Part shown: piece by piece, positions 1 to 64,000 of the stretch
Layout: each line of letters starts with the position of its first letter
Numbering within the stretch: the first letter of the stretch is position 1
DNA from: an uncultured Candidatus Saccharibacteria bacterium
GTDB taxonomy: Bacteria; Patescibacteriota; Saccharimonadia; Saccharimonadales; JALRHH01
Assembly (NCBI GenBank): GCA_964639295.1
Contig: CAZXDT010000001.1
Location: 181,068 to 245,067, forward strand
Direction of reading: 5' to 3'
Length of the DNA stretch: 64,000 bases
Notes under the pieces: generated by a model
What the model saw: only the letters and a program-made list of their open reading frames with translations
Database searches by the model: none
Told to the model about the DNA's origin: nothing
Program-made: the position numbers and the translations under genes

Positions 1-252
1 AATGTTTCCGTAATGCGTAAGCAGCCGGCTTGATACAAGTGTCTTTAGATCACTTTTGCCAGGCAAAAATGTCAACTCACTGACGCTAAACAACTCTATG
101 CCACCGGCAAGCTTGGATTTAGGCCGACGCACGCCTTTAGCAATCAAACTAATCTTCCCTTGGTCTGGCATTAAAACTGTAATAATACGATCCGCCTCCT
201 GGTAATCCCGTCTAGACAGAACTATACCTGTAGTTACAACCTGTGGTTTCAT
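1..252 (-). CDS. recO: DNA repair protein RecO, N-terminal 84 codons (partial; C-terminus lies beyond window start)
   Basis: Absent from ORF track because no stop lies in the window. Reverse translation from ATG at 252..250 gives MKPQVVTTGIVLSRRDYQEADRIITVLMPDQGKISLIAKGVRRPKSKLAGGIELFSVSEL..., matching the RecO N-terminal OB-fold pattern (GIVL.R.DY.E.D.I...L....GK....AKG.R.P.S.L). Confidence 0.75.
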   Translation of the reverse strand, partial: MKPQVVTTGIVLSRRDYQEADRIITVLMPDQGKISLIAKGVRRPKSKLAGGIELFSVSELTFLPGKSDLKTLVSSRLLTHYGNI

Positions 253-394
253 ATCACAAGTTTCGCATCACAGTGACCTGCTGTCCAGCGGAGCTAGCCA
301 CCCGCCACTGTTCTTGGGACATAAGCAGATTTTCTTCTGCGATCCTCATTTCACCGTACCATTTGTACGGCTCACTCCGGTTCTCGAAGAGAAA

Positions 395-787
395 TCAGCT
401 TCTGCCCTCAAGTGCGGAACTTGTGACGTCCTCTACGGCATTTACAAGTTGCTTGAGGTTGGTGGCTGGTTTATACAAACAATCTACAATACCAAAATTT
501 TGCATCATTTCTTTTGTGATCTGGAGTGAGGCTGGTGGAACCATTGTTAGTAAAATAACAGGGATAGTTTGCCACTCAGGATAGCTTCTAAACTCATATA
601 GAAACTCGATCCCGTTGTGCGATGCCAATTGTAGTTCTAGTAATATAACGTCTGGTTTTGACTCATCAGCTGAATGCACAGCATCCTGCGCGTGTGCAAC
701 AACTTGCACCACATGGCTCGCCTGTTCTAGGGCCTGCTTGTAAGTGCCCGCAAGTTTTTTGTCCGGTTCTATGAGTAATACATTCAT
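395..787 (-). CDS. Stand-alone response-regulator receiver domain, atypical (Glu at phospho-acceptor position)
   Basis: 130 aa. Receiver layout LLIEPD...DVILLELQL...PVILLTM...YKP with canonical spacing (E51/T81/K106), but the DxxLLD acceptor Asp reads Glu (GAA, 635..637). No output domain. TAATG overlap with the upstream gene at 787. Confidence 0.75.
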   Translation of the reverse strand: MNVLLIEPDKKLAGTYKQALEQASHVVQVVAHAQDAVHSADESKPDVILLELQLASHNGIEFLYEFRSYPEWQTIPVILLTMVPPASLQITKEMMQNFGIVDCLYKPATNLKQLVNAVEDVTSSALEGRS

Positions 788-1494
788 TAAACTAATTGTA
801 ACTGTTGCGAAGGGAGGAGAGTTGCGCCGAGCCCTGAAAGTTTGTTGTGACGTGATAGATGCAGGGGTGCTTCCATGTTCTTGAGCAAGCTGTCTGCTAC
901 AAAGATACCCGCACCGCTTGTTGGAGTAAGGGCTGGTACTGCCTGACGAGCACTGCCAAATAATGCCATGCCTCTGTGCAAGCTGTCGCTATTAAGTCCT
1001 TCTTGGTTGCCAAAGATTCCTGCCACAAGTCCACGGCTACTACGGTGTGCACCAAGGACTATTTTGTGCCTTTGATCTGCTGCTGGTGCAGATTCTATGA
1101 ATGCATAGCCGAGTGTTGCAAAGGCAGATTCTAGACTTTGGCGGTGGGCCATAACTGGTTCATACCGCCCACTGAGGTGTACCTCTAAATCACAGTCGTA
1201 TTGTTTGGCTAATTGGTTAAGGTGATGTGCAGTATCTTGCAACATTGCACTGACAGAAACCGGTTCTAGCTCAAGTAATGGCAACGCCTGCAGCTGCACA
1301 CTCAATAAGTAGCTATCGACCAGTCGTAGTGCCATGTCTGCAGTGTAACTGATGGAACTAAGCGCCGTAGCATCTTGGTTTGAGTGTGCAAGTTCAGCCT
1401 CGCGGGCAATTTGTAACAGAGGTAGTTTTAACTGTTCGGCAAGCGCTTTAAGCAAGCGTTCCTGTGCTTCGTTACTAAATGCCGCTGTTCCCAA
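787..1494 (-). CDS. Degenerate histidine-kinase-like protein (DHp + HATPase_c-like, catalytic residues substituted), soluble
   Basis: 235 aa, TTG start. LAEQLKLPLLQI aligns to the H-box SHELRTPLxxI with His->Glu (1435..1437). The downstream layout follows HATPase_c, but the N box (ATLGYAFIE), G1 (FGNQEG) and G2 (SGAGIFV) are eroded. No TM segment. Confidence 0.5.
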   Translation of the reverse strand: MGTAAFSNEAQERLLKALAEQLKLPLLQIAREAELAHSNQDATALSSISYTADMALRLVDSYLLSVQLQALPLLELEPVSVSAMLQDTAHHLNQLAKQYDCDLEVHLSGRYEPVMAHRQSLESAFATLGYAFIESAPAADQRHKIVLGAHRSSRGLVAGIFGNQEGLNSDSLHRGMALFGSARQAVPALTPTSGAGIFVADSLLKNMEAPLHLSRHNKLSGLGATLLPSQQLQLV

Positions 1495-1600
1495 AACCTA
1501 GTACCCTCTCGCAAATATATTGCCTATATTGTACACCTAGAGACCATAAAAATACTAAAATATAATTCGGTATTGAACAATAATGTTGTATTGCTTGTGG

Positions 1601-2344
1601 TTACGGGACGAAAGTTAGGTTAGCTAAGATAATACTATCAAAGTCACCTCTAAATTGAGCGGATTCAGTAGAGATCTCTATTGTTTTGTCGCGAAGTGGG
1701 AACAGTACCATGCTGTCTTGTTGGCCCGTGTTGATCTCGCCGTCAATTCGTGTGCCGACAACGCCTTCAACCTTTGCTGGCTTGAATGGTGATGCCTTAA
1801 CCTTACCGGTCTTTATCTTGCTTTCAAACTGTTTGAGTTCATCTGCGTATTGTTTTGACACGACTCTTACGCGCAATGCATAGTCTGTGCCTGACAGGAG
1901 ACCCGGCACGAAGCCTGGGTGGAAGTAACCATCAACCGGCGTACCACCTGTAGCTGTGGCTTCTGTTACAAACGCACTCCAAGTCCTAGGATACTTAATA
2001 TTCAATGTGCCGAAGGAAGCGGGACCTTTGTATTCATTCAATGGGTTTTTATACTTCTCTGTAAATTCTTTATCCTTGGCAGTTGTAGTTTCTTGTTGCG
2101 CGATGGTAACTGCACTACTTATCTTCTTATCTGAGTTATTCTTGTAGTCCTGCATACCGGCAAATGCCCACACACCGAACCCGGCAGCTGCTAAAAATAA
2201 TATAACCGCTAAGACAAGTGGAATAATCAGCCCGTTAAAAGATTTCTTCGGCTGTCCAACAGGCATACCACCATATTGCTGGGGTTGTGGATGCTGTTGC
2301 TGTTGTGCGACTCCATACTTAGGAGCAAATGGATCTTGATTCAT
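1601..2344 (-). CDS. Membrane-anchored hypothetical protein (Gln/Pro-rich N-terminus, one TM, extracytoplasmic domain)
   Basis: 247-aa ORF. N-terminus QQQQHPQPQQYGG, TM LIIPLVLAVILFLAAAGFGVWAF. I recognise no family. Confidence 0.5.
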   Translation of the reverse strand: MNQDPFAPKYGVAQQQQHPQPQQYGGMPVGQPKKSFNGLIIPLVLAVILFLAAAGFGVWAFAGMQDYKNNSDKKISSAVTIAQQETTTAKDKEFTEKYKNPLNEYKGPASFGTLNIKYPRTWSAFVTEATATGGTPVDGYFHPGFVPGLLSGTDYALRVRVVSKQYADELKQFESKIKTGKVKASPFKPAKVEGVVGTRIDGEINTGQQDSMVLFPLRDKTIEISTESAQFRGDFDSIILANLTFVP

Positions 2345-2387
2345 TGTGCTTATGGTAACCCAAATACCCTATTCACCGCAAGAGCTA

Positions 2388-2912
2388 CTAGTACGGAAGC
2401 TGCTGGGCGTGGTTATTATCAGCAGGCATGTAATGATAGAGGAAGATGCCTTCCTTCTGTGCTGCAACTTCTTTATCAGGAATCTTGAATGCAAAGCTCA
2501 CGAGTTTGACAGGTTTGCTAGTTTCTTGAATAATCTTTTTATCCAACCTATCCATGTATTTTGGTAATAAAAATACGAATACCCCGTCTGCGTCTGGTAA
2601 AGTCCGCCGCCAAAAGTTACCCCAAATAATTTTCACCTGCCCCGGGTATCGCCGCGTTCTCATCCAAGCTGTAAAAGCTAGTATTGGGTTGAGTTCGTAA
2701 CCAGTCACATATAGGCCCCTCTCGGCCGCAGCAATAATAACCTTACCGTCCCCACACCCTAGCTCAAGTAGGTGCTGGCCTTCTGTCAGATCAACTAAAT
2801 CTAGTGCGACATCAACCTGGGATGAAAGTGATGGTAGATACGGAGCACCAAAGAACACCACAACACCAAAGATTATTACGACCGCCCCAACCGCAATTAG
2901 CACGATTTCCAT
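2388..2912 (-). CDS. Class I SAM-dependent methyltransferase with N-terminal TM helix
   Basis: 174 aa. TM MEIVLIAVGAVVIIFGVVVFF, then SAM motif I LLELGCGDGKVIIAAAERG. Confidence 0.65.
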   Translation of the reverse strand: MEIVLIAVGAVVIIFGVVVFFGAPYLPSLSSQVDVALDLVDLTEGQHLLELGCGDGKVIIAAAERGLYVTGYELNPILAFTAWMRTRRYPGQVKIIWGNFWRRTLPDADGVFVFLLPKYMDRLDKKIIQETSKPVKLVSFAFKIPDKEVAAQKEGIFLYHYMPADNNHAQQLPY

Positions 2913-3110
2913 CTACTTGTCGAAGCTCGCCTTTAGCTTGGTAACAGTGTTCTCGGCATCCTTAAGGTATGCCTCAAGCTGTTTTGAGATAGCAATTCCC
3001 CGTTCATATAATTTGAGCGCTTCATCTATATCAAAATCATCAGTTTGCAGTTGAGCCAAAATTGTGTCCAATTCTTTACTCAGTTCCTGGTAGTTTATCG
3101 CCTTAGTCAT
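2913..3110 (-). CDS. xseB: Exodeoxyribonuclease VII small subunit
   Basis: 65 aa. LSKELDTILAQLQTDDFDIDEALKLYERGIAISKQLEAYL is typical XseB. Immediately downstream of xseA. Confidence 0.85.
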   Translation of the reverse strand: MTKAINYQELSKELDTILAQLQTDDFDIDEALKLYERGIAISKQLEAYLKDAENTVTKLKASFDK

Positions 3111-3119
3111 AGTGTTATT

Positions 3120-4238
3120 CTACTGTATCCCTTCCACTTTTGTTTCAATAGTGCCATCTTGTAGCTCAATATTCAGTCTATCGCCTGGTTTCACTCCCCT
3201 ACTACTACGAACAACGCTCCCCTGCCCAGTTCTAATAATTGCGTAACCCCGTTTCATAGCTGCAGTTGGACTCAGTGCTACCAGTAAATCACCTCTGTTT
3301 CTCAATAAATCAAGCGCACGATTTACGAGTGTTTGCGTAGCATCACTCAGTTGCTTCATGGATTCTTGGACTTGCTTGTTAGCATCCTGAACACGCTGCT
3401 GCAATATACGGAGTAAGTCTTTTTGAGTGTCGGCTAATACGGCTAATTCGTGCTTTTTATCAGGGGTAAGCATTTCTGCGGCGTTACTTGGTGTGCTTGC
3501 CCGGCGATCGGCTGCCAGTTCCGCCAAGCTAATATCAACTTCGTGACCAATTGCCACGATTGTTGGGATACGACTACCAGCCACAGCTCGAGTCACCTGC
3601 TCTGTACTAAACGCTGCTAGATCTTCAGCGCTACCGCCGCCTCTTGTCACAACTAATACGTCCACTGGTTCTGCATGCGTATTAAAATGCTCAATTGCGG
3701 CAACAATTTGCGCCGGCGCAACCTCGCCCTGGACTTGGACATCTGCTAGCTGAATATCTACGCCACTCCAGCGAGCCCCTAAAATCTTAATAAAGTCATT
3801 GTAGGCTGCTGACTCGCCGGATGCGATCAAGCCTATACGCTGAGGTGGATATGGCAGTGATCGTTTACGTGAGTCGTCAAACAGACCTTCGGCTGTAAGT
3901 TTGGCCTGGAGCAACGCAGCGGCTTTTTTAAGTGAGCCCTCACCCACTGGCTGCATATTCTGCACAGTAACACTAAACCCAAACTGATTGTGAAGCCTGG
4001 GCACACCACGTACCCGTAGCATCAGTCCATCTTCAAGCGGACCAGATAACTGGTATATAGTGCCAAAGAATTTAACACTACTAAAGTCGTCCTTCAGATC
4101 AAAATATACCCACTTGTTTTTGCTTATTCGAAAGTTAGCAAGTTCTCCTTCGATCGTTACTGAAGGATACGCATATTCAAGCGTCTGGTTAAAAACTCCT
4201 ACAAAGTCAGAGACAGATAATACGAGGTCATCGTTCAT
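3120..4238 (-). CDS. xseA: Exodeoxyribonuclease VII large subunit
   Basis: 372 aa. N-terminal OB fold (VSDFVGVFNQTLEYAYPSVTIEGELANF), catalytic core (VLVVTRGGGSAEDLAAF, IPTIVAIGHEVD) and C-terminal coiled coil. Confidence 0.9.
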   Translation of the reverse strand: MNDDLVLSVSDFVGVFNQTLEYAYPSVTIEGELANFRISKNKWVYFDLKDDFSSVKFFGTIYQLSGPLEDGLMLRVRGVPRLHNQFGFSVTVQNMQPVGEGSLKKAAALLQAKLTAEGLFDDSRKRSLPYPPQRIGLIASGESAAYNDFIKILGARWSGVDIQLADVQVQGEVAPAQIVAAIEHFNTHAEPVDVLVVTRGGGSAEDLAAFSTEQVTRAVAGSRIPTIVAIGHEVDISLAELAADRRASTPSNAAEMLTPDKKHELAVLADTQKDLLRILQQRVQDANKQVQESMKQLSDATQTLVNRALDLLRNRGDLLVALSPTAAMKRGYAIIRTGQGSVVRSSRGVKPGDRLNIELQDGTIETKVEGIQ

Positions 4239-5286
4239 CGGGCACTTCCGCGCCCTTTCTGAGGGCCATTTGGTACAAAATCCAACCTGGTACTATTTGC
4301 ACGCTGATACCCAACACACGGTACATAACTGTCACAGGGATACTGAGCGCAGGTGGCACGCCTGCAAGAGCTAACACACCAGTCATGAGTGCTTCATACA
4401 TACCAACTCCACCAGGCAGCACTGAAATAAGCCCCGCAAAGTTTGCAATTGCATATGCCAAAATCACCGCCCCTATGTTCACCCATTCACCAAAAGCGAT
4501 ATAGACAACATATATAGTCATTAGTTCTGTGAATCCTGTTAAGAATCCAAACCAAACGCCTTTTTTAACAATTTCGCGGTTCTCCTGGATAGTCACATAA
4601 CTGCGATGCATCTCATCCATAGCACCCCGTAATTTTTCTAGACTGATGGTCTCTGTTTTGCCTTTTCTAAACAGACCGATAGCCCTGTTTAGTGTGCGTG
4701 CCAAGAATGCAGAAGTAGTGTTGATCCGAGTGTTATCACCTACGATATATGCGACAAGCATCGTGCCAAAAACAATCAGCGTAGCCAGGAACGTAGCCAC
4801 CATAATCACAAAGTTGTTTGCCTTGCCCATAATCGCGAGCGCAAAAATACCAATAACCAATAGTACTAGGAAGCCTAAATAACCCATGAAGAATCGTAAC
4901 AACTGCACAACAGTAGCCGTACCAGACCGTACGCCATATTGCTTCATACGGACAGAAAAGTATGAGAAGCCAGATATACCCCCGCTCGGGAAAACATGAT
5001 TCACAAAGTTCAGCTCAAGCGAAATCCTAAACAGAGCTTTATAAGATATCTTGTGCCCTAACTTCTTAAACAGTGTCCTGTACATTCGGGTATACGAATC
5101 GTAGTTCCATATCTGAATTGGGACAATGAGTAGCAGCGCCCACCAATGTACGCTCTTGATAGTACGTAGGGTCTCTAGGATTTCGTCTTTAATCGCAAAG
5201 ATTAGAATGCCCAACGCCAGAAGCGTAATGACATTAAGGATTGCTCTCCAGTTCCGTGCAAAAAATGACCGTATGCGGTGTCTCAT
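4228..5286 (-). CDS. UPF0104 / lysylphosphatidylglycerol-synthase-TM-region family membrane protein (flippase-like)
   Basis: 352 aa, polytopic. C-terminal LPGGVGMYEALMTGVLALAGVPPALSIPVTVMYRVL resembles the UPF0104 signature. Confidence 0.55.
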   Translation of the reverse strand: MRHRIRSFFARNWRAILNVITLLALGILIFAIKDEILETLRTIKSVHWWALLLIVPIQIWNYDSYTRMYRTLFKKLGHKISYKALFRISLELNFVNHVFPSGGISGFSYFSVRMKQYGVRSGTATVVQLLRFFMGYLGFLVLLVIGIFALAIMGKANNFVIMVATFLATLIVFGTMLVAYIVGDNTRINTTSAFLARTLNRAIGLFRKGKTETISLEKLRGAMDEMHRSYVTIQENREIVKKGVWFGFLTGFTELMTIYVVYIAFGEWVNIGAVILAYAIANFAGLISVLPGGVGMYEALMTGVLALAGVPPALSIPVTVMYRVLGISVQIVPGWILYQMALRKGAEVPDER

Positions 5287-5314
5287 ATGAAAACAAGTAT
5301 ACCACTGTTATACT
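5286..5314 (+). promoter_or_regulatory. Putative extended -10 promoter of the 5322 gene
   Basis: TATGAA-N17-(TGt)TATACT, with the -10 at 5309..5314 only 7 nt before ATG 5322. Confidence 0.35.
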
Positions 5315-5321
5315 GTAACTA

Positions 5322-6494
5322 ATGAGTCAATCTGTTTTAGTTCTAGGGCGCCAGCCTGCGCTGGGTCTTGCCGAGGCCGAAAGCCTATTTGGTGCCGACA
5401 AACTTACCCCGCTTGGTAAACAAGCGGTGGTGGTTGATATACCCCACACCGAACTCCCTTTTAGCCGTATGGGTGGTTCAATACGTGCAGCCAAAATGCT
5501 CACTTACTTACCCTATACCGACTGGGAAAAGATAGAAAAGTATCTGGTCGAGGAACTGCCTAAACATACCTGTTGCCTACCCGAAGGTAAAATCCGCCTG
5601 GGACTCAGTGTCTACGGACTTAGTGTAAACATTCGCCGCCTCAACGCCACCGGACTAACACTTAAAAAAGCCGTCAAAGCCGATGGTCGCTCTGTCCGCG
5701 TGGTCCCTAACAAAGAACACGAACTTAACACAGCCCAAGTCATCCACAACCAGTTAACTGGTGAAACGGGCATGGAATTATTACTCATCCGTGACGGTGA
5801 GCGCACTGCTCTCGTCCAAACTACTGCTGTTCAGGATATTGAAGCCTATGCTGCACGTGACCAAGCTCGCCCTGCCCGTGACGCCCGCGTAGGTATGCTC
5901 CCGCCCAAACTCGCCCAGATCATCGTCAATCTCGCAGTCTCGGACACGAAGGTGAAAACCGTGTTAGACCCCTTCTGCGGAACTGGTGTCTTACTGCAAG
6001 AATCAATGCTCATGGGCTACGAAGCACTTGGTACTGATCTTGAACCACGTATGATCGAATACTCCCAAACAAACTTGTCTTGGTTGATTGATAGGTTCAA
6101 CCCCGAGAATACAACATTCAAGCTTGCTGTTGGTGACGCTACAAATCGTACCTGGGAGAACTTCGATACTGTTGCTTGTGAAACCTACCTTGGCCGGCCT
6201 TTTGCCTCTGAACCAAACCAAAATGTTTTGAGCGAAGTTATGCGCGATGTTGACCTGATTCACCGTAAATTCTTACAAAACGTAGCCAAGCAGACAAAAC
6301 CTGGTTTCCGCATGACAATTGCCGTCCCCGCCTGGCATACAAAAAATGGGTTTAAACACCTTAAAACCCTTGATAATCTAGACGATTTAGGCTATACTCG
6401 TATGAGTTTTGTCCATGTGGACACGCGGGATCTCTTATACTACCGGGAAAACCAAGTAGTTGCTCGCGAATTAGTAACACTGATAAGGAAGTAA
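5322..6494 (+). CDS. Putative RNA (guanine-N2) methyltransferase, Trm11/Trm-G10-like (UPF0020 family)
   Basis: 390 aa. RPARDARVGMLPPKLAQIIVNLA...VLDPFCGTGVLLQESMLMG matches Trm11-type motif I. The expected DPPY motif IV region reads CETYLG. Confidence 0.5.
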   Translation: MSQSVLVLGRQPALGLAEAESLFGADKLTPLGKQAVVVDIPHTELPFSRMGGSIRAAKMLTYLPYTDWEKIEKYLVEELPKHTCCLPEGKIRLGLSVYGLSVNIRRLNATGLTLKKAVKADGRSVRVVPNKEHELNTAQVIHNQLTGETGMELLLIRDGERTALVQTTAVQDIEAYAARDQARPARDARVGMLPPKLAQIIVNLAVSDTKVKTVLDPFCGTGVLLQESMLMGYEALGTDLEPRMIEYSQTNLSWLIDRFNPENTTFKLAVGDATNRTWENFDTVACETYLGRPFASEPNQNVLSEVMRDVDLIHRKFLQNVAKQTKPGFRMTIAVPAWHTKNGFKHLKTLDNLDDLGYTRMSFVHVDTRDLLYYRENQVVARELVTLIRK

Positions 6495-6497
6495 GAT

Positions 6498-6770
6498 ATG
6501 TCAAAAGTTAAAGCTGGCGGTGCAGCCAAAAACGTACACGATAGTCCAGGCCAACGCCTTGGTGTTAAGATTTTTGGTGGCGAAAAAGTTAACACTGGTC
6601 AGGTAATCATTCGCCAAACTGGTCTTAACAAGCGCGGTGGCGAAGGTACTTTCGTTTCACGAAACTACACTATCCACGCTGCTAAAGACGGTATCGTAAC
6701 CTACACTAAGCGTCGTTACCGCCTCTTCACAGGTAAGACAGTACAACGTACCGAAGTAACTGTAAAATAG
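6498..6770 (+). CDS. rpmA: 50S ribosomal protein L27
   Basis: 90 aa. KAGGAAKNVHDSPGQRLGVKIFGGEKVNTGQVIIRQTG...IHAAKDGIV is the L27 signature. Confidence 0.9.
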   Translation: MSKVKAGGAAKNVHDSPGQRLGVKIFGGEKVNTGQVIIRQTGLNKRGGEGTFVSRNYTIHAAKDGIVTYTKRRYRLFTGKTVQRTEVTVK

Positions 6771-6787
6771 TCACAAGCCCTCACCAT

Positions 6788-6816
6788 AAAAAAACCGCTC
6801 CTCCGAGCGGTTTTTT
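6788..6816. terminator. Bidirectional intrinsic terminator between convergent rpmA and the 206-aa gene
   Basis: AAAAAAACCGCTC-ctcc-GAGCGGTTTTTT: GC stem flanked by an A-run and a T-run. Confidence 0.8.
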
Positions 6817-6818
6817 AA

Positions 6819-7439
6819 TTACAATCTAACGACGCTCGACCGCATGGCCAAACCAGCCATCGTCGCATACACAAGAACTGGTTCAATTCCCGCATTCTGA
6901 TCTATCATTTCACCCTTAGACTTAGGGAGGTCAGTCTCGTAAAACCAGCCACCTTCATTTGGCTTTTCTGATACAGTTTCAGGGCCATATGCCTCAGTAT
7001 GGACCTCGCGGCGAGCACGTCCGCTCGTATAAGTTTGCTGATCAAGTTTTAACCGATTGGTCCGTTCAATCAATACCCTGTCTTCTCCACTTCCCTTAAA
7101 TTGCTCCACAACCCGAGCCCCTGTCTCAGGTGCCTCTTCTATTTTAGGTAACTCACCTTCAAGAACTCGTTCCTGGCCCTCTTCCACGACAATTACCTCT
7201 AGCATTGGGACTTTAAGTGCCTTTGCAAACACGTAATTTAACGTACCTGGCTGCTCAAGCGCAACCGTCTTCCAACCTTCTCCCTGTTCGCCATATAATT
7301 CTGTTAAAACGGATCTCGGCGACGAGCCTTCTTCGTCACCTTCATCAAGCATCTCCTGGGTAAAAACCAATGGTTCGGACCGTGTTTCAGGAGGGCTCTC
7401 TCCACTAAATTGTCTAGGTACAAACGTATCTATTGCCAT
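6819..7439 (-). CDS. Hypothetical acidic protein (no TM or signal peptide)
   Basis: 206-aa ORF. GAGGTG RBS 5 nt upstream of the ATG. No recognisable family. Confidence 0.5.
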   Translation of the reverse strand: MAIDTFVPRQFSGESPPETRSEPLVFTQEMLDEGDEEGSSPRSVLTELYGEQGEGWKTVALEQPGTLNYVFAKALKVPMLEVIVVEEGQERVLEGELPKIEEAPETGARVVEQFKGSGEDRVLIERTNRLKLDQQTYTSGRARREVHTEAYGPETVSEKPNEGGWFYETDLPKSKGEMIDQNAGIEPVLVYATMAGLAMRSSVVRL

Positions 7440-7616
7440 TTAAACACCTCGCCTTACATGACAAGCACAAGTGTAATAGAACCCTTACCTAAAAACTGTT
7501 AGATATCCAACCTAAGAACAATTTATACTGCGGGATTGACGATATTGCTTGATTGACCAAGTATATAAATGAATTTTAAAATACCACCATAGGAGCTACG
7601 TAATCTTAGTAAGACC

Positions 7617-9044
7617 CTACTCACGACTTTGTGCATACCCCCATTGGCGCCAGTTAACATTATGTACCAGTGCATTCCATAGTTGGTCATAATCACTCTT
7701 ACTGAACGTTTCTTCCATATATTTATTCATTCGCTTGTGTAGGGCAGTTTTTTTAACTTCATTTTGTTGTCGCGTATCGGGATTCTCCTCGTAGAGATGT
7801 ACTTCTGTTAAGTCAAGACTACCTAATACCGTCTTCATTGCCTCAAGTCTACTGACTTCAGTATATGGCTCCTTTGCTAGATGATAATCAATATCGGTAA
7901 AACCTTGCTCAGAATCATACAATATGTTTGCAGGATGATTGTCAAACTGGATCCCTCTTTGCATAGCCTCCAGCCGGGTTGCAAGCAAAGCATCAAGATG
8001 CCCATCAGGCATTTCTTGAATATCCTTGAGCTGCAGTTCCTGTAAATGGTTGCCCTTAGCAAACTCAGATATAACCACTCCATCTTCATAAGAAGCAGCT
8101 ACAATTTTTTCTAATCCTTTTATCCCTTTTGCATTAGCACCTGCTGCAATATGGCTGTGGAGTATCTCTACTCTTTGGTCCATTTGTTTTACTGATCTAA
8201 CAACGTATTCTTTACCATCATTAGTTACCTTGAATACATCTGAGTGCTTGCCAGCTCCAATCAGTTCCGCATTACGTGTATCGCTACGGATACTCTCTAC
8301 TTGGCTACGAAAGTTGTCATAATTTTCTATTATCTGATCTTCTGGGTCAGGCTCTTTTTCATCACCCTCAACTGCGCCCTCGTTCCAAAGAGGCGCTGGC
8401 CCAAACGGACTGGTATAAGTTACTTCATCCTCCGTTAAAAGACTCGATAAATATTCTGAAACAGCTTCGGGGTTGGTCTGATCAAACCCTTCAGGAAATC
8501 TTGGTACATAACCATAAATCATAAAGCCACCTCGTTCTCTTGCTTTATCACGCGGTTCGGTAACTGTATTGTAAGAATCCTCAAACTCGTGATTGTCGTA
8601 ATCCTCCCTGAACATCAAACCAATTGTGCGCGCTGTACGGCCGTTGCCATCATGAAACGGGTGCAATAGGACAACTCCCAATGCTAGAGTGTCTGCAACC
8701 CTAGCAGGATTCACGTTCTCAGAGCTTTCCTTTATTTCGCTAACAAGTCTATGAAACACATCATAGCGATCTTCCGGGCTTAGAGTTTCCTGTCCCCCGA
8801 TCTTCATCGTTGAGTCATGATTCATTAATGAGTCTCCTGAGCCCTGAACCGATTTATTGATATCTTCCAAAAGAATTGCCGTACCCTCTATAGACAAATG
8901 CTTTAGTTGCTCTATCCGCTCAACAGGAGTTTCGCCATTAATGCCGAACTCAGCTCCAATATGCGCCTTGAACTCAGCTGCATTGAGCTCGTTCACGGGC
9001 CTCGTAATTTCGAACCCATTTGCTGTTGTGGCTGTTTCTGTCAT
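7617..9044 (-). CDS. Fic-motif domain fused to a C-terminal protein-kinase-like domain
   Basis: 475 aa. Complete Fic motif HPFHDGNGRTAR (8628..8663). C-terminal half has a Gly-rich loop LIGAGKHSDVFKV, YVVRSVK (VAIK-like Lys), FDNHPANILYD (D-x-H-P-x-N catalytic loop as in ABC1/RIO/APH-type kinases) and TDIDY (DFG-like). Confidence 0.7.
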   Translation of the reverse strand: MTETATTANGFEITRPVNELNAAEFKAHIGAEFGINGETPVERIEQLKHLSIEGTAILLEDINKSVQGSGDSLMNHDSTMKIGGQETLSPEDRYDVFHRLVSEIKESSENVNPARVADTLALGVVLLHPFHDGNGRTARTIGLMFREDYDNHEFEDSYNTVTEPRDKARERGGFMIYGYVPRFPEGFDQTNPEAVSEYLSSLLTEDEVTYTSPFGPAPLWNEGAVEGDEKEPDPEDQIIENYDNFRSQVESIRSDTRNAELIGAGKHSDVFKVTNDGKEYVVRSVKQMDQRVEILHSHIAAGANAKGIKGLEKIVAASYEDGVVISEFAKGNHLQELQLKDIQEMPDGHLDALLATRLEAMQRGIQFDNHPANILYDSEQGFTDIDYHLAKEPYTEVSRLEAMKTVLGSLDLTEVHLYEENPDTRQQNEVKKTALHKRMNKYMEETFSKSDYDQLWNALVHNVNWRQWGYAQSRE

Positions 9045-9068
9045 TTTTGTTTTGTCTTAACAGATACA

Positions 9069-9097
9069 ATATTAGCACAAACGTGACGTTTTGTCAA
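9069..9097 (-). promoter_or_regulatory. Sigma70-type promoter of the Fic-kinase gene
   Basis: Minus strand TTGACA-N17-(TGc)TAATAT. 24-nt A-rich leader with no Shine-Dalgarno before ATG 9044. Confidence 0.5.
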
Positions 9098-9115
9098 TGT
9101 TAGGCTATGGATTTT

Positions 9116-10198
9116 CTATACGTCAGTTGTTCTAAATATTGCGCGAGCTTTACGGTACCGCTGTACGGGCAAAAAGGTGTCAATAAACTTTGTAATGTCA
9201 GAGTAGTCATTGGTAGGATCATCGACTCTCAGCTCTGTAGGAATGCCGTCAACTTGACCAGTGTAATCAAACGGCTTTAAGGTAAGAATCCCTGAGTACA
9301 CTACTCGCTTATCTGTCCCGTAAACAGTTGCCGGACTATCAGCTTCACGGATACGATCAATCCAAACACGTCCTTCCGAATCAGAAGCCATGTACCACTC
9401 ATACGTAGTCCCCTGCATTTCACTGCGATATACTTCACGAACAATATCACCCAATAACGCATGGTGGTCATGCTCTACGCGTTCTGGCTCATCAAAAGCA
9501 GGGATTGCTCCAGAAGCTTCAAGTGCGGCATTTATTTTGCCGACGTGTTTCTCAAGCATATCAGGCAGATCTTTCAGAAGTACATCATCTAATATCTCGG
9601 CAAGGGTGTACTCTTCTAGTGTGTCCTGAGCTACCAGCTGCAACACTTCGCTCAAGGTTGTATCCGGAAAGTGAGTCGTTTGCATTTGTTCACTAAAATC
9701 TCGAGTAATCTCTTCGTATGCTGGGGCGTTCTTATAATATCTCACAGGGTTAACATTTGGCTTGCTCTGGCCAAGAGCAGTAATCATTTTTGGCATTGCT
9801 TCGGCAAAGTCAGGATGTAATTGTGTATCCTGTGTATATTGATGCAGAGGATTGCTCCTGTCACCCTTAATATACGCTCCAGTAACTGTACCTTCATGAG
9901 CAATACCAAGTGCTACACGAAATACGCCTTCACTATCAGAGCGATAGACAAACATGAGCCTGCTGTTACCTTCAGGATCAGTAGTGGTGAAACCGTATGC
10001 TTCCCGGTCCTCTGTCTTGAGCCGACCGTTCATGTCAAATAGTACTCCATCGATTAAGCACTCTTTGTCTCTTCCAGATTCATAAGACTCCGCCACGCTC
10101 AGTGTGCCAATTTCAAGAGCAGTAGCTGACATGACCTGCTCAGCTCCACTGAACTCAGGGGTATTGGGCTGTTCTAGGGTGTGGTCTTGGTGAGTCAT
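9116..10198 (-). CDS. Hypothetical acidic protein with an internally repeated SDSEG motif
   Basis: 360-aa ORF. FVYRSDSEGVFRVAL and WYMASDSEGRVWIDRI suggest two related halves. No family recognised. Confidence 0.5.
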   Translation of the reverse strand: MTHQDHTLEQPNTPEFSGAEQVMSATALEIGTLSVAESYESGRDKECLIDGVLFDMNGRLKTEDREAYGFTTTDPEGNSRLMFVYRSDSEGVFRVALGIAHEGTVTGAYIKGDRSNPLHQYTQDTQLHPDFAEAMPKMITALGQSKPNVNPVRYYKNAPAYEEITRDFSEQMQTTHFPDTTLSEVLQLVAQDTLEEYTLAEILDDVLLKDLPDMLEKHVGKINAALEASGAIPAFDEPERVEHDHHALLGDIVREVYRSEMQGTTYEWYMASDSEGRVWIDRIREADSPATVYGTDKRVVYSGILTLKPFDYTGQVDGIPTELRVDDPTNDYSDITKFIDTFLPVQRYRKARAIFRTTDV

Positions 10199-10233
10199 TT
10201 TTATTTTGGTTTAACGGTGGTTATTTATCAATA

Positions 10234-10722
10234 CTACGTTTCAGTACGATATTGGCGGATTGAACCTTCCATACCCTGGACATTACCAGCGTAGTAAGCC
10301 GTATTCCCTGGTTTCATGGTTGATGAGTCGGCAAAAAGTACAGAAGCTTTGTTAATAACACGAGCGATGTCACTACCATACTCAGGTTTTAACGCACCCA
10401 CAAACAATCGATGTTGCAGTTTCCCGATACCAGTTGTATCTGGGGCCCATTCATCCTTTTGTGTCTCTGCTCGTTTGACTACCTCATCAGCATCGGCAAA
10501 CAATTCATTCCATCGATCTTGAAGCTCTGGAGACATACTCGTAACACTTACATCCTGTACATAAACAGTTGGGTTACGAAGCGCCATTTCAGCACTGGTG
10601 ATGATTTCTCCATCATACACTGCTGCGGCCTCAAAGATATCTGCCCATTCATTACCAATAGTACGTTGCTGTTCAGCAACAAGTGCTGGGTTGTTTTGGA
10701 GCTCGGGGCTTGATGATGTCAT
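10234..10722 (-). CDS. Hypothetical acidic protein
   Basis: 162-aa ORF with its own consensus promoter immediately upstream. Confidence 0.5.
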   Translation of the reverse strand: MTSSSPELQNNPALVAEQQRTIGNEWADIFEAAAVYDGEIITSAEMALRNPTVYVQDVSVTSMSPELQDRWNELFADADEVVKRAETQKDEWAPDTTGIGKLQHRLFVGALKPEYGSDIARVINKASVLFADSSTMKPGNTAYYAGNVQGMEGSIRQYRTET

Positions 10723-10730
10723 ATACTTTT

Positions 10731-10759
10731 ATATTAGCATAAGCGTGACTGATTGTCAA
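10731..10759 (-). promoter_or_regulatory. Sigma70-type promoter, leaderless geometry
   Basis: Minus strand TTGACA-N17-(TGc)TAATAT, with the -10 ending 8 nt before ATG 10722. Confidence 0.5.
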
Positions 10760-10781
10760 TTGTATACTGCTGTAGTTAGTA

Positions 10782-11138
10782 CTAGAACCTGCTGTCCAGT
10801 GAAATGAGAATGTCACCGATTTCCGGCTCACCCGGATGACGCTCGACTTTGCCCGTTAGATCAATCCCCTCATCTGTTTTATAGCCTTTGCCAAGCAGAA
10901 GATTGTCAAAAGCTTCGTTGGCTATACTGAAACGAGCCATGGTCTCAGCTTTACGTACTATGTTTTCGTCATCATATGCTGTTGTATCAAATCGCCAATT
11001 GCTAGCACCGAACCGTTCGTCGAGACGTTGTGCCCAGGTTTTACCAAAGCTAACCTCATTTAAGTCACGTTTTGTTACGCCATGTTTAGTTAATCTGCGC
11101 CATGGCCCTTCATGCTCCTGAATCCGTTCACTTTCCAT
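10782..11138 (-). CDS. Hypothetical protein
   Basis: 118-aa ORF. No recognised motif. Confidence 0.45.
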   Translation of the reverse strand: MESERIQEHEGPWRRLTKHGVTKRDLNEVSFGKTWAQRLDERFGASNWRFDTTAYDDENIVRKAETMARFSIANEAFDNLLLGKGYKTDEGIDLTGKVERHPGEPEIGDILISLDSRF

Positions 11139-11189
11139 GTATACAGTATATACAACCTAAGCCGTCAATTGATAAGTCCGTCAAATACT

Positions 11190-11215
11190 AAAAACTCCCC
11201 TTTTTGGGGAGTTTT
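11190..11215 (-). terminator. Intrinsic terminator after the receiver gene
   Basis: AAAACTCCCC-ttttt-GGGGAGTTTT. On the minus strand the hairpin is followed by TTTTT. Confidence 0.75.
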
Positions 11216-11232
11216 ATATGCTCCATGTAGTT

Positions 11233-11652
11233 CTATAGACCGAGGTGATGTTTGACGCGGTCTACGACGTCTGCGATGACAACTTGTGACTTCACAAGGT
11301 AATCATCAACTCCAAGGCTCTCTGCGCGCTGGCGGTCACTATCCTGACCAAGAGCGGTCAGCATAATAACCTTCACATTGATGGTCTCTGGGGTGTTACG
11401 AAGGATGTCTAAGACATCAAAGCCGCTGACTTTAGGCATCATGACATCAAGCAGAATCAGGTCTGGTCGGTAAGCCAACGCTGTTGATAGCGCTTCTTCA
11501 CCGTTTGGTACACGGCGGATATCAAAACCTTCTGCCTGAAGACGTGTTTGATAGACACTCGCGAGTGCGTCATCATCCTCTACTAATAAGATCTTTTTTG
11601 CTTGTGGTGCCGCTTGAGGTGCGACAGGTGTTTGTTGAGTGTTATCATCCAT
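11233..11652 (-). CDS. Stand-alone CheY-like response-regulator receiver (canonical)
   Basis: ILLVEDDD...DLILLDVMMP...VIMLTA...DDYLVKS. Start moved to MDDNTQQ (11652) because a promoter sits 7 nt upstream. Track ORF ran to 11688. Confidence 0.8.
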   Translation of the reverse strand: MDDNTQQTPVAPQAAPQAKKILLVEDDDALASVYQTRLQAEGFDIRRVPNGEEALSTALAYRPDLILLDVMMPKVSGFDVLDILRNTPETINVKVIMLTALGQDSDRQRAESLGVDDYLVKSQVVIADVVDRVKHHLGL

Positions 11653-11659
11653 ACCTGTT

Positions 11660-11688
11660 ATGCTAACGCATAAAGGGGTAAGTGACAA
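11660..11688 (-). promoter_or_regulatory. Sigma70-type promoter, leaderless geometry
   Basis: Minus strand TTGTCA-N17-TAGCAT, then 7 nt to ATG 11652. Confidence 0.45.
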
Positions 11689-11706
11689 GTAGTACGGAGT
11701 GCGTGA

Positions 11707-13305
11707 CTATTTGAGCGCTGCTATGAAGCTGTCAAACAATGGGTGTGGTCGGTTGGGCCGTGACAAGAATTCTGGGTGTGCCTGTGTGGCGATAAAAAAC
11801 GGGTGGTCAGTGCCTTCGATCATTTCTACTAGATGGCCATCGGGGCTTGTGCCAGATGCCTTGATCCCCCATGATTCGTACTGATCACGGTATGCATTGT
11901 TACACTCGTAACGGTGACGGTGACGCTCGACAATCTTAGTTGAACCATACACCTTTTCAGCCAAACTGCCCTTTTCGATCTTACAGTCGTAATCACCGAG
12001 TCGCATGGTGCCACCGGTGTTTTCTAAGCCTTTTTGATCGGCCATAGTACTAATTAGCAAGCTGTCGCTGTCTGGATTGAGTTCTTCACTTGTTGCTTCT
12101 TTAAGCCCACCATTACGTGCTGCTGCCACAACTGCCATTTGTAGCCCCAAACAAAGACCAAGATATGGCACTTTACTCTTGAGTGCATGCTGTGCAACGT
12201 GGATTTTGCCCTCAAGTGCACGCTGACCAAAGCCGCCAGGAACAACAACACCGTCACAGCCTTCGATTGCCGCTGCGACATCTGACTCGGGCGTATCAAG
12301 TGCTTCTGCATCAATCCATTTAACGGTCATATCTACACTATTGTGCCAAGCTGCTGCAGAAAGAGCTTCTGTCACGGACATGTACGTGTCATGGTTATCC
12401 ATATATTTGGCAATGATACCAACGGTTACCTTCTTACGTGGCGTACTGAGCGCACGGTGCACAAATTCACGCCAATCGCTCAAATCTGGCTTTTTGCCAT
12501 CTACATCTAGTCGCTTACAGATGACTTCTGCAATACCCTCGTCTTCAAGCGTTAATGGCACTTGGTAAATTGATTTTGCGTTTGGTAACAATGCAATTGC
12601 ATCTGTTGGAACACCAGAAAAGAGGCTCAGTTTATCAATAACACCCTTAGGTGCAGCCACTTCACTGCGGGCTACCAGCACGTCAGGGACGATGCCAAAG
12701 CCACGTAGTTCGCGCACGGCGTTCTGGGCGGGCTTGGACTTCACTTCTTTACTGGCGCCAAGATATGGCATATATACAACGTGTACAAACACGCAGTTTT
12801 CACGGCCGACCTTCATAGGCATTTCACGAATTGCTTCGATTAATGCCAGGCTTTCGTAGTCACCGACAGTACCACCGATTTCGGCGATATGAACATCGAA
12901 GCCCTTGCCTGCTTTAATAATTTCTTCTTGGAACGCGTTAGTTACGTGTGGGATGTACTGAACTGTTTTGCCTTGGTATTTGCCTTTGCGCTCGTTATCG
13001 AATACTTTACGCATCACGCGGCCAGCCATCATGGAACTACTTTGAGTTAGTTCCTGATCAAGGAATCGTTCGTAGTGACCAAGATCAAGGTCAGTTTCCG
13101 CACCGTCTTTGGTAACAAAGCATTCACCATGCTCTGCAGGGTTGAGCATACCAGCGTCCATATTGAGGTATGGATCGCATTTTTGGATGTTGACGTTGAG
13201 CCCGCGGGCCTTTAAGAGATTTCCGATTGAGGCGGCGGTGATACCCTTTCCTAATCCAGAAAGCACACCACCAGTAACAAACACATATTTAGTAGGCTTG
13301 GCCAC
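11707..13305 (-). CDS. pyrG: CTP synthase
   Basis: 532 aa. KYVFVTGGVLSGLGKGITAAS, DPYLN, and glutaminase domain LGLCLGLQ...HRHRYE. Confidence 0.95.
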   Translation of the reverse strand: MAKPTKYVFVTGGVLSGLGKGITAASIGNLLKARGLNVNIQKCDPYLNMDAGMLNPAEHGECFVTKDGAETDLDLGHYERFLDQELTQSSSMMAGRVMRKVFDNERKGKYQGKTVQYIPHVTNAFQEEIIKAGKGFDVHIAEIGGTVGDYESLALIEAIREMPMKVGRENCVFVHVVYMPYLGASKEVKSKPAQNAVRELRGFGIVPDVLVARSEVAAPKGVIDKLSLFSGVPTDAIALLPNAKSIYQVPLTLEDEGIAEVICKRLDVDGKKPDLSDWREFVHRALSTPRKKVTVGIIAKYMDNHDTYMSVTEALSAAAWHNSVDMTVKWIDAEALDTPESDVAAAIEGCDGVVVPGGFGQRALEGKIHVAQHALKSKVPYLGLCLGLQMAVVAAARNGGLKEATSEELNPDSDSLLISTMADQKGLENTGGTMRLGDYDCKIEKGSLAEKVYGSTKIVERHRHRYECNNAYRDQYESWGIKASGTSPDGHLVEMIEGTDHPFFIATQAHPEFLSRPNRPHPLFDSFIAALK

Positions 13306-13363
13306 TACTCCTCCATCAAAAGTACTTTGGGTAATGATACCACAGGAGTACCGGCCCCTGGAA

Positions 13364-14587
13364 CTACTTTTTCAAGAAAACAAGGGCGGCGTCTTTTTGG
13401 GGGTCTTGGTTGTTCTTGAAGTTGTCGTCGGTACGTTCAACCTTTTGGTCTGGTTCGATACCGATTTTACTAATGCCTTTGCCGGATGGTGTGAACCAGT
13501 GCGCGCTGGTTACTTTGAGCATTGAGCCATCACCCAAGCGTAACAACTGCTGTACGCTTCCCTTACCGTAGCTCTTAACACCAATGAGTGTTGCGGCGTT
13601 ATTGTCACGTAATGCGCCGGCTGTAATTTCACTAGCAGAAGCACTACCGCCATCTATAAGAACCACTGTTTTAATACCCTTAAGTACAGGATTACCTTCT
13701 GCACGGTATGTCTTAACCACTACATCATCACGCTTCTCAAGCAACACCGTCTGGCTGGTGTCGAGCCATAGGCTGGAAACACTCTCTGCTGCATCCAATA
13801 AGCCACCTGGATCACCACGAAGGTCCACAATAACACCCTTAACATTGGCAGCTTTAAACTTGTTTGCAGCAGTACGAGCAAGACTGGCGGTATCAGGGCC
13901 AAAACGACTAATGGTCAATATACCAATATTGTCAGCATTTATTTCATCTTTGACACTCGGTAAGTTTATAACTGCTCTAGTTATTTCAAAGTCGATCGCC
14001 TCACTCTTATTACGAACCACTTTGAGCTTAACCTTAGTCCCGGCCTCACCCCTAATCTTCTTAACTGCCTCACCGACACTTAACGTGGCTGCAGATTCAC
14101 CATTGATTTCTGCAATGACATCTTTAGACTTAAGCCCAGCCTTCTCTGCTGGGAACCCTGATATAGGAGCAATAATCTCTATATTATTATCGGCATTTTT
14201 GCTTAATTCTGCACCAATACCTGTAAATGAACCGTTCAATTCACCATCAAACTCTTTGGCGTCTTTGGCGTTAAAGAATTCGGTAAACTGATCGCCAGTT
14301 GCCCCGGCGAGCCCACGCTTTAGACCATCCATGAGTGTAGCTTCATCAAGTTTGCCGTCATACTCTGTGCGGAGCTTGTCGTAAATTGCTTCTACGGATG
14401 CATAGTCAAGGTTATCAGGTAGGTTATTACCCTTAACTGCTTTGTTCTGATTAATGGCAATCCGGCCGTTGCCGACACTCACCCCTAATCCAAAAATAAT
14501 TACTCCTGCTAAAATCGCAGCTAGAAAACGTGTTGACCTACGGCGTTTTGGCTGCTGAATAGTCGGCAATGTGGCGTGTGATGTCAC
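13364..14587 (-). CDS. S41 family C-terminal processing peptidase with PDZ domain, N-terminal TM anchor
   Basis: 407 aa. PDZ (GFPAEKAGLKSKDVIAEING), DLRGDPGGLLD, IDGGSASASEI, YGKGSVQ. Confidence 0.85.
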   Translation of the reverse strand: MTSHATLPTIQQPKRRRSTRFLAAILAGVIIFGLGVSVGNGRIAINQNKAVKGNNLPDNLDYASVEAIYDKLRTEYDGKLDEATLMDGLKRGLAGATGDQFTEFFNAKDAKEFDGELNGSFTGIGAELSKNADNNIEIIAPISGFPAEKAGLKSKDVIAEINGESAATLSVGEAVKKIRGEAGTKVKLKVVRNKSEAIDFEITRAVINLPSVKDEINADNIGILTISRFGPDTASLARTAANKFKAANVKGVIVDLRGDPGGLLDAAESVSSLWLDTSQTVLLEKRDDVVVKTYRAEGNPVLKGIKTVVLIDGGSASASEITAGALRDNNAATLIGVKSYGKGSVQQLLRLGDGSMLKVTSAHWFTPSGKGISKIGIEPDQKVERTDDNFKNNQDPQKDAALVFLKK

Positions 14588-14667
14588 CTAGATAACTCCC
14601 CTCAAAGAATAATTTTAACTTAGGCATTATCTCACAAAACTCGTATAGAACCGCTTCAGTTTTAATT

Positions 14668-14697
14668 CAAATAAAACGGCAGAGATAAACTCTGCCG
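14668..14697 (-). terminator. Intrinsic terminator after the 143-aa gene
   Basis: CGGCAGAG-ataaa-CTCTGCCG, followed on the minus strand by TTTTATTT. Confidence 0.7.
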
Positions 14698-14716
14698 CTC
14701 AATCTACTAAATTGCC

Positions 14717-15148
14717 TTAACCCTTTGGCTGTTCGCCGTCAACGCGATCGACTGCTGCGTCAACTCGTTCCCAAAATGGAATTTCTGATTTTGCAAGTGC
14801 TTCATATAATTCGCCATCTGTTGCAAAATGCGTCTTTGGATCTATGCCACTCTCTGAAAGAATCGCTTCGCCAATCTTTTGGCCTCGCTGAGCATATGGT
14901 ACTTTAGGATACTCTGTATTAAATTCAGCATTTTCAGCATTTGCTTCATCACGCATAATATCGTTAGCCGTAACTTTACCCTTACCACCGAGTTTACTTA
15001 GTACAGAACGATCAGAATTTTCAACATCTGCCTGGTGCCCCCAACGCTTTTCATGGTCTTCCCTTAAGCCCTTTTGGTTGAAATTCTGAAAAACACCTGG
15101 CCTCCATGAGTCAGGTTCGATGTCGTGTGCAACTGTAATAGTTTTCAT
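14717..15148 (-). CDS. Hypothetical acidic protein
   Basis: Start set at MKTITVAHD (15148). The longer track ORF (to 15286) overlaps the upstream gene and would contain the promoter. Confidence 0.5.
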   Translation of the reverse strand: MKTITVAHDIEPDSWRPGVFQNFNQKGLREDHEKRWGHQADVENSDRSVLSKLGGKGKVTANDIMRDEANAENAEFNTEYPKVPYAQRGQKIGEAILSESGIDPKTHFATDGELYEALAKSEIPFWERVDAAVDRVDGEQPKG

Positions 15149-15155
15149 GAGTAAC

Positions 15156-15184
15156 ATATTAACATAAGCTTGATAATATGTCAA
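15156..15184 (-). promoter_or_regulatory. Sigma70-type promoter, leaderless geometry
   Basis: Minus strand TTGACA-N17-(TGt)TAATAT, then 7 nt to ATG 15148. Confidence 0.5.
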
Positions 15185-15203
15185 TATTCTACTCTTTACG
15201 TAA

Positions 15204-16319
15204 TTAGTAAGAGCGGGTGGTGTCGGAGCGTTGGCCGTTGAGGTAGCCGTTATATTCCCAGGTTGTGAATCTGTTGCCAGAAACACTAGTTACGTACATT
15301 GCATGACCCCAATAACCAGAAGTACTAATAGCTACATCGCCAGGTTCTGGGCTTCTATAGACGTCAACATCACCTGGGTGAGCATAAGCTGCCGCTACCC
15401 AGTCACGTGCATTTCCGTAGTAACGAGGGGCGTTGCGGCCAGAGGCTTCTACTGCCCATGCTGCGAATGAAACACATTGTCTCGTACAGTATCCCCATGC
15501 ATCTGGACCGTCGTTGTCGGCACAGCCGCCTGGGCTCATACCAAATCCGGCATTTCTATATGGGTAATTATCTGGATTGAAATTGTGGAAGTCACCCTTA
15601 AATCGTAGGAAGTAATAGCCACCATCAGGGGAACCAAAGTTCGCACGACGCTGCGCAGCAACAAGCTCATCTATGCGCTTGCTGTTAGCCTTGGTTTTAG
15701 CATTAAATGCATCTCTTTGTGACTGGTTATATGCGAGCAGATTGCTCTGTTCGTTATAGCTTGAAGCCAATTGTGCCCGTTGTGCAGCCTGGTCTTTAAG
15801 TAGTAGCTCTACAGCTTCTTTTTGCGCCTTGAGTGTTAGACGTAGTTCTTGGATTTTATCTAATGTAACTCTAATTTTATTCTGAACAGTGCCTCTGTAT
15901 TGTTCCCTATCGACAAAGTCACTCAGGTCTTTACTGGATGCAAGCATTTCGAGTGTAGAAATATCACCATCAAGGTACATACTACGGATATTCTGGCCAA
16001 TAAGATCACGTTGTTTAGCTAGTTCTTTTTCAGCAGCTATTATTTGATCGTTTAAATGAGCCTGCTGGGCAGTATTCTCGTCAATTTTAGCCTGAACGGC
16101 GGCAATATTTGCAGATAGCTGCCTAATTGCATCTTCATAACTAGCTGCTTCGTTTGCTAATGACTTAACCTGAGCATTGTTCTGTGCGTTTTCAGCTCGG
16201 AGTCGATTAATCTCATCTTGAGGAGTCGCAAATGTAAGCGGAGACACAACAAAACCCACCGCCAGTACGGCGACGAGCGCTAGTGAGGTGAGTTTCTTCT
16301 TGATTGTAATGTTTTTCAT
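15204..16319 (-). CDS. PcsB-like secreted peptidoglycan hydrolase (coiled coil + C-terminal CHAP domain)
   Basis: Start at MKNITIKKKLTSLALVAV (signal peptide). Long coiled-coil region. CHAP Cys (GYCTRQCVSFAAWAV) and His (WGHAMYV). Located directly after ftsEX. Confidence 0.8.
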   Translation of the reverse strand: MKNITIKKKLTSLALVAVLAVGFVVSPLTFATPQDEINRLRAENAQNNAQVKSLANEAASYEDAIRQLSANIAAVQAKIDENTAQQAHLNDQIIAAEKELAKQRDLIGQNIRSMYLDGDISTLEMLASSKDLSDFVDREQYRGTVQNKIRVTLDKIQELRLTLKAQKEAVELLLKDQAAQRAQLASSYNEQSNLLAYNQSQRDAFNAKTKANSKRIDELVAAQRRANFGSPDGGYYFLRFKGDFHNFNPDNYPYRNAGFGMSPGGCADNDGPDAWGYCTRQCVSFAAWAVEASGRNAPRYYGNARDWVAAAYAHPGDVDVYRSPEPGDVAISTSGYWGHAMYVTSVSGNRFTTWEYNGYLNGQRSDTTRSY

Positions 16320-16346
16320 GTTTTTGTCTTTAGATTTGACAGATAT

Positions 16347-16375
16347 ATAGTACCACAGCTTATGCTTAATCTCAA
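16347..16375 (-). promoter_or_regulatory. Putative internal promoter for the CHAP hydrolase gene
   Basis: Minus strand TTGAGA-N17-(TGg)TACTAT. 27-nt leader ending GACAAAAAC, without a Shine-Dalgarno. Confidence 0.4.
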
Positions 16376-16462
16376 GTCCCTCCCTGACCGTAAGGTCTGA
16401 TCTAAGATACATCAATAGACTCTACTTATTTGCCGGATAATTCACAGTCTTTTCGTCTAGCG

Positions 16463-17425
16463 CTACTTAGTAGTCTTGAACTTGAGATACCTCTGTGTCG
16501 CAACAATTGAGGAAATAGCACCAATTAGGATACCAATAGTCATTTGGGCGGCTAAAATCACCCAGAAGTGTCCCTTGAAGTACGTACTAGCGTAATTAAT
16601 GTCCAGTAGCCCAAAGCTACTTGCACCAAGGGTTGATGATGAAACGACGAACAAGAAATGACAGATAGTTACGGACAGAACTGACGCAATCAAGCCGTAT
16701 GCAACAGTTTCTACGACAAATGGACCTCTAATAAACCAAGTACTAGCACCAAGTAAACGCATAATTTGCAGCTCGTCCCTGCGGTTGAAGATAGCCATAC
16801 GAATGGTATTAAAGATAATAAGCATCGATACCAGTGCAAATACCACTACCCCAACCAAACCAGCCCGCTGGAAAAACCTCGTTGCTCTGGTAATAGCATC
16901 AATGGCATCTTTACGCTCACCAGAATACGAAGTTGGGTCTGACTGTAACGTTTTAACATCGGGACTCTCTATGAAAGTACGGATTTCCTCGATCTTATTT
17001 GGGTCTTTAGGCTTGATACGTAAGCTTGCAGGTAATGGATTGTCTGTTTGAGAAATAGCAGCTAACAAATCTGGTTTGTTCTGATTGGCTTTCTTATAGT
17101 CGTCAAGCGCCTGATCTTTTGAAACAAAATCAACCGTCTTTACGTTTTCAAGCTGCTTAAACTGACCAATCAACTGCGTCCGACGATCTACCGTGACGTC
17201 ATCTTTTAGATATACAGAGATGTCTATTTTATCTGTAATTTGTGCGACTGTGTTAGCGAATGTTGCATTTGTAATCGCAGAAAACAAAATAATTGTGAGT
17301 GTAATGACCATTACGGCAATAGCTGCCACGGCTAATGTTAAGTTACGCGCGAAGTTTTGCAAACCAGTGCGTACAATACGCATTTGAGTTATAAAAAAGT
17401 GATTGCCTGGCGCTTTTGATGACAT
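16463..17425 (-). CDS. ftsX: Cell division permease FtsX
   Basis: 320 aa, four TM segments with a large first extracytoplasmic loop. Directly downstream of ftsE. Confidence 0.85.
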   Translation of the reverse strand: MSSKAPGNHFFITQMRIVRTGLQNFARNLTLAVAAIAVMVITLTIILFSAITNATFANTVAQITDKIDISVYLKDDVTVDRRTQLIGQFKQLENVKTVDFVSKDQALDDYKKANQNKPDLLAAISQTDNPLPASLRIKPKDPNKIEEIRTFIESPDVKTLQSDPTSYSGERKDAIDAITRATRFFQRAGLVGVVVFALVSMLIIFNTIRMAIFNRRDELQIMRLLGASTWFIRGPFVVETVAYGLIASVLSVTICHFLFVVSSSTLGASSFGLLDINYASTYFKGHFWVILAAQMTIGILIGAISSIVATQRYLKFKTTK

Positions 17426-17427
17426 TC

Positions 17428-18117
17428 TTAAGATTCCTTGTACTGTGCGTTGGCACGATCGCTCTCAATTTTACCGTCCTCTATGGTCACGACCCGACGT
17501 TTGAGCTTGTTAACAATCTCTGTGTTATGCGTCGTTAATAGGACAGTGGTTCCGTAGCGATTAATCTTTTCTAAAATCTTGATAATATCCCAGGCGTGTT
17601 TAGGGTCAAGGTTACCTGTTGGCTCGTCTGCAATGAGAATCTTGGGCTGACGCACGATGGCACGAGCTATTGCTACACGTTGGCGTTCACCACCGGACAA
17701 CTCCATAGGCATTCGCTTTTCTTTGCCCTTAAGCCCCACTATGTCTAGAACGCGCGGCACAGTGTGTTCAATTTCTTTGTTCCCAAAGCCAACTATCTCT
17801 AGTGCAAAGGCCACGTTTTCGAATACATTCTTATTATTGAGCAGTTTAAAGTCCTGGAATACCACGCCAATTTTGCGGCGCAGTAGTGGGATATCCTTGT
17901 CCTTAAGTTTGTCATAATCGATGCCACCGATGACGATTTTGCCGCTGGTTTGACGCTCTTCCCTGGTCAAAAGCTTGAGTAGCGTAGACTTACCAGCACC
18001 AGATTTACCAATAATAACTACGAATTCTTTCGGCTCAACATGCAAAGAAATACGATCAAGCGCCGTGCTACTGCGGTTATAAACCTTTGTTACCCTATCC
18101 AATAGAATCATTAGCAC
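17428..18117 (-). CDS. ftsE: Cell division ATP-binding protein FtsE
   Basis: 229 aa. Walker A GKSGAGKST, ABC signature LSGGERQRVAIARA, Walker B ILIADEPTGNLD. Confidence 0.9.
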   Translation of the reverse strand: MLMILLDRVTKVYNRSSTALDRISLHVEPKEFVVIIGKSGAGKSTLLKLLTREERQTSGKIVIGGIDYDKLKDKDIPLLRRKIGVVFQDFKLLNNKNVFENVAFALEIVGFGNKEIEHTVPRVLDIVGLKGKEKRMPMELSGGERQRVAIARAIVRQPKILIADEPTGNLDPKHAWDIIKILEKINRYGTTVLLTTHNTEIVNKLKRRVVTIEDGKIESDRANAQYKES

Positions 18118-18155
18118 TATTCTACCATAGATTTAGTAGTGATTCCTGAGAGAAA

Positions 18156-19241
18156 CTAGTCGCTCAGAGTGTGCTCGAGGTAGCTATCGATGAAGTCGTT
18201 GAGTTTGCCGTCGAGGACCGCGTCAGGATCTGAGGTTTCGTGGCGAGTACGGAGGTCTTTTACCTGTTTATATGGGTGTAGTACGTAGCTGCGGATTTGG
18301 TTGCCCCACGCGGCTTGTTCATTGGGACCTTTTAGTTCGCGGATATTTTCTTGGTGTTGTTCAAGTTGCAGTTGAGCGAGCTTGGAACGCAGGATTGTCA
18401 TGGCCGTTTCTTTGTTCTGTAATTGCGAGCGTTCGTTCTGGATGGCAACTACAATATTAGTCGGGATGTGAGTAATGCGTACAGCTGAGTCGGTCGTGTT
18501 AACTGATTGGCCGCCCTTTCCACCACTGCGGTAGACATCTATTCGTAAATCTTTCTCATCTATTTCTACTGCGTCTGGCCGGTCAATCTTGGGCATGACT
18601 TCTACTTTGGCAAAGCTGGTTTGGCGTAAATTATCACTGTTGAACGGGCTTAATCGCACCAGACGGTGAACACCATGTTCGCCTTTGAGTTTGCCAAAGA
18701 TATATACCCCAGAGATTTCGAATGTCACACTCTTGATCCCTGCTTCCTCACCTGCGGATTCATCAATCATAGTTACCTTGTAATCGTTTTGCTCTGCCCA
18801 GCGCACGTACATTCGTAGTAGCATCCCCGCCCAATCTTGAGCATCAGTGCCGCCCGCCCCAGCATGAATACTGACAATCGCATCCATGTCATCATACGGG
18901 CCACTAAAACGCAGATCTGCCTTCAATCTTTTAAGATTTTGCTCTGCTTCATCGAGCTGTTTGGTAATTTCATGTTGCAGACTTTCATCGCCGAGTTCTG
19001 CGAGTTCAGATACTTCCTCTAATTTGCCTTTTAGTACCTGCCAGGGTTTGGTCATAGCTTGTAGTTTTGCTTGTTGTTTGGCCAATTCTTGGGCCTTGAG
19101 GTTGTCCTGCCAGACGTTTGAATCAGCTAATTTCCCATCAATTTCAATCAGTTGGGCCAGTTTTGTGTCCATATCCAAGGACTGCCACAATGTTGTGACA
19201 TCATTGAGCAATAAGTTTGTGCGTTTTGCAATAGTATCCAT
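18156..19241 (-). CDS. prfB: Peptide chain release factor 2 (uninterrupted ORF, no programmed frameshift)
   Basis: 361 aa. SPF tripeptide (RLSPFNS) and GGQ ([20 protein letters not shown]). Single continuous frame from MDTIAKR. Confidence 0.9.
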   Translation of the reverse strand: MDTIAKRTNLLLNDVTTLWQSLDMDTKLAQLIEIDGKLADSNVWQDNLKAQELAKQQAKLQAMTKPWQVLKGKLEEVSELAELGDESLQHEITKQLDEAEQNLKRLKADLRFSGPYDDMDAIVSIHAGAGGTDAQDWAGMLLRMYVRWAEQNDYKVTMIDESAGEEAGIKSVTFEISGVYIFGKLKGEHGVHRLVRLSPFNSDNLRQTSFAKVEVMPKIDRPDAVEIDEKDLRIDVYRSGGKGGQSVNTTDSAVRITHIPTNIVVAIQNERSQLQNKETAMTILRSKLAQLQLEQHQENIRELKGPNEQAAWGNQIRSYVLHPYKQVKDLRTRHETSDPDAVLDGKLNDFIDSYLEHTLSD

Positions 19242-19260
19242 TGCTATAATGATACCTTAT

Positions 19261-20595
19261 TTATGATTTAAGTTCGGCAAATGCCTGAGCGGATTCCTTT
19301 ATTAGACTGTGATCCCAGAGCGGTTTTACGTGCGTGTGGAGCTTATCGACGAATGCTTCGCCGGAACTACCAAGCGCACCAAGGCCCCAGATGTTCTCCG
19401 CGAACATTGCACGGGAAATATCAACAATAGCTTCTTTAGTAACGGTATCAATACGTTCAGGTATCTTGTAGTAATCCTCTATACCCTCGTCAAAGAAGTA
19501 GCGATTACTGTAGCCAGCGGCCGTGCCACCAACTGTTTGACCGCTACGCTGGTATCGACCAAGCGCATATTGTTTGGCATCGGCTACATCGCTATCATTG
19601 AGTTTAGCCTCGAAGACTGCCTCAAGCTCGCGGGTAATGATTTCAAATAATCGACCAGCGTTCTTTGGCATAATCTGTGCACCAAACCACCAGTTACTAC
19701 TATGTATCGTCTGACCATAGCCAGAACTCATGCTGTAAACTAAACCATGTTCGCGAGCAGTGCCAAGAATACGAGAGTACAGTGTTTCGGTCAGCATGGT
19801 GTTAATAAGACTCAGTGCGTCTTGCTGTGGTTCGCTCATTTTCTTATGCTTGAAACTATCGATATAGAAGTACATGTTGTCGATGCTATCATTGTGAATA
19901 TAGAGTGGTTTCTTTAGCGCAATAGGTGTTTCGTACGGCAGCTCAAGGCGTCCAGGACCCTGTTCAAGTTCAATGTCCTCAAACAGACTCTCTAAAACTT
20001 TCTGTCGTTTAGGGCTCAGGTTACCGGCAATCACAAAACGCATGTTCTGTGCCGTGTGCGTCCTGTGGTAGTGGTCGAAGATATCTTTAACACTGACATT
20101 ATCCATAAGTTGCAGGCGCGTCTGATCAGTTAGGACTTTGAACCCGTAAGCTTCACGTAGTGCAAGGCTGAGGTGGCGGAAATGGTTGTTGCTACGAGCG
20201 GTTAGCTCCTCACGCACATTGCCAAACTCAGCATTAAACTCTTCTTCAAGGAATAGTGGCTTAGTGATAGCTGTAAGGAGTAAGTCAGCGATTCTATCCC
20301 ACTCAAAATCGGCACATTCTGCCTCGTAGGTAATGTCATAACTGCCCGTACTGGCGTTACTATATGCACCATTCTTCTCAAATTCTGCCTGGAATAAACG
20401 TGCTTTTGGAATGAGTTCATTGGCTCCAAGCAACACGTGCTCCATAAGATGCGGAGTTTCCCACTTATCACGGGATACCAAATACTCACCCGCACGAAAA
20501 TTGATTTCAAAGGTCATAACTGACGCATCAGGTATATGAATAAATAGTCCTTTTGAGCCATTGCTCAGAGCGACTTCGGTAACAACATGTTTCAT
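19261..20595 (-). CDS. M16 family (pitrilysin/insulinase-like) zinc peptidase
   Basis: 444 aa. Inverted zinc motif HLMEH (HxxEH) near the N-terminus. Confidence 0.75.
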   Translation of the reverse strand: MKHVVTEVALSNGSKGLFIHIPDASVMTFEINFRAGEYLVSRDKWETPHLMEHVLLGANELIPKARLFQAEFEKNGAYSNASTGSYDITYEAECADFEWDRIADLLLTAITKPLFLEEEFNAEFGNVREELTARSNNHFRHLSLALREAYGFKVLTDQTRLQLMDNVSVKDIFDHYHRTHTAQNMRFVIAGNLSPKRQKVLESLFEDIELEQGPGRLELPYETPIALKKPLYIHNDSIDNMYFYIDSFKHKKMSEPQQDALSLINTMLTETLYSRILGTAREHGLVYSMSSGYGQTIHSSNWWFGAQIMPKNAGRLFEIITRELEAVFEAKLNDSDVADAKQYALGRYQRSGQTVGGTAAGYSNRYFFDEGIEDYYKIPERIDTVTKEAIVDISRAMFAENIWGLGALGSSGEAFVDKLHTHVKPLWDHSLIKESAQAFAELKS

Positions 20596-20628
20596 AGGCG
20601 GTGCCTCACTTCCTGATTGAGCTTAGAG

Positions 20629-23223
20629 TTACTTGCGGCGCTTCTTGGCTGCAGTTTTGCGCTTACGCTCAATCTTATGAGCTTTCTTGCGCTTTTCCGC
20701 AGTTTTCTTAATGGTCGCGGCCTCTACCTTGGCGGGCATGAAGTCGACTTCGTGGAATTCCTCACCCTCGATAATACGGTCAGCATTATCAACAGAGTTA
20801 CGGGCTGCGCGAGTTAGCTCAGTCTCAACGTGTTCGTGAAGATGCGCAGGTTCTGCGTGGAATAATGCACGCACAACATCGTGTCGCATGGTCCCCTGCA
20901 TGGTGTCAAAAATAATCTGTGACTGACGGCGATACTCTACAAGTGGGTCACGCTGACCAACACTCGCCCAAGTAATACCCTCGCGTAAGTGATGCATGTT
21001 CTCGAGGTGCTGCATCCAGAGATTATCAAGTACCTGGAGGTAAATATCACGCTCAACTTTACGCATGATTTCTGGTGTAAATGCAGCCTCACGTGCCTCG
21101 TAGAGTTCCATTGCCTCGGTTTGTAGGTCTTTGCCAAACTTACCTGCTTCAGCATCAAACAAGCGATCAAGTGTGTCGTCGTCGAATGGGAACACCTCTG
21201 TTACAAGTGTTTCTAGCTGATCGGTCATGAGTTCTGGTGATGATGCAAGAACCCTGGCTTCGTCTTCAATATACAATTTAATACGCTTTTGGATATCGGT
21301 CTGAGTAAGCACTTCGCGGCGCATGACATAGATTGCCTTACGGTGACGGTTCATAACGTCGTCGTATTTAACGACATCTTTACGGGCGTCAAAGTTGTAG
21401 CCTTCTACTTTCTTCTGTGCACCCTCTAAGCTCTTGCTAATAATGCGGTTTTCAATTGGAGTTTCGTCGTCGACACCAAGTCGATTCATGACACTACCAA
21501 TGCGATCACCACCGAAGACACGCATAAGGTCGTCTTCTGTACTGACGTAGAACTGGGTAATACCAGGGTCACCCTGACGTCCGGCACGACCACGGAACTG
21601 GTTATCGACACGTCGAGATTCGTTACGCTCTGTACCGATCACATATAGACCACCGAGTTTCTTCACATCCTCGTCTAGGACAATATCGGTACCACGACCG
21701 GCAATGTTGGTTGCAAGTGTTACAGCGCCCTTTTGTCCTGCTTTAGCGACGATAGTTGCTTCGCGTTCGTTGTTCTTAGCGTTAAGCATCTGGTGCTTAA
21801 TCTTAGCCTTGGTCAGTAAATCAGACAGGATTTCGTTCTTCTCAATTGAGTTGGTGCCAATAAGTACTGGTTGCCCCTTAGCATTGAGCGCCTTAATGTC
21901 TTTGATGATTTCCCTGAATTTGCCCATTTCCGTACGGTAAATGCGGTCAGTACGGTCATCACGAGCGTTCGGACGGTTTGGTGGAATCTGAATTACTTCT
22001 AGTTTGTAGATCTGGTGGAATTCCTCTGCCTCTGTTTCGGCAGTACCGGTCATTCCAGAGAGTTTTTCATACAAACGGAAGTAGTTCTGGAACGAAATAG
22101 TCGCCAGAGTCATGGACTCTTCTTGGACTTCTACGCCTTCTTTGGCTTCGATTGCTTGGTGAAGACCCTCGTTGTAGCGACGGCCAGGGAGCAAACGACC
22201 GGTGTGTTCGTCCACAATTACAACTTCGCCGTCTTTTGTGACAACGTAGTCTTTATCGCGCTTAAACATAGTCTGGGCCTTGAGTGCCTGTTCAAGGTGG
22301 TAGATAGTACGAATATTATCAGCAGCGTATAAGTTATCAATACCAAGGATCTTCTCAATATGAGTGATACCTTCATCGGTTAGAACAACTGATTTACGCT
22401 TTTCGTCCTTTTCGTAGTCGGTTTCTACGAGCTGACGAGTAACTTTAGCAAACTGTGCGTATGCATTACCGCTCGTAACAGATGGTGCAGAAATAATCAG
22501 TGGCGTACGGGCTTCGTCAATAAGAATGGAGTCAACCTCATCCACGATAGCGTAGTGGAGTTCACGTTGACGTAGCTGTTCAACTTCGCGAACCATGTTG
22601 TCTCGGAGGTAGTCAAAGCCGAATTCGTTGTTTGTTCCATAGGTAATGTCAGCAGCATATGCTTCTTGGCGAGTCGCCGGACGTAGCTTACGCATTCGAG
22701 GGTCGTCATGCTCTTTATTCTCGTAAGTCGCATCATATACAAATGATTGGTCAGTAATGATCACGCCGACACTCAAGCCGAGGAAGTCGTGCACCTGGCC
22801 CATCCAGCCGGCATCACGTTGTGCGAGATATTCGTTTACGGTAACAACATGCACACCCTTACCCGTAAGGGCATTGAGGTATGTTGGCAATACTGCTACC
22901 TGTGTCTTACCTTCACCGGTCTTCATTTCTGCGACAGTGCCTTCGTGTAGTGCCATACCACCGATCAACTGCACGTCGTAGTGACGCTGACCAATAACAC
23001 GATTGGTTGCTTCACGAGCAATTGCAAACGCATCAGGAAGAATCTTATCGAGCGATTCCTTTCCGAGACGTTTCTTTAGCTCATCGGTCTGAGCCTTGAG
23101 CTTACTATCAGATAGCTTCTTATATTTGTCCTCAAGCGCGTTAATATCTTTAACACGTTTTTTAAGACGCTTGAGCGTCTTTACTTGTGGATCACCGAGA
23201 ACACGTTTAATAACTTTCTTCAT
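20629..23223 (-). CDS. secA: Preprotein translocase ATPase SecA
   Basis: 864 aa. MKTGEGKT Walker A, DEVDSILIDEARTPLIIS, TNIAGRGTDI. The C-terminus is a Lys/Arg-rich tail with no Cys/His zinc motif. Confidence 0.95.
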   Translation of the reverse strand: MKKVIKRVLGDPQVKTLKRLKKRVKDINALEDKYKKLSDSKLKAQTDELKKRLGKESLDKILPDAFAIAREATNRVIGQRHYDVQLIGGMALHEGTVAEMKTGEGKTQVAVLPTYLNALTGKGVHVVTVNEYLAQRDAGWMGQVHDFLGLSVGVIITDQSFVYDATYENKEHDDPRMRKLRPATRQEAYAADITYGTNNEFGFDYLRDNMVREVEQLRQRELHYAIVDEVDSILIDEARTPLIISAPSVTSGNAYAQFAKVTRQLVETDYEKDEKRKSVVLTDEGITHIEKILGIDNLYAADNIRTIYHLEQALKAQTMFKRDKDYVVTKDGEVVIVDEHTGRLLPGRRYNEGLHQAIEAKEGVEVQEESMTLATISFQNYFRLYEKLSGMTGTAETEAEEFHQIYKLEVIQIPPNRPNARDDRTDRIYRTEMGKFREIIKDIKALNAKGQPVLIGTNSIEKNEILSDLLTKAKIKHQMLNAKNNEREATIVAKAGQKGAVTLATNIAGRGTDIVLDEDVKKLGGLYVIGTERNESRRVDNQFRGRAGRQGDPGITQFYVSTEDDLMRVFGGDRIGSVMNRLGVDDETPIENRIISKSLEGAQKKVEGYNFDARKDVVKYDDVMNRHRKAIYVMRREVLTQTDIQKRIKLYIEDEARVLASSPELMTDQLETLVTEVFPFDDDTLDRLFDAEAGKFGKDLQTEAMELYEAREAAFTPEIMRKVERDIYLQVLDNLWMQHLENMHHLREGITWASVGQRDPLVEYRRQSQIIFDTMQGTMRHDVVRALFHAEPAHLHEHVETELTRAARNSVDNADRIIEGEEFHEVDFMPAKVEAATIKKTAEKRKKAHKIERKRKTAAKKRRK

Positions 23224-23332
23224 GTAGTACCCCTCTCTGAAAAGTCAGTCAACAAGACAATAGTCAATACATCTATTGTACCTCAGTAGGCACGGGAGTA
23301 CTAGAAGTTATGTAGTAGTATTCGCCACAATC

Positions 23333-23360
23333 AAAAACTCCCGCACCTTGCGAGAGTTTT
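23333..23360 (-). terminator. Intrinsic terminator after the 181-aa gene
   Basis: AAAACTCCCGC-acctt-GCGAGAGTTTT (one mismatch). T-run follows on the minus strand. Confidence 0.65.
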
Positions 23361-23385
23361 ATTTCTAAACGGGTGCCTAATGTAC

Positions 23386-23931
23386 TTACCTTTTTAGGTT
23401 CGGTAGGATTGACTCAACTTCTGCCTTACGGGCTTGTCGAGCAGGCTCTTCAGCGTACATAGTTTCGAGTTTTTTATCAATTTCGGCAACTCTTTCAGAT
23501 GCGGCATCGCTCGCAAGCTTGACCATGTCTATACCAACTTCTCCAACTTTTGCGGTGTGAGGCTTAAGTCCCATTTTCTTTACAGCATCATACGCAAGTT
23601 CACTGGCAACCTCAGCATTCTGACCTTCAATAGAGTTATCGGAATACTTCTGTCCATCTTTATCCCAGTATTGAGTGCTGAAAGCGTTTTGTACAGTTTC
23701 CACAGCTGTAGGATATCCCATTGGACGCTTGCCCAGGCTACCGGCAGTATGTTCCTTGTGCTGATCCACGTAGACATCCCCAACGAGCGCTAGGCCACCG
23801 ATTGTTCGTGCTCGCTCATTTTCTAGCGGGTTTGCTTCTATCGCCGTTTCATGTGCTTCGTTAACATCATGCATACGCATGTCTGGCGTTTGCTCTGCTG
23901 AGTCTTGCTGTAATTGTAGTGTTTCGCTCAT
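23386..23931 (-). CDS. Hypothetical acidic protein
   Basis: 181-aa ORF with its own promoter and terminator. No recognised family. Confidence 0.5.
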   Translation of the reverse strand: MSETLQLQQDSAEQTPDMRMHDVNEAHETAIEANPLENERARTIGGLALVGDVYVDQHKEHTAGSLGKRPMGYPTAVETVQNAFSTQYWDKDGQKYSDNSIEGQNAEVASELAYDAVKKMGLKPHTAKVGEVGIDMVKLASDAASERVAEIDKKLETMYAEEPARQARKAEVESILPNLKR

Positions 23932-23983
23932 TTTGATTTTACCTTTTGGGTTCTAGTTTTTGTTTTTTTTCTAGATTAAATAA

Positions 23984-24012
23984 ATGATATCACACTTATG
24001 CTTTTATGTCAA
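23984..24012 (-). promoter_or_regulatory. Sigma70-type promoter of the 181-aa gene
   Basis: Minus strand TTGACA-N17-TATCAT. The leader contains the AAAAAAAACAAAAACT element. Confidence 0.45.
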
Positions 24013-24034
24013 TAAAATTAACTTCTACTCATTT

Positions 24035-24056
24035 AAAAAACCGCCTTTCGGCGGTT
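24035..24056 (-). terminator. Intrinsic terminator after hpf
   Basis: AACCGCC-tttc-GGCGGTT, followed on the minus strand by TTTTTT. Confidence 0.75.
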
Positions 24057-24062
24057 CTACTG

Positions 24063-24425
24063 TTATACTTCGCTGCGACGAAGTCTGAGCAGTACTTTTC
24101 TATGGATGCGATGGGCGTTATGTGTGTCTTTGTACTTTTTCAGCTGATTTTTGAGTTTGGCTTCAACGATATCAACAGCGGCAAACATATTAATTGTTGA
24201 TTCTTTAGTCATAAGTTTGGTGCCAGGAAGGTGTAATACGACTTCACACATACACTCTTTCTTGGTCTTGATCATAATTTCTTTTACAAAGATCTCTGCG
24301 TGGGCAGATTCCCGTGCGTGTCGCGGCATATAGCGGTCAAGTTTGCCAATTTTCTTGGTAATGTACTTCTTTAAATCTTCAGTTAATACAGTGTGGACAC
24401 CATTGATCTCTAATTTTTGGATCAT
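24063..24425 (-). CDS. hpf: Ribosome hibernation promoting factor (short HPF/YfiA type)
   Basis: MIQKLEINGVHTVLTEDLKKYITKKIGKLDRY...FAAVDIVEAKLKNQLKKYKD. Start at the third codon of the track ORF, given GAAGGGA RBS spacing. Confidence 0.8.
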   Translation of the reverse strand: MIQKLEINGVHTVLTEDLKKYITKKIGKLDRYMPRHARESAHAEIFVKEIMIKTKKECMCEVVLHLPGTKLMTKESTINMFAAVDIVEAKLKNQLKKYKDTHNAHRIHRKVLLRLRRSEV

Positions 24426-24531
24426 ATACATTCCCTTCTGTTACTGTTTGAAAGTACGAGAGAGTCATTTATTAACTCGTACTTACAGTATACGCCTAGT
24501 TTTCTGTGACAACTGTGAAATCAATCACAGA

Positions 24532-25776
24532 CTAAATTGCTGTTTTGCCAGCCATGAACGGCTGCAATACTGCCGGAATAGCAATCTTGCCATCCTCAGT
24601 CTGATGGTGCTCGAGCACTGCAATGAGTGAACGTGCTAGTGATACGGCAGTGCCGTTGAGTGTATGAAGCACTTCAACGCTACCGTCTTTGCGACGAACA
24701 CGGATATTCAAATTACGAGCTTGGAAGTCGGTGCAATTAGAGCAACTGGTCAGTTCACGGTACTTGCCGTCAACCTGTGACCAATATTCAAGATCGTATT
24801 TCTTGGCAGCTGGAGCGCCAAGATCACCTGATGCAATGTTAATTACATGGTAAGGAATATTAAGTGACTGCCAGAGTTCTTCTTCAATCACTAAGATTCT
24901 CTCGTGCATTTCCTGACTCTGTTCTGGCGTAACAAAAGCGTACATTTCTAGCTTATTGAACTGGTGGACCCTGAACAACCCACGGGCATGTTTGCCATAA
25001 GTACCTGCTTCTTTGCGGTAGCAAGGACTTAGTCCGGCATATAGTAGTGGAAGTTTGTCTTCGTCAATAATTTCATCTGCATGGTAACCAGTAAGTGGCA
25101 TCTCTGCTGTTGCAATAAGTGATAGGTCCTCACCCTCTACAAAGTATTCATCGCCTTGGTCACTCGTTCGCGGGGCAAAGCCTGTGCCAGTTGCAACGCG
25201 GCTATTTACCATGTGTGGCACTGTCATATAGGTGAAGCCTTTTTTAGTAATAAAATCGAGTGCGTACTGGGTAATAGCGTTTTCAAGCAATGCTAAATCA
25301 CCTTTTAAGAAGTAGAATTTAGCGCCTGCAACCTTGGCACCACGTTCAAAGTCTATCCAGTCACGTTCGATTGCTAGGTCTAAGTGGTCTTTTGCCCCTG
25401 TTGTTTGCTCGCCCCACTGTTTAATCTCTACGCTGTCTTCTTCGCCGCCAACTGGCACATCATCAAATGTGAGGTTAGGAACGCGGTTAAGCAGCGTATT
25501 AAACTCTTGCTCAATAGCGTTCAGCTGGTGTTCAAGTATACCTAACTTATCTTTGACTTCACGTCCTTTGGCAATTTGCTCGTCACTGGGCTTCTGGCCC
25601 TGCATACTTGCTGCAATTTCATTGCGCTCGCGACGTAGTTCTTCTACCTGCCCCTGTAATACACGACGTTCACCGTCAAACCCAAGAAGTTGGGTGATAT
25701 CGACATCATAGCCTTTTTGTTTGCTCTTCTCTGCAACCATCTCAGGGTTGTCCCGAATTATCTGAATATCAATCAT
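24532..25776 (-). CDS. serS: Seryl-tRNA synthetase
   Basis: 414 aa. N-terminal coiled-coil arm and class II core (FRVHQFNKLE, TLNGTAVSLARSLIAVLE). Confidence 0.95.
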   Translation of the reverse strand: MIDIQIIRDNPEMVAEKSKQKGYDVDITQLLGFDGERRVLQGQVEELRRERNEIAASMQGQKPSDEQIAKGREVKDKLGILEHQLNAIEQEFNTLLNRVPNLTFDDVPVGGEEDSVEIKQWGEQTTGAKDHLDLAIERDWIDFERGAKVAGAKFYFLKGDLALLENAITQYALDFITKKGFTYMTVPHMVNSRVATGTGFAPRTSDQGDEYFVEGEDLSLIATAEMPLTGYHADEIIDEDKLPLLYAGLSPCYRKEAGTYGKHARGLFRVHQFNKLEMYAFVTPEQSQEMHERILVIEEELWQSLNIPYHVINIASGDLGAPAAKKYDLEYWSQVDGKYRELTSCSNCTDFQARNLNIRVRRKDGSVEVLHTLNGTAVSLARSLIAVLEHHQTEDGKIAIPAVLQPFMAGKTAI

Positions 25777-25817
25777 GCAGATAGTATACCGTAATCCGTT
25801 ACTAAACTGGACTTTAC

Positions 25818-25846
25818 TAGACAGTTTTCGCTTAGAGGCTTATTAT
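25818..25846 (+). promoter_or_regulatory. Putative promoter of the Nudix gene
   Basis: TAGACA-N17-TATTAT, then 9 nt to ATG 25856. Confidence 0.4.
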
Positions 25847-25855
25847 TTGGCCATT

Positions 25856-26566
25856 ATGAGTCACGAGGTAAAGCTTCACACCGTTCAAACCAGCATCTTG
25901 CGGGCACTCCTCTTTGAGCCGACTGCAACGTATACAAACTTGCAACAATTAACTGATCTCAGTAGCGACCATTTTAACTTCCACATTACACGGCTCGTAG
26001 AGCTTAATTTGATAGAAAAAGTACAGCGTGGAACATATCGGTTAACTACAGCCGGCAAAGAATACGCAAACCGGCTGGACACTGACAATAACACCGTAGA
26101 ACGACAGCCAAAGTCAGCTGTCATATTTGGTCTGAGTCGTGAAAAAGATGGAAAAATCGAGTATTTATTCCAGGAACGACGTAAGAATCCTTACTTTGGA
26201 TTCTGGGGTCTTCCGAGTGGAAAGATCCGCTGGGGCGAAACAATTACTGAAACTGCACGCCGTGAATCCCTGGAAGAAACTGGCCTAGACGCCGATTTTG
26301 AGATCGCTAGTGTTTATCACGAAGCAGTTAAAGATTCTAAAACCGGTGGAATCATCGAAGACAAGATATTCTTCATTGTCAGGGGTACAAATGCTCGAGG
26401 AACACTTATTGAAGACTTTGAGGGCGGCCATAACAAATGGCGAACGGTTGAATCCGTTTTATCCGAATCTAAAAAATACGCCACACTTAAATCTGAAATT
26501 GACTTCCTGACAACTGACAAATGGTTCAATGAACAGACAGTCACCTACTCCGATCAGGAGTTCTAA
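25856..26566 (+). CDS. Winged-helix (MarR/ArsR-like) domain fused to a Nudix hydrolase
   Basis: Start at MSHEVKL. N-terminal HTH-like region (ILRALLFEP...NLIEKVQRGTYRLT). Nudix box GKIRWGETITETARRESLEETGL. Confidence 0.75.
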   Translation: MSHEVKLHTVQTSILRALLFEPTATYTNLQQLTDLSSDHFNFHITRLVELNLIEKVQRGTYRLTTAGKEYANRLDTDNNTVERQPKSAVIFGLSREKDGKIEYLFQERRKNPYFGFWGLPSGKIRWGETITETARRESLEETGLDADFEIASVYHEAVKDSKTGGIIEDKIFFIVRGTNARGTLIEDFEGGHNKWRTVESVLSESKKYATLKSEIDFLTTDKWFNEQTVTYSDQEF

Positions 26567-26964
26567 TGAGCAGGCCAAAGGTAGTGATTTGCGGCAGTTT
26601 CCGTAAAGATCCTGCTGGATTGGCACGACTGTTTCGTGAGTTAGAAACAAACGGCTGCCGTGTATTATCACCACTCACACTCGATTTTACGGATACCGAA
26701 TCCGAATTTGTAACTGCAAACCATGATGAGTCATTTTCGACTAGAGAGCTCGAGAGGTTTCACTTACGCGCAATACGCGAAGCTGATTTTGTAATACTCC
26801 ACGCACCCGAAGGCTACGTCGGAACGAGTACTAGTTTTGAACTAGGCTATTCAACAGCACTCAATATCCCTATTTTTAGTAAGACCAAAGTCACTGACCA
26901 GATGCTACGAACACAAATCAAAACAAATGGATCGGTTTTTGAAATTCTCGATTCTATTTCTTAG
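26566..26964 (+). CDS. SLOG / nucleoside 2-deoxyribosyltransferase-superfamily protein (DNPH1/Rcl- or LOG-like nucleotide N-glycosidase)
   Basis: 132 aa. VVICGSFRKD (compare DNPH1 YFCGSIRGG phosphate loop) and EADFVILHAPEGYVGTSTSFELGYSTALNIPIF (compare ADVVVAEV...GVGYELG...PIL). TAATG overlap with the Nudix gene. Confidence 0.55.
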   Translation: MSRPKVVICGSFRKDPAGLARLFRELETNGCRVLSPLTLDFTDTESEFVTANHDESFSTRELERFHLRAIREADFVILHAPEGYVGTSTSFELGYSTALNIPIFSKTKVTDQMLRTQIKTNGSVFEILDSIS

Positions 26965-27754
26965 CTTTTGCCTGTAAGGCTTTGACTGTTAGCTCTGTAC
27001 GCGCGCGGGCGTAGGTACAGTGTTCACAGGGGCCGCCCATGGCTGCGGTGCCGATTGGCGGCATTTCGTCAGATTCCATACAGGCTTTCATATCCTCAAT
27101 TGTCTTACCAACCCAGTCACTATTGCCGTGATGTGGAAACACAAAGGTTTCAAAGTCTACTCTATTAAAGAAACCTTCCCTATCCTGTGTGCCGGTAGCA
27201 TACACAAAGTAACCCGTGTCGCTTACCTTGAAGCCATTTTGCTTGAGTAACCATTGGTAGACTTCCATTTGGCGTCGGTACATATCCTGCCAGGTACCTT
27301 CGGGTCCGAGTTCAGTGACAGGTTTTGCCTTGGCAGTCGCTTTATAGTCAACAACCATTAATTCACCATCATCATTAACCCAAATGTCATCCACAGCACC
27401 AAAAATATGCAGATTCGTTGGTTCGTGGATAGTGGTAATTCCGGTGAAGTTGTAGCGCCACGTATCAAGATCTTTGTGCTGATATGGGATAGCTTTGATC
27501 TGATTGTCGGTCATCAAAGGATGTGGCTGTTGTTTAGCACGATAGACATCAAATTCCTTTTTAAAAAGTTCGTCGATAGTCTTATTGATGTTAAATGGCG
27601 GGCTTGATGGGCGCGTAATTTTAAGCCGTACATCCAGCCAAAAACAGCGTGGACACTGCATAAACAACTCGATTTTTGATCGAGACAACTTAAAAGGTGT
27701 CTTCTGCCCTGGTTGATATGGGAGCGATCGCTCCCTGAAGTAGTTCCCTGCCAT
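26954..27754 (-). CDS. PD-(D/E)XK nuclease, Cas4/RecB-like with Cys cluster
   Basis: 266 aa. N-terminal QCPRCFW, GAVDD...VVDYK (D..D/ExK), QMEVYQWLL (QxxxY), C-terminal C...CEHC. Confidence 0.65.
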   Translation of the reverse strand: MAGNYFRERSLPYQPGQKTPFKLSRSKIELFMQCPRCFWLDVRLKITRPSSPPFNINKTIDELFKKEFDVYRAKQQPHPLMTDNQIKAIPYQHKDLDTWRYNFTGITTIHEPTNLHIFGAVDDIWVNDDGELMVVDYKATAKAKPVTELGPEGTWQDMYRRQMEVYQWLLKQNGFKVSDTGYFVYATGTQDREGFFNRVDFETFVFPHHGNSDWVGKTIEDMKACMESDEMPPIGTAAMGGPCEHCTYARARTELTVKALQAKAKK

Positions 27755-27847
27755 ACGTTGCTCTATTGTACTATGAGCCGAGCGAAATGATTGCTAGTAA
27801 TCATTTCCGAGCGAAGACGTACATCAGTAACTTGTTACTATGTAGCA

Positions 27848-29959
27848 CTAGTGAGCGTGCGCTAGGCCGTGTCTTCGGAAAGCTTTGTATACTTGGTGCT
27901 TACCGTGATGCCTAGCAATCAAAACTACTGCTAGCCCAATCCCGCCAATTCCTGCTCCTACGCCAAGTAATAATAGTAGTATCGACGGGTCTTTGACGTC
28001 TTTACCTTCACTAATGGCCTGCTCAGATAGTTCTATATACTGATCCGCAAGTCGATGCGACGGGAATAATTCTTTAACTTTCTCGAACTGTGTTTGGGCT
28101 GCAGAATAGTGGTGCTTACTGTACAGATCAAGTCCTTTTTGCCAGGCAGCTTGTGTTGGGCTTGAAGGATTTGGAGTTATATCTTTGTTTTTCATGAGGT
28201 CTTTGAAATCTTTGATATCACGGATGTAGCTCTTAGCAGCGTCAGTGGACTCACCACTGGAGAATCGGTATGTTAATAGCCCAAATACCTGCCCATCTTC
28301 GTTAATTGCCGGCCCACCGCTATTACCCGCGGAGGCATCTGCATCAGATTGGTATAGCTTTGAAGCCGTACCCGCTGTATCGCGAATCGAGCTGATCGCA
28401 CCATTTGTGACAGTCACACTCAGCTTACTATTATCTGTTAATGCGTTGTCTGCATCCCCTGGGAACCCAAACAAACTAATCTTTTCATTCTGGGTGACCG
28501 GTCCATCGGCCAACTGCACAACGGGTAGATTTTTGGCCTCAATTTTGAGCAAAGCCACGTCACTGGCGCTAAAGCCTTTCTTTGGGTCACTCACAACCGT
28601 CAGCTGATCTTTAGGTGAGTAGTTATATCCGACGATCCGTGCAGATTTGAGGCTCTCAGTATCCCTGAAGGCGCCGACCATTCGTCGAGCATCCTGTTCA
28701 TCCTTAAGCTCTAGCGGGGTTGAGCCGAGTGCAACTACTGTAAGGTCATGTTGATCTTGCAGTCTTAACTCGGCATCTGAGAGGTCATAAATCTTGGACA
28801 CTACCGATGCTGTCAGATCCGGACGACCCATAACTTCTTGAACCTGTGTGTCGGTTAGTTTAGTCCCTTTTAGGAATGCTGCTAACAATGTTGGGTTTTT
28901 CAGCAATGCACTCGACAACATGTCTTTTGCGCCGTAAACAACGACGTGCCCATTAGTGCCAATATAGCCATCCTGCGACACGATAAAGCCACTACCCGAC
29001 AAGCCCTCACAAGTGTCAGTAGCTACAACACTACCCTTATAGACCAACGTGCCACAAACGATGTGATAGACCTTAATGACTGCCGGGGATACAAGATCTG
29101 CGACATACTTTTGATCGAGTATCGGTGCTTTGTCTTCGCCAAACAGCGTAGAAAGACCTTCTACTTTGGCATCAGAAGAGATTTTGAGCGTTTGGAAAAT
29201 TGGTGCCATAGACGACGGAATTTCTGCACCAACCACAATACCCCTTACCGTAACAGATAGCGGTTTACCATTTACCTGTGCTGTCCAAACAATGGTATGT
29301 GTTGGATTACCGGCAAACTTAGGACTAATTTTGTATACGGATTTGACCATCGCCGTGCCGTTGAGAGTGTCTGCGGTTCGGCTTTCCAGAGCAATATCAG
29401 CAATCGTAGTTGGCTTGGGGGCGAAGTAGTTAGCCGTGACTGTTGGCATATCCTGCCCCGTGGGTGCCTTTGTCTTAAAGGTAGCAAATGCGCCAGCGTC
29501 CGTTTCGCTCGCAAGTTCAAGCTCTGCTGCAGCTTCAGGGGCTGGTACCCGGCTTGGCAGTGGGCTCAAAACTACACTCGTAAGCGCCTTACCTGACTTT
29601 AAGTCCGAATCACTAATACCCCCAGTCGCGCCATCACCCCTGGCTTGCACACTGAATTGCTCATTATTAAAGCCGAATGCAAACCCGCTGCTCGAACGGA
29701 CCAATGTCGTTCTACGTACTGCCGGATCAGTCACTGCTTGGTTAAACAGCGTTCGGGGATCAAGTGATTGCCGCGTTATAACTGCGCCCAGCTCCAGGGC
29801 CATAGTTCCAACAAACGCTAATGTTAGTATCAAGAATAACAGATGTCGCTTGCGGAACGCCTTGGTGTGATGTGGCAAAATATGCAAAGCATCCGCCAAA
29901 GCGATTAACGCCGGAGGATGCTGCAATGTTTGTTTTGTGTGCGCAGTCGTAGCTGCCAT
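27848..29959 (-). CDS. Membrane-anchored trypsin-like (S1C-type) serine protease with TM helices at both ends
   Basis: 703 aa. TNGHVV (His), DVALLKI (Asp), GNSGGPAI (Ser). TM LLFLILTLAFVGTMALELGAVI near the N-terminus and ILLLLLGVGAGIGGIGLAVVLIA near the C-terminus. AAGGTGAGGG RBS. Confidence 0.75.
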   Translation of the reverse strand: MAATTAHTKQTLQHPPALIALADALHILPHHTKAFRKRHLLFLILTLAFVGTMALELGAVITRQSLDPRTLFNQAVTDPAVRRTTLVRSSSGFAFGFNNEQFSVQARGDGATGGISDSDLKSGKALTSVVLSPLPSRVPAPEAAAELELASETDAGAFATFKTKAPTGQDMPTVTANYFAPKPTTIADIALESRTADTLNGTAMVKSVYKISPKFAGNPTHTIVWTAQVNGKPLSVTVRGIVVGAEIPSSMAPIFQTLKISSDAKVEGLSTLFGEDKAPILDQKYVADLVSPAVIKVYHIVCGTLVYKGSVVATDTCEGLSGSGFIVSQDGYIGTNGHVVVYGAKDMLSSALLKNPTLLAAFLKGTKLTDTQVQEVMGRPDLTASVVSKIYDLSDAELRLQDQHDLTVVALGSTPLELKDEQDARRMVGAFRDTESLKSARIVGYNYSPKDQLTVVSDPKKGFSASDVALLKIEAKNLPVVQLADGPVTQNEKISLFGFPGDADNALTDNSKLSVTVTNGAISSIRDTAGTASKLYQSDADASAGNSGGPAINEDGQVFGLLTYRFSSGESTDAAKSYIRDIKDFKDLMKNKDITPNPSSPTQAAWQKGLDLYSKHHYSAAQTQFEKVKELFPSHRLADQYIELSEQAISEGKDVKDPSILLLLLGVGAGIGGIGLAVVLIARHHGKHQVYKAFRRHGLAHAH

Positions 29960-30038
29960 ACCCTCACCTTAGGTTACTTAACCATAAGTATAACCCTGTT
30001 AGCTCTTCATAACAAACGCAAGCTGATAGCTACTTATA

Positions 30039-30269
30039 CTATTGTCGTTGGGGCACAAATTCGGTAATAAGTGCAAGATGCGCTTCGTCGTCTTTGAGCT
30101 CTGTGATGCGGTACAAGCGCTCGGTCCCCACTCCATCAAATAGTAAAACTTCTTGACCGGCCTGGAACCCGAGAACCTGGTTCCATTGTTCTAAAATTTC
30201 TTGGTCATGTAACCAGAAATCGTGTTTCAATTCTAGTTTTGTGCCGACGTTAAAACGATGTAACTGCAC
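30039..30269 (-). CDS. RsmE N-terminal (PUA-like) domain only; truncated 16S rRNA m3U1498 methyltransferase remnant or stand-alone domain
   Basis: 76 aa, GTG start. MQLHRFNV...QVLGFQAGQEVLLFDGVGTERLYRITEL matches the RsmE N-terminus. The SPOUT domain is absent and only 79 bp remain before the next gene. Confidence 0.5.
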   Translation of the reverse strand: MQLHRFNVGTKLELKHDFWLHDQEILEQWNQVLGFQAGQEVLLFDGVGTERLYRITELKDDEAHLALITEFVPQRQ

Positions 30270-30274
30270 GACAA

Positions 30275-30928
30275 TTATTCTGAACCCTGTAAGTTATACA
30301 GCTGGCCAGATGCAAGGGTCGCACCGACTGTATAGCTACGACACATCACACTTGAGCTGTTACAACCCTCTGGTAGAGGCACATAGTGATACTGCCCCTT
30401 AGTAGGCTTAGCGGCAAAATTAATGTTTGAGCCAAGTGGATCAGTATACGTCTTGCGGCCTATCTTAATGAAACTCGGGTCGGCACGACGGAACTCTTCG
30501 CTGTTAATCTGCGAAATAGAAGGATATATTCCAAATCGGTCGTAATACTCACCAAGACGGTCATTAATCAATTTAATGTCATTTTTCTGCTCTTCTTCAG
30601 GATTGAGTGGTGTAACGAGCGCAGCCGGCCCAGGTACGTTCGCCCGGCTAAGACTTGGCTTTGGCTTATTATGAACAAACGTGCTCACGGAAATAATAAT
30701 AAGTAGCCACACGCCAACCATTGCGGCGATTGTTTTAGGTGTCATGAAATGTGACATTGCTGAGTGGGAATGGCCTATTGGCAGTTCTGGCATACTAATA
30801 GGTGAACTCGGTGCAATTGCCCCAGAACCAGACGAACTCACAGAAGAATCAAACGCAGTGCGTGCGATATTCTGAGTGTCTTGGATGCTCTCTGACTGAT
30901 AGTCAGGAGTATTTTCTTTTAAGTTCAT
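30275..30928 (-). CDS. Membrane-anchored hypothetical protein with pilin-like globular-domain motif
   Basis: 217 aa. TM IAAMVGVWLLIIISVSTFV. NDIKLINDRLGEYYDRFGIYP resembles the D..I...LE.YY...G.YP motif of type IV pilins and pseudopilins. C-terminal Cys pair. No prepilin cleavage motif. Confidence 0.45.
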   Translation of the reverse strand: MNLKENTPDYQSESIQDTQNIARTAFDSSVSSSGSGAIAPSSPISMPELPIGHSHSAMSHFMTPKTIAAMVGVWLLIIISVSTFVHNKPKPSLSRANVPGPAALVTPLNPEEEQKNDIKLINDRLGEYYDRFGIYPSISQINSEEFRRADPSFIKIGRKTYTDPLGSNINFAAKPTKGQYHYVPLPEGCNSSSVMCRSYTVGATLASGQLYNLQGSE

Positions 30929-31018
30929 TTATTTCCTATTAGTTTTTGTTTTTTATTTATATAAAACAGTACGTCTATTTATAGCATAAACGTGTTAAAT
31001 TTGCAAGAGTATTTTGAT

Positions 31019-32281
31019 CTATTTAATTAGCTGTAGCACTGCTAATGACTCAATGTGTGGAGTTCGTGGGAAAAAGTTAAAACCACTAACAGAGGTAATT
31101 TTGTATGAACCCTGCAGTAACGCCAGATCACGAGCCTGTGTTATGGGATTACAACTGAGATATATGATTGCTGGTGGTTTGGCGTCTAGAATGCGCTCAG
31201 TTACTTTGGCGTGCAGACCAGCACGCGGAGGATCAACAATAAGGTATTGCTCGCTATTGATATAGTCCAGCGCTGTTTCAGCAGTCGCCTGCACTACCTC
31301 TGCCTTAGTCCCCTGGCTATTTTGTAGTGCCATTTCACAGTTATGCCTGTCTGATTCGACCAATACTGCCGCACCACCAATGGCAAGTCCGATTGTACCG
31401 ACGCCGCTATACATATCTACATATGCGTTATCACCAACTGCTTGTTTAATTGCAGTTAGCGCTTGAGTGAAGATATCGAGATTTACTTGGAAGAATGAAT
31501 TTACGTCGTATGAAATATCGATATCCTGTATCTTTTCCGTCAGTACAATGTCCCCGTAGGTATAGAGCTCTTTTGTGATAACACTCGCAGGACTTTTTGG
31601 AGTTGAGTAGTAAACTGCTATGCCGCTGCACACTTTGGCAAGCTCTGGGAGTTCTGGAAACGATTCGTCTTTGACAAACAAGGCGGCAACAGTTTCCCCG
31701 GCCTGATTTGCACGTACGACGACTGTTTTGAGCTGAGAACCCCTGATACCGTGCTGGCTGAGCACTGATAAGATTTGGCTAGCTGTCTGGTCAACGGCGG
31801 GCATAGCGATGCTACTTCCTGGCACAATGCGTTTACCATGGGTTCCGCGATTGAATAGTGCAAGATGTAGGCCATTATCATCTGCCCAGAAGCTATATTC
31901 CATTTTGTTGCGGTAGTGCCACTGCTCAGTACCGGCAATCATGGGAATATCAGCGCTATATGCAACATGTTCACGCTGCATTGTTTCGGTTAGAATTGCT
32001 TGTTTATGTGCGTTTTCGGCAGTGAATGACATCATTTGCCAAGGGCTGGTACTTAGATACGCCTCATCGCGTGGCTGTTCGCGGTCTGGGGATGGCTTAA
32101 TAATCTCCGTGGCTATGCCTTCGGCCAACTTATTTTTGTTCTTAGTCAGCTGTATCTTAACCGTTTCACCCGGGAGCACATTCCACACAAAAACACGCCG
32201 GCCATCCGCCAGCCGGCCAATACCTTGGCCACCATGGACCAATTTTTCAATCACGCACTCCTCAACAGCTGGCCTGCTCAC
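31019..32281 (-). CDS. RNA (uracil-5)-methyltransferase, RlmD/TrmA family, with TRAM domain
   Basis: 420 aa, GTG start. TRAM (VIEKLVHGGQGIGRL...GETVKIQL), DMYSGVGTIGLAI, IVDPPRAGL, YLSCNP. Confidence 0.8.
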   Translation of the reverse strand: MSRPAVEECVIEKLVHGGQGIGRLADGRRVFVWNVLPGETVKIQLTKNKNKLAEGIATEIIKPSPDREQPRDEAYLSTSPWQMMSFTAENAHKQAILTETMQREHVAYSADIPMIAGTEQWHYRNKMEYSFWADDNGLHLALFNRGTHGKRIVPGSSIAMPAVDQTASQILSVLSQHGIRGSQLKTVVVRANQAGETVAALFVKDESFPELPELAKVCSGIAVYYSTPKSPASVITKELYTYGDIVLTEKIQDIDISYDVNSFFQVNLDIFTQALTAIKQAVGDNAYVDMYSGVGTIGLAIGGAAVLVESDRHNCEMALQNSQGTKAEVVQATAETALDYINSEQYLIVDPPRAGLHAKVTERILDAKPPAIIYLSCNPITQARDLALLQGSYKITSVSGFNFFPRTPHIESLAVLQLIK

Positions 32282-32443
32282 AAGCGAAGCTTGCGATCCG
32301 CCAGCTTCTTGGCCACTTTGAACAGTGTCCTTTGCGGTACGCGGTTGACGTACTATTGTACGTCTCCCTTGCGTTCCACAGGACTCAGTCCAAACTGTCT
32401 CAAGTGAGTAGCACCTGATTTGAAAAATTGCACGCTTTTATCT

Positions 32444-33400
32444 TTATTTGCTAGCGTAGAGGCCAACAATTAATACTACAGCTACTGTGGTTCGAGCAAG
32501 GAAAGTCAGTACGTTATATGACTTATCGATTGCAATGTAGTCGTGTTTCCCAGAAAGTGGGGTCTTCTTAAGCTTGAGTTGAATAACGCAGAGCCATGCA
32601 ACAAAAGCAGCAGCAGCAGCATATGCGTACCAAGGTGATCGAGCCATACCGTAAATGTATGTACTCCACATAGTAGCGGCAAGTGCGAGAATTGGCACTG
32701 CTGAAGCTACTTGAGCACCGATCAAACTTGCACGTGCTGGTTTGCCTGTAACAGCGTTTTCACGCTCGTACATCCATGCAAAGTATGCGGTTAGCGCAAT
32801 ACTCAACATACCAAGCTTGAGTGCCAGTACATCTTGTACGCCGTTGAGTAATCCAACAAGTTCGAAGAAGAGAGCGCCAGTAACAGCGAAGTCAACCCAA
32901 CGTAGTGGTTGAACACCAGTTTTGACACCAGCTGCTTCACGGTGCTGCCACTTCGTGCCACGAAGTATTGCAAAAAGTGCAGATACACCGAGGAATACTA
33001 CGAGCAGCCAACGAAGCTCAAGCTCGTACAATGGGTGAGCTGCAGATGCCAGCACAGTGGTTGCGCTACTTGCAAGTTCATTCTTAGTCAAATGACCCAT
33101 GAATACTTGGATGCTGTCACTCTTCATGAGTAGTCCTGCAAGAACAGCCTGCAACGCAAGGATAACGCCCGCAATTACATACTGCTGGTTAAAACGACTC
33201 GTGAATGACTTAGTATTACTGATGTTTGTAGCTGCTGCTTTAACAGGAGCCTTCTTAGCTACAGTTTTCTTTGATGCTGCAGGTTTAGTTGTCTTAGCTT
33301 TTACTGATGATTTTGTGGTCTTTGCAGCAGCGGTTTTTGCTGGTGCCTTCTTGTTGGTAGTTTTGGTCTTTGCCTTGGTGGTAGATGTAGATTTAGCCAT
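32444..33400 (-). CDS. Heliorhodopsin-family 7-TM protein lacking the Schiff-base lysine (Arg instead), with Lys/Ala/Thr-rich N-terminal extension
   Basis: 318 aa, seven hydrophobic segments. Recalled heliorhodopsin motifs: FN..IAGV...LQ, FLGVSALF, RWVDF (RWVEY in characterised members), GVQDVLAL, FAWMYE, SYNVLTFLARTTV (TM7, K->R303, CGA 32492..32494). Confidence 0.65.
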   Translation of the reverse strand: MAKSTSTTKAKTKTTNKKAPAKTAAAKTTKSSVKAKTTKPAASKKTVAKKAPVKAAATNISNTKSFTSRFNQQYVIAGVILALQAVLAGLLMKSDSIQVFMGHLTKNELASSATTVLASAAHPLYELELRWLLVVFLGVSALFAILRGTKWQHREAAGVKTGVQPLRWVDFAVTGALFFELVGLLNGVQDVLALKLGMLSIALTAYFAWMYERENAVTGKPARASLIGAQVASAVPILALAATMWSTYIYGMARSPWYAYAAAAAFVAWLCVIQLKLKKTPLSGKHDYIAIDKSYNVLTFLARTTVAVVLIVGLYASK

Positions 33401-33434
33401 GCATTAAATATACCACATCTGTTTGTCAGATGGT

Positions 33435-33914
33435 CTACTCTACATCCTGGTATGGGATGTGACACATGCCGCGACCAGTACGTTCCGTGAATTTTTGGTG
33501 ATATTCCTCTGCAGGATAAAAGGTAGCTGCGGGTGTAATTTGCGTGGCGATTGGCTTATCTAAACCTGTCTGCAGTTCGTCACGGACAGCTTCTGCTATC
33601 TGTTTTTGCTCATCATCTATATAAAATATTGCCGAGCGATATTGGTCACCAACATCTGGACCCTGTCGATTAAGTTGTGTTGGGTCGTGCATTCTAAAGA
33701 ACTGTTTTACGAGTACCTCATAACTCACTTGTTCTGGGTCAAATTCAAGTTCCACGGCCTCGGCATGGCCTGTGCCATGCGAACAAACTGTATCGTAAGT
33801 TGGATTTTCTGTATGACCACCTGTGTACCCAGTAATACTTTCAGTTACGCCGGGTACTTGGTCAAAATAAAACTGTACACCCCAGAAACATCCCGCTGCA
33901 AAAATAGCTTTCAT
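33435..33914 (-). CDS. msrA: Peptide methionine (S)-S-oxide reductase
   Basis: 159 aa. MKAIFAAGCFWGVQFYF with the GCFWG active site. Confidence 0.9.
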   Translation of the reverse strand: MKAIFAAGCFWGVQFYFDQVPGVTESITGYTGGHTENPTYDTVCSHGTGHAEAVELEFDPEQVSYEVLVKQFFRMHDPTQLNRQGPDVGDQYRSAIFYIDDEQKQIAEAVRDELQTGLDKPIATQITPAATFYPAEEYHQKFTERTGRGMCHIPYQDVE

Positions 33915-33937
33915 ATAATGATTATCCCACGATTTAA

Positions 33938-34324
33938 TTAAACGAGTACTGGTTCGCGTTTGGCATCAAGCTCAGGATCAGATTCCGTAACCTTAACATC
34001 ACGCCAAAAGGCTACGTAATCACTGAAGTCCTTTTTGACTTTGTGAATAGCTGATTCGTACGGTTCAGGGTAGCTCCAGGCTACGTCTTCACTCATTGAA
34101 TCGCCCTGTTGGACATTAAAATACTGGCAAACGCCCTTCCATGGGCAGGTGTATGGCGTATCACTTTTAGTCAAAAAATCTTGTTTCACACTGTCTGGCG
34201 GGAAGTACCAATTGCCTTCTATGTAAATAAGATCCTCTTTTGGTGCCTCTGCAATAACTTGATTGTTCCAAATAGCTTTTATGACTGTTGCTCCCTTGCT
34301 GGTTTTAATAATCTGGCGAACCAC
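33938..34324 (-). CDS. DUF427 domain protein
   Basis: 128 aa, GTG start (uncertain; 46-nt overlap with the upstream gene). NWYFPPDSV and CPWKGVCQYFNV match the DUF427 pattern. Confidence 0.65.
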   Translation of the reverse strand: MVRQIIKTSKGATVIKAIWNNQVIAEAPKEDLIYIEGNWYFPPDSVKQDFLTKSDTPYTCPWKGVCQYFNVQQGDSMSEDVAWSYPEPYESAIHKVKKDFSDYVAFWRDVKVTESDPELDAKREPVLV

Positions 34325-34839
34325 ACGAGTTCCTCATAGAGAGCTTGTGCGTTTTTATCGTATCTTTCAGCCAACTCAGGCTTAATTTGCCCGTTTTCAT
34401 CAAATGTATCCTGTATTTTTGGAAAGTACATCTCTGTTTGGATGTTTACCATACCGGTACGGTGGCAAACTGGTAATAATGCCTCGCAAACGCGAACCCC
34501 GCCCCATGACCCACTACTGACACCAACGAGCGCCACTGGTTTATGTTTGTAGTTTGCATATTCGCTATCCAACATACGCTTTAAGCTACTCGGGTAGCCA
34601 TGGTTGTATTCTGGAGTCACAATAATAAATGCATCTGCTTTAGCCGTAATATCACTGTATTTGGGGTCTTTGACATCTTCGCCTTCGTCTAGCAGCATGA
34701 GCTCCTGAGGGTCTACAAAAATTAGCTCAACACCAGGCATCAATTTGGCATGTTCGGCTATATAATGCGCTGCCTTAACTGACTCACGCTTGGCCCGGAT
34801 GGTACCCACAAGAAGAGCTATGGTAATTGGATTATTCAC
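34279..34839 (-). CDS. NADPH-dependent FMN reductase family protein
   Basis: 186 aa, GTG start. ADAFIIVTPEYNHGYPSSLKRMLD is the family signature. Confidence 0.8.
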   Translation of the reverse strand: MNNPITIALLVGTIRAKRESVKAAHYIAEHAKLMPGVELIFVDPQELMLLDEGEDVKDPKYSDITAKADAFIIVTPEYNHGYPSSLKRMLDSEYANYKHKPVALVGVSSGSWGGVRVCEALLPVCHRTGMVNIQTEMYFPKIQDTFDENGQIKPELAERYDKNAQALYEELVWFARLLKPAREQQS

Positions 34840-34898
34840 TTACCTATTTAAGCGTAAAAAGTATACTTTGTCATTTTTTGAGCTTGATACCCATATAT

Positions 34899-35906
34899 TT
34901 AGTTTGAGTAATCAACCTGTTCCGTACTATCCCCTTGCTTAAGTGCTATATACAACAGTGATCGCAGACTATGCATTGAGAAATTATCATTGATCGGGAT
35001 GATATACTCGTCTCCGTCATCCAACTCAACTCGACTACCAATTACAACTATTCGCAAACCAAAAGTAAGTTCGTTTGAACCATCTACATCTGAAAAACCG
35101 TGCAGCACTTCCACCGATACCGGGTAGCCCAATGCACTGCCTGGCTTTGCTATAGCTGGTTCGAGACCATTCAGGGCGTCATCGTCTGACTTGTAACAAT
35201 CCCCCTGAAATCGCATATCATATGGAACTTTGGTGTCAAAAGTAACGAGTGAGTTAACGTAATCCCGGACTATGTCCATTTCTTCCGTATTTATAGTTCG
35301 CACTGGAACCTGTACATTGCGAAGTGACATCACGAAATCAGACTCACTGAGACTGTCAATCTTAGCTTGCATAATACCAGCACATTCATCTGGGAAGGAG
35401 TACTGCATTTTATCAAAATAACTTTGATCTGAGCCAAACGGATACTTAATAAATACCTCGTTTGGCACGGCAAACCCCTCCGATACGCCCCAAAACTTAA
35501 CAAGATCACTCTCTCCTACGCGTACAGGCTCGAATCTAAAGTAGTGACCTATCAAATATTTATACTTCGTTGGGTCTTCTTTTTGCTGTGCTCGTGTGGT
35601 CGTAAAGCCCAGAGACGTAACCTGAGCATCTTGAAGATACACACGACGAGGTTCAGCTGCACTTGGATCGTCCAGATCTATCTTGCCGGGCATAATGACA
35701 TAGCCTGTAATCGTTAGATCCTTACCAATGTAAGGCCACTGAGAATCTAGTTCCTTTAGCAGTTCCCTTTTGGCATCTTCATCAATACCGTCATGAAAAA
35801 TTAGTTCTTGTGCCGCCTGGAGTTGGTCAAACACGGGTTTGAGGGCAGAGTCCTCTAACGCCATATCAAATCCAGAAAAAATGTCTATCCCACTTGCCTC
35901 GCTCAT
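34899..35906 (-). CDS. Hypothetical acidic protein
   Basis: 335-aa ORF. No TM or signal peptide and no recognised family. Confidence 0.5.
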   Translation of the reverse strand: MSEASGIDIFSGFDMALEDSALKPVFDQLQAAQELIFHDGIDEDAKRELLKELDSQWPYIGKDLTITGYVIMPGKIDLDDPSAAEPRRVYLQDAQVTSLGFTTTRAQQKEDPTKYKYLIGHYFRFEPVRVGESDLVKFWGVSEGFAVPNEVFIKYPFGSDQSYFDKMQYSFPDECAGIMQAKIDSLSESDFVMSLRNVQVPVRTINTEEMDIVRDYVNSLVTFDTKVPYDMRFQGDCYKSDDDALNGLEPAIAKPGSALGYPVSVEVLHGFSDVDGSNELTFGLRIVVIGSRVELDDGDEYIIPINDNFSMHSLRSLLYIALKQGDSTEQVDYSN

Positions 35907-35945
35907 AGAGGGATTTTACGCCTGTCTAATTATTTTGGGAATAAA

Positions 35946-37463
35946 CTAGTCAAATTTTACATCAGGGTAGACTGATTTGGTGGTTTCGTCTATTTCGTGG
36001 CGGAGTTGTGGAAATGGCACGCCTTCACGGGCAGTAACACCCTCAAAGATCCAAAATACACGTTCAGAAAAGCCTAGTCCACAGGCTGGTGGCATGCCGT
36101 ACTCCAACATTTCGACAAAGTCGATATCAAGCATCATAGCCTCATCATCACCTGCATCACGCATATTTTGCTGTTCAACAAATCGAGCAAGTTGCTCCTG
36201 TGGATCATTTAATTCTGAGAAACCATTACTCATTTCACTACCAGCAATCACTGCCTGGAAGCGCTGTGTTGTCTCGGGATTGTCAGGATTTGTCTTGGCT
36301 AGTGGGCTGATAAATAGTGGCGTATTAATGAGCCATACTGGACCAGCCACGTTCTTACGGATGTTTTTCCAGAGCTTATCTATACCGCGAGCTTTGTTTT
36401 CAGTCTTCTCTACTTCTAGTTTGTTGTCTTTGAGCGCTTTTTTGACATCATCCAGTGAGCAGTTATAGATATCTATATCGTAATGCTTCTTGATAACTTC
36501 TGCGTAATCCCACTGTTCCCACGGTTTACTGAGGTCTATATCAAAGTCGCCCAGTTTGAACTGCAGTTTGCCGAATGCAGCCTCAATCACGTATTTAAAT
36601 AAGTCTTCCTGGAACTGCATACCTTGGCGCCAGTCGGCGTATGCCCAATACCATTCCATTGCGATGTGCTCTGGTAAGTGCTCGTCACTGTAGTTTTCGT
36701 TACGGAAACGAGGGCCAATATCATAGACCTTTTCAAAACCAGCTCCGAGCAGACGCTTGAGTGGCAATTCATGACTAATACGTAGATAGAAATCCTGATC
36801 GAGAGCGTCCATGTGTGTTACGAATGGGTTAGCATCTGCACCACCAGTTGTATGCTCTAGAACGGGCACATTCACCTCTGTAAAGCCACGCTCATTTAAG
36901 AAGTCGCGTGTAGCCTGCCAGAACTTGCTACGACGCACAAAACGTTCGCGAACATCCTGGTTAACGCTCATATCCACGTAGCGGCGGCGCATACGTTCTT
37001 CTTTGTTCGTAAAGCCTTCTATGTCCGTAGGCATACCTCGGAGCGACTTAGTAAGCATTCGTAGTTTAGTAGCATAAATAGACTTTTCACCAGTCTTTGT
37101 GGATTGCACAAGGCCACTTGCCTCAATAAAGTCACCAGGATCAAGCAAGTTTAGTTCGCCATATGCCAATTCGCTATTTGCACGGTCTGGATCTGGGAAA
37201 TCTTCGCGCTGTAGGAATAACTGAATCTCTGCGCTCGCATCACGTACCACTACAAAGGCAATTTTACCGAATTTTCGGATAGACTTAATACGACCGACGA
37301 TTGATGCAGTAGCCTTTTCTCCCTCAAGTTTTTCAAAGTTGTCGACGAGGTCTTTGATTGTAGTTGTTTGGCTGACATTTGCCGGATATGGATTAACGCC
37401 AAGTTTTTTTAGCTCTTCCAATTTACGTAGGCGTTCGTCACGCAATTCTTTAAGTGTTGCCAC
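35946..37463 (-). CDS. lysS: Lysyl-tRNA synthetase, class II
   Basis: 505 aa. OB anticodon domain and class II motifs (FTEVNVPVLE, GPRFRNE, GLGFSERV). Confidence 0.95.
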   Translation of the reverse strand: MATLKELRDERLRKLEELKKLGVNPYPANVSQTTTIKDLVDNFEKLEGEKATASIVGRIKSIRKFGKIAFVVVRDASAEIQLFLQREDFPDPDRANSELAYGELNLLDPGDFIEASGLVQSTKTGEKSIYATKLRMLTKSLRGMPTDIEGFTNKEERMRRRYVDMSVNQDVRERFVRRSKFWQATRDFLNERGFTEVNVPVLEHTTGGADANPFVTHMDALDQDFYLRISHELPLKRLLGAGFEKVYDIGPRFRNENYSDEHLPEHIAMEWYWAYADWRQGMQFQEDLFKYVIEAAFGKLQFKLGDFDIDLSKPWEQWDYAEVIKKHYDIDIYNCSLDDVKKALKDNKLEVEKTENKARGIDKLWKNIRKNVAGPVWLINTPLFISPLAKTNPDNPETTQRFQAVIAGSEMSNGFSELNDPQEQLARFVEQQNMRDAGDDEAMMLDIDFVEMLEYGMPPACGLGFSERVFWIFEGVTAREGVPFPQLRHEIDETTKSVYPDVKFD

Positions 37464-37473
37464 AGTATTCCTT

Positions 37474-37506
37474 ATATAAAAATCTGGGGTTAGTATACCC
37501 CAGATT
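37474..37506 (-). terminator. Intrinsic terminator after greA
   Basis: AATCTGGGGT-tagtat-ACCCCAGATT, followed on the minus strand by TTTTTATAT. Confidence 0.7.
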
Positions 37507-37528
37507 CATTGTTCTTAACAGGTTACGC

Positions 37529-37987
37529 TTATGAAATTTCAGTAATCTTGTACTTAGTTGTCTCTGCTGGAGTAACTATTTCTACTTCTTCACCGAGCTT
37601 CTTGCCTAGCAATGCTTGTCCAATTGGTGATTCGTCAGAGATCTTACCATTAAGCGGGTCAGCTTCTACTGTACCGACTACTTGGAATTCTTTAGACTTT
37701 CCTGCGTTCTTCAACATGACAGTTGAGCCAAGCTGAACCTTACTGTCACCCTTTGGCTTCTTGATGACTGCAACGTTCTGCAAAATGTGCTCTACTTCTG
37801 AAATACGAGCTTCAAGCTTCTCTTGTTCCTGACGGGCAGTCTGGTATTCTGCATTTTCTGCAAGGTCACCAAATTCACGAGCAGTCTTAATCTTCTCAGC
37901 GACTGGACCACGCTCAGCAATGAGCTGTTCCAGCTCCTTAGTCAATTCATCCACACCAGTCTGTGTCAGACTAAATTTCTTGTTCAT
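37529..37987 (-). CDS. greA: Transcription elongation factor GreA
   Basis: 152 aa. AREFGDLAENAEYQTARQEQ coiled coil and C-terminal GreA/B domain. Confidence 0.9.
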   Translation of the reverse strand: MNKKFSLTQTGVDELTKELEQLIAERGPVAEKIKTAREFGDLAENAEYQTARQEQEKLEARISEVEHILQNVAVIKKPKGDSKVQLGSTVMLKNAGKSKEFQVVGTVEADPLNGKISDESPIGQALLGKKLGEEVEIVTPAETTKYKITEIS

Positions 37988-38060
37988 ACTACTCTCCTTA
38001 CCTTCTCTTCTTTATAGAGAAGTGTTTGTATCTCTCAGGATTAGTTTAATTGTATCAGAT

Positions 38061-39311
38061 TTACTTTTTAACGAGTACCTTTATGAGTTCTTCTGTATCC
38101 AGCATTTCGGTATCAGTTCCTATACGCTTCTTGAACTCATGCTTACCCGCTTCTATCGTTTTGGCACTTACCACCACACGATACGGTATTCCCATGAGGT
38201 CGGCATCGGCAAACTTTGTTCCCGGACGCTCATCACGGTCATCATATAGTACCGTAACACCAGCTTCAGTCAAGCTTTTGTATAAATCATCGGCTGCTGA
38301 TATCACATCTGGTGTATTTCCAAGTGATGCGAGGTAAACTTTGAATGGCGAGATGTTTTCTGGCCACACGATGCCCTTGTCATCTGCAAACTTCTCAACG
38401 ATAACACCCATTACTCTCGTGATGCCAATACCGTAAGATGCGAGGTAGATGGGCTTCTGCTCGCCGGATTCATCGGTGTAGAAGATCCCCATTTTCTCTG
38501 ACTTTTCGGTTCCGAATTTAAAGATGTTGCCAACCTCTGCACTTTTTACTGAGGTAAGCGTACTCTTATCTACACCAATCTCTGCGGTTGCGTCGTCAAG
38601 TACTTCTTCGTTCACGGCTACGGATTTATCTTCGTTAACGTACAGAACGTCTTCACCAGCATCACAAATAGTCTGGAATTCATGGCTAAATTTGGTGAAA
38701 GCGCCTCCACTTGCGAAAGTTACAAATGTACTGTCACCAATACCAAATCGTTCGAAACAACGCTTGTAGGCTTCAATAACCTTGTCGTAATACAAATCAC
38801 AGTCTTCCTCACTAGCATGTAGCGAGTACATGTCTTTCATGACAAATTCACGTCCACGCATGATGCCACTCTTAGCCCGCAACTCGTTACGTAACTTGGT
38901 TTGGAACTGATAAACGCTCTGGGGCAAATCTTTGTAACTGTTAACGTACTGTTGCATCATTTCCATGATGGCTTCTTCATGACTCCAGGCTAAACCAAGT
39001 TCAGTACCATCCTGCAGTGCGGTCTTGAACCACACATCAACAGCTTCATCACTCCAACGTCCTGTGCCTTCCCAAGTCTCTTGCCGCTGCAAGTTGGTCA
39101 TAATCAACTCTTGGCCCGCAACTGCGTTCATTTCCTCTCGAACAATCTGTTTAATATTCTCTACAACACGGAGCCCAAGAGGTGTATAAGCATAGACGCC
39201 GGCCATTACCTTGTATACAAAGCCAGCCTGAATCAATAACTGCGCGTTCTTAGCTGTTTCGTCAGCTGGTGCTTCTTTGCGTGTTTTAGTAAATAACTGT
39301 GATGTCCTCAT
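38061..39311 (-). CDS. proS: Prolyl-tRNA synthetase, bacterial-like but lacking the INS editing domain
   Basis: 416 aa. MRTSQLFTKTRKEAPADE..., RNELRAKSGIMRGREFVMKD, anticodon-binding C-terminus. Only about 40 aa separate motifs 2 and 3. Confidence 0.85.
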   Translation of the reverse strand: MRTSQLFTKTRKEAPADETAKNAQLLIQAGFVYKVMAGVYAYTPLGLRVVENIKQIVREEMNAVAGQELIMTNLQRQETWEGTGRWSDEAVDVWFKTALQDGTELGLAWSHEEAIMEMMQQYVNSYKDLPQSVYQFQTKLRNELRAKSGIMRGREFVMKDMYSLHASEEDCDLYYDKVIEAYKRCFERFGIGDSTFVTFASGGAFTKFSHEFQTICDAGEDVLYVNEDKSVAVNEEVLDDATAEIGVDKSTLTSVKSAEVGNIFKFGTEKSEKMGIFYTDESGEQKPIYLASYGIGITRVMGVIVEKFADDKGIVWPENISPFKVYLASLGNTPDVISAADDLYKSLTEAGVTVLYDDRDERPGTKFADADLMGIPYRVVVSAKTIEAGKHEFKKRIGTDTEMLDTEELIKVLVKK

Positions 39312-39341
39312 ATGACCCCTATTCTACCCCATAAGGCTAGC

Positions 39342-40190
39342 TTACGTCACTTTGAAAATAAAAAGTGCCAAGAATGCTAGACCATTCTTTATAAAATGCA
39401 GTCCGATCCCCGGCCAAAGGCTGCCCGTTTTCTGACGAAGCCATACAAGTATCATCGAAAGTGTGAAGGTGTCGGCTGCCGCAGTCCACAGCAATGCGTT
39501 ACCACTGCCCCACTGTAAATGTGCTGATGCAAAGATAATACTCGTGATTACCGCAGCAACGATTTTAGGCAGCTTAGTCCTAAGTCCGGTATACAAAAAC
39601 CCACGAACTACAAGCTCCTCAACGAGTGGTGGCAAGATAACGAGACTTAAGAATACAAATAGCAACTCAGGGCCGGCCGTGCCCGTACTAAAGCCAAGTT
39701 CCTGTTTCTGATTAACATCCACTTGCGGAAAGTATTGTTTGATAATGTTAAAAATTAGTAAGGCATACACCCCGAAGTACATTGCAAACCCCGCCAGCGC
39801 ATAGCCGATATCCCTCAATTGTGGCTTAACAACACCGATTGCTGATAGTAGTGTTTTACGTCGCTTTACAAATACATATATCAGCCAAGTTGTAAGTGCC
39901 TCAATAGATAAGATCATGGCAAACTGCCAGCCCGGTGAATGCTCAAGGATATCGTTCAGCTGATCATTAGAAAGCCCGCGAGCACCACCAATCACACTAG
40001 CGATAACCCCAATGACTATTTGTGTCGTAAAGTATACAGCCACAGTAACGCCTACTGCCTCAAGTGGGCTCCAATTCACATCCGCTTCGTCTGACTTCCG
40101 CCTCACAAAAAACCTAATCACACCGTAAAAGGCCAAGGCACCAAGGAGCATTGTGACTACGTTTGACGAGGAAACCACCAAGCCAAACAT
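39342..40190 (-). CDS. CPBP family intramembrane glutamic endopeptidase
   Basis: 282 aa. EELVVRGFLY (EExxxR) and FASAHL (FxxxH). TAATG overlap with rseP. Confidence 0.8.
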   Translation of the reverse strand: MFGLVVSSSNVVTMLLGALAFYGVIRFFVRRKSDEADVNWSPLEAVGVTVAVYFTTQIVIGVIASVIGGARGLSNDQLNDILEHSPGWQFAMILSIEALTTWLIYVFVKRRKTLLSAIGVVKPQLRDIGYALAGFAMYFGVYALLIFNIIKQYFPQVDVNQKQELGFSTGTAGPELLFVFLSLVILPPLVEELVVRGFLYTGLRTKLPKIVAAVITSIIFASAHLQWGSGNALLWTAAADTFTLSMILVWLRQKTGSLWPGIGLHFIKNGLAFLALFIFKVT

Positions 40191-41317
40191 TAGAAAAAGC
40201 GTTTTACATCAACTATCGTAATCAACACGAATAGTGCCATAAGCACTACGAAGCCAGTCCCATGTATGCGGTCTTCTGCCCGTTCTGTCAGAGGCTTTTT
40301 GATGGCTCTATACACTAGTGTCACAAAGAGTCGGCCACCATCGAGTGCTGGGATAGGAAGTACGTTCATAATTGCGAGCGTTAGAGAAATTACCGCGATG
40401 ATCATCAGAATAAACTGAATACCGAGATCAGCACCTTGCTGCAAGATTACGAATACACCCACTGGGCCGGCAACTTGTTCAGATGCCTGTTTGCCATTAC
40501 CGGTGAATAGACCAGCTAGCGCAGTCCCTAGTCCCTTAAACGTCAACTGAGTAAACTGGCCAATAACGCCGCCTGCAACTACTGGCGCTGACCATGTATA
40601 GCGATTTACTTCGTAGACGCTTGGTGCAATACCTAAGTAACCCTTGGGGTTATCAGTTTTCTTGCTAGCATCTACCTCCGAAGTAGAACGTAATTGCAAC
40701 TGAGTTTTTTGCAAGACATCACTACGACGATACTCTACTTCAACATTTTGACCTGCTAGTTTTTTGGTTAGTTCAGGGAATGCTTCCGTTGTTGTTACGG
40801 TAGTCTGTGGACCATTTACAGGACCAATACTCTCTAGAATATCTTGCTTTTGTAGGCCCGCCTTTGCAGCTGGTGAGTCTGCTTCTACGTAACCAATGAA
40901 CATGTGTCGCTGAGCAATTCGTTCGTCACTTTTAACCGTAAACTGATTATCAACTAGCTTAGGCATCCCAATGAGAGCCAATAAAAGGAACATTATATAC
41001 GCAGTCAGAAGGTTCATTACCACACCAGCAACCATAATTTTAACCTTTGTGCCCAGTGGTGCGGCACCAAAACTACCCTTGGACTTAGCCGAATCATGTT
41101 CACCCTTAAGACGAACAAAACCACCGAGTGGCAACCAGTTCAATGTATATTCGGTCCCGTTCTTCCTGGTAATCGTCTTGGCCTTTGGAGGGAACCCTAT
41201 ACCAAACTCCTCAACATCAACCCCGCCCCGGCGAGCCATAATAAAATGTCCCCACTCGTGCACAACGACAAGGCCTATGAATAGAACCAACCCCAAAATT
41301 AATAGAATAACTGACAT
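40190..41317 (-). CDS. rseP: RIP metalloprotease RseP (M50 site-2 protease with PDZ)
   Basis: 375 aa. HEWGHFIMAR (HExxH), PDZ (SPAAKAGLQKQD), NVLPIPALDGG. Confidence 0.9.
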   Translation of the reverse strand: MSVILLILGLVLFIGLVVVHEWGHFIMARRGGVDVEEFGIGFPPKAKTITRKNGTEYTLNWLPLGGFVRLKGEHDSAKSKGSFGAAPLGTKVKIMVAGVVMNLLTAYIMFLLLALIGMPKLVDNQFTVKSDERIAQRHMFIGYVEADSPAAKAGLQKQDILESIGPVNGPQTTVTTTEAFPELTKKLAGQNVEVEYRRSDVLQKTQLQLRSTSEVDASKKTDNPKGYLGIAPSVYEVNRYTWSAPVVAGGVIGQFTQLTFKGLGTALAGLFTGNGKQASEQVAGPVGVFVILQQGADLGIQFILMIIAVISLTLAIMNVLPIPALDGGRLFVTLVYRAIKKPLTERAEDRIHGTGFVVLMALFVLITIVDVKRFF

Positions 41318-41341
41318 CTAATTAAGTATAACTTCTTTCCT

Positions 41342-42040
41342 CTACTTACCAAATCTACGTTTGCGATTTGAGTATTCGCTGAGAGCTTTGTCCAGTTCTG
41401 CTTCATTGAAGTCGGGCCAATATAGGTCGCTGAAATATAATTCTGCATAATCGCTTCGGTACAGCATGAAGCCACTTGTTCTGTGTTCGCCGGAGGTGCG
41501 AATAACCAAGTCTACACCTGGAACTTCTGGGTAATACAGAGCCTCATGGACTGTGTCACGAGTTATATCTTGTGGCTTAATACCGCTATCAACAATGGCT
41601 TTTACCGCGTCAACAAGTTCTTCTTGTCCACCATAGTTAAAGCAAAGTGCCAAGGTACCACGTGTGTTATCACGGGTCTTCTGTTCGGCTTTTTCAATCG
41701 CCTTGAGCACTGGAGCGGTTAAATGATCACGCCTACCAAGTACTACTATTTTAATCCCGGCTTTATCAAATGTGTTGAGATGTCTTTCAACTGCCTTTAC
41801 GAGCAGTTTCATGAGGTATCCAACTTCTTCTTCGGTCCGTTGCCAGTTCTCGGTAGAAAACGCGAATGCACTTATATATTCGATACCTTTATCAAATGCT
41901 GCAAGTACGGTGGTTTTAAAAGTCTCTGCCCCTTGCCGATGACCCTCTAGTGTAGGCAGACTCTTTTCCTTTGCCCAGCGCCGATTCCCATCAAGAATAA
42001 TACCCAGATGCTTTGGAAGAACCATTTTTAATTCTGCCAT
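41342..42040 (-). CDS. uppS: Isoprenyl transferase (undecaprenyl-diphosphate synthase)
   Basis: 232 aa. HLGIILDGNRRWA, FAFSTENWQR, IRTSGEHRTSGFMLY. Confidence 0.9.
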   Translation of the reverse strand: MAELKMVLPKHLGIILDGNRRWAKEKSLPTLEGHRQGAETFKTTVLAAFDKGIEYISAFAFSTENWQRTEEEVGYLMKLLVKAVERHLNTFDKAGIKIVVLGRRDHLTAPVLKAIEKAEQKTRDNTRGTLALCFNYGGQEELVDAVKAIVDSGIKPQDITRDTVHEALYYPEVPGVDLVIRTSGEHRTSGFMLYRSDYAELYFSDLYWPDFNEAELDKALSEYSNRKRRFGK

Positions 42041-42042
42041 TT

Positions 42043-42606
42043 CTAGACTGTAAGGATTTCTTGTTCTTTGGCTTTAGCTGCAGCCTCGGCCTTAGTCTTA
42101 TACTGATTGAGATTGTCATCGGTTTGCTTCTGCAAACGCTTGGCTTCATCTTCACCAATTTCTTTGGCTTTTTTGCCTGCGTCGATAGCGTCCATGGCTT
42201 CGCGGCGGATGTTACGAAGCGCAACCATGCAGTCTTCTAACTTACTGCTAGCTATCTTTACGTATTCACGGCGACGTTCTTCATTAAGTGGTGGGATCGG
42301 TACTCGTACGACACGGCCATCGTCTGATGGATTGAGCCCTAGCGCTGGATTATCGCGGATAGCACTGGCAATCGCCTGGATGTTAGTTGGGTCAAACGGA
42401 GTAATCTGGAGCAACTGACCTTCCGGTGCGGTCACATTAGCAACCTGTACAAGTGGCATATCTGTTCCATATGCAGTTACTACCACGCTATCAAGCATGC
42501 TTGGGTGTGCGCGACCAGTACGGACTTTTTTAAGATCTTCTTCAAAGTGAGCCACAGCGGCTTGGAATTTAGTGTCGGCATCGTTAACTGCTTGGACTGG
42601 ATTCAT
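42043..42606 (-). CDS. frr: Ribosome recycling factor
   Basis: 187 aa. VRTGRAHPSMLDSVVV...ITPFD...NPSDDG..VRVPIPPLNEERR. Confidence 0.9.
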   Translation of the reverse strand: MNPVQAVNDADTKFQAAVAHFEEDLKKVRTGRAHPSMLDSVVVTAYGTDMPLVQVANVTAPEGQLLQITPFDPTNIQAIASAIRDNPALGLNPSDDGRVVRVPIPPLNEERRREYVKIASSKLEDCMVALRNIRREAMDAIDAGKKAKEIGEDEAKRLQKQTDDNLNQYKTKAEAAAKAKEQEILTV

Positions 42607-42665
42607 AGAGTTCCTTATTTACTTCTTTAATTATATCACTCGCAAATGAAAAGCAGCAGTAAAGA

Positions 42666-42962
42666 CTACTGCTGCTCTGTATCTGGATTGTAGGTAAGAA
42701 GTACCTTGGGTACATCATCAGTACCAGGACGGCGATCGAGCATTTCAAGCACAACCATACCACCCATCTGAGCTGCTACGCGCTCCCTAATATGGCCGTA
42801 ATGCTCCTGACCTTCTGGTGTATTCTCAAAGTTAAATTCACCAAAACCACCAAGTGTAGGATCGAGCGTATACCTTCTCAGCAAGCCACGCTTAAAACGC
42901 TTTACTGCTCTGTTTGATAGCTCACCACAACGCTCGTTACTACACTCTTCGGCACTCGTCAT
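42666..42962 (-). CDS. Hypothetical protein occupying the usual pyrH slot
   Basis: 98-aa ORF between tsf and frr. No recognised family. Confidence 0.45.
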   Translation of the reverse strand: MTSAEECSNERCGELSNRAVKRFKRGLLRRYTLDPTLGGFGEFNFENTPEGQEHYGHIRERVAAQMGGMVVLEMLDRRPGTDDVPKVLLTYNPDTEQQ

Positions 42963-42980
42963 ACGACTCTCGTGTTGTAT

Positions 42981-43580
42981 TTAAGCTACTTCGCCAAGTG
43001 CGATACGGTTAAAGCGTCGTACAACAACGTTCTCGTTCATCAAAGCAGCCTGCTGCTTAACATACTCGCCAACAGTTACATCAGGGTTTTTGATATAAGG
43101 CTGATCAAGCAGACAAAGCTCTGCGAAGTACTTCTTAAGCTGGCCTTCTACAATCTTATCAGCCATTTCAGCAGGCTTGCTCTTGAGTGAATCACTCGTA
43201 AGCAGCTCTTGCTTCTTAGCATCCTGTACATCTGCTGGGATATCATCCGCGCTAACATATGCAGGTGATGCAGCGGCGATGTGCATTGCAACGTCTTTAA
43301 CAAGTTCTGCAAAGATATCACCACGTGCCACGAAGTCGGTTTCGCAGTTCACTTCAACTAACACGCCTATACGGCCGTCGTGGTTATAGGTGCCAATCAT
43401 ACCTTCACGAGCTTCACGCTCACCGCGCTTCTCTGCCTTGGTCATACCTTTTTTACGCATAGCTTCAAGCGCCTTATCAAAGTCACCTTCTGCTTCTACG
43501 AGTGCTGCTTTTGCATCGGTAATACCAACACCAGTCAATTCACGTAGTCTTTTAATCTCTTCAATAGAAATGTTTGCCAT
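42981..43580 (-). CDS. tsf: Elongation factor Ts (short form)
   Basis: Start at MANISIEEIKRLRELTGVG with GGAGAG RBS. UBA-like N-terminus plus core. The track ORF was extended 13 codons upstream. Confidence 0.9.
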   Translation of the reverse strand: MANISIEEIKRLRELTGVGITDAKAALVEAEGDFDKALEAMRKKGMTKAEKRGEREAREGMIGTYNHDGRIGVLVEVNCETDFVARGDIFAELVKDVAMHIAAASPAYVSADDIPADVQDAKKQELLTSDSLKSKPAEMADKIVEGQLKKYFAELCLLDQPYIKNPDVTVGEYVKQQAALMNENVVVRRFNRIALGEVA

Positions 43581-43746
43581 ATTTACTCTCCTTCGTGCGT
43601 GCATATTTATGTGGCGCATCTTGGGCGCTAGCCTTACGTCAGATCTTTCACCGTACCTTGGTACGCCTCAAGATCAAGCCTCGGCTATCATCCCAACCTA
43701 CACTCACATAAATACCCACTTAACAGTGGTTATTATTTGTTAAGAA

Positions 43747-44496
43747 CTAAGCTTTTTCTTCGTCTTTATCTGGTGCTGGTGCTTCTTTTTCTGCCTTTTT
43801 AGCATACTTCTGTGAACCAGCAGTAATTGCCTGCTCCACATAGTCAGCAACCAACTGCAGCGCTTTAATAGCATCGTCGTTACATGGCACTGGATATTCA
43901 ACCTGACTTGGGTCAGCGTTACTATCTACCAATGCGACAACTGGCACGCCGAGCTTCTTGGCTTCACGGACTGCATTCACATCGTGTGTAATGTCAAAGA
44001 CAAATACAGCGCCAGGTTTAGCGGCCAAGTTCTTGATACCACCGTAGATGTGGTTCATTTCTTCGATTTCTTCCTGGAAACGTTGTACTTCAAGTTTGTT
44101 GTACTTTGCAGCCAACTGGCCGTTTTCCATCTTTGCTTCAAGGTCTTTAAGGTGCTTAATACGACCACCGATAGTATTACGGTTGGTCATCATTCCACCG
44201 AGCCAACGCTCAACAACGAATGGGTTGCTAGTGTCGTTTGCCAACTTTAGAGCAATGTCGTGCGCCTGACGCTTAGTACCAACAATAAGTACTTGTTTGC
44301 CTTCTGCGGCAGTGTTTTCCAAGAAGTTCAATGCTGTTTCTAGCGTAGAGACTGTCTTGGTTAGATCGATAATGTGGCTGCCATTCCTCTTAGAGTGAAT
44401 GTACTGAGCCATCTTAGGGTGCCAACGGCTGGTCTTGTGACCAAAGTGCGCGCCTGCCTCTAGTAGTTTTTTGATATCAACATCGACTGATGCCAT
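43747..44496 (-). CDS. rpsB: 30S ribosomal protein S2
   Basis: 249 aa. LLEAGAHFGHKTSRWHPKM..., VVDSNADP-type region (ALVDSNADPSQV). Confidence 0.95.
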   Translation of the reverse strand: MASVDVDIKKLLEAGAHFGHKTSRWHPKMAQYIHSKRNGSHIIDLTKTVSTLETALNFLENTAAEGKQVLIVGTKRQAHDIALKLANDTSNPFVVERWLGGMMTNRNTIGGRIKHLKDLEAKMENGQLAAKYNKLEVQRFQEEIEEMNHIYGGIKNLAAKPGAVFVFDITHDVNAVREAKKLGVPVVALVDSNADPSQVEYPVPCNDDAIKALQLVADYVEQAITAGSQKYAKKAEKEAPAPDKDEEKA

Positions 44497-44607
44497 ATGA
44501 ATAGAACCTTCCTTTAATCCTTGATCTTAGATTGGGTGCCGTATGGTCCCTACACGGGATGACATAAGGAGGATTAATTCCCAACCTGCTTAATTTGTTA
44601 CTTGATT

Positions 44608-44636
44608 ATTCTAACAGATGACTAACAGATTGACAA
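44608..44636 (-). promoter_or_regulatory. Sigma70-type promoter of rpsB-tsf
   Basis: Minus strand TTGTCA-N17-TAGAAT. About 100-nt leader before the rpsB ATG. Confidence 0.5.
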
Positions 44637-44658
44637 TACCCGAGACTTCAGGTAGAAT
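44630..44658 (+). promoter_or_regulatory. Sigma70-type promoter of rpmE
   Basis: TTGACA (44630..44635)-N17-TAGAAT (44653..44658). The -35 overlaps the -35 of the divergent rpsB promoter. Confidence 0.55.
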
Positions 44659-44731
44659 TGTCTAGTTAAAACATCGACTGCAGTGAGGCTCGCTGCTAAC
44701 CGGTGGCAATCATTAATGAGCCAGGATTTAT

Positions 44732-45076
44732 ATGAAAAAAGATTTGCATCCTACCGGCTACCGCCCCGTAGTCTTCCAGGACCTCAACACGAACGACACC
44801 TTTTTGACTCGCTCTGTTGTTGCAACCAGTGACACCATTAAGCTTGATGGTACTGAGTACCCTCTTGTAAAAGTACACATCAGCAGCGCATCTCACCCAT
44901 TCTTTACTGGACAGGAAAAGATGATCGACATTGAAGGCCGTGTTGATAAGTTCAAGGCTCGCCAAGAGGCTGCAGCTAAGCGTGCAGACGCTATGAAGAA
45001 AGCCGCAACCAAGACTCGCATTAAGTCAGATAGTGCTGACGAGACACAGAAAATCGGTACTCTTAAGAGTAAGTAA
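44732..45076 (+). CDS. rpmE: 50S ribosomal protein L31, Cys-less (type B-like) with Lys/Ala-rich C-terminal extension
   Basis: 114 aa. [10 protein letters not shown]...[24 protein letters not shown]. The CxxC positions are Ser/Ala. Confidence 0.85.
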
Positions 45077-45088
45077 CTCTGTTTATCT

Positions 45089-45126
45089 AAAACCACCCGT
45101 CATATATTGATGGGTGGTTTTTGTTT
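45089..45126 (+). terminator. Intrinsic terminator after rpmE
   Basis: AAAACCACCC-13 nt loop-GGGTGGTTTTT, then GTTT. Confidence 0.7.
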
Positions 45127-45149
45127 ATACATATATACTAAGGAAGATT

Positions 45150-46205
45150 ATGGAAGCTAAAGAAACCGCGCTACGCGCTGAGTACGCCGAACTCCAAACC
45201 CGTATGCAAGATCCGGGTATCTTTAGTTCTCCCGAATATCCTAAGCTTGCCAAGCGTCAAAGTAAGCTAGAAGCCCTCATTACATTGTTCGATGAGTACC
45301 ATTCCCTCCATGATGCCAAGAAACAGGCTCAAGAACTTATTGCTAGTGGTGACACCGAAATGAGTGAACTCGCTAAAACAGAGCTTGAGGAACTAGAGCC
45401 AAAGATTACAGCAAACGAAGAACAATTATCGGAAGAACTCACACCCAAAGACCCTAATGACGAAAAAGACGTCGTCATAGAAATTCGCGCTGCAGCCGGT
45501 GGCGACGAATCAGCCATCTTTGGAGGCGAACTGTATCGCATGTACATACGATGGGCAGAGTCGCACAATTATAAGACAGAACTCATCAGCGAAAACGCCT
45601 CAGACAATGGTGGCTTTAAGGAAATCATTTTTGAAGTGCACGGAGAAGACGCTTTCCGTATGCTTAAGTTCGAGGCTGGTGTTCACCGCGTACAACGCGT
45701 GCCTGCCACAGAAAGCCAAGGCCGTATTCACACCAGTACCGTTACCGTTGCTATCATGCCTGTTGCCGAAGAAACCGATATTGAGATAAACCCTCAAGAC
45801 CTCCGTATTGATGTCTACCGTAGTGGTGGTCACGGTGGTCAGTCGGTTAACACAACTGATTCTGCAGTACGTATTACCCATATTCCATCTGGGCTTGTAG
45901 TTACTTGTCAGGACGAAAAGTCACAGATCAAGAACAAGGAAAAAGCCATGGGTGTCCTCCGTTCTCGACTCCTTGCACAAAAACTTGAATCCGAACAGCA
46001 AGTATTATCAGATGCCCGTAAAAAACTTATTGGTTCTGGTGACCGTAGTGAGAAAATCCGTACTTATAACTTCCCCCAGGACCGCATCACCGACCACCGC
46101 GTAGGTTATAGTCGCTCAAACATCCCCGCAGCCCTTGCCGGTGACATAGATGACCTCATAGAAAAACTCCAAGAATACGAACGCCAACTTATAAACGAGG
46201 AATAA
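45150..46205 (+). CDS. prfA: Peptide chain release factor 1
   Basis: Start at [12 protein letters not shown] (AAGGAAG RBS; the longer track ORF starts inside the terminator). PAT tripeptide ([13 protein letters not shown]), GGQ ([19 protein letters not shown]). Confidence 0.9.
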
Positions 46206-46207
46206 CT

Positions 46208-46729
46208 ATGAACGTCTACATTTCTGCCCCATCTGGGGTTGGTAAGACAGCCGTAACTGAGGAATTAGCAAGGAGAGGCTATGCTGCTTGTGATACCGAT
46301 CAAGTCCCCGGCCTCACCAGAATGGAATTACGAGAAACCGGTGAACCAATAGACTGGCCGAAGGACGATATTATTGACTGGAAGAAGTATGGTTGGCATA
46401 TACAAGGTGATGTTTTAGATGACTTGCTGATCAAGAATGAAAAAGAGAACCTGTTTCTAAGCGGTTACTGTGGTAACCAACCAGACTTTTATCATAAATT
46501 TAGTAAATTAATCGTTCTAACTGTAGATTCACCTGAAGAGTACCTTCGAAGGCAGCGAACGCGCCCTTACCGCGCTAACAATGACAGCGAAGCCGCTATC
46601 CAAAAACGTCTAGGCACCTATCAAACTAGAATTAGCGAACTCATTCAGGCAGGATTTACACCTGTAGACAACTCAGGAACACCGGCACAAACTGCTGATA
46701 AAATCTTACGAATGGTCAATGAAGAATAA
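46208..46729 (+). CDS. P-loop NTPase, nucleoside/nucleotide-kinase-like, unknown specificity
   Basis: 173 aa. Walker A ISAPSGVGKTAV. Inserted between prfA and prmC and overlaps the prmC start by 11 nt. Confidence 0.5.
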   Translation: MNVYISAPSGVGKTAVTEELARRGYAACDTDQVPGLTRMELRETGEPIDWPKDDIIDWKKYGWHIQGDVLDDLLIKNEKENLFLSGYCGNQPDFYHKFSKLIVLTVDSPEEYLRRQRTRPYRANNDSEAAIQKRLGTYQTRISELIQAGFTPVDNSGTPAQTADKILRMVNEE

Positions 46730-47540
46730 ACAATGGCTGAATACTGCCACTCGGCAACTACAAGAAGCCGGGATTGAAACTGCCCGGTTGGATGCTTTGG
46801 TGCTACTTAGTGATATTACGGACAAAGAACGTACTCATTTATTGGCACATCCTGAGTTAGAGCTTAGTGATGAACAAGTACAAGAGTTACAAAAGTTGCT
46901 CGATCGCCGCGCAAAGCACGAACCGTTGGCATATATACGTGGAAAGTCAGAATTTTATGGCCGTGAATTCCTTGTAAGCGAAGGTGTTCTTGAACCCCGT
47001 CCAGAGACAGAAACTATCATAGAACTCCTTAGAAAGGAGTCTTTGGGTCAAAATTTTACTACTATTATTGATGTCGGCACAGGCAGTGGAGCGCTGGCTA
47101 TTACGGCCAAGCTGGAACTACCGAATGCACGTGTTTTAGCTGTAGATATTGACCCAAACTGTTTAAAAATAGCTGGACAAAATGCCAAGAAACACAAAGT
47201 AGACGTTGAGCTTCTGCCAGGAAATCTGCTTGAACCTATTTTTAATCAAGAGATAGGTGGCGCAATTGCCATCCTAGCAAACCTGCCATACGTACCAGAT
47301 GAATTCCCTATTAATGAGGCTGCTAAACATGAACCAAAATTAGCACTCTTTGGTGGTACTGATGGGCTAGATTTATATAAGGTGATGTTTCGTCAGCTTG
47401 AATATTACTCAGATCAACAGGTATTTGTATTCACCGAGGCTCTCCCCTCGCAACATCACCAGCTAGCGAGTATCGCTCGTGCTCAAAACTACACTCAAAT
47501 TGCCAAAGAGGATTTTATCCAAGTTTTTACCAACAAATAG
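46719..47540 (+). CDS. prmC: Release factor glutamine N5-methyltransferase PrmC/HemK
   Basis: 273 aa. EPLAYIRGKSEFYGREF, IDVGTGSGALAI. NLPY stands in place of NPPY. Confidence 0.85.
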   Translation: MKNKQWLNTATRQLQEAGIETARLDALVLLSDITDKERTHLLAHPELELSDEQVQELQKLLDRRAKHEPLAYIRGKSEFYGREFLVSEGVLEPRPETETIIELLRKESLGQNFTTIIDVGTGSGALAITAKLELPNARVLAVDIDPNCLKIAGQNAKKHKVDVELLPGNLLEPIFNQEIGGAIAILANLPYVPDEFPINEAAKHEPKLALFGGTDGLDLYKVMFRQLEYYSDQQVFVFTEALPSQHHQLASIARAQNYTQIAKEDFIQVFTNK

Positions 47541-47543
47541 GGC

Positions 47544-48707
47544 TTATTGTTTGAAAGCTTCTAGCTTAACAGTCATGGTCTGCTCTTTGCCGTCACGTAT
47601 AATAGTCAACTTCACGTCTTCGCCAACTGTTTTGCGGCTAATTAGCGCAACAAGGCTGTTCTTCTCATCTATCGTCGTACCATCTACCTTGGTAATTACA
47701 TCTTTTTCCTTGAGGCCCGCTTTTGCAGCTGGGCTATCGGTCATTATGGATGGTTGCCCTGACTGACTCGGTGCAATATATGCACCACGCTTAACATTCA
47801 GGTTGAATTGATAGGCGTAATCGTCAGTTAGTGTCACGTACCTAATGCCTAGGTAAGGCCGTTCAAGCTTACCAGAGTTCAATACGCTCTTTATAAGACC
47901 CTGCACATCGTTAAGTGGTATTGAGAATCCTATGTTCTGGGCACAAGAACCGGCAACAGCGGTGTTAATACCAATAACTTCCCCACTAATGTTCACGAGT
48001 GGACCACCAGAGTTACCGGGATTAATAGCCGCGTCTGTCTGGAACAAATTCTGTAGCGACTCGCTATCAGCACCAGATTCATCACCAGCTTCAACGCTTC
48101 GACCGAAACCAGAAATAATGCCTGAAGTTACACTATTCTGGAACTGCCCTAGAGCATTACCAATTGCAACAACCTTATCACCTACTTGTACCTTGCTAGA
48201 GTCACCAAGCTTAGCCGGAGTCAGCATTTTACCCTTAGCATCTTTTACTTTAAGAAATGCAACGTCAAGCGTATCTCCATCTGAAGTACGACCAACAACG
48301 TCAACATCACTTAATTTAGTACCGTCAGATAACGTTACCGCAACTTTACTAGCGCCGCTTGGGATTACGTGGCGATTCGTGACAATATAGCCGTCTTTAC
48401 TGATAATAATACCCGTTCCTGCACTCTGTTGGTCAACAGAACGTGCACGGCCAAAGAAATCAAGTTGCTGGCTCTGACTGGTAACATCGATAGACACTAC
48501 ACTTGGGCCAACCGTTTTAGCAATATCGCTAATCAACTGGCTTTCGTTCAATACAACCCTTTGATCGGCTTTTGAAATTGTACCTGTTTGATCCACGTTG
48601 TTACGTGAACCTGCCCAGCCCCCGAGATATCCCAGTGATAAGCTCGCCATTAATAAAAAAGCTACTCCGAGGTGTTTTGTACGATCACCAAAAGAGATTT
48701 TTCTCAT
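47544..48707 (-). CDS. HtrA/DegP-family serine protease with one PDZ domain
   Basis: 387 aa. TNRHVI, DVAFLKV, GNSGGPLVN, PDZ (SPAAKAGLKEKDVI). N-terminal TM anchor. Confidence 0.85.
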   Translation of the reverse strand: MRKISFGDRTKHLGVAFLLMASLSLGYLGGWAGSRNNVDQTGTISKADQRVVLNESQLISDIAKTVGPSVVSIDVTSQSQQLDFFGRARSVDQQSAGTGIIISKDGYIVTNRHVIPSGASKVAVTLSDGTKLSDVDVVGRTSDGDTLDVAFLKVKDAKGKMLTPAKLGDSSKVQVGDKVVAIGNALGQFQNSVTSGIISGFGRSVEAGDESGADSESLQNLFQTDAAINPGNSGGPLVNISGEVIGINTAVAGSCAQNIGFSIPLNDVQGLIKSVLNSGKLERPYLGIRYVTLTDDYAYQFNLNVKRGAYIAPSQSGQPSIMTDSPAAKAGLKEKDVITKVDGTTIDEKNSLVALISRKTVGEDVKLTIIRDGKEQTMTVKLEAFKQ

Positions 48708-48779
48708 GCCTGTAGTAACCCTCTCCCATTATTTGCCATAGTTTCCCTCACCCACCTGAAATTAACCTTAAGCCTACGA

Positions 48780-49544
48780 TTAAACTGTTTTGTCACCCCA
48801 GTCAGAGAAGACCAAGACAACCAACACGATCGCAAACATGATAAATATAAACTGACGCTTGAGCAACGGCGACAACCGGTCAGACTCCTGTAGATAGAAC
48901 ATGCCTGCTAAGCCAAATCCAATAACAGTCAGTAGCAAAGCTGGCTGCGGAATAACATCATAGAATAGGAGCCAATGACTTAAGACCCATGTTAATGCCG
49001 CACAGAAGTAGCCCCATGCATGTGCATATAACGGTGTGTATTGATCCTCAAAGTTCGTAAAGAAGTGTCGTGCTGATAGGTATGTAATAATCCAAGTAGC
49101 CAGAACGATACCAAGCGCGGGCGCTTGGACCCAGGCAATATAGAGTGCCACTAGACCTACTGCCTGTCCGATCATCGCCTGTAACGACACCATAAAAATA
49201 CTTGAGCCAGGCTTAATAAATACTAGCCACATACCGTATAACGCCGCCCAAAGCAGTTGTACAGTAGCACTACTGCTATGATCCATAAAGACAACAATTG
49301 ATAGACCAACGATGATATCCACAGCATTTGCCGAGATATTTGCCATCCAGTAACGAGGACGGACAACAAACATACGCCATTTACTGAGGAGGATGAGCAG
49401 TATTGCAACCTGGACAAAGCTTGTACGTACGAGTACGAATATAATCGCCGGTAAAAAGCTGGTTAGACCGATATGGAAATAATGAGAGAAGCCCTGTGCA
49501 GGCTTCAATTTGGTGGCTAAGTGACCTTTAGTTAACGCTGTCAT
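48780..49544 (-). CDS. Polytopic membrane protein of unknown function
   Basis: 254 aa, about 8 hydrophobic segments. The start overlaps the LCP gene stop by 17 nt, suggesting co-transcription. Confidence 0.5.
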   Translation of the reverse strand: MTALTKGHLATKLKPAQGFSHYFHIGLTSFLPAIIFVLVRTSFVQVAILLILLSKWRMFVVRPRYWMANISANAVDIIVGLSIVVFMDHSSSATVQLLWAALYGMWLVFIKPGSSIFMVSLQAMIGQAVGLVALYIAWVQAPALGIVLATWIITYLSARHFFTNFEDQYTPLYAHAWGYFCAALTWVLSHWLLFYDVIPQPALLLTVIGFGLAGMFYLQESDRLSPLLKRQFIFIMFAIVLVVLVFSDWGDKTV

Positions 49545-51162
49545 TTTGTCCTATGATTATAACAAATTCAGCGCCGTTAGGTTTGATGTTTACATCCGGC
49601 AAAACAGTAACGGCCGTGGTCTTAAGACGTTGTTCAAGATAGTGCTGAGTATATTTCTTTTTGCCGCCAGTCAGATCAACGAGGATTGTCTTTGCGTAAT
49701 TTTTAGTTGGAGCGTTATCAACAACTGTAATGTTGTAGCCAAACGATTTGAGTTCATTTGCGCGCTTAGCCGCGAGTCCAACAGTCGTAGAACCATTAAA
49801 TACGGCGATGTTTGCATTCTCATTCTTGAGGTAACCATCTTTAAGGGTGTTGCGGATGAAACTTTGTATAGCGCTATAATCTGTTGGGCCAGCCTTTGGT
49901 TGCTGCACGGAGTTGCCGTTCACAAATCCACCACCAATGAGCACATTTGGAGGTGTGACAAGATCGATTGACCCGATCTTGCTTGAATCAATACTCTTTA
50001 CGATGTCGTACACACGTAACACTTCTCCAGTAGAGAGGTTTGAGCTGACATGACTGCCAAAATCATTAACCAGCTGGTTAATCTTAACTGGGTTACCGTA
50101 GGTACCGGCACTGGTTATCTTGTCCTTCAGCGCAACCAGCATCAAACGCTGACGCTCACTTCTGTCAAAGTCGCCGCGCGCACTCGTATGCCTAGAGCGT
50201 GCAAAACCAAGTGCCCGAGCCCCGTTAAAATGCTGCATGCCGGCTTTAACATCAAGGATATTACCCCGGCCGAATACCTCGTACACAGCAAGTTCACTTG
50301 GAACATTTATATCGACGCCACCGACGATGTTAACTGCTTTCTCAAAGGCAGTAAAGTCAACCATGACATAGTAATGTATCGGGATACCGGTGATTTCTTC
50401 TATTTTTGTCTCGATTGCAGCTTCACCGGCTGCTTCTGCGCGCTGGTTAATATCAGAAGTCCTTTTGCCTGCTAAGACCTTAGACTTTGCCTGGCTGTAT
50501 ACGGAGTTAATCTTGTAGTTATCTGTAGTTGATACGTAAAAGTCACGGGGAACACTCAGCAGTGACATTTCTTTCTGAATTGGATCAATACTAGCGATTA
50601 CGAGGGTGTCTGTTAAGTCCGCACCCTCATGACCCGCACCACCCTTACCAAGTAAAAGAACATTTACGCGTCCGTCACCCTCACCCTTCAGTTTCGCTGG
50701 ATCAACATTAGCGTTAAGAGACGGCGCATTGCCACCGCCACCGAATATCTTGCGTGCTTTAAGATAACCGTTTCCAAAGATATAGCCACCGCCAATTAAG
50801 CCAATAAGAAAGAGCATGAGGAAACCGCGGAGAATGAGTTTCTTTTTACTACGTTTCTTGCGCTTATCGACAGGTGATTCTGGGAGATCTAACTTAATCC
50901 TGCCGTCAGCAGCTCGATGAGGGTTACGTAATACAGTAGGCGCTACTGGCGCAGCCGATACCCCTGTACGAATTGCCGTCTGAGCATTCGGCTTGAAGCC
51001 ATCCGTGCCCCTAAAACCATCAAGCCTACCGGATGTATTAGCACGACCAGCTAGCGGATCACGGCGCGGCTGACGACTTCTACTGTCGCCAGACGAAACA
51101 AACCCGTCTACTGCGCCCCTTGTCGTTTTGTGAGGCGCTTTATATTTACGAAAATTATCCAT
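49528..51162 (-). CDS. LytR-CpsA-Psr (LCP) family cell-wall glycopolymer transferase with LytR_C domain
   Basis: 544 aa. TM anchor, NVLLLGKGG...DTLVIASIDP...LLSVPRD, and a C-terminal LytR_C-like region. Confidence 0.85.
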   Translation of the reverse strand: MDNFRKYKAPHKTTRGAVDGFVSSGDSRSRQPRRDPLAGRANTSGRLDGFRGTDGFKPNAQTAIRTGVSAAPVAPTVLRNPHRAADGRIKLDLPESPVDKRKKRSKKKLILRGFLMLFLIGLIGGGYIFGNGYLKARKIFGGGGNAPSLNANVDPAKLKGEGDGRVNVLLLGKGGAGHEGADLTDTLVIASIDPIQKEMSLLSVPRDFYVSTTDNYKINSVYSQAKSKVLAGKRTSDINQRAEAAGEAAIETKIEEITGIPIHYYVMVDFTAFEKAVNIVGGVDINVPSELAVYEVFGRGNILDVKAGMQHFNGARALGFARSRHTSARGDFDRSERQRLMLVALKDKITSAGTYGNPVKINQLVNDFGSHVSSNLSTGEVLRVYDIVKSIDSSKIGSIDLVTPPNVLIGGGFVNGNSVQQPKAGPTDYSAIQSFIRNTLKDGYLKNENANIAVFNGSTTVGLAAKRANELKSFGYNITVVDNAPTKNYAKTILVDLTGGKKKYTQHYLEQRLKTTAVTVLPDVNIKPNGAEFVIIIGQNDSVN

Positions 51163-51301
51163 ATATTACCCATAGAGTATATCCTTTTAGGGTGGCCAAA
51201 GTAAACCCACTAGCACACGTTAATTCATACAAGGCTACTCGTGTAGTTCGTGTATAATCAGGTACAGAATTTGGGATGAATGTAACGAGTAAAAAACCAC
51301 G

Positions 51302-52738
51302 ATGGGGAGCATGACAAAAAGCCTGAAGCGATTCTTAAATCCCTACGATACTCCTATGACTTTTTTTGAAAGAGTGTGGTTGCTTGCGCCTATCGCGATA
51401 TGGTTTAGCTACTACCCACTTATTAGACTTGGCAGTAATGCATCTACGTACTTCGAGGTCTCCGTTACATCCATATATATAGCAGTCCTATCTATCGCAG
51501 GACTCCCGATACTATGGCGACACCGCAAACACTTGCTGAAAAGTAAAGGTATCTTGCCTATCACAATCTTTGTTATGTTGTGTGGTATCAGTCTCTTATG
51601 GACAGCAGACCTTACAAGGGGCATTCTAACCTTCGGGGTAATCTGTGCTTTATATACCATACTGATCACAAGCATCTGCCTAGCACGCCAGATGAAGAAA
51701 CTTGCACCTGCGATTGTTAAAATGCTAGTCATTTGGACAGTAATCATGAGTGCTCTGTCGCTTATACAGATCATTGCAAGTATCTGGGTTGATCGTTCAA
51801 CGGTTCTACTCTGTGCTGGGTGTGATCCACAACAATTTGGGTTTGCCCGTCCAAATGTATTTACTATTGAGCCTCAATTTTTTGGGAACATGCTTCTCGC
51901 TCCGGCTCTTATCCTATCCCACATACTTATGAGTAAAAGACGTAATGTATACTCCGTACTGGGCTACTTTATCACCGTGACCACCCTATTCCTGACGCTT
52001 AGCCGGGGAGCAATTTTCGCCTTTGGTGTTGGCCTGCTTGTACTTGCGCTAGTTGAGATTAGACAGTTCAGGAATTTTACAGTGCCGGCGGTCGTACTGC
52101 TCGCAAGTTTTGTGGCTTGTTTACTAATTCAAGGTTCAGCAGCGGCAATGAACCCAAAACTTGATACATCATTCATGCAAGCAATTCGTACCAGCGTCAA
52201 TCAACTATCACTCGGTGTGATAGATTTACCAAACAAAACAGAAGAAGTTACTAAACCTGTCACAAATACTATACCTCAAGCAACTACAGAGGTGCCTAAG
52301 GCAGAAGTAACCCCGGCTTTTGATGGCTACGTAGCACAATCAACAAATGTACGACTGAAACTATCTTCCTTCGCGTTGAAGTCATGGCACGATAGTATAC
52401 CGCGAGCACTCTTTGGTGTTGGGCTCGGTGGATCAGGCGTCGTCTTAAGTAATGAGTTCCCTAACGACATTAATAAACGTGAGATTGTTCAGAACGAATT
52501 CGTCGAAGTCTTACTTGAAAATGGCCTGATAGGGATTATTGCTTTTACAAGTGTTATCGCGTTGCTATTCTATCATTTACGTCGTGAAAAGTGGCTCTGG
52601 GCAATCATCGTAGCTTTCCTTGCGCAGTGGAATTTCTTTAGTGGATACCCTAATGCAATACATATTTATTTAACTCTTATACTGCTGGCAGTCTTATATA
52701 CAAACCGCCAAAATAAAGCAGTAAATCGACGGATTTAA
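51302..52738 (+). CDS. O-antigen ligase-like (Wzy_C) polytopic membrane protein
   Basis: 478 aa, more than 10 TM segments. LFLTLSRGAIFAFGVGLLVL loop signature. Confidence 0.65.
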   Translation: MGSMTKSLKRFLNPYDTPMTFFERVWLLAPIAIWFSYYPLIRLGSNASTYFEVSVTSIYIAVLSIAGLPILWRHRKHLLKSKGILPITIFVMLCGISLLWTADLTRGILTFGVICALYTILITSICLARQMKKLAPAIVKMLVIWTVIMSALSLIQIIASIWVDRSTVLLCAGCDPQQFGFARPNVFTIEPQFFGNMLLAPALILSHILMSKRRNVYSVLGYFITVTTLFLTLSRGAIFAFGVGLLVLALVEIRQFRNFTVPAVVLLASFVACLLIQGSAAAMNPKLDTSFMQAIRTSVNQLSLGVIDLPNKTEEVTKPVTNTIPQATTEVPKAEVTPAFDGYVAQSTNVRLKLSSFALKSWHDSIPRALFGVGLGGSGVVLSNEFPNDINKREIVQNEFVEVLLENGLIGIIAFTSVIALLFYHLRREKWLWAIIVAFLAQWNFFSGYPNAIHIYLTLILLAVLYTNRQNKAVNRRI

Positions 52739-52776
52739 TGAAGTTTTGCGCAAAATAAGCTATAGTTGACGGGTAA

Positions 52777-53478
52777 ATGCAACAAGAACCAACACCACCA
52801 GTACAACCATTGATTCAGCCCGCTGTGACACCACCAACACCTGTACCTGAGTACATAGGGATAACTCCGGAGCTACCTGAAGAACAGCCCGAACCACCCA
52901 AGAGAGAAGGCCTCGGCACTATTCTTTCTACGATTGGTATCTTGATTGCAGCACCTATCGTCGCATTACTACTCACGGCTTTTGTTTTCCAGTCTTACGA
53001 AGTTGATGGCCCAAGTATGGAAACCACGCTCGAAAACCACGACAGACTCCTTGTTCTCAAGCTCCCCCGTACTATTGCTAAAATCATGCACAATGACTAC
53101 ATCCCTCACCGTGGAGATATCATTATCTTCAGCACCACTGCCGTACAAGAAGGTGGTGATGGTGGTGCAAAACAACTTATTAAGCGAGTTATGGCACTGC
53201 CCGGTGAGCGTGTCGTTGTGAAAGACGGCGTCCTAACGGTCTATAACAAAGAACATCCCAATGGCTTTATGCCCGATAAAGAGAGCGCATACGGAAGTGT
53301 TATTACAACCACCACTGGCGAAGTCGACCTAACCGTTGGCAAGGGTGAAGTGTTTGTTTGTGGTGATAATCGTACTAATTCTCTTGATTCACGTATTATT
53401 GGCACCGTGCCTGCAAAAGATATTGTCGGAAAACTCGTCTTCCGTATATACCCACTACACGACGCCCAAGTATTCTAG
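52777..53478 (+). CDS. lepB: Signal peptidase I
   Basis: 233 aa. VDGPSMETTL (Ser), KRVMALPGERV (Lys), GDNRTNSLDSR. Confidence 0.9.
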   Translation: MQQEPTPPVQPLIQPAVTPPTPVPEYIGITPELPEEQPEPPKREGLGTILSTIGILIAAPIVALLLTAFVFQSYEVDGPSMETTLENHDRLLVLKLPRTIAKIMHNDYIPHRGDIIIFSTTAVQEGGDGGAKQLIKRVMALPGERVVVKDGVLTVYNKEHPNGFMPDKESAYGSVITTTTGEVDLTVGKGEVFVCGDNRTNSLDSRIIGTVPAKDIVGKLVFRIYPLHDAQVF

Positions 53479-54332
53479 ATTTTTTCGAGGAGTTCGAGGA
53501 GTTTCTTCAGATCTTCATCGGTTTTAAAGTGTAATTCCAGACGGCCACCCTTGGCTGTTCGACGTAAACTGACAGGAGTGTGGAGCTTTTTGCTGAGGCG
53601 TTTGGTGTCAGCTGTCTCAGTCGCCATTCGTTCTTTAACTGATTCATCTTTAGCAATTCCCTGTTTGTGGGTCGTCACATATTGCTCTGCCTGACGGACA
53701 GACCAAGTATTTTTAATGATTAATTCTAGAAGTTCTTCTTGTAAAGCGGGCTCATTCTTAAGTGCTAGGATCGCGCGTGCATGACCTTCACTAATTTTGC
53801 CAGTAGATAGTGCAGCACGGGCAGCTTCAGGAAGTTGAAGTAATCTAACTAAGTTACTGACCGTTGTTTCTGCTTTGGCTAAGCGGTGCGCTATTTGTTT
53901 ATATGTTAGGTTGAACTGCTGATGTAAGCGCTCGATAGAGATTGCTTGTTCAAGTGGTGACAGGTCGACACGTTGTACGTTTTCGATAAGTGCAATTTCG
54001 AGCTCTTCCAGTTCCTGTGGTTCGCGTATGATTGCTGGAATTTCTGTTAGCCCAGCGATCTTAGCTGCGCGCCAACGACGCTCACCAGCAATGATACGAT
54101 AACTGCCGTCTGGACGCGGTGACACAATCAATGGCTGTAGTACGCCGTACTGTTTTAGTGACGATGCTAGCTCGTTTAATGCCTGTTGGTCAAAGTACCT
54201 TCTGGGTTGATCTGCATTGGGCTGAATGCGCTCAATGAACAATTTTTGTATTCGATCTCTACTGTCAATTAACAGAGATGGATCGAAATCTGTAGGTATT
54301 AATGCGTCGAATCCTTTACCAAGTCCTGCCAT
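53475..54332 (-). CDS. parB: Chromosome partitioning protein ParB
   Basis: 285 aa. QPLIVSPRPDGSYRIIAGERRWRAAKIAG and an HTH region. Confidence 0.9.
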   Translation of the reverse strand: MAGLGKGFDALIPTDFDPSLLIDSRDRIQKLFIERIQPNADQPRRYFDQQALNELASSLKQYGVLQPLIVSPRPDGSYRIIAGERRWRAAKIAGLTEIPAIIREPQELEELEIALIENVQRVDLSPLEQAISIERLHQQFNLTYKQIAHRLAKAETTVSNLVRLLQLPEAARAALSTGKISEGHARAILALKNEPALQEELLELIIKNTWSVRQAEQYVTTHKQGIAKDESVKERMATETADTKRLSKKLHTPVSLRRTAKGGRLELHFKTDEDLKKLLELLEKI

Positions 54333-55090
54333 TATGAAATCCTCTTCAATATCTCTTTACTAAGTGCTTTATATGCTCGTGCGCCCTTGGACCATTTGTC
54401 ATGATCAGCAATTGGCTTACCATGACTTGGAGCTTCTGCTAGACGCACATTTCGTGGAATAATCGTCTTCATTACCTTCTCACCAAAGTGCTTATTTAGT
54501 TCTTGGTAGACTTGGTCAGACAGACTCGTGCGTCCATCATACATAGTCACTACCACACCTAGTAGATCAAGCTGCGGATTAAGCCCCGCCCTAACTCTCT
54601 GAACCACTGTCAGTAATTGACTCAAGCCTTCTAGTGCATAGTATTCAGCCTGGACTGGGATGAGTAGGTGCTGTGCGGCAGTTAACGCATTCACTGTCAG
54701 TAGGCCAAGTGATGGTGGACAATCAATGATAATAACGTCATAAGACAACTGAGCCAAGATATCCCTAAGGATTTGCTCACGTTGCAACTCACCAACTAAC
54801 TCCATCTCAGCTGCTGCGAGCCCTGGGTTTGCAGGTAGTACAAACAAACCGTCTACGCTGGTTTCTTTAATAGCATGTTCGACGCTAGATCGCTTGAACA
54901 TAACATCGTAGATCGTGGCATCAAGAGTAGCTTTATCTATCCCTAGACCACTTGTAGCATTCCCCTGGGGGTCAAAGTCGACTATAAGTACGGTTTTACC
55001 TTCTTTAGCCAGATATGCGCCCAAGTTAATAGCCGTCGTTGTTTTCCCGACGCCACCCTTCTGATTCAATACTGCAATCGTTGAACGCAT
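54332..55090 (-). CDS. parA: Chromosome partitioning ATPase ParA/Soj
   Basis: 252 aa. Deviant Walker A NQKGGVGKTTTAINL. TAATG overlap with parB. Confidence 0.9.
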   Translation of the reverse strand: MRSTIAVLNQKGGVGKTTTAINLGAYLAKEGKTVLIVDFDPQGNATSGLGIDKATLDATIYDVMFKRSSVEHAIKETSVDGLFVLPANPGLAAAEMELVGELQREQILRDILAQLSYDVIIIDCPPSLGLLTVNALTAAQHLLIPVQAEYYALEGLSQLLTVVQRVRAGLNPQLDLLGVVVTMYDGRTSLSDQVYQELNKHFGEKVMKTIIPRNVRLAEAPSHGKPIADHDKWSKGARAYKALSKEILKRIS

Positions 55091-55173
55091 ATTTGTGTTG
55101 CTACCCCTATATACATAAGCGTATCATACTTTTCACGACTTTTCACACCCATAGTTTACACCGGTGGGATAAA

Positions 55174-58100
55174 CTATCTAACTTGGATTCGGATGCTCGT
55201 GAAGTTCGGTGCAACTTGTCCATCACCATCCTTACACATAACTCGTACAAGTGATTCTTTCTTGCCTTCTTTGGCTACTGGTGACCACTGACCCTTAAGC
55301 GCTCCCGTACCGTTAAGATGGATAACGCCCTTATCATCTGCACTACTAAGGTCATGCCAATCGGGGTTGCCACTATCAGTATTCGTTGCGTACTGCATCC
55401 GACAAGTAGCGTTTGCGGCACCTGGTGCTGTAAGGTTGGCTAGAATACGGTAGTAATTTGCATTACGCAACTCCATCCATGTACGGTTCTGTGCTGGGAA
55501 CTCAGCATCAGATGATGGCTGTATCCATGGGCCAGGAGTAGACATGAGCCCATACTCACTAAAGGCAGTCTGTACACAGTCTTGCCACTCACCACCTTGG
55601 TAGCAGCGGAACTTATCAGCGTCACTATTGTAATACTGCGCACCATTCGTACCGCCTTCTGGGTCGCCAGAAGTAGCCTTAGTATCAACCATGAACAGCA
55701 CCGTCTTACCATTATTGCCAGAGCCGATTCTGACACGGCCAGTCAATGTGTCGACATTAAGTACATTGTCACCATTAGCCGCTTTTATAGCCAACGCCTG
55801 TGGACTATCAAGCTGGAGCTGCAAGGCGCCGTTATTGAATACAGTGAACACACCGTTTCCATCCTTCGTGAGGCTCAGTAGGTTGTCACTAGCGTTGGCG
55901 TTTAAGGTTATGCTCTGCGCAGTAACACTTGTAACACCACTGAGCGAACCAACACTAGTAATACCACCGTTATTGTTATTAAGACCACCGACAATTGACG
56001 CACCACCGCTTGTAAGATTCAATCCATTGATATTCTGTAAGGCACCGGTTTGAGTTAGCCGCAACTCACCACCAGTACTTACTGTGTTGAGTGTGGCGTT
56101 CTTTTGACTATCAATTGACTTGGATAACTCACCTGTCGCCTTAAAGCTGTACATTGCCAAAGCATCATACTTCACGTGGTAGTAGCCATAATCATCCTGA
56201 TATGTAAGCTCTGGGAACACTGTTGCGAGTTGTTGTGCAAGGACACCAGTCTGGTGAGTTGAGTCACAAGAAGTGTGTGAAGTCTCAAAGTAGGCATCGT
56301 TACAGTTGAAGTCAAAGCTCACAACATTAACATCCTTGATCTTATCTAATACATTTCCATCAAGTGATAACACATTTGTCTTAAGTCGTTGGTCAGACAA
56401 ACCAACACCAGAACAAGCACTGTGACCAGTTATGATACCACCACTCACAACTGCCGAGTTTATATATGTGTTATTGCCACAAGTAAACGTCTGCCCAGCT
56501 ACACCACTCTTTGAGAAGCCCGTTGTAGAATCAATCAGTCCACTTGCGTTTATAGTAGTCACTCCACTTACTGCACCAGCAGTTGATACATCGAAACCGG
56601 ATGAGGCAATGCTAAATGCATTTGTACCTGCGCCGAGTGTTATAGCACCCGTACCAGCGACCGAGAACGCACCACTCGTTTGACTGAAGCCAGTAATACC
56701 ACTGAGTGAACCGGCATTTATAATAAGTCCGTTTATAGTATTTGTTGCGGTAGCGCCCGTGATCGCACCAGACAATGACAATGTTGTAACGCCACTTAAT
56801 GCACCAGCAGATGAAACATCAAACGCAGTTGAGTCGATAGTCAGTGAATTACTACCACCGCCAAATGTGATGGCACCGGTACCGGTTATTGAATGCGTAC
56901 CACTCGTCTGAGAGAAGCCAGTAATACCACTGAGTGAACCGGCATTTATAATAAGTCCGTTTATAGTATTAGTGGTTGTGGCAGCAGTTATTGCACCCAA
57001 GCCTGATACTTGGAAGTTGCCTGTTGTTCCACCTACGCTCAATAGTGCACCAGGGGCACTCGTCACGCCAATTCCAACGTTACCACCAGATGCCACGGTG
57101 AATCGCTGCGTAAACGCCACACCCGCATCAAAACTATAGAAGCTAAAGCTATCGTTCTGAATCTGGAATGATGAACCTGCTCGTGCAAGACCATTATCAA
57201 CCCAACCCGTACCATTGAATGACTTGTTTGTACCAAGCAATGTGTATGTGCTGCCGGCAAGGTCAGCGCTCTGGAACACGCCAAGAGGCGTAGTTGATGT
57301 ACCCGTGAAGTAACCCTGACCGTTCGTACCACTTGTGCCTGGAACGTAAGTACGGTGTGAGGTGGATGTATCACCTGTGATATTAACACCTGCGCCAAGT
57401 GTAGTCAGGCCACCACTTACTGACAGTGTGTTTGTCCCCGTTATTGTAGTAGCACCGTTCAAGCTAATAGCTCCTGTGCCCGTACCAAAGGTGCCAGCAC
57501 CTGCAATTGTGAAGTTACCACTCGTCTGACTAAATCCTGTTATACCACTTAGTGAACCGCTGCTTATATTAAGACCGTTAATTGTTCCAGTAGTATTGGC
57601 TGTGATTGTGCTGCTGGCATTTATAGTTGTAATACCGCTTAATGCACCAGCAGAACTAACATCAAAGTTGGTGGAATCAATTGTCAATGCATTACTACCA
57701 CCACCGATAGTTACGTTACTCGTTCCTGTTACAGAGAATGCACCGCTCGTTTGCCCATATCCAGTGATACCGCTCAATGAACCACTGTTTATACTAAGGC
57801 CATTTATGGTACCTGTTGTATTAGCAGTAATCGTGCTACTAGCATTAATTGTGGTAATGCCACTCAATGCGCCAGCGGATGAAACATCAAAGTTTGTCGA
57901 GTCGATAGTTAATGCGTTACTACCGCCACCCAAAGTGATGTTACCAGTACCAGTAACCGAGAATGCACCACTCGTTTGGCTGAACCCAGTAACGCCACTC
58001 AAAGACCCGCTATTGATATTAAGACCGTTGATCGTTCCCGTAGTGTTTGCGGTAATGGTACCTGAGGCAGTAATGCTGGTGATACCACTCAGTGCACCAG

Positions 58101-60792
58101 CGTTTGTAATACCACCATTGTGATTATCAATGCCGCCCGTGATGCTTGCACCACCGCTACTCACTACTAATCCGCCACCAGCCGTAATTGTCTGACTTGC
58201 AGCAGTTGCAAGGTTGCCCAGTATATTGACCGTGGTGCCGCTTGAACCGATGTTCAGCGTCGTTGCTGCACCCGCAAAGTTAAGCGTAGTCACGCTTGTA
58301 TTGAGCAAATCAAAGCTTGTGAGGTTCGTTGTGATGCTGTCTTCGTTGTAATACGTAGTACCATTACCGGTAGCAACACCAGCTATAAAGTAACCGCGAC
58401 CAAAGCGGTTTGTCAGTGTTGAGCCAGTATCCGTACCACCAATTTCTGGAATATAGTACTCGGTGACTGTTGCGCCATTTGACCATGTCAAGTTTGGTGT
58501 AATAGACAAGGCCGATGCTGTTTTGGACGTAATCTTGGCATAGGTACCGTTTACTAATACATAGTTACCAACATCAAAATTTGCTGTATTCCCAGAACCA
58601 ACCTGGATGGTTCCAGGTGATAGACCACTACCCGCAGTTGCTGGTGTCGAGCCATCCAACACTCTGAAGGTCGTAGTCAGACTACCATTAGCATCAATTT
58701 TGAGTGCATCATTTGTTCCGACATTTAAGGTGCCGCTGACATCAATGTTACCTGTCAGGTTAACATTATCGAGAAGTTCAATAGTGCTCCCTGCGTCTAA
58801 ACGAATCTGACCCGTACCTGTTAGTTCGATGTTTTTGCTAGTGCCTGTTGTTGTGATTTGAAGCGTGTTATTGTTGGTTACAAGTGGGGTTGTAACAGAT
58901 GTCGCAAAGCTTACTGCAGCATTCGTATCAAGTGCGTTACAGGTACCACCGCTACCAAGCGTAATGGTATTCCCGGTGCCGCTGAGATTACCTGTTCCAC
59001 TTGGGCAAATTATCGTTGTATCACCTCGAACTGCTGAAGTGCTCGTTGAGCCATAACTGACTGCTAGGCCTATACTGCCCGCACCATTAGTAATCGCAAT
59101 ACCACCGTTGTTGGTGAGGCCCGCAAGCGTGAATCCCGACCCATTGCCGATGAGGAGCTGACCATTCGCCGCCGTAGAACCATTCACGCCAGTACCACCT
59201 CGTGCCACACCAAGTGTGCCAGTGGTCAAAACTGCAGTATCAAGCGCCGTGGTACCCGCAGCTGTCAGGCGTCCCTGCGCATCCACTGTAAAGGTCGGCA
59301 CTGTTGTTGTTGAACCATAACTGCCCAGAGTAACACTGGTGTTCGCTAAGTTCAGTGTTTGCGTGCCACCTGCACCGAGCGTGAAGGCACCGCCACCAGA
59401 TAATCCCGTACCAGCCGCTACCGTGATCTGCGTATTACCTTGTACAGCAGTATTAGCAGCTGTACCGTACAGTACCTGCAATGCACCGCTGGAAATGCCC
59501 AACCCATTACCAGTTAGATCGGTAAACGCATCACTGTTAATTGTCAGCGCCTGGCTCGCACCAAATGTAACACCACCATTGGCTGTAATGAGCCCTGCAG
59601 CCGTGAGCGATCCGGTAAAGTTCGCTGTAGAACTGATTGTCTGTCCATTTATCAGTCCCGATGTGATTGTGCCAGAGGTGCTTAGATTGCCACTAGCATC
59701 AATCTGTAGCGCATCCCCGGTACCTACCGTGAACAATGCTGCTGGTGTTGTGTCGCCTATACCCACATTACCGTTCGTCAATATCGTAAACTTTTCAGTG
59801 TTATTGGTGATGAATCTGAGGTTGTAATTGTCGGTCGTCCCAAGCACACCATCAGCGGCAAAAGCATTGCCACCATTGATGTACGCAGCACCAAGGCCAC
59901 CCGCCATAACGAACCCACAGGATACTGACCCAGCCAAACAAACCGTACCTGAAGCATCTGGCAAAGTATACGTACGGTTGCTACCAAGTGCAACCGTGCT
60001 GAGCGTGCCTGTATTTGAACTACCGTCAGATAGTGACAAACTGCCTGCTACGCTGGATGTACCAAATGTACCCAGCCCGCCTAGTACACTCAGGTTACCT
60101 GCCCCAGAAATGTCGCCAGCCTTACTGACCGTGAACACATCCAGCCCATTGCCCTGGAGTTGGATGAGACCACCAGCACCTGTTTGGTTAAATCGTAGAC
60201 CGCTGTCAGTACTGTTTACGGATTGTACACTGCCTGGTGCTTTCTGCAGGATATCATCACCGAGCAATGAGCCACCGGTAATGGCGATCTTATCAGCCAA
60301 TCCAGCACGGAATGCAAATGGCACCCCCGTTAACTTAATACGCGGCGTCATTTCACCATCACTGTTTACGTTCATGGTCAGCCATTTCTCCTGCGACCAG
60401 TCTATTGTGCCTGAGAATGGTGTGACGCTACCGAGGTTAGCGCTGAGATAGCCATTTTTCAGCACCACTGTTTGGGTCTCTGTCCATTCGTTAGTACCAC
60501 CAGTGACAGCATCGTACAGCTTGAACTGAACACTGTAGCTTCCGTCTGCTACAAGTGAGCCACTAGCATTCTGCAAGCGAGCGTTAAAGTTGAGCGTACT
60601 GGAAGTAGCAGCGTGCACGCGTGCACCCTCGCCCCCGCGCGTATATGTATATACCGTACTTAACAGGGGTGAAAGGACCAAAACAAAAACAACCCCTATA
60701 ACCCATCTCTTGATGGATACAGAGGTTAGTCGCTTGCGTATTCCGGTATACGCCAAACGTGGCTTCTTAGGGCCAAAAATCAAGTCAGTCAC
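55174..60792 (-). CDS. Giant (1872 aa) membrane-anchored, Gly/Thr/Ser/Asn-rich repeat fibre protein with internal S74 intramolecular-chaperone domain
   Basis: N-terminal anchor [21 protein letters not shown]. Long low-complexity beta-helix-like region with 75/76-aa tandem repeats. S74-like domain at residues 1466-1558. 314-aa Cys-containing C-terminal domain. GTG start is uncertain. Confidence 0.8.
56119..56397 (-). other. Peptidase S74 / intramolecular chaperone autoprocessing domain (phage tail-fibre/endosialidase type) inside the giant ORF
   Basis: [30 protein letters not shown]...[41 protein letters not shown] matches the recalled family pattern SD.RLK.NI...GvIAQEl..v.PElV...dG...V.Y..L. 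Ser1466 codon at 56395..56397. Confidence 0.7.
56581..57003 (-). repeat. In-frame tandem repeat block B (about 76-aa / 228-nt unit, 2 copies)
   Basis: A 57-nt stretch gaagccagtaataccactgagtgaaccggcatttataataagtccgtttatagtatt is identical at 56686 and 56914. Protein units [24 protein letters not shown]...FDVS(S/T)AGA(L/V)SGVTT. Confidence 0.8.
57455..58103 (-). repeat. In-frame tandem repeat block A (75-aa / 225-nt unit, about 3 copies)
   Basis: Units [27 protein letters not shown](N/S)I(N/S)SGSLSG(I/V)TG(F/Y)(S/G)[12 protein letters not shown](I/V)T(L/I)[18 protein letters not shown]. 225-nt DNA period (for example 57661 versus 57886), with many synonymous differences. Confidence 0.8.
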
Positions 60793-61136
60793 CTTGGTTT
60801 TTGTTTCGCTTTTTTACTGTTTTATTTTTGTTTTGATCTGGAGTTTTTGTTTTTTCTAGATCTGAATACAGTGTACCCCTGTTACAACAGATGTGTAAAC
60901 CCTAATGTTTTACATTCCTGTGCATAACTTTACAAACTGTTGCAATATGTCCTAGTAGGACTAAACGGCTAGCCGCATAATGCTAGTGCTTATAATCAGA
61001 CCCCTGTTGTGACTAAGAAGCCATAACAGTTAGTGCCGTAGACACTTAGCCAGGCCAAAGGTCTGGCGAGGTTTGATTTCCAATAGCCAAAGGCTGTTGA
61101 TATTCCATTAGGAATTGTACGACGTTCAGTTCTTGA

Positions 61137-61913
61137 CTACTTCAGGCCAGTAATGTATGAAGCCCAGTCATGGTCATCTATTTCTTTAGTCGACTGGATA
61201 AATATCAGCAAGCCATTCTTACTGAATATCACAGTCTGAGGCCCTTTAGCAGAGGTACCAAGGTATGCTGTAGGATTTGCGGTGCTTAAAACTTTGTTTG
61301 CGCTGAAATCTTCAGCCAACTTCTTAACCTTGTTGTCCGTGTCTTCCTGAAAGCCACCTGGAAGCTGCTGTTGACTGATGGTAATAGTCACTCCACCGAT
61401 AGAATCCGTATAACTAACAACTTTCTTCTGTGAATCATACCGCTGATCGGTAGTATTTTTAGTTTTTTCATCCGGTTCCAGCGTATCAAAAGAGGCTTTT
61501 TGGTCACTTGCGCTCAAAACACCCTTGGCTTCATTAGTCCCCTGTCCTTTATTTGAACGAACATTCAATGCAACACCACCTATAACGAGAAGTCCTATCA
61601 GTGCTGCACTGCCGACACCTAACTTCTTGTACGTCAGACTCTTAGGAAGTTTTGCTCGAAGCTGCTTGAATCGTAATTTCTTGAACTTAGGTACAGATAT
61701 GTGAATAGACACGGAATGCGCGTCAGTTGGCTGATCTGGTTGGGGAACTGATGGGGGTGTCTGTCCCACACGCCTCACAACAGGTTGTGAGGCCTCCTGG
61801 ACTGCCTTTTCCCGCATCCGTGCACGCAAACCGGCCGGAACAGGATCATCGGCCAACCACTCCGCCCACTCATCATCCTTCTTAGACTTAAACCGTCCTA
61901 AATCTAATCCCAT
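61137..61913 (-). CDS. Single-pass membrane protein, possible DUF4367-like extracytoplasmic domain
   Basis: 258 aa. TM LGVGSAALIGLLVIGGVAL. The C-terminus (VIFSKNGLLIFIQSTKEIDDHDWASYITGL) is reminiscent of DUF4367; this is tentative. Confidence 0.45.
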   Translation of the reverse strand: MGLDLGRFKSKKDDEWAEWLADDPVPAGLRARMREKAVQEASQPVVRRVGQTPPSVPQPDQPTDAHSVSIHISVPKFKKLRFKQLRAKLPKSLTYKKLGVGSAALIGLLVIGGVALNVRSNKGQGTNEAKGVLSASDQKASFDTLEPDEKTKNTTDQRYDSQKKVVSYTDSIGGVTITISQQQLPGGFQEDTDNKVKKLAEDFSANKVLSTANPTAYLGTSAKGPQTVIFSKNGLLIFIQSTKEIDDHDWASYITGLK

Positions 61914-62016
61914 AATTACCCCTATTGTACCAGATAATAGAAAGCGGATTAGATACCCAGAAATTGGATGGCCTAAGTTGCCCGTATCGAAGATTAGGCG
62001 TACTTATAATTAGTGA

Positions 62017-64000
62017 CTAAGGATTTGGGCAGACCTGTTGAACGTCAAGTGGGTTGCTACGGCCACATTGGGTATCGAGTGGCTGTTGAGTACCTTCTGT
62101 AAATGTCTTACCGTGAATGAGGCGTTTGCCCGGGTTACTTTGATAGAATAAGCTGAAGTCAGTCAGCGTCGGACCACGTTGGACATCTTCCGGATATCCA
62201 AATGTTTGTGAAGCATCTATATAAATACTCAAGTAGAAGTACCGGCCACAAGATATATTAGTCCCACCACTGTTCTTTACCGTATAGGCGCCGGGCTGTC
62301 CGAGTGTCACATCACCAAAATTTGTTGTCTGTCCGTAGTTGCTCATTGCAGAACTGCCACATGCCTTATTTGGATCCGTAACTGTCGGATCATTCATACT
62401 ACGATAACTGAACTGCCAGCGAGCACCGATAGAATTATCTATACCGTTCATGAGCCAGACGGTTGGAAACACGTCTTTTTCGGTATCTATCATACGTGAA
62501 TATTTAGCAACCTGTGGCTGCGATTTCACCACCCCGTAGCTATGACGTGCTACTGCTATAGAGTACGTCTGACCAGCCGTAACCGTCTTTGAAACACTCA
62601 CGACAAGGTGTGTTGCGTCAGTAACGCCAATGATTGTGGCCGTTGAAGCATCTTGGTAGGTTACTGTTCCACCAATGTAATTGTCGGTCCAGGTAGTACC
62701 TGTACCTGTCACAGTGGTCGTTGACTGACCGATTGTACCGGTACTATACGTTCCTGCCTGAGGCGAAGTACAGCCACCACCCAGTACATAGAACTTGCCT
62801 GTCGTATAAGCTAAGGCAGCACCGTATCGTCCGCCAGCATACCGAACATTAGTCTCGTACCACTCCCCCACGCCTGTTGGATTGTTGCCGGTGGCGATCG
62901 TGGTGTTGGCGCTAATCGGCGCGATGAGTGTCTTCGGTGAACAAGTGCTTGTACCAGAACGTCCACCAATAATGTACATGTATCCATTGGCAGCATATGC
63001 CTCACCCTGACTGAGGGGCTGTGGCATGCTTGTCGTAAAAGTCCAGGCATCAATACTACCATCTGTATTTATCTGGGTGTATTGGACATCATTCAAGTAA
63101 TTAGTACCGTCGTTACCTCCTAATATGTAGAGGTTGTTAGCGTAGGCTGTCACCGCTAGTCCGAAGCGTGAAACCGTAAATGTGTTGCCACTTGAGCTCC
63201 AGTTAGAGGAAATATTACCTCCAGAATTCAGCTGTGGACTGATATAGACCGTGTTACTAACGGCTGCACCACCATCTAAACCGCCCACCACATAAATGCG
63301 ATTATTCCAGGTCGCGACACCAAATTTAGTGCGCGCTTGTGCGCCAGAGCCAGTATCACCTATACCTTTGGTTGCCTGCCCCCAGTTAGCGGTAACATCA
63401 CCAGAACCAGCAGGCTGCGCATAAAAGATAGTTGATTGTTCGTTCGTCGCAGTGCTGTCTTGACCACCAATATAATATAGATACCCCTGTATAGTCACCA
63501 GTTTGCCCCAGGCTCTCACTTGGCCACCACTCCCCGTATCACCCAGCGCCTTAGTGGTACTCGCCCATGTACCCAGGCTACCATTGGCAGCACTAATACT
63601 CGTATATTGCACATCAGAGCTGGCTGTCGTGCAATCAGTAGCACTCGTACAACCTCCGGCTACATAAATATATCCATTTACTATTGCCGAGCTTGCGCCC
63701 CACCGATCTGTTGCAGTGGAAAAGGTATCATCGCTCGTAGCAGTAATACTTTGGGTGGTGCCACTGTTATTGTTATACACTTGGAAGGTTTGTACTGAAT
63801 CAGTTTGCCCCCCTGCATCACACGTCGGCGCAGCACCACTAATACAACCACCTATCACATAGGCGTACGAGTTAGAAACTGCTACATTCAATCCCCAACG
63901 CTGGTTGATGTTCACCGATGATACTGTCCACGCACCGATGCTTCCATCACTAACGTTTATTTTTGCAAACTCGATGTCGGCCAACACGCCACCACCACCG
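62017..64000 (-). CDS. Kelch-repeat beta-propeller protein with additional C-terminal domain (partial; N-terminus beyond window end)
   Basis: The frame stays open to base 64000. Recurrent blade motifs YAYVIGG, YIYVAGG, YLYYIGGQD, RIYVVGGLDG, NLYILGGNDG, YMYIIGGRSG, KFYVLGGG. Confidence 0.7.
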   Translation of the reverse strand, partial: GGGGVLADIEFAKINVSDGSIGAWTVSSVNINQRWGLNVAVSNSYAYVIGGCISGAAPTCDAGGQTDSVQTFQVYNNNSGTTQSITATSDDTFSTATDRWGASSAIVNGYIYVAGGCTSATDCTTASSDVQYTSISAANGSLGTWASTTKALGDTGSGGQVRAWGKLVTIQGYLYYIGGQDSTATNEQSTIFYAQPAGSGDVTANWGQATKGIGDTGSGAQARTKFGVATWNNRIYVVGGLDGGAAVSNTVYISPQLNSGGNISSNWSSSGNTFTVSRFGLAVTAYANNLYILGGNDGTNYLNDVQYTQINTDGSIDAWTFTTSMPQPLSQGEAYAANGYMYIIGGRSGTSTCSPKTLIAPISANTTIATGNNPTGVGEWYETNVRYAGGRYGAALAYTTGKFYVLGGGCTSPQAGTYSTGTIGQSTTTVTGTGTTWTDNYIGGTVTYQDASTATIIGVTDATHLVVSVSKTVTAGQTYSIAVARHSYGVVKSQPQVAKYSRMIDTEKDVFPTVWLMNGIDNSIGARWQFSYRSMNDPTVTDPNKACGSSAMSNYGQTTNFGDVTLGQPGAYTVKNSGGTNISCGRYFYLSIYIDASQTFGYPEDVQRGPTLTDFSLFYQSNPGKRLIHGKTFTEGTQQPLDTQCGRSNPLDVQQVCPNP

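Follow-up and report, generated by a model that had tools for sequence, protein, structure and literature searches.

A co-encoded pseudo-histidine kinase and pseudo-receiver conserved across Saccharibacteria

Background

What does a histidine kinase and receiver pair do once the residues that carry the phosphoryl group are gone? Two adjacent genes in the 64-kb stretch of Saccharibacteria DNA that we analyzed (hereafter the window) raise this question. An initial annotation of the sequence had read glutamate at both phosphorylation sites and had described the pair as fossilised or phosphorylation-independent. According to a 2025 review, the His is missing from 0.9% of the HisKA domains sampled, and pseudo-receivers make up several percent of receivers; the review calls the activation mechanisms of pseudo-kinases and pseudo-receivers a mystery, and nearly all pseudo-receivers covered in it are orphans. 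Pseudo-kinases and pseudo-receivers are each common and already known kinds of protein, and what appears to be new here is a coupled, doubly dead pair that is conserved lineage-wide. In a literature search, we found no described pair from Saccharibacteria or Patescibacteria, nor a kinase and receiver from any source that had together lost their phosphorylation sites. At about 235 + 125 residues, the pair is a natural minimal case in which both partners are dead, co-encoded, and kept across an ultrasmall epibiotic lineage, and it offers both a tractable model for how such modules function once phosphotransfer is gone and a lead into Saccharibacteria regulatory biology. Saccharibacteria can be genetically manipulated by natural transformation.

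Gene layout of the locus

The coordinates of the two genes, their functional sites, and their neighbors are collected in Table 1. For the kinase-like gene we used a TTG codon, the earliest start available past an in-frame TAG. The encoded protein is soluble and consists of DHp and CA domains only, without a sensor, transmembrane, HAMP, or PAS domain. The stop codon of this gene and the start codon of the receiver-like gene share one base, as expected from the translational coupling proposed in the initial annotation, and the pair indeed lies upstream of recO, which starts at 252 on the minus strand. The membrane protein encoded directly upstream of the pair has no Pfam match and is a possible partner.

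We searched positions 1..2600 against Rfam and found nothing above threshold. A scan for promoters and terminators returned sites no more common than in shuffled sequence, so we claim no operon boundaries. PADLOC defence-system models did not match the kinase-like protein and gave generic receiver-type matches only for the receiver-like protein. Further along the window, the stand-alone canonical receiver noted previously is present, at 11233..11688 on the minus strand rather than 11233..11652. The earlier statement that the window holds no intact kinase agrees with our search, which found no canonical H-box or G1 motif anywhere in the 64 kb.

Table 1. Features of the pseudo-kinase/pseudo-receiver locus and related genes in the window
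Feature	Position	Strand	Evidence
recO, 5' part, downstream of the pair	1..252	-	translation; Pfam RecO_N in related loci
Single-domain pseudo-receiver gene, 130 aa, without output domain	395..787	-	Pfam, AF2, Foldseek
Retained Lys106	470..472	-	K column; K in 77/78 species
Retained Thr81	545..547	-	T column; T or S in 77/79 species
Helix alpha3, E61-Y69 (EFLYEFRSY), best-conserved element of the receiver	581..607	-	conservation profile, invariant columns
Glu51 codon, phospho-acceptor Asp column	635..637	-	alignments to KdpE, LuxO, RcpA, CheY, PhoB
Glu7-Pro8 replacing the acidic pair; Pro8 on the Mg-binding Asp (CheY D13, PhoB D10)	764..769	-	CheY/PhoB alignment
TAATG stop/start overlap, kinase-like to receiver-like gene	785..789	-	sequence
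Pseudo-histidine kinase gene, 235 aa, TTG start	787..1494	-	ORF
C-terminal tail PSQQLQLV of the kinase-like protein	790..813	-	conserved, modelled unstructured
CA-like (GHKL-fold) domain, residues 77-235, without ATP-binding residues	790..1266	-	model topology, Foldseek
G2-box remnant TSGAGIF, residues 192-198; Gly194 and Gly196 retained	901..921	-	hhalign
G1-box equivalent GNQEGL, residues 162-167; adenine-binding Asp column is Gly162	994..1011	-	hhalign
N-box-equivalent helix, residues 118-134; Mg-binding Asn column is Ala131	1093..1143	-	hhalign
DHp helical hairpin, residues 8-70	1285..1473	-	AF2 secondary structure, conservation profile, CpxA DHp alignment
Glu20 codon, phospho-acceptor His column	1435..1437	-	profile alignments
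Single-pass membrane protein gene, 247 aa, directly upstream of the pair	1601..2344	-	conserved neighbor
Canonical single-domain receiver, stand-alone	11233..11688	-	

A kinase fold without its catalytic residues

The AF2 model of the kinase-like protein (pLDDT 81, pTM 0.80) begins with two helices (H8-39 and H42-70) and continues into a mixed alpha/beta domain, the DHp hairpin and CA (GHKL) arrangement of HisKA-type kinases. Its best Foldseek matches were the DHp-CA core of HK853 (TM 0.72), DivL (0.72-0.75), and RetS, and full-length matches also included EnvZ-type, CusS, WalK, and other histidine kinase catalytic cores. We then compared an alignment of 141 family sequences with the cores of E. 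coli PhoR, EnvZ, and CpxA using hhalign, which gave a probability of 97% (E 1.7e-10, 229 columns). On fold and profile-profile alignment, the 235-aa protein clearly derives from a HisKA-type histidine kinase, as first proposed. Pfam HisKA and HATPase_c gave no match above the gathering score in the window protein; among family members, HisKA matches were weak only (11/33 and 7/141) and HATPase_c was matched in 0/33 and 1/141. The NCBIfam PhoR model weakly matched residues 28-216 (E 3e-4), with Glu20 outside the match.

Two alignments support the earlier reading that the phospho-His position is occupied by glutamate: the family profile against PDB sequences sets ALAEQLKLPL opposite DISHELRTPL of CpxA, and hhalign sets Glu20 opposite His213 of PhoR. 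With A-E-Q-L-K-L-P in place of the canonical S-H-E-L-R-T-P, the H-box lacks the phospho-His of HisKA-type kinases. Across a wider family of 384 sequences, this column reads E in 312, D in 38, Q in 14, and H in 3, and Y also occurs. The HisKA phosphatase motif E/D-x-x-T/N is absent as well; the window protein has E20-Q-L-K-L, with Q21 and L24, and the family has mostly Q at H+1 and mostly L at H+4.

The initial annotation had called the N, G1, and G2 boxes unrecognisable. This holds for the first two. The N-box Asn is replaced by Ala131, a column that reads A in 152, S in 146, V in 36, T in 18, G in 14, and N in 3 of the 384 sequences. The G1 motif DNGPGI aligns with GNQEGL, where the Asp has become Gly162 (G 156, S 135, A 42, T 24, D 10), leaving the protein with neither the N-box Asn nor the G1 Asp-x-Gly-x-Gly. 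For G2 the claim was too strong: opposite GGSGLGL stands PTSGAGI, in which the window copy lacks the first glycine and retains the final two, and the last position, Gly196, is G in 356/384. Read from these alignments, the ATP site is eroded, with G2 still partly recognisable.

Two parts of the protein stand out in the conservation analysis. The conservation profile is highest over R13-L35, the part of DHp helix 1 that surrounds the H-box. At the other end, S229, Q231, and L232 of the C-terminal tail vary little or not at all among 141 representatives with identities as low as 33%, and pLDDT falls below 50 at residues 233-235. A conserved tail that is modelled as unstructured is a possible docking peptide.

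A receiver fold without its acceptor aspartate

The receiver-like protein scored 57.5 bits against Pfam Response_reg (PF00072; gathering cut-off 30.2), and its AF2 model (pLDDT 87) has the (beta-alpha)5 fold of five strand-helix units, identifying it as a receiver domain. It is closest to receivers of the KdpE and PhoB types. The best Foldseek matches were RR468, DivK, KdpE, and PhoB, and the best PDB match of the family profile was the KdpE receiver (E 1.6e-12). The winged-helix DNA-binding domain of the OmpR/PhoB family is absent, and in this 130-aa protein and its homologues of 121-134 aa the receiver domain alone was matched.

Alignment to KdpE, LuxO, RcpA, CheY, and PhoB places Glu51 opposite the acceptor Asp, in agreement with the earlier reading, and Thr81 and Lys106, previously listed as surviving landmarks, fall on the T and K columns. 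In the window proteins, neither a His nor an Asp stands on the respective catalytic column. As a recognised receiver without the acceptor Asp, the protein is a pseudo-receiver in the sense of PMC12632262. A second receiver lesion, absent from the initial annotation, is Pro8 at the Mg-binding Asp. Glu7 is acceptable as DD1 of the catalytic quintet, and the replacements at DD2 (Pro8) and D (Glu51) mean that two of the five residues are lost. The conservation profile shows exposed residues of helix alpha1, the usual kinase-docking surface, to be variable. Conservation peaks in helix alpha3, a candidate partner-binding surface.

These losses bear on whether the pair could retain some chemistry, with a phosphoryl or other group moved by other residues or by another nucleotide mode, or with the kinase-like protein acting as a phosphatase. 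The persistence of part of G2 (GxG) and of the invariant glycines G159, G196, and G221, together with the His at position 20 in a few family members, could be taken in favor of such activity. However, no His is invariant in the family (H117, H150, and H216 vary to N, D, Y, or F), the Mg-binding Asn and adenine-binding Asp are missing family-wide, the phosphatase motif is absent, and the receiver has neither the acceptor Asp nor the metal-binding Asp. In the variants with His at position 20, the CA domain is just as degenerate, and the receivers paired with them retain Glu. We regard residual chemistry as very improbable.

Conservation and linkage across Saccharibacteria

Homology searches found 1107 and 433 homologues of the kinase-like and receiver-like proteins, respectively. 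The pair is present in at least 206 GTDB species genomes; almost all of these carry Saccharibacteria or Saccharimonadales in their titles. In all 80 loci that we examined, the kinase-like gene is followed directly by the receiver-like gene on the same strand; the gap between them is -11 to +23 nt in 79/80 species, with an overlap in 33. Median identity to the window copy was 51% for the kinase-like and 47% for the receiver-like protein and is on par with that of xseA, recO, and other flanking housekeeping genes. These comparisons show that purifying selection acts on both proteins and that the two are co-translated in the Saccharibacteria loci examined. The 235-aa protein, which keeps the kinase fold, has lost the catalytic residues, and is conserved by selection, is accordingly classed as a pseudo-histidine kinase.

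Conservation of the two glutamates in orthologues had been suggested as a check, and both are strongly conserved. Glu20, Lys23, and Pro25 of the kinase-like protein are each found in 80/80 species representatives, Glu51 of the receiver in 76 of 79 species (Asp in the other 3), and Pro8 in 79/80; because of this constancy, the states at Glu20, Glu51, and Pro8 are not due to chance. The three kinase variants with His-20 (P0377, P0359, and P0329) have the same gene order around them and are paired with receivers that retain Glu; the three receivers with Asp-51 (L040, L048, and L078) pair with Glu20 kinases. We saw no covariation between the kinase and receiver phospho-sites. Since D, Q, H, and Y occur at position 20 and Asp occurs in three receivers, an acidic or polar residue at both sites may matter more than Glu as such. 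Inter-protein mutual information (APC-corrected), from an underpowered set of 78 pairs (Neff 70), reached at most 0.28, versus up to 0.53 within proteins, and the top inter-protein scores from these few pairs fell off the canonical DHp/alpha1 interface.

A profile search of 1.84 billion proteins returned 600 cluster representatives at 50% identity. The best 150 were nearly all 205-256 aa in length and all belonged to the kinase-like family, with no canonical relatives among them. A profile built from the most divergent members found the same family again, including a large Asp-20 subclade, and no match with a Pfam kinase domain.

We considered whether the two genes might be decaying, functionless remnants of a lost two-component system. 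The loss of both catalytic sites and the ATP pocket, and the failure to detect a Pfam kinase domain, are compatible with decay. Against this, both frames are intact and adjacent in 80/80 species at 44-75% identity with many invariant columns, conservation equals that of neighboring genes, the profile search recovered 600 cluster representatives, and genes at the same position in Southlakia epibionticum are essential by Tn-seq (see below). We consider this reading hardly credible and reject it, and any pseudogene reading, on the conservation data. Of the two descriptions offered at the outset, "fossilised" does not suit genes that are intact, adjacent, and selected, and a phosphorylation-independent module is the one that stands.

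Requirement for the same-position genes in Southlakia epibionticum

We compared the locus with published Tn-seq data for the cultured relative S. epibionticum ML1, the one species with such data, and assigned putative orthologues of the pair by position, length, and gene order. There, the gene string reads xseA-xseB-MTase-hypothetical-"histidine kinase" (708 bp)-response regulator (366 bp)-recO (PMC10633639 Table S1), and the 708 bp of the "histidine kinase" gene equal the length of the window kinase-like gene. Its protein has Pfam matches to HATPase_c (CI-E 6.9e-6) and HisKA (3.4e-4) (PMC10633639), somewhat stronger than any among the 141 family members that we tested. SEML1_0246 received the calls GD/GD/ES, with normalised reads of 91.9, 3.8, and 0.9, and SEML1_0247 received NE/GD/ES, with 46.6, 0.75, and 0, so that both are called essential at the last time point; the downstream recO gene tolerates insertions, with 295 reads over 29 sites remaining at T2 (PMC10633639 Table S1). 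Growth on the host requires these same-position genes, and a core function of the module is therefore more probable than a dispensable one.

SEML1_0245, at the position of the upstream membrane protein, has a PsbP/Mog1p-like fold in its outer domain, was called essential throughout the time course (PMC10633639 Tables S1 and S2), and is flagged as Patescibacteria-enriched (PMC10633639). It is conceivable that this protein supplies the input domain of a transmembrane signalling or scaffolding unit that works without phosphorylation, in which the soluble pair is the cytoplasmic part. The pseudo-kinase itself lacks both a sensor and a membrane segment, and the membrane protein gene lies directly upstream of the pair in 74/80 loci, which, with the essentiality and lineage enrichment of SEML1_0245, speaks for such a unit. 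However, adjacency is weak evidence because the region xseA-xseB-MTase-...-recO is syntenic across the class (RecO is directly downstream of the pair in 75/80 loci), and the membrane gene is mostly separated from the pair by 41-280 nt instead of overlapping it. We judge this arrangement unlikely.

Comparison with known systems

Similar losses have been described in single proteins. PsmA of Streptomyces venezuelae has a HisKA-type core with Glu for the H-box His, as the kinase-like protein does; its CA ATP motifs are likewise not conserved, the phosphatase motif is likewise absent, and its orthologues vary at the H-box position (D, Q, V, Y), much as residue 20 varies here (PMC12963549). No autokinase activity was detected for PsmA, which works through contacts with DivIVA (PMC12963549). 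PsmA differs in being a large hybrid, in which an interaction region at the N terminus and an intrinsically disordered region are combined with a fused, Asp-bearing receiver (PMC12963549); the kinase-like protein is a minimal DHp-CA unit next to a separate receiver gene whose product has itself lost the Asp. It is restricted to Streptomycetaceae, and a sequence family link to the kinase-like protein is not established.

For the receiver, ChxR, the plant PRRs, Rim15p, and FrzS are likewise Response_reg proteins without the acceptor Asp (PMC12632262). Glu is the commonest replacement in pseudo-receivers, whose activity is phosphorylation-independent (PMC12632262). Most of these aspartate-less (ALR) or pseudo-receivers carry an output domain (PMC12632262), whereas here the receiver stands alone and is translationally coupled to the gene of a catalytically dead kinase-like protein. 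A laboratory parallel was found among the structural matches: PDB 2jb9, titled "PhoB ... constitutively-active double mutant D10A and D53E". In the alignment, Pro8 takes the place of D10 and Glu51 that of D53, and Thr and Lys are kept in both proteins; the PhoB protein is an engineered mutant of a DNA-binding regulator, whereas the receiver here is natural and conserved, and its active conformation is putative. Glu had been suggested at the outset as a phosphomimetic for both residues. For the receiver this is well documented, in that Glu at the acceptor Asp partly mimics phosphorylation and can partly activate receivers (PMC12632262); it is less established for the kinase His.

As a pair, the best structural match for both models is HK853-RR468 of Thermotoga maritima (PDB 3dge; TM 0.72 and 0.74-0.76), which shares the minimal cytoplasmic DHp-CA core and single-domain receiver. 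It differs in having His260, Asp53, and intact N, G1, and G2 boxes, in transferring phosphate, and in the membrane sensor of HK853.

DivL of Caulobacter crescentus (PDB 4q20) resembles the kinase-like protein in using its core as a binding module with the phospho-His replaced, though by Tyr, and DivL is membrane-anchored with PAS domains; it binds canonical DivK~P and regulates CckA, a true kinase, and its partner is not an adjacent pseudo-receiver (PMC4211667). Wiring of this kind would have the pseudo-kinase, whose main role would then lie outside the pair, read the phosphorylation state of a canonical receiver, such as the one at 11233..11688, or modulate a true kinase encoded elsewhere in the genome, with the pseudo-receiver as competitor or adaptor. 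We find this doubtful, though it is the most serious competitor considered here. In its support, DivL is no worse a match to the model than true kinases are (TM 0.72-0.75), the DivL kinase core senses DivK~P (PMC4211667), Rhodobacter CckA is inhibited directly by a receiver-like protein (PMC9430884), conservation is strong in DHp helix 1, and canonical candidate partners exist: the orphan receiver in the window and, in S. epibionticum, a PAS sensor kinase and receiver (SEML1_0318/0317) and another orphan receiver. All of the latter were called NE (PMC10633639). Because these canonical proteins are NE and the pair was called essential at T2, the role of the pair is not solely to tune them. Strict adjacency, with the genes overlapping or within 23 nt in 79/80 species, also points to the neighbor as the primary partner.

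A proposed module acting by protein contacts

Taken together, we favor, with some confidence, a module that works independently of phosphorylation and acts by protein contacts, with a HisKA-type kinase and an OmpR/KdpE-like receiver as its ancestors. In this mechanism, no phosphoryl transfer would take place between the two proteins. The kinase-like protein would dimerize through its DHp domain and bind the receiver-like protein in a stable or ligand-modulated complex. Metal-free contacts of Glu51 with Thr81 and Lys106 would keep the receiver in an active-like state, as in PhoB D10A/D53E. As both proteins lack an output domain, output would depend on contacts with other proteins, for which receiver helix alpha3 and the C-terminal tail of the kinase-like protein are the candidate surfaces. 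Counting against this mechanism are the variable exposed residues of receiver helix alpha1, the residues other than Glu found at position 20 and at receiver position 51, and, in S. epibionticum, the somewhat stronger Pfam kinase matches.

Going further, we tentatively suggest, as a bolder and doubtful extension, an essential Saccharibacteria complex built wholly of dead two-component parts: a DHp-CA dimer and a permanently "on" pseudo-receiver, possibly with the PsbP-like membrane protein, working by binding and conformation rather than phosphate. If docking is canonical, an acidic cluster of Glu20 with Glu7, Asp9, and Glu51 could make the complex cation- or ligand-responsive.

The family also exposes an annotation gap, as the kinase-like family is without a Pfam domain. 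Where source names are available, its members most often go under "hypothetical protein", with histidine kinase or KdpD as occasional labels, and the receiver-like homologues are named OmpR/PhoB-family response regulators by JGI.

Fold and catalytic residues of the gene pair

Pfam matched nothing above threshold on the 235-aa kinase-like protein, and among its homologues we found only weak matches to HisKA (11/33 and 7/141) and almost none to HATPase_c (0/33 and 1/141). Four other lines establish that it derives from a histidine kinase, as the initial annotation proposed. First, there is a weak NCBIfam PhoR match (E = 3e-4, residues 28-216). Second, the family profile matched the CpxA DHp domain in PDB, with "ALAEQLKLPL" opposite "DISHELRTPL". 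Third, hhalign of the 141-sequence family alignment against the E. coli PhoR, EnvZ and CpxA cores gave a probability of 97% (E = 1.7e-10, 229/235 columns). Fourth, the AlphaFold2 model (pLDDT 81, pTM 0.80) consists of a two-helix hairpin (8-39, 42-70) followed by an alpha/beta domain; its best PDB fold match is the HK853 DHp-CA core (TM 0.72), other kinase cores come next, and the known pseudokinases DivL (TM 0.72-0.75) and RetS are among the matches. The protein lacks any sensor, membrane, HAMP or PAS segment. The best sequence match of the family profile was PDB 4biz, a CpxA chain that scored above wild-type CpxA because it already carries Glu at the phospho-His position ("DISEELRTPL").

The profile-profile alignment (hhalign) places Glu20 in the column of PhoR His213, in agreement with the CpxA H-box alignment and the Glu first read there, and the phosphatase motif H-E-x-x-T becomes E-Q-L-K-L. 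By the same alignment, Ala131 replaces the Mg-binding Asn of the N-box, G1 "DNGPGI" becomes "GNQEGL" (Asp to Gly162), and G2 "GGSGLGL" becomes "PTSGAGI". The early description of the N, G1 and G2 boxes as unrecognizable therefore holds for the N-box Asn and the G1 Asp, which are lost, but goes too far for G2: the key side chains of the ATP pocket are gone, while two G2 glycines remain. Across 384 family proteins, the His column reads E 312, D 38, Q 14, H 3 and Y 2, the Asn column A 152, S 146, V 36, T 18, G 14 and N 3, and the G1 Asp column G 156, S 135, A 42, T 24 and D 10; no invariant His was found anywhere in the family. On these alignments, the kinase-like protein lacks both the phospho-acceptor His and the ATP-binding Asn and Asp.

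The 130-aa protein is a genuine Response_reg domain (57.5 bits vs a Pfam cut-off of 30.2) without an output domain; its model has a (beta-alpha)5 fold (pLDDT 87), with RR468, DivK, KdpE and PhoB as the best structural matches. Alignments to KdpE, LuxO, RcpA, CheY and PhoB assigned its columns. Glu51 occupies the acceptor Asp column and Glu7-Pro8 the acidic-pair columns, with Pro8 at the Mg-binding Asp (CheY D13, PhoB D10), so that 2 of the 5 catalytic residues, acceptor and metal-binding Asp alike, are lost. Thr81 and Lys106 stand at the T and K positions; these landmarks and the Glu had been noted correctly. By the definitions of PMC12632262 it is a pseudo-receiver of the aspartate-less kind.

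Coordinates of the pair and associated features in the window
Feature	Position	Strand	Remark
recO start	252	-	downstream of pair, as first annotated
Non-coding spacer, 142 nt	253..394	-	receiver stop to recO start
Receiver-like ORF, 130 aa	395..787	-	3' of kinase-like ORF; one base common to both, in the TAATG first annotated
Glu51 codon	635..637	-	Glu confirmed
Kinase-like ORF, 235 aa	787..1494	-	TTG start immediately after in-frame TAG
Kinase C-terminal tail PSQQLQLV	790..813	-	Q231 invariant, S229 and L232 nearly so (141 representatives, to 33% identity)
Glu20 codon	1435..1437	-	Glu confirmed
Single-pass membrane protein, 247 aa	1601..2344	-	upstream of pair, 106-nt gap
Canonical stand-alone receiver	11233..11688	-	DD, D, T, K all present: LLVEDDD, LILLDVMMP, IMLTA, YLVKS

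Conservation across Saccharibacteria

In a large protein collection, the kinase-like protein has 1107 homologues and the receiver 433. With each species represented by one genome, relatives are encoded in 206 genomes, almost all titled Saccharibacteria or Saccharimonadales. When 1.84 billion cluster representatives were searched exhaustively with a profile, only 600 matched, and the 150 best listed are nearly all 205-256 aa; by sequence, the kinase-like proteins are a discrete family, far from ordinary kinases. In 80/80 species loci examined, the receiver-like gene lies directly 3' of the kinase-like gene on the same strand, with -11 to +23 nt from stop to start in 79/80 and overlap in 33. Glu20, Lys23 and Pro25 are each found in 80/80 loci; in the receiver, Glu51 is found in 76/79 (Asp in the remaining three), Pro8 in 79/80 and Lys106 in 77/78. 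Compared with the window copy, the kinase-like proteins have a median identity of 51% and the receivers one of 47%, with flanking genes at 47% to 64%. Conservation is highest in DHp helix 1 around Glu20, in the active-site loops and helix alpha3 (EFLYEFRSY) of the receiver, and in the kinase tail. This tail is unstructured in the model, and its coding stretch overlaps the expected region of the receiver's ribosome-binding site.

Judged from this comparison, both proteins are under strong purifying selection and the two genes are obligately co-encoded. The pair had been called "fossilised or phosphorylation-independent"; a fossil is excluded by the lineage-wide retention of the family, the adjacency of the genes and the near-invariance of both Glu residues, while phosphorylation independence is supported by the loss of phospho-acceptors and of ATP- and metal-binding residues.

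In distant members, position 20 is Asp in a large subclade ("LSDDLSLPLLQIK"), Gln, or rarely His or Tyr. Residual chemistry in the pair is unlikely: the three His20-bearing variants are just as degenerate in their CA domains, lie in the same gene string and have adjoining receivers that are still Glu. The three Asp-bearing receivers keep Pro8 and have Glu20 partners. The two sites thus do not co-vary, and the conserved property is that the residue is acidic or polar, not that it can be phosphorylated. The Asp-bearing receivers (loci L040, L048 and L078) may represent a subclade with a reverted or ancestral acceptor state; two of them read "LLDPQI" and are likewise without the conserved Gly24.

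Proposed mechanism and related systems

We infer that the two proteins would associate with no phosphotransfer between them and that signalling would proceed through binding. The same two changes as in PhoB D10A/D53E, constitutively active per PDB entry 2jb9, occur naturally in the receiver, and the retained Thr and Lys would hold the carboxylate in place of a phosphoryl group, which makes an active-like, metal-free locked state plausible. Both models find their best structural match in the HK853-RR468 complex; docking of this kind would leave Glu20 facing Glu51, Glu7 and Asp9, raising the possibility of cation- or ligand-dependent association. Since neither protein has an output domain, the alpha3 surface and the kinase tail would be the best candidates for contacting further partners.

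Among described proteins, PsmA of Streptomyces comes closest to the kinase-like protein: it likewise has Glu at the His and eroded ATP motifs and shows no autokinase activity (PMC12963549); however, PsmA is a large hybrid in which the fused receiver has retained the Asp. Glu-for-Asp pseudo-receivers are common. In the literature we found no description of this pseudo-kinase family, or of a minimal kinase/receiver pair that is coupled in translation and has lost both phospho-sites. The pair is of interest to both the two-component and the Patescibacteria fields.

Transposon insertion data and canonical components

The gene string recurs in Southlakia epibionticum ML1 at the same gene lengths (708 bp and 366 bp) and with 4-nt overlaps; by position, its two genes are putative orthologues of the pair. 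Its kinase-like protein has weak Pfam matches (conditional/independent E) to HATPase_c (1.1e-9/6.9e-6) and HisKA (5.3e-8/3.4e-4) (PMC10633639). In published Tn-seq (PMC10633639 Table S1; T0/T1/T2), the response regulator SEML1_0247 was called NE/GD/ES by HMM (normalised reads 46.6, 0.75, 0), and the upstream hypothetical SEML1_0245, with a PsbP/Mog1p-like fold, ES/ES/ES (reads 4.9, 0, 0). Downstream, RecO (SEML1_0248) was NE/NE/GD (reads 1265, 513, 295; 29 sites at T2). Insertions in recO are tolerated, so polarity does not account for the pair's depletion.

In structure and in concept, DivL and RetS are related to the kinase-like protein, and a DivL-like role toward canonical receivers or kinases is possible. 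However, the canonical PAS kinase with receiver and the orphan receiver of S. epibionticum are all non-essential (PMC10633639), a poor fit with such a role. In the window, the stand-alone receiver first placed at 11233..11652 spans 11233..11688 and has complete motifs; it sits just 3' of pyrG with no kinase gene nearby. As first reported, an intact kinase is absent: a canonical kinase motif occurs nowhere in the 64 kb.

Genomic neighborhood

The class-wide string is xseA-xseB-methyltransferase-membrane protein-pseudo-kinase-pseudo-receiver-recO, preceded by an LPG-synthase-like membrane protein (window 2388..5307 (-); loci L001-L080; the methyltransferase is a SAM methyltransferase). The pair is flanked by two DNA-repair functions, exonuclease VII and RecO, a placement that may be functional or may reflect the general synteny of small genomes. 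The 247-aa membrane protein, Gln/Pro-rich in its N-terminal tail and unmatched in Pfam, is the gene product encoded directly 5' of the pair in 74/80 species; its counterpart by position, SEML1_0245, is flagged as Patescibacteria-enriched (PMC10633639). That this protein and the pair form a three-part unit is an attractive idea, but its basis is synteny, which extends over the entire region.

Receiver and recO adjoin in most species (-21..+22 nt in 73/75 other species). The window is an exception, with a spacer that is unique in the window, has no Rfam match and gives a strong RNA fold (-53.2 kcal/mol, z = -3.3); within it lies a perfect CCGTAC/GTACGG hairpin. The window receiver also carries an additional C-terminal "DVTSSALEGRS", absent from close homologues.

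Follow-up and report, generated by a model that had tools for sequence, protein, structure and literature searches.

The window, by which we mean the whole 64 kb stretch of Saccharibacteria DNA that was analysed, contains an open reading frame (ORF) of the heliorhodopsin (HeR) family with an arginine at the Schiff-base position (Table 1). A protein identical to its 318-residue product is present in public assemblies (P0001). The gene lies between msrA, which ends 35 nt before the HeR start, and a TRAM/uracil-5-methyltransferase (U5-methyltransferase) gene, which starts 163 nt past the HeR stop here and 0-12 nt past it in most relatives. In 30 loci, of Lys or Arg type alike, the family gene occupies the shared slot msrA - HeR - TRAM/U5-methyltransferase, and msrA is its immediate upstream neighbour in 22 of the 30. 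Because the syntenic slot is the same, we conclude that the Lys and Arg forms are orthologues; the msrA adjacency itself may simply follow from the gene order that such small genomes typically conserve. Each of 27 GTDB assemblies (Saccharibacteria MAGs) carried one family gene only. The five Arg-type GTDB assemblies gave no second hit, a tblastn search with all family members detected no paralogue in the window, and no 12 kb locus that we examined held a second family member. An Rfam scan for rRNA gave no match in the window, and the taxonomic placement came from the 27 related loci in Saccharibacteria MAGs and from the synteny.

Table 1. Positions in the window of the heliorhodopsin gene, its parts and its neighbours
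Feature	Position	Strand	Details or basis
HeR-family ORF, Arg at Schiff-base position	32444..33400	-	318 aa + stop; ATG start, TAA stop
N-terminal tail (predicted cytoplasmic), residues 1-68	33197..33400	-	pLDDT, composition, conserved start motif
Seven-helix heliorhodopsin domain, residues 72-313	32462..33187	-	AF2 model, Foldseek
TM helices 72-91, 129-148, 165-185, 191-218, 223-250, 257-282, 285-313			AF2 model
AB loop, beta-hairpin, residues 96-128			AF2 model
Codon 303, CGA (Arg), Schiff-base Lys column (Lys241 of 48C12)	32492..32494	-	alignments
Codon 170, GAC (Asp), counterion column (Glu107 of 48C12)	32891..32893	-	alignments
TM7 residues 299-306, TFLARTTV	32483..32506	-	clade-specific substitution scan
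Codon 178 (Phe), Met115 position of 48C12 (Leu93 of bacteriorhodopsin)	32867..32869	-	
Codon 274 (Gln) in TM6, position 210 of 48C12	32579..32581	-	
Arg167-Trp168, RW of TM3 (Arg104-Trp105 of 48C12)	32897..32902	-	
Glu212	32765..32767	-	member of cytoplasmic polar cluster
Asp292	32525..32527	-	member of cytoplasmic polar cluster
msrA (peptide methionine sulfoxide reductase)	33435..33914	-	Pfam PF01625, E 6.8e-64
TRAM + tRNA/rRNA uracil-5-methyltransferase gene, downstream of HeR	31019..32281	-	Pfam PF05958, PF01938

A heliorhodopsin with a lysine-rich tail

The original prediction placed the ORF among the HeRs from seven hydrophobic segments and a series of motifs, and the assignment held at every level. 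All of the quoted motifs are present (FN..IAGV...LQ, FLGVSALF, RWVDF, GVQDVLAL, FAWMYE, VP and SYNVLTFLAR). The Pfam Heliorhodopsin profile PF18761 matched with an E-value of 1.9e-17 and 63.9 bits against a gathering cut-off of 26.7, and the match spans protein residues 74-311, which correspond to profile positions 5-238 of 242. The same profile was found in all 79 relatives from the first search but one fragment. Among PDB sequences, phmmer matched TaHeR (6is6/7clj) at E ~1e-10 and 48C12 (6su3) at E 3.6e-5. In the AF2 model the hydrophobic segments appear as seven transmembrane (TM) helices, with the HeR-type AB beta-hairpin and a pLDDT mostly >90 across the 7TM region. The ten best Foldseek matches to this model were all heliorhodopsin structures (TM-score by target 0.75-0.84, E 1.4e-11 to 1.7e-8), and superposition on the crystal structure of TaHeR (6is6), a check proposed with the prediction, gave a TM-score of 0.84 and an rmsd of 2.7 A over 250 columns. 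The best type-1 rhodopsin reached an E-value of 7.8e-3 and a TM-score of 0.62. With these results from both profile and fold, we conclude that the gene product is confirmed as a heliorhodopsin by descent.

Using the helix boundaries of the model, we counted 30 Lys and Arg residues inside (11 without the tail) versus 6 outside. The count fits a predicted cytoplasmic N-terminus, which is the inverted topology of HeRs. The protein thus resembles 48C12 and TaHeR in its profile match, its seven-helix fold with AB beta-hairpin and its predicted N-in topology. It also shares with them the R-W-x-(D/E) of TM3, the Glu149 equivalent, the helix-E Pro, the (S/A)Y.VL....(+) register of TM7 and the dimer-interface Asp (Asp127 of 48C12), which is Asp190 here and invariant.

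The two crystallised HeRs lack the polycationic N-terminal tail of about 70 residues that is found here. Residues 1-68 comprise 18 Lys and no acidic residues, are rich in K, A, T and S, and are predicted to be disordered (pLDDT <50 for residues 1-67). The tail begins with MAxxTxxTKAKTKTT, which is conserved N-terminally in nearly all family members, and its dN/dS of 0.18-0.44 indicates that it is coding and constrained. No other ORF in the window has such a polycationic segment, and we found no report of lysine-rich HeR tails in the open-access literature. This tail characterises the HeR subfamily of the gene, which is specific to Saccharibacteria. Lys-bearing HeRs have been reported in Saccharimonadia (Chiriac et al. 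2022, PMC9166423), and the present protein shares with Lys-bearing Saccharibacteria HeRs 63-70% identity, the chromosomal slot, the tail, an Asp counterion and the level of purifying selection.

Arginine in the Schiff-base column

The central claim of the original prediction was that the retinal-binding lysine had been replaced by Arg303, and every alignment bore it out. Arg303 falls in the Schiff-base Lys column both in the phmmer pairwise alignments to the two crystal sequences and in MAFFT alignments with the 48C12 reference, and no Lys of the protein is placed there. In the family-only alignment, the same column is Lys in 71 of 79 relatives. TM7 aligns without gaps to the Lys-type sisters (63-70% identity), which have K at exactly position 303. 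In contrast to the SxxxK motif of 48C12 and TaHeR, TM7 here reads T299-F-L-A-R303, that is, TxxxR. The codon is CGA, as had been read from the sequence, and it is two substitutions away from AAA or AAG.

One part of the claim did not survive. TM7 had been described as free of any other Lys, but in the model the cytoplasmic end of helix 7 (285-313) holds K285 and K293. The second of these, K293, is aligned to Arg231 of 48C12, and because Lys-type relatives also have K/R or a polar residue (N, T) in that column, it is not a relocated Schiff-base lysine. A misalignment with the true Lys one turn away is ruled out by the gap-free TM7 alignment with the sisters and by the identity of K293 as a cytoplasmic Arg/Lys column.

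The acidic TM3 counterion is present: Asp170 aligns with Glu107 of 48C12, to which the Schiff base hydrogen-bonds directly in that protein (Kovalev et al. 2020). Both the Asp-for-Glu counterion and the replacement of two His residues by Leu and Ala had been pointed out beforehand; the residues are correct (Leu81 aligns with His23 and Ala144 with His80 of 48C12), but they are subfamily-wide and not tied to the loss of the lysine. Asp is the majority residue at the counterion column in Lys-bearing relatives too. Likewise, the polar Schiff-base cavity is not preserved, as the columns of His23, His80, Tyr92 and Asn101 hold Leu81, Ala144, Glu155 and Gln164. Lys-bearing members of the subfamily are also without equivalents of these four residues, and therefore their absence is a trait of the subfamily as a whole and does not set the Arg forms apart. 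The equivalents of Trp173, Phe206 and Trp246 of 48C12 are absent as well, across the whole Saccharibacteria subfamily. A crystal structure exists for the E108D variant of TaHeR (7clj).

A guanidinium group forms no stable retinylidene Schiff base. Because arginine cannot make this linkage, we infer that the Arg303 protein binds no retinal covalently, and chemistry thus supports what had been anticipated for the retinal site.

Relative to the Lys-bearing Saccharibacteria HeRs, the Arg form differs by Lys303 to Arg and by 14 further clade-specific substitutions, which cluster around the chromophore site in TM7, TM6 and TM3. Six of the eight positions in TM7 residues 299-306 are unlike those of the Lys-type sisters (T299, F300, R303, T304, T305 and V306). 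Gln274 stands where the sisters have Val, Ala or Leu and brings a polar residue into the former chromophore region. Phe178, which is Met or Ala in the sisters, occupies the position of Met115 of 48C12, equivalent to Leu93 of bacteriorhodopsin and next to the chromophore (Kovalev et al. 2020). Clade-specific substitutions affect 5 of 21 chromophore-lining positions versus 10 of 206 others, an enrichment with p = 0.09 for the literature-named set of positions and p = 0.007 for an extended set that was fixed after the residue tables had been seen. The other 16 of these 21 positions hold the same residues as in the sisters, and so a cavity may persist and bind something. Outside the pocket, the cytoplasmic polar cluster of Arg167, Trp168, Glu212 and Asp292 is conserved, together with other core residues, in the Lys, Arg and uncharged classes; the RW/polar cluster has been given a structural role in 48C12 (Kovalev et al. 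2020).

Selection and recurrent loss of the lysine

Four independently assembled orthologues with 83-85% identity all carry the Arg, so the gene is no isolated variant within its clade. Each outcome that had been named beforehand as refuting the prediction was looked for, and none was seen. Its codon in the five sequences is CGA four times and AGA once. A base-call error had been considered unlikely from the codon alone, and the same Arg in five independent assemblies, encoded by two codons, rules out a sequencing or assembly error. Among Arg-type pairs, dN/dS in the 7TM region was 0.045-0.116 at a dS of 0.8-1.9, values that are approximate because dS is near saturation, and a Lys-type sister pair used as a control gave 0.058. 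A pseudogene is ruled out by the intact full-length frame and by a dN/dS (0.05-0.12) close to that of the Lys-type control. No burst of change after the loss of the Lys was seen in the mean distance to the outgroup, which was 0.787 for the all-Arg clade A and 0.765 for its sisters. We conclude that purifying selection is as strong as in the Lys-bearing sisters.

Arginine is not confined to this clade. Among 150 cluster representatives, column 303 is K in 109, R in 17 and uncharged in 22, and the Lys-less class makes up about a quarter of the subfamily's cluster representatives. Parsimony required 6-8 changes at this column among 135 relatives, one of them from Lys to Ala. In the trees behind this recurrence, all of them built by neighbour-joining, clade A (bootstrap 100) is nested within a Lys clade (bootstrap 89), and three more all-Arg clades (bootstrap 98-100) appear along with singletons. 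The all-Arg clade B comprises 21 full-length sequences that are 51-82% identical to its query member P0077. Species representatives encode the Arg by CGA, CGT, AGA (twice) and AGG. We conclude that loss of the lysine is recurrent and widespread in Saccharibacteria HeRs and, therefore, that these HeRs probably have a light-independent job.

The counterion column varied with the class of residue at column 303. Across 148 cluster representatives it is acidic in 15 of 17 Arg types, 77 of 109 Lys types and 4 of 22 uncharged types. The difference between Arg and uncharged types was significant (Fisher p = 1.7e-5) in a test that counts 50%-identity cluster representatives as independent, and some of the 32 Lys types with a non-acidic residue may be misalignments. 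We conclude that the acidic partner is kept by the Arg forms and lost by the uncharged forms. Convergent secondary substitutions in all Arg clades were also considered and rejected: the columns that best separate Arg from Lys types follow the division between the two subfamilies, and 'RT' as a follow-on motif is frequent in just clades A and B, which leaves the Arg clades without a clean shared mark of convergence.

Possible roles of the arginine form

Other natural opsin folds are known without the retinal lysine. Rh-noK, from marine betaproteobacteria, are type-1 rhodopsins that resemble xanthorhodopsin but have no retinal lysine (Yamauchi et al. 2019, as cited in PMC10308929). Like the present protein they keep the architecture otherwise, and they are presumed not to bind retinal, but they belong to the type-1 family and have the opposite membrane topology. 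FArhodopsins (flotillin-associated rhodopsins) are retinal-less proteins of streamlined genomes. Bulky or polar substitutions occlude their pocket; the lysine is replaced by Q, T, L or R in freshwater members, and marine members keep the Lys and still bind no retinal (PMC10308929; Kovalev et al. 2025, preprint 10.1101/2025.04.29.651185). They share with the gene studied here a rhodopsin fold and, in the freshwater members, an altered retinal lysine position, R included, but they are pentameric paralogues of type-1 proteorhodopsins, always linked to flotillin, with a standard proteorhodopsin elsewhere in the genome. Where these two groups are of type-1 lineage and occur as paralogues beside a pump, our gene has the HeR fold and profile and is a replacement at the same locus, and it resembles them in function only.

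Opsin-related proteins that lack the retinal lysine are also present in fungi. Haloarchaeal ones are attributed to Becker et al. (2016) in PMC10308929. As in our case, the opsin fold of these fungal and haloarchaeal proteins was kept by selection after loss of the chromophore site, and they show that it can serve light-independent roles; unlike the HeRs, they are of type-1 lineage and come from unrelated taxa. We know of no evidence that an Arg/acid pair replaces the Schiff-base/counterion pair in them.

The reading that we favour, with a probability of about 0.6, is that the gene encodes a functional but light-blind, retinal-free orthologue of the Saccharibacteria HeRs, with a buried Arg303-Asp170 pair and a light-independent role. 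The guanidinium of Arg303 would reach the site normally held by the protonated Schiff-base nitrogen, and the buried ion pair with Asp170 would tie TM7 to TM3, permanently mimicking the dark-state charge pair. The pocket would be refitted locally by F178, Q274, T299, F300 and T304-V306. The steps that follow are the least certain. Dimerisation could be retained, and the conserved face (Arg167/Trp168/Glu212/Asp292) and the +18 tail might be shown to a cytoplasmic partner or polyanion. Because dimer, cytoplasmic face and tail are proposed to persist, a membrane-scaffold or regulatory role might be run constitutively, and Lys-type relatives may gate the same role by light. Saccharibacteria are reported not to synthesise retinal. 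Those of their genomes that encode type-1 rhodopsins have no blh, and uptake of retinal from outside the cell is presumed (Jaffe 2022). A lineage without light or host retinal might lose nothing by fixing Arg.

It seems unlikely to us that light is still sensed through a non-covalent chromophore, whether the retained pocket holds retinal or another polyene or an outer site, of the kind proposed for most HeRs, holds a carotenoid. The original prediction had named such a role next to a light-independent one. Lys-to-Gly/Ala mutants of bacteriorhodopsin and bovine rhodopsin reconstitute with retinylidene-alkylamine Schiff bases, so a covalent tether is not strictly needed. The 16 of 21 pocket-lining positions that match the Lys-type sisters are compatible with such binding, as are the retained Trp168 and Pro236 and the presence of a carotenoid-binding site in 91% of HeRs according to a 2025 preprint. 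However, Arg303 would fill the space of the Schiff-base linkage and the C15 end of the chromophore and is already positive, its neighbours Phe178 and Phe300 contribute bulk, and the uncharged Lys-less relatives without a counterion suggest a photochemical site that was lost and not modified. Moreover, retinal as a free aldehyde, with no protonated Schiff base, has its absorption in the near-UV and not in the visible.

It is similarly improbable that the fold has become the receptor or the transporter of some other small ligand or an anion, with the buried Arg as the candidate binding site for, say, a carboxylate lipid or a planar anion held in the Schiff-base cavity. In 48C12 the polar cavity by the Schiff base takes up acetate at low pH, and that protein has been proposed to act as an enzyme or in some anion-related way (Kovalev 2020); a structure of retinal-free proteoopsin with bound decanoate also exists (8cnk), and in the Arg clade the new polar residues Gln84, Gln274 and Thr304 surround Arg303. 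The near-constant retention of the acidic counterion by Arg forms is better explained by a neutralised internal ion pair, no transporter-like or enzyme-like neighbour was specific to Arg forms among the loci compared, and the canonical His23, His80, Tyr92 and Asn101 are missing throughout the subfamily.

We consider it quite improbable that the Arg form works as the regulatory half of a heterodimer with a Lys-bearing rhodopsin whose gene lies elsewhere in the genome, as has been speculated for Rh-noK and proteorhodopsin. HeRs are dimers with, in this family, an invariant interface Asp190, some Saccharibacteria carry type-1 rhodopsins, and the Lys-less type-1 rhodopsins (Rh-noK, FArhodopsins) always accompany a standard paralogue. 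Yet the Arg form sits exactly in the chromosomal slot of the Lys form and is therefore a replacement and not a duplicate, and the searches of the window, the 12 kb loci and the five Arg-type assemblies gave no second family member. An artefact of base calling or assembly, or drift to a pseudogene, is the least credible explanation: an inactivated gene could also lose its defining residue, and the uncharged relatives could include decaying copies, but the five assemblies, two codons, intact frame and low dN/dS speak against it, and the 21 all-Arg sequences of clade B are diverged yet full length.

The light-blind orthologue that we favour bears on a wider problem. HeR function is unsettled, and the proposals, each made for single members, are regulation of glutamine synthetase, photolyase or ABC transporters, viral proton transport and enzymatic roles. 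Orthologues that cannot make a Schiff base, yet are tightly conserved at the same locus and arise recurrently, argue for a selectable light-independent function of the fold, here in minimal, retinal-auxotrophic episymbionts. We found no report of lysine-less heliorhodopsins in the open-access literature, and one may exist elsewhere. Four published rhodopsin/HeR sequence datasets retain only sequences with a Lys in TM7, so the Lys-less class was filtered out by design and HeR diversity under-counted. Likewise, the candidates in Chiriac et al. 2022 (PMC9166423) were screened for SxxxK in helix 7, and the motifs listed all contain Lys.

More tentatively, and with the odds somewhat against it, we propose that the primary job of HeRs in Saccharibacteria is retinal-independent. 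Light sensing would then be an option toggled by a one-step Lys/Arg change (AAA/AGA), with an Arg-Asp/Glu pair standing in for Schiff base and counterion, and lineages would switch it off and perhaps on again. A candidate for the job is a dimeric membrane anchor whose conserved cytoplasmic face and polycationic, histone-H1-like tail would be shown to a polyanion such as nucleic acid or ribosomes; an alternative candidate is a regulator of a partner enzyme. If this were true, the 'dark-locked' alleles would give a direct experimental handle on HeR function. The natural Lys, Arg and uncharged alleles are matched pairs for testing it, and in the covariation of Arg/acid versus neutral/neutral residues nature has run a mutational experiment on Schiff base and counterion.

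Family, fold and Schiff-base column

The ORF matches Pfam PF18761 (Heliorhodopsin) over residues 74-311 (E 1.9e-17; score 63.9 bits, gathering cut-off 26.7), covering the profile almost end to end, and carries all of the heliorhodopsin (HeR) motifs quoted in the original prediction, whose family assignment is confirmed by this match. Among all PDB chain sequences, the significant phmmer matches were HeRs only: TaHeR (6is6/7clj, ~1e-10) and 48C12 (6su3/6uh3, ~4e-5), the crystallised references. An AlphaFold2 model built from a 36-sequence alignment has seven helices with pLDDT mostly >90, a long AB beta-hairpin of the kind usual in HeRs, and a disordered stretch at residues 1-67. When the model was superposed on PDB structures with Foldseek, the best ten matches were without exception HeR structures (target-normalised TM-scores of 0.84 for TaHeR and 0.77-0.81 for 48C12), which bears out the predicted fold; type-1 rhodopsins appeared only at E values of at least 8e-3. 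The charged residues obey the positive-inside rule, predicting an N-in topology. We conclude that the protein is a heliorhodopsin by descent, and that, defined by function as a retinal protein with SxxxK, it fails a defining test.

Arg303 had been placed in the column of the retinal-binding lysine, and every alignment agreed. When phmmer aligned the protein to the TaHeR and 48C12 sequences, Arg303 paired with the retinal Lys (Lys241 in 48C12) and Asp170 with the counterion (Glu107 in 48C12), MAFFT alignments containing the 48C12 reference gave the same column for Arg303, and in a family-only alignment that column is Lys in 71 of the 79 relatives found by database search. The strongest argument that Arg stands at the Lys position is internal: TM7 aligns gap-free to relatives at 63-70% identity, with Lys precisely at the position of Arg303 (YNVLTFLARTTVAVVLIVGLY vs YNVESVLVKVALAVILIIGLY). 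The codon, and its distance from any Lys codon, were also as claimed (see table). K293, at the cytoplasmic end of helix 7 and aligned to Arg231 of 48C12, was ruled out as a relocated Schiff-base lysine because the position holds K/R or some other polar residue, N or T, in the Lys types too. The Asp counterion and the loss of two histidines (Leu81 and Ala144 stand where 48C12 has His23 and His80) had been read correctly but are not tied to the arginine, since Lys-bearing relatives share them; they mark the subfamily and not the lysine-loss event.

Features of the HeR locus and their coordinates in the window
Feature	Position	Strand	Description
HeR-family ORF	32444..33400	-	318 residues
Codon 303	32492..32494	-	CGA = Arg; two substitutions from any Lys codon
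Polycationic N-terminal tail	33197..33400	-	residues 1-68; K/T/A/S-rich, predicted disordered
FMN reductase - DUF427 - msrA - HeR - TRAM/U5-methyltransferase region	31019..35906	-	order kept across Saccharibacteria, loci L002-L036
ORF upstream of FMN reductase gene	34899..35906	-	335 aa; no Pfam match at E <= 1e-3
Inverted repeat GACGTAC-AATA-GTACGTC	32347..32364	-	perfect 7-bp, 4-nt loop, no T-run after
Hairpin CATCTG-ACAAA-CAGATG	33416..33432	-	short, directly past msrA stop
Extended -10-like element TGGTATATT	33403..33415	-	after hairpin, ends ~8 nt before HeR ATG

Recurrent lysine loss in a single-copy orthologue

One rival reading is that the arginine is an artefact. The four closest relatives (83-85% identity), from four other, independent assemblies, all have Arg, encoded by AGA in one and CGA in the others, and the window copy is not an isolated variant. 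In the 7TM domain, Arg-type pairs gave dN/dS of 0.045-0.116 (dS 0.8-1.9; 0.18-0.44 for the N-terminal tail) and the Lys-type control pair P0009/P0015, compared like for like, gave 0.058 (dS 1.53), all ratios being approximate because synonymous sites are near saturation. Since the Arg-type ratios resemble the control, and clade A (the window gene and its four orthologues) is no further from the outgroup than its Lys-type sisters, we conclude that constraint did not relax upon lysine loss.

Scanning one genome per GTDB species gave 27 loci, each from a separate assembly and nearly all labelled Saccharibacteria, Saccharimonadia or Saccharimonadales. Across 30 loci, the shared gene order (GreA, LysRS, FMN reductase, DUF427, msrA, HeR, TRAM plus U5-methyltransferase, and further shared genes) is identical around HeR whether Lys or Arg is encoded, and no second HeR family member was found in the 64-kb window. 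Because both forms occupy the same chromosomal slot, we reject the paralogue reading and conclude that the Arg form is an allele-like replacement of a single-copy orthologue.

A second search, seeded with the distant Arg-bearing match P0077, uncovered a large all-Arg clade. Among 135 full-length relatives, the Schiff-base column is Lys in 98, Arg in 36 and Ala in 1. In a bootstrapped neighbour-joining tree with this column left out, clade A (bootstrap 100) falls inside a 69-member Lys clade (bootstrap 89); every one of the 21 sequences in clade B (bootstrap 99) has Arg, as do all members of two smaller clades (bootstraps 98-100), and three Arg singletons stand among Lys sequences. Fitch parsimony on this tree and 60 bootstrap trees gave 6-8 changes at the column, including one from Lys to Ala. 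The GTDB species representatives (K 20, R 5, A 1) encode Arg by CGA, CGT, AGG and, twice, AGA. When 1.84 billion cluster representatives were searched exhaustively with a profile, 1,527 family matches came back; in the best 150 of these the column is K in 109, R in 17 and uncharged (V, L, Q, T, A, I, Y, N, S) in 22. Taken together, we conclude that lysine loss is recurrent in the Saccharibacteria HeR family and that the window gene is one of several independent losses.

Charge pair, retinal pocket and proposed role

In the best 150 representatives, the TM3 counterion is acidic in 77/109 with Lys, 15/17 with Arg and 4/22 with an uncharged residue at the Schiff-base column, counts in which some TM3 assignments may be misaligned. 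Arg and uncharged types differ at p = 1.7e-5 (Fisher's exact test) for representatives that are not phylogenetically independent. By their sequences, the uncharged-column proteins make up a second class of lysine-less HeR homologues, one that is charge-free. Most have G, Y, S, F or T in place of the TM3 acid; the uncharged set includes P0160, P0174, P0177, P0184, P0193, P0203, P0204, P0210, P0214 and P0218, and the gene at 6001-6840 of locus L026 is a further example of an uncharged column.

An arginine side chain reaches about as far as that of lysine. Since, in addition, the Schiff base of 48C12 is hydrogen-bonded directly to Glu107 (Kovalev et al. 2020), the simplest reading is that a buried Arg303-Asp170 ion pair stands in for the protonated Schiff base with its counterion. 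On this reading, relatives that lost the cation altogether also lost the buried acid, by then unpaired.

At fifteen columns, clade A has a fixed substitution that its Lys-type sisters rarely show. Six of the eight residues at 299-306, around Arg303, differ from the sisters, and other clade A-specific substitutions are Phe178 (the position of Met115 of 48C12 and Leu93 of bacteriorhodopsin), Ile237, Ile273 and Gln274. Chromophore-lining positions were substituted at 5/21 vs 10/206 elsewhere (p = 0.007), an enrichment that is suggestive, not conclusive, because the extended list was fixed after the residue tables had been viewed; restricted to the positions that Kovalev et al. name, it was 3/17 (p = 0.09). 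Arg167/Trp168, Glu212 and Asp/Glu292, the cytoplasmic polar cluster Arg104/Trp105/Glu149/Glu230 of 48C12, are at least 85% conserved in every class, as are Gly187, Lys195, Gly251, Trp257 and Tyr260, and Asp190, at the dimer interface, does not vary in the family alignments. Conservation of the cluster and Asp190 in all classes indicates that the cytoplasm-facing and partner-protomer-facing parts are maintained without the chromophore.

We conclude that this is a functional HeR-fold protein without the Schiff-base lysine, with its acidic counterion retained, under normal constraint and orthologous to the Lys forms. It would bind no retinal covalently; the Arg-Asp pair may lock TM3 to TM7 as a permanent mimic of the dark state, with the retinal pocket locally refilled. 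We propose a constitutive, light-independent scaffold or regulatory role, exerted through the conserved cytoplasmic face and the polycationic tail. On rival readings the protein would hold a chromophore non-covalently, act as a receptor for a ligand or anion, or serve as a heterodimer partner. The proposed light-independent role fits organisms dependent on external retinal, as Saccharibacteria are reported not to make it and to be supplied by host or environment (Jaffe et al. 2022). A link between HeRs and the mitigation of oxidative stress has been proposed (Bulzu et al. 2021; Chiriac et al. 2022). The nearby redox-repair genes, FMN reductase and msrA, may echo that link, although as weak evidence because gene order is conserved across the whole region.

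Known natural lysine-less opsin-fold proteins of the type-1 lineage are Rh-noK, FArhodopsins, and fungal and haloarchaeal opsin-related proteins; unlike the window gene, these are paralogues alongside a working pump. The open-access literature searched held no report of lysine-less HeRs. The rhodopsin/HeR sequence datasets of Bulzu 2021, Bulzu 2022, Chiriac 2022 and a 2026 ancestral-reconstruction study kept a sequence only if it had Lys in TM7 or the SxxxK motif, and therefore lysine-less HeRs would have been discarded; in databases, such sequences are annotated as hypothetical proteins. The main interest is that a light-independent function of HeRs becomes directly testable.

N-terminal tail and surrounding locus

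The tail of the window protein has 18 Lys and no acidic residue. The motif MA(T/K)xT..TKAKTKTT starts almost every member of the Saccharibacteria HeR subfamily (loci L007-L032 and most of the family proteins P0001-P0278), and leads into a K/T/A/S-rich tail of 60-70 residues that resembles those of histone H1 or HupB. The tail is missing from the crystallised HeRs and from certain shorter proteins of the family (about 255-263 aa). Among the other ORFs of the window, none has a comparable K-rich segment, and the open-access literature searched held no description of such a HeR tail.

Translational coupling is suggested by the close spacing in most relatives, where the methyltransferase gene begins 0-12 nt beyond the HeR stop codon; the window's clade has a gap of 163 nt, and the inverted repeat sits in this spacer. 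The extended -10-like element could give a separate, nearly leaderless HeR transcript; a consensus scan found no full sigma-70-type promoter. An Rfam scan of the window (1..64000) returned no family at the gathering threshold, with no rRNA, tRNA-related or riboswitch matches. Locus L025 (DATHJH010000012.1), labelled Candidatus Limnocylindria, encodes a HeR of the Saccharibacteria type, polycationic tail included, between flanking genes in the order seen at the Saccharibacteria loci; it is probably a Saccharibacteria contig that was mis-binned into a Chloroflexota MAG.
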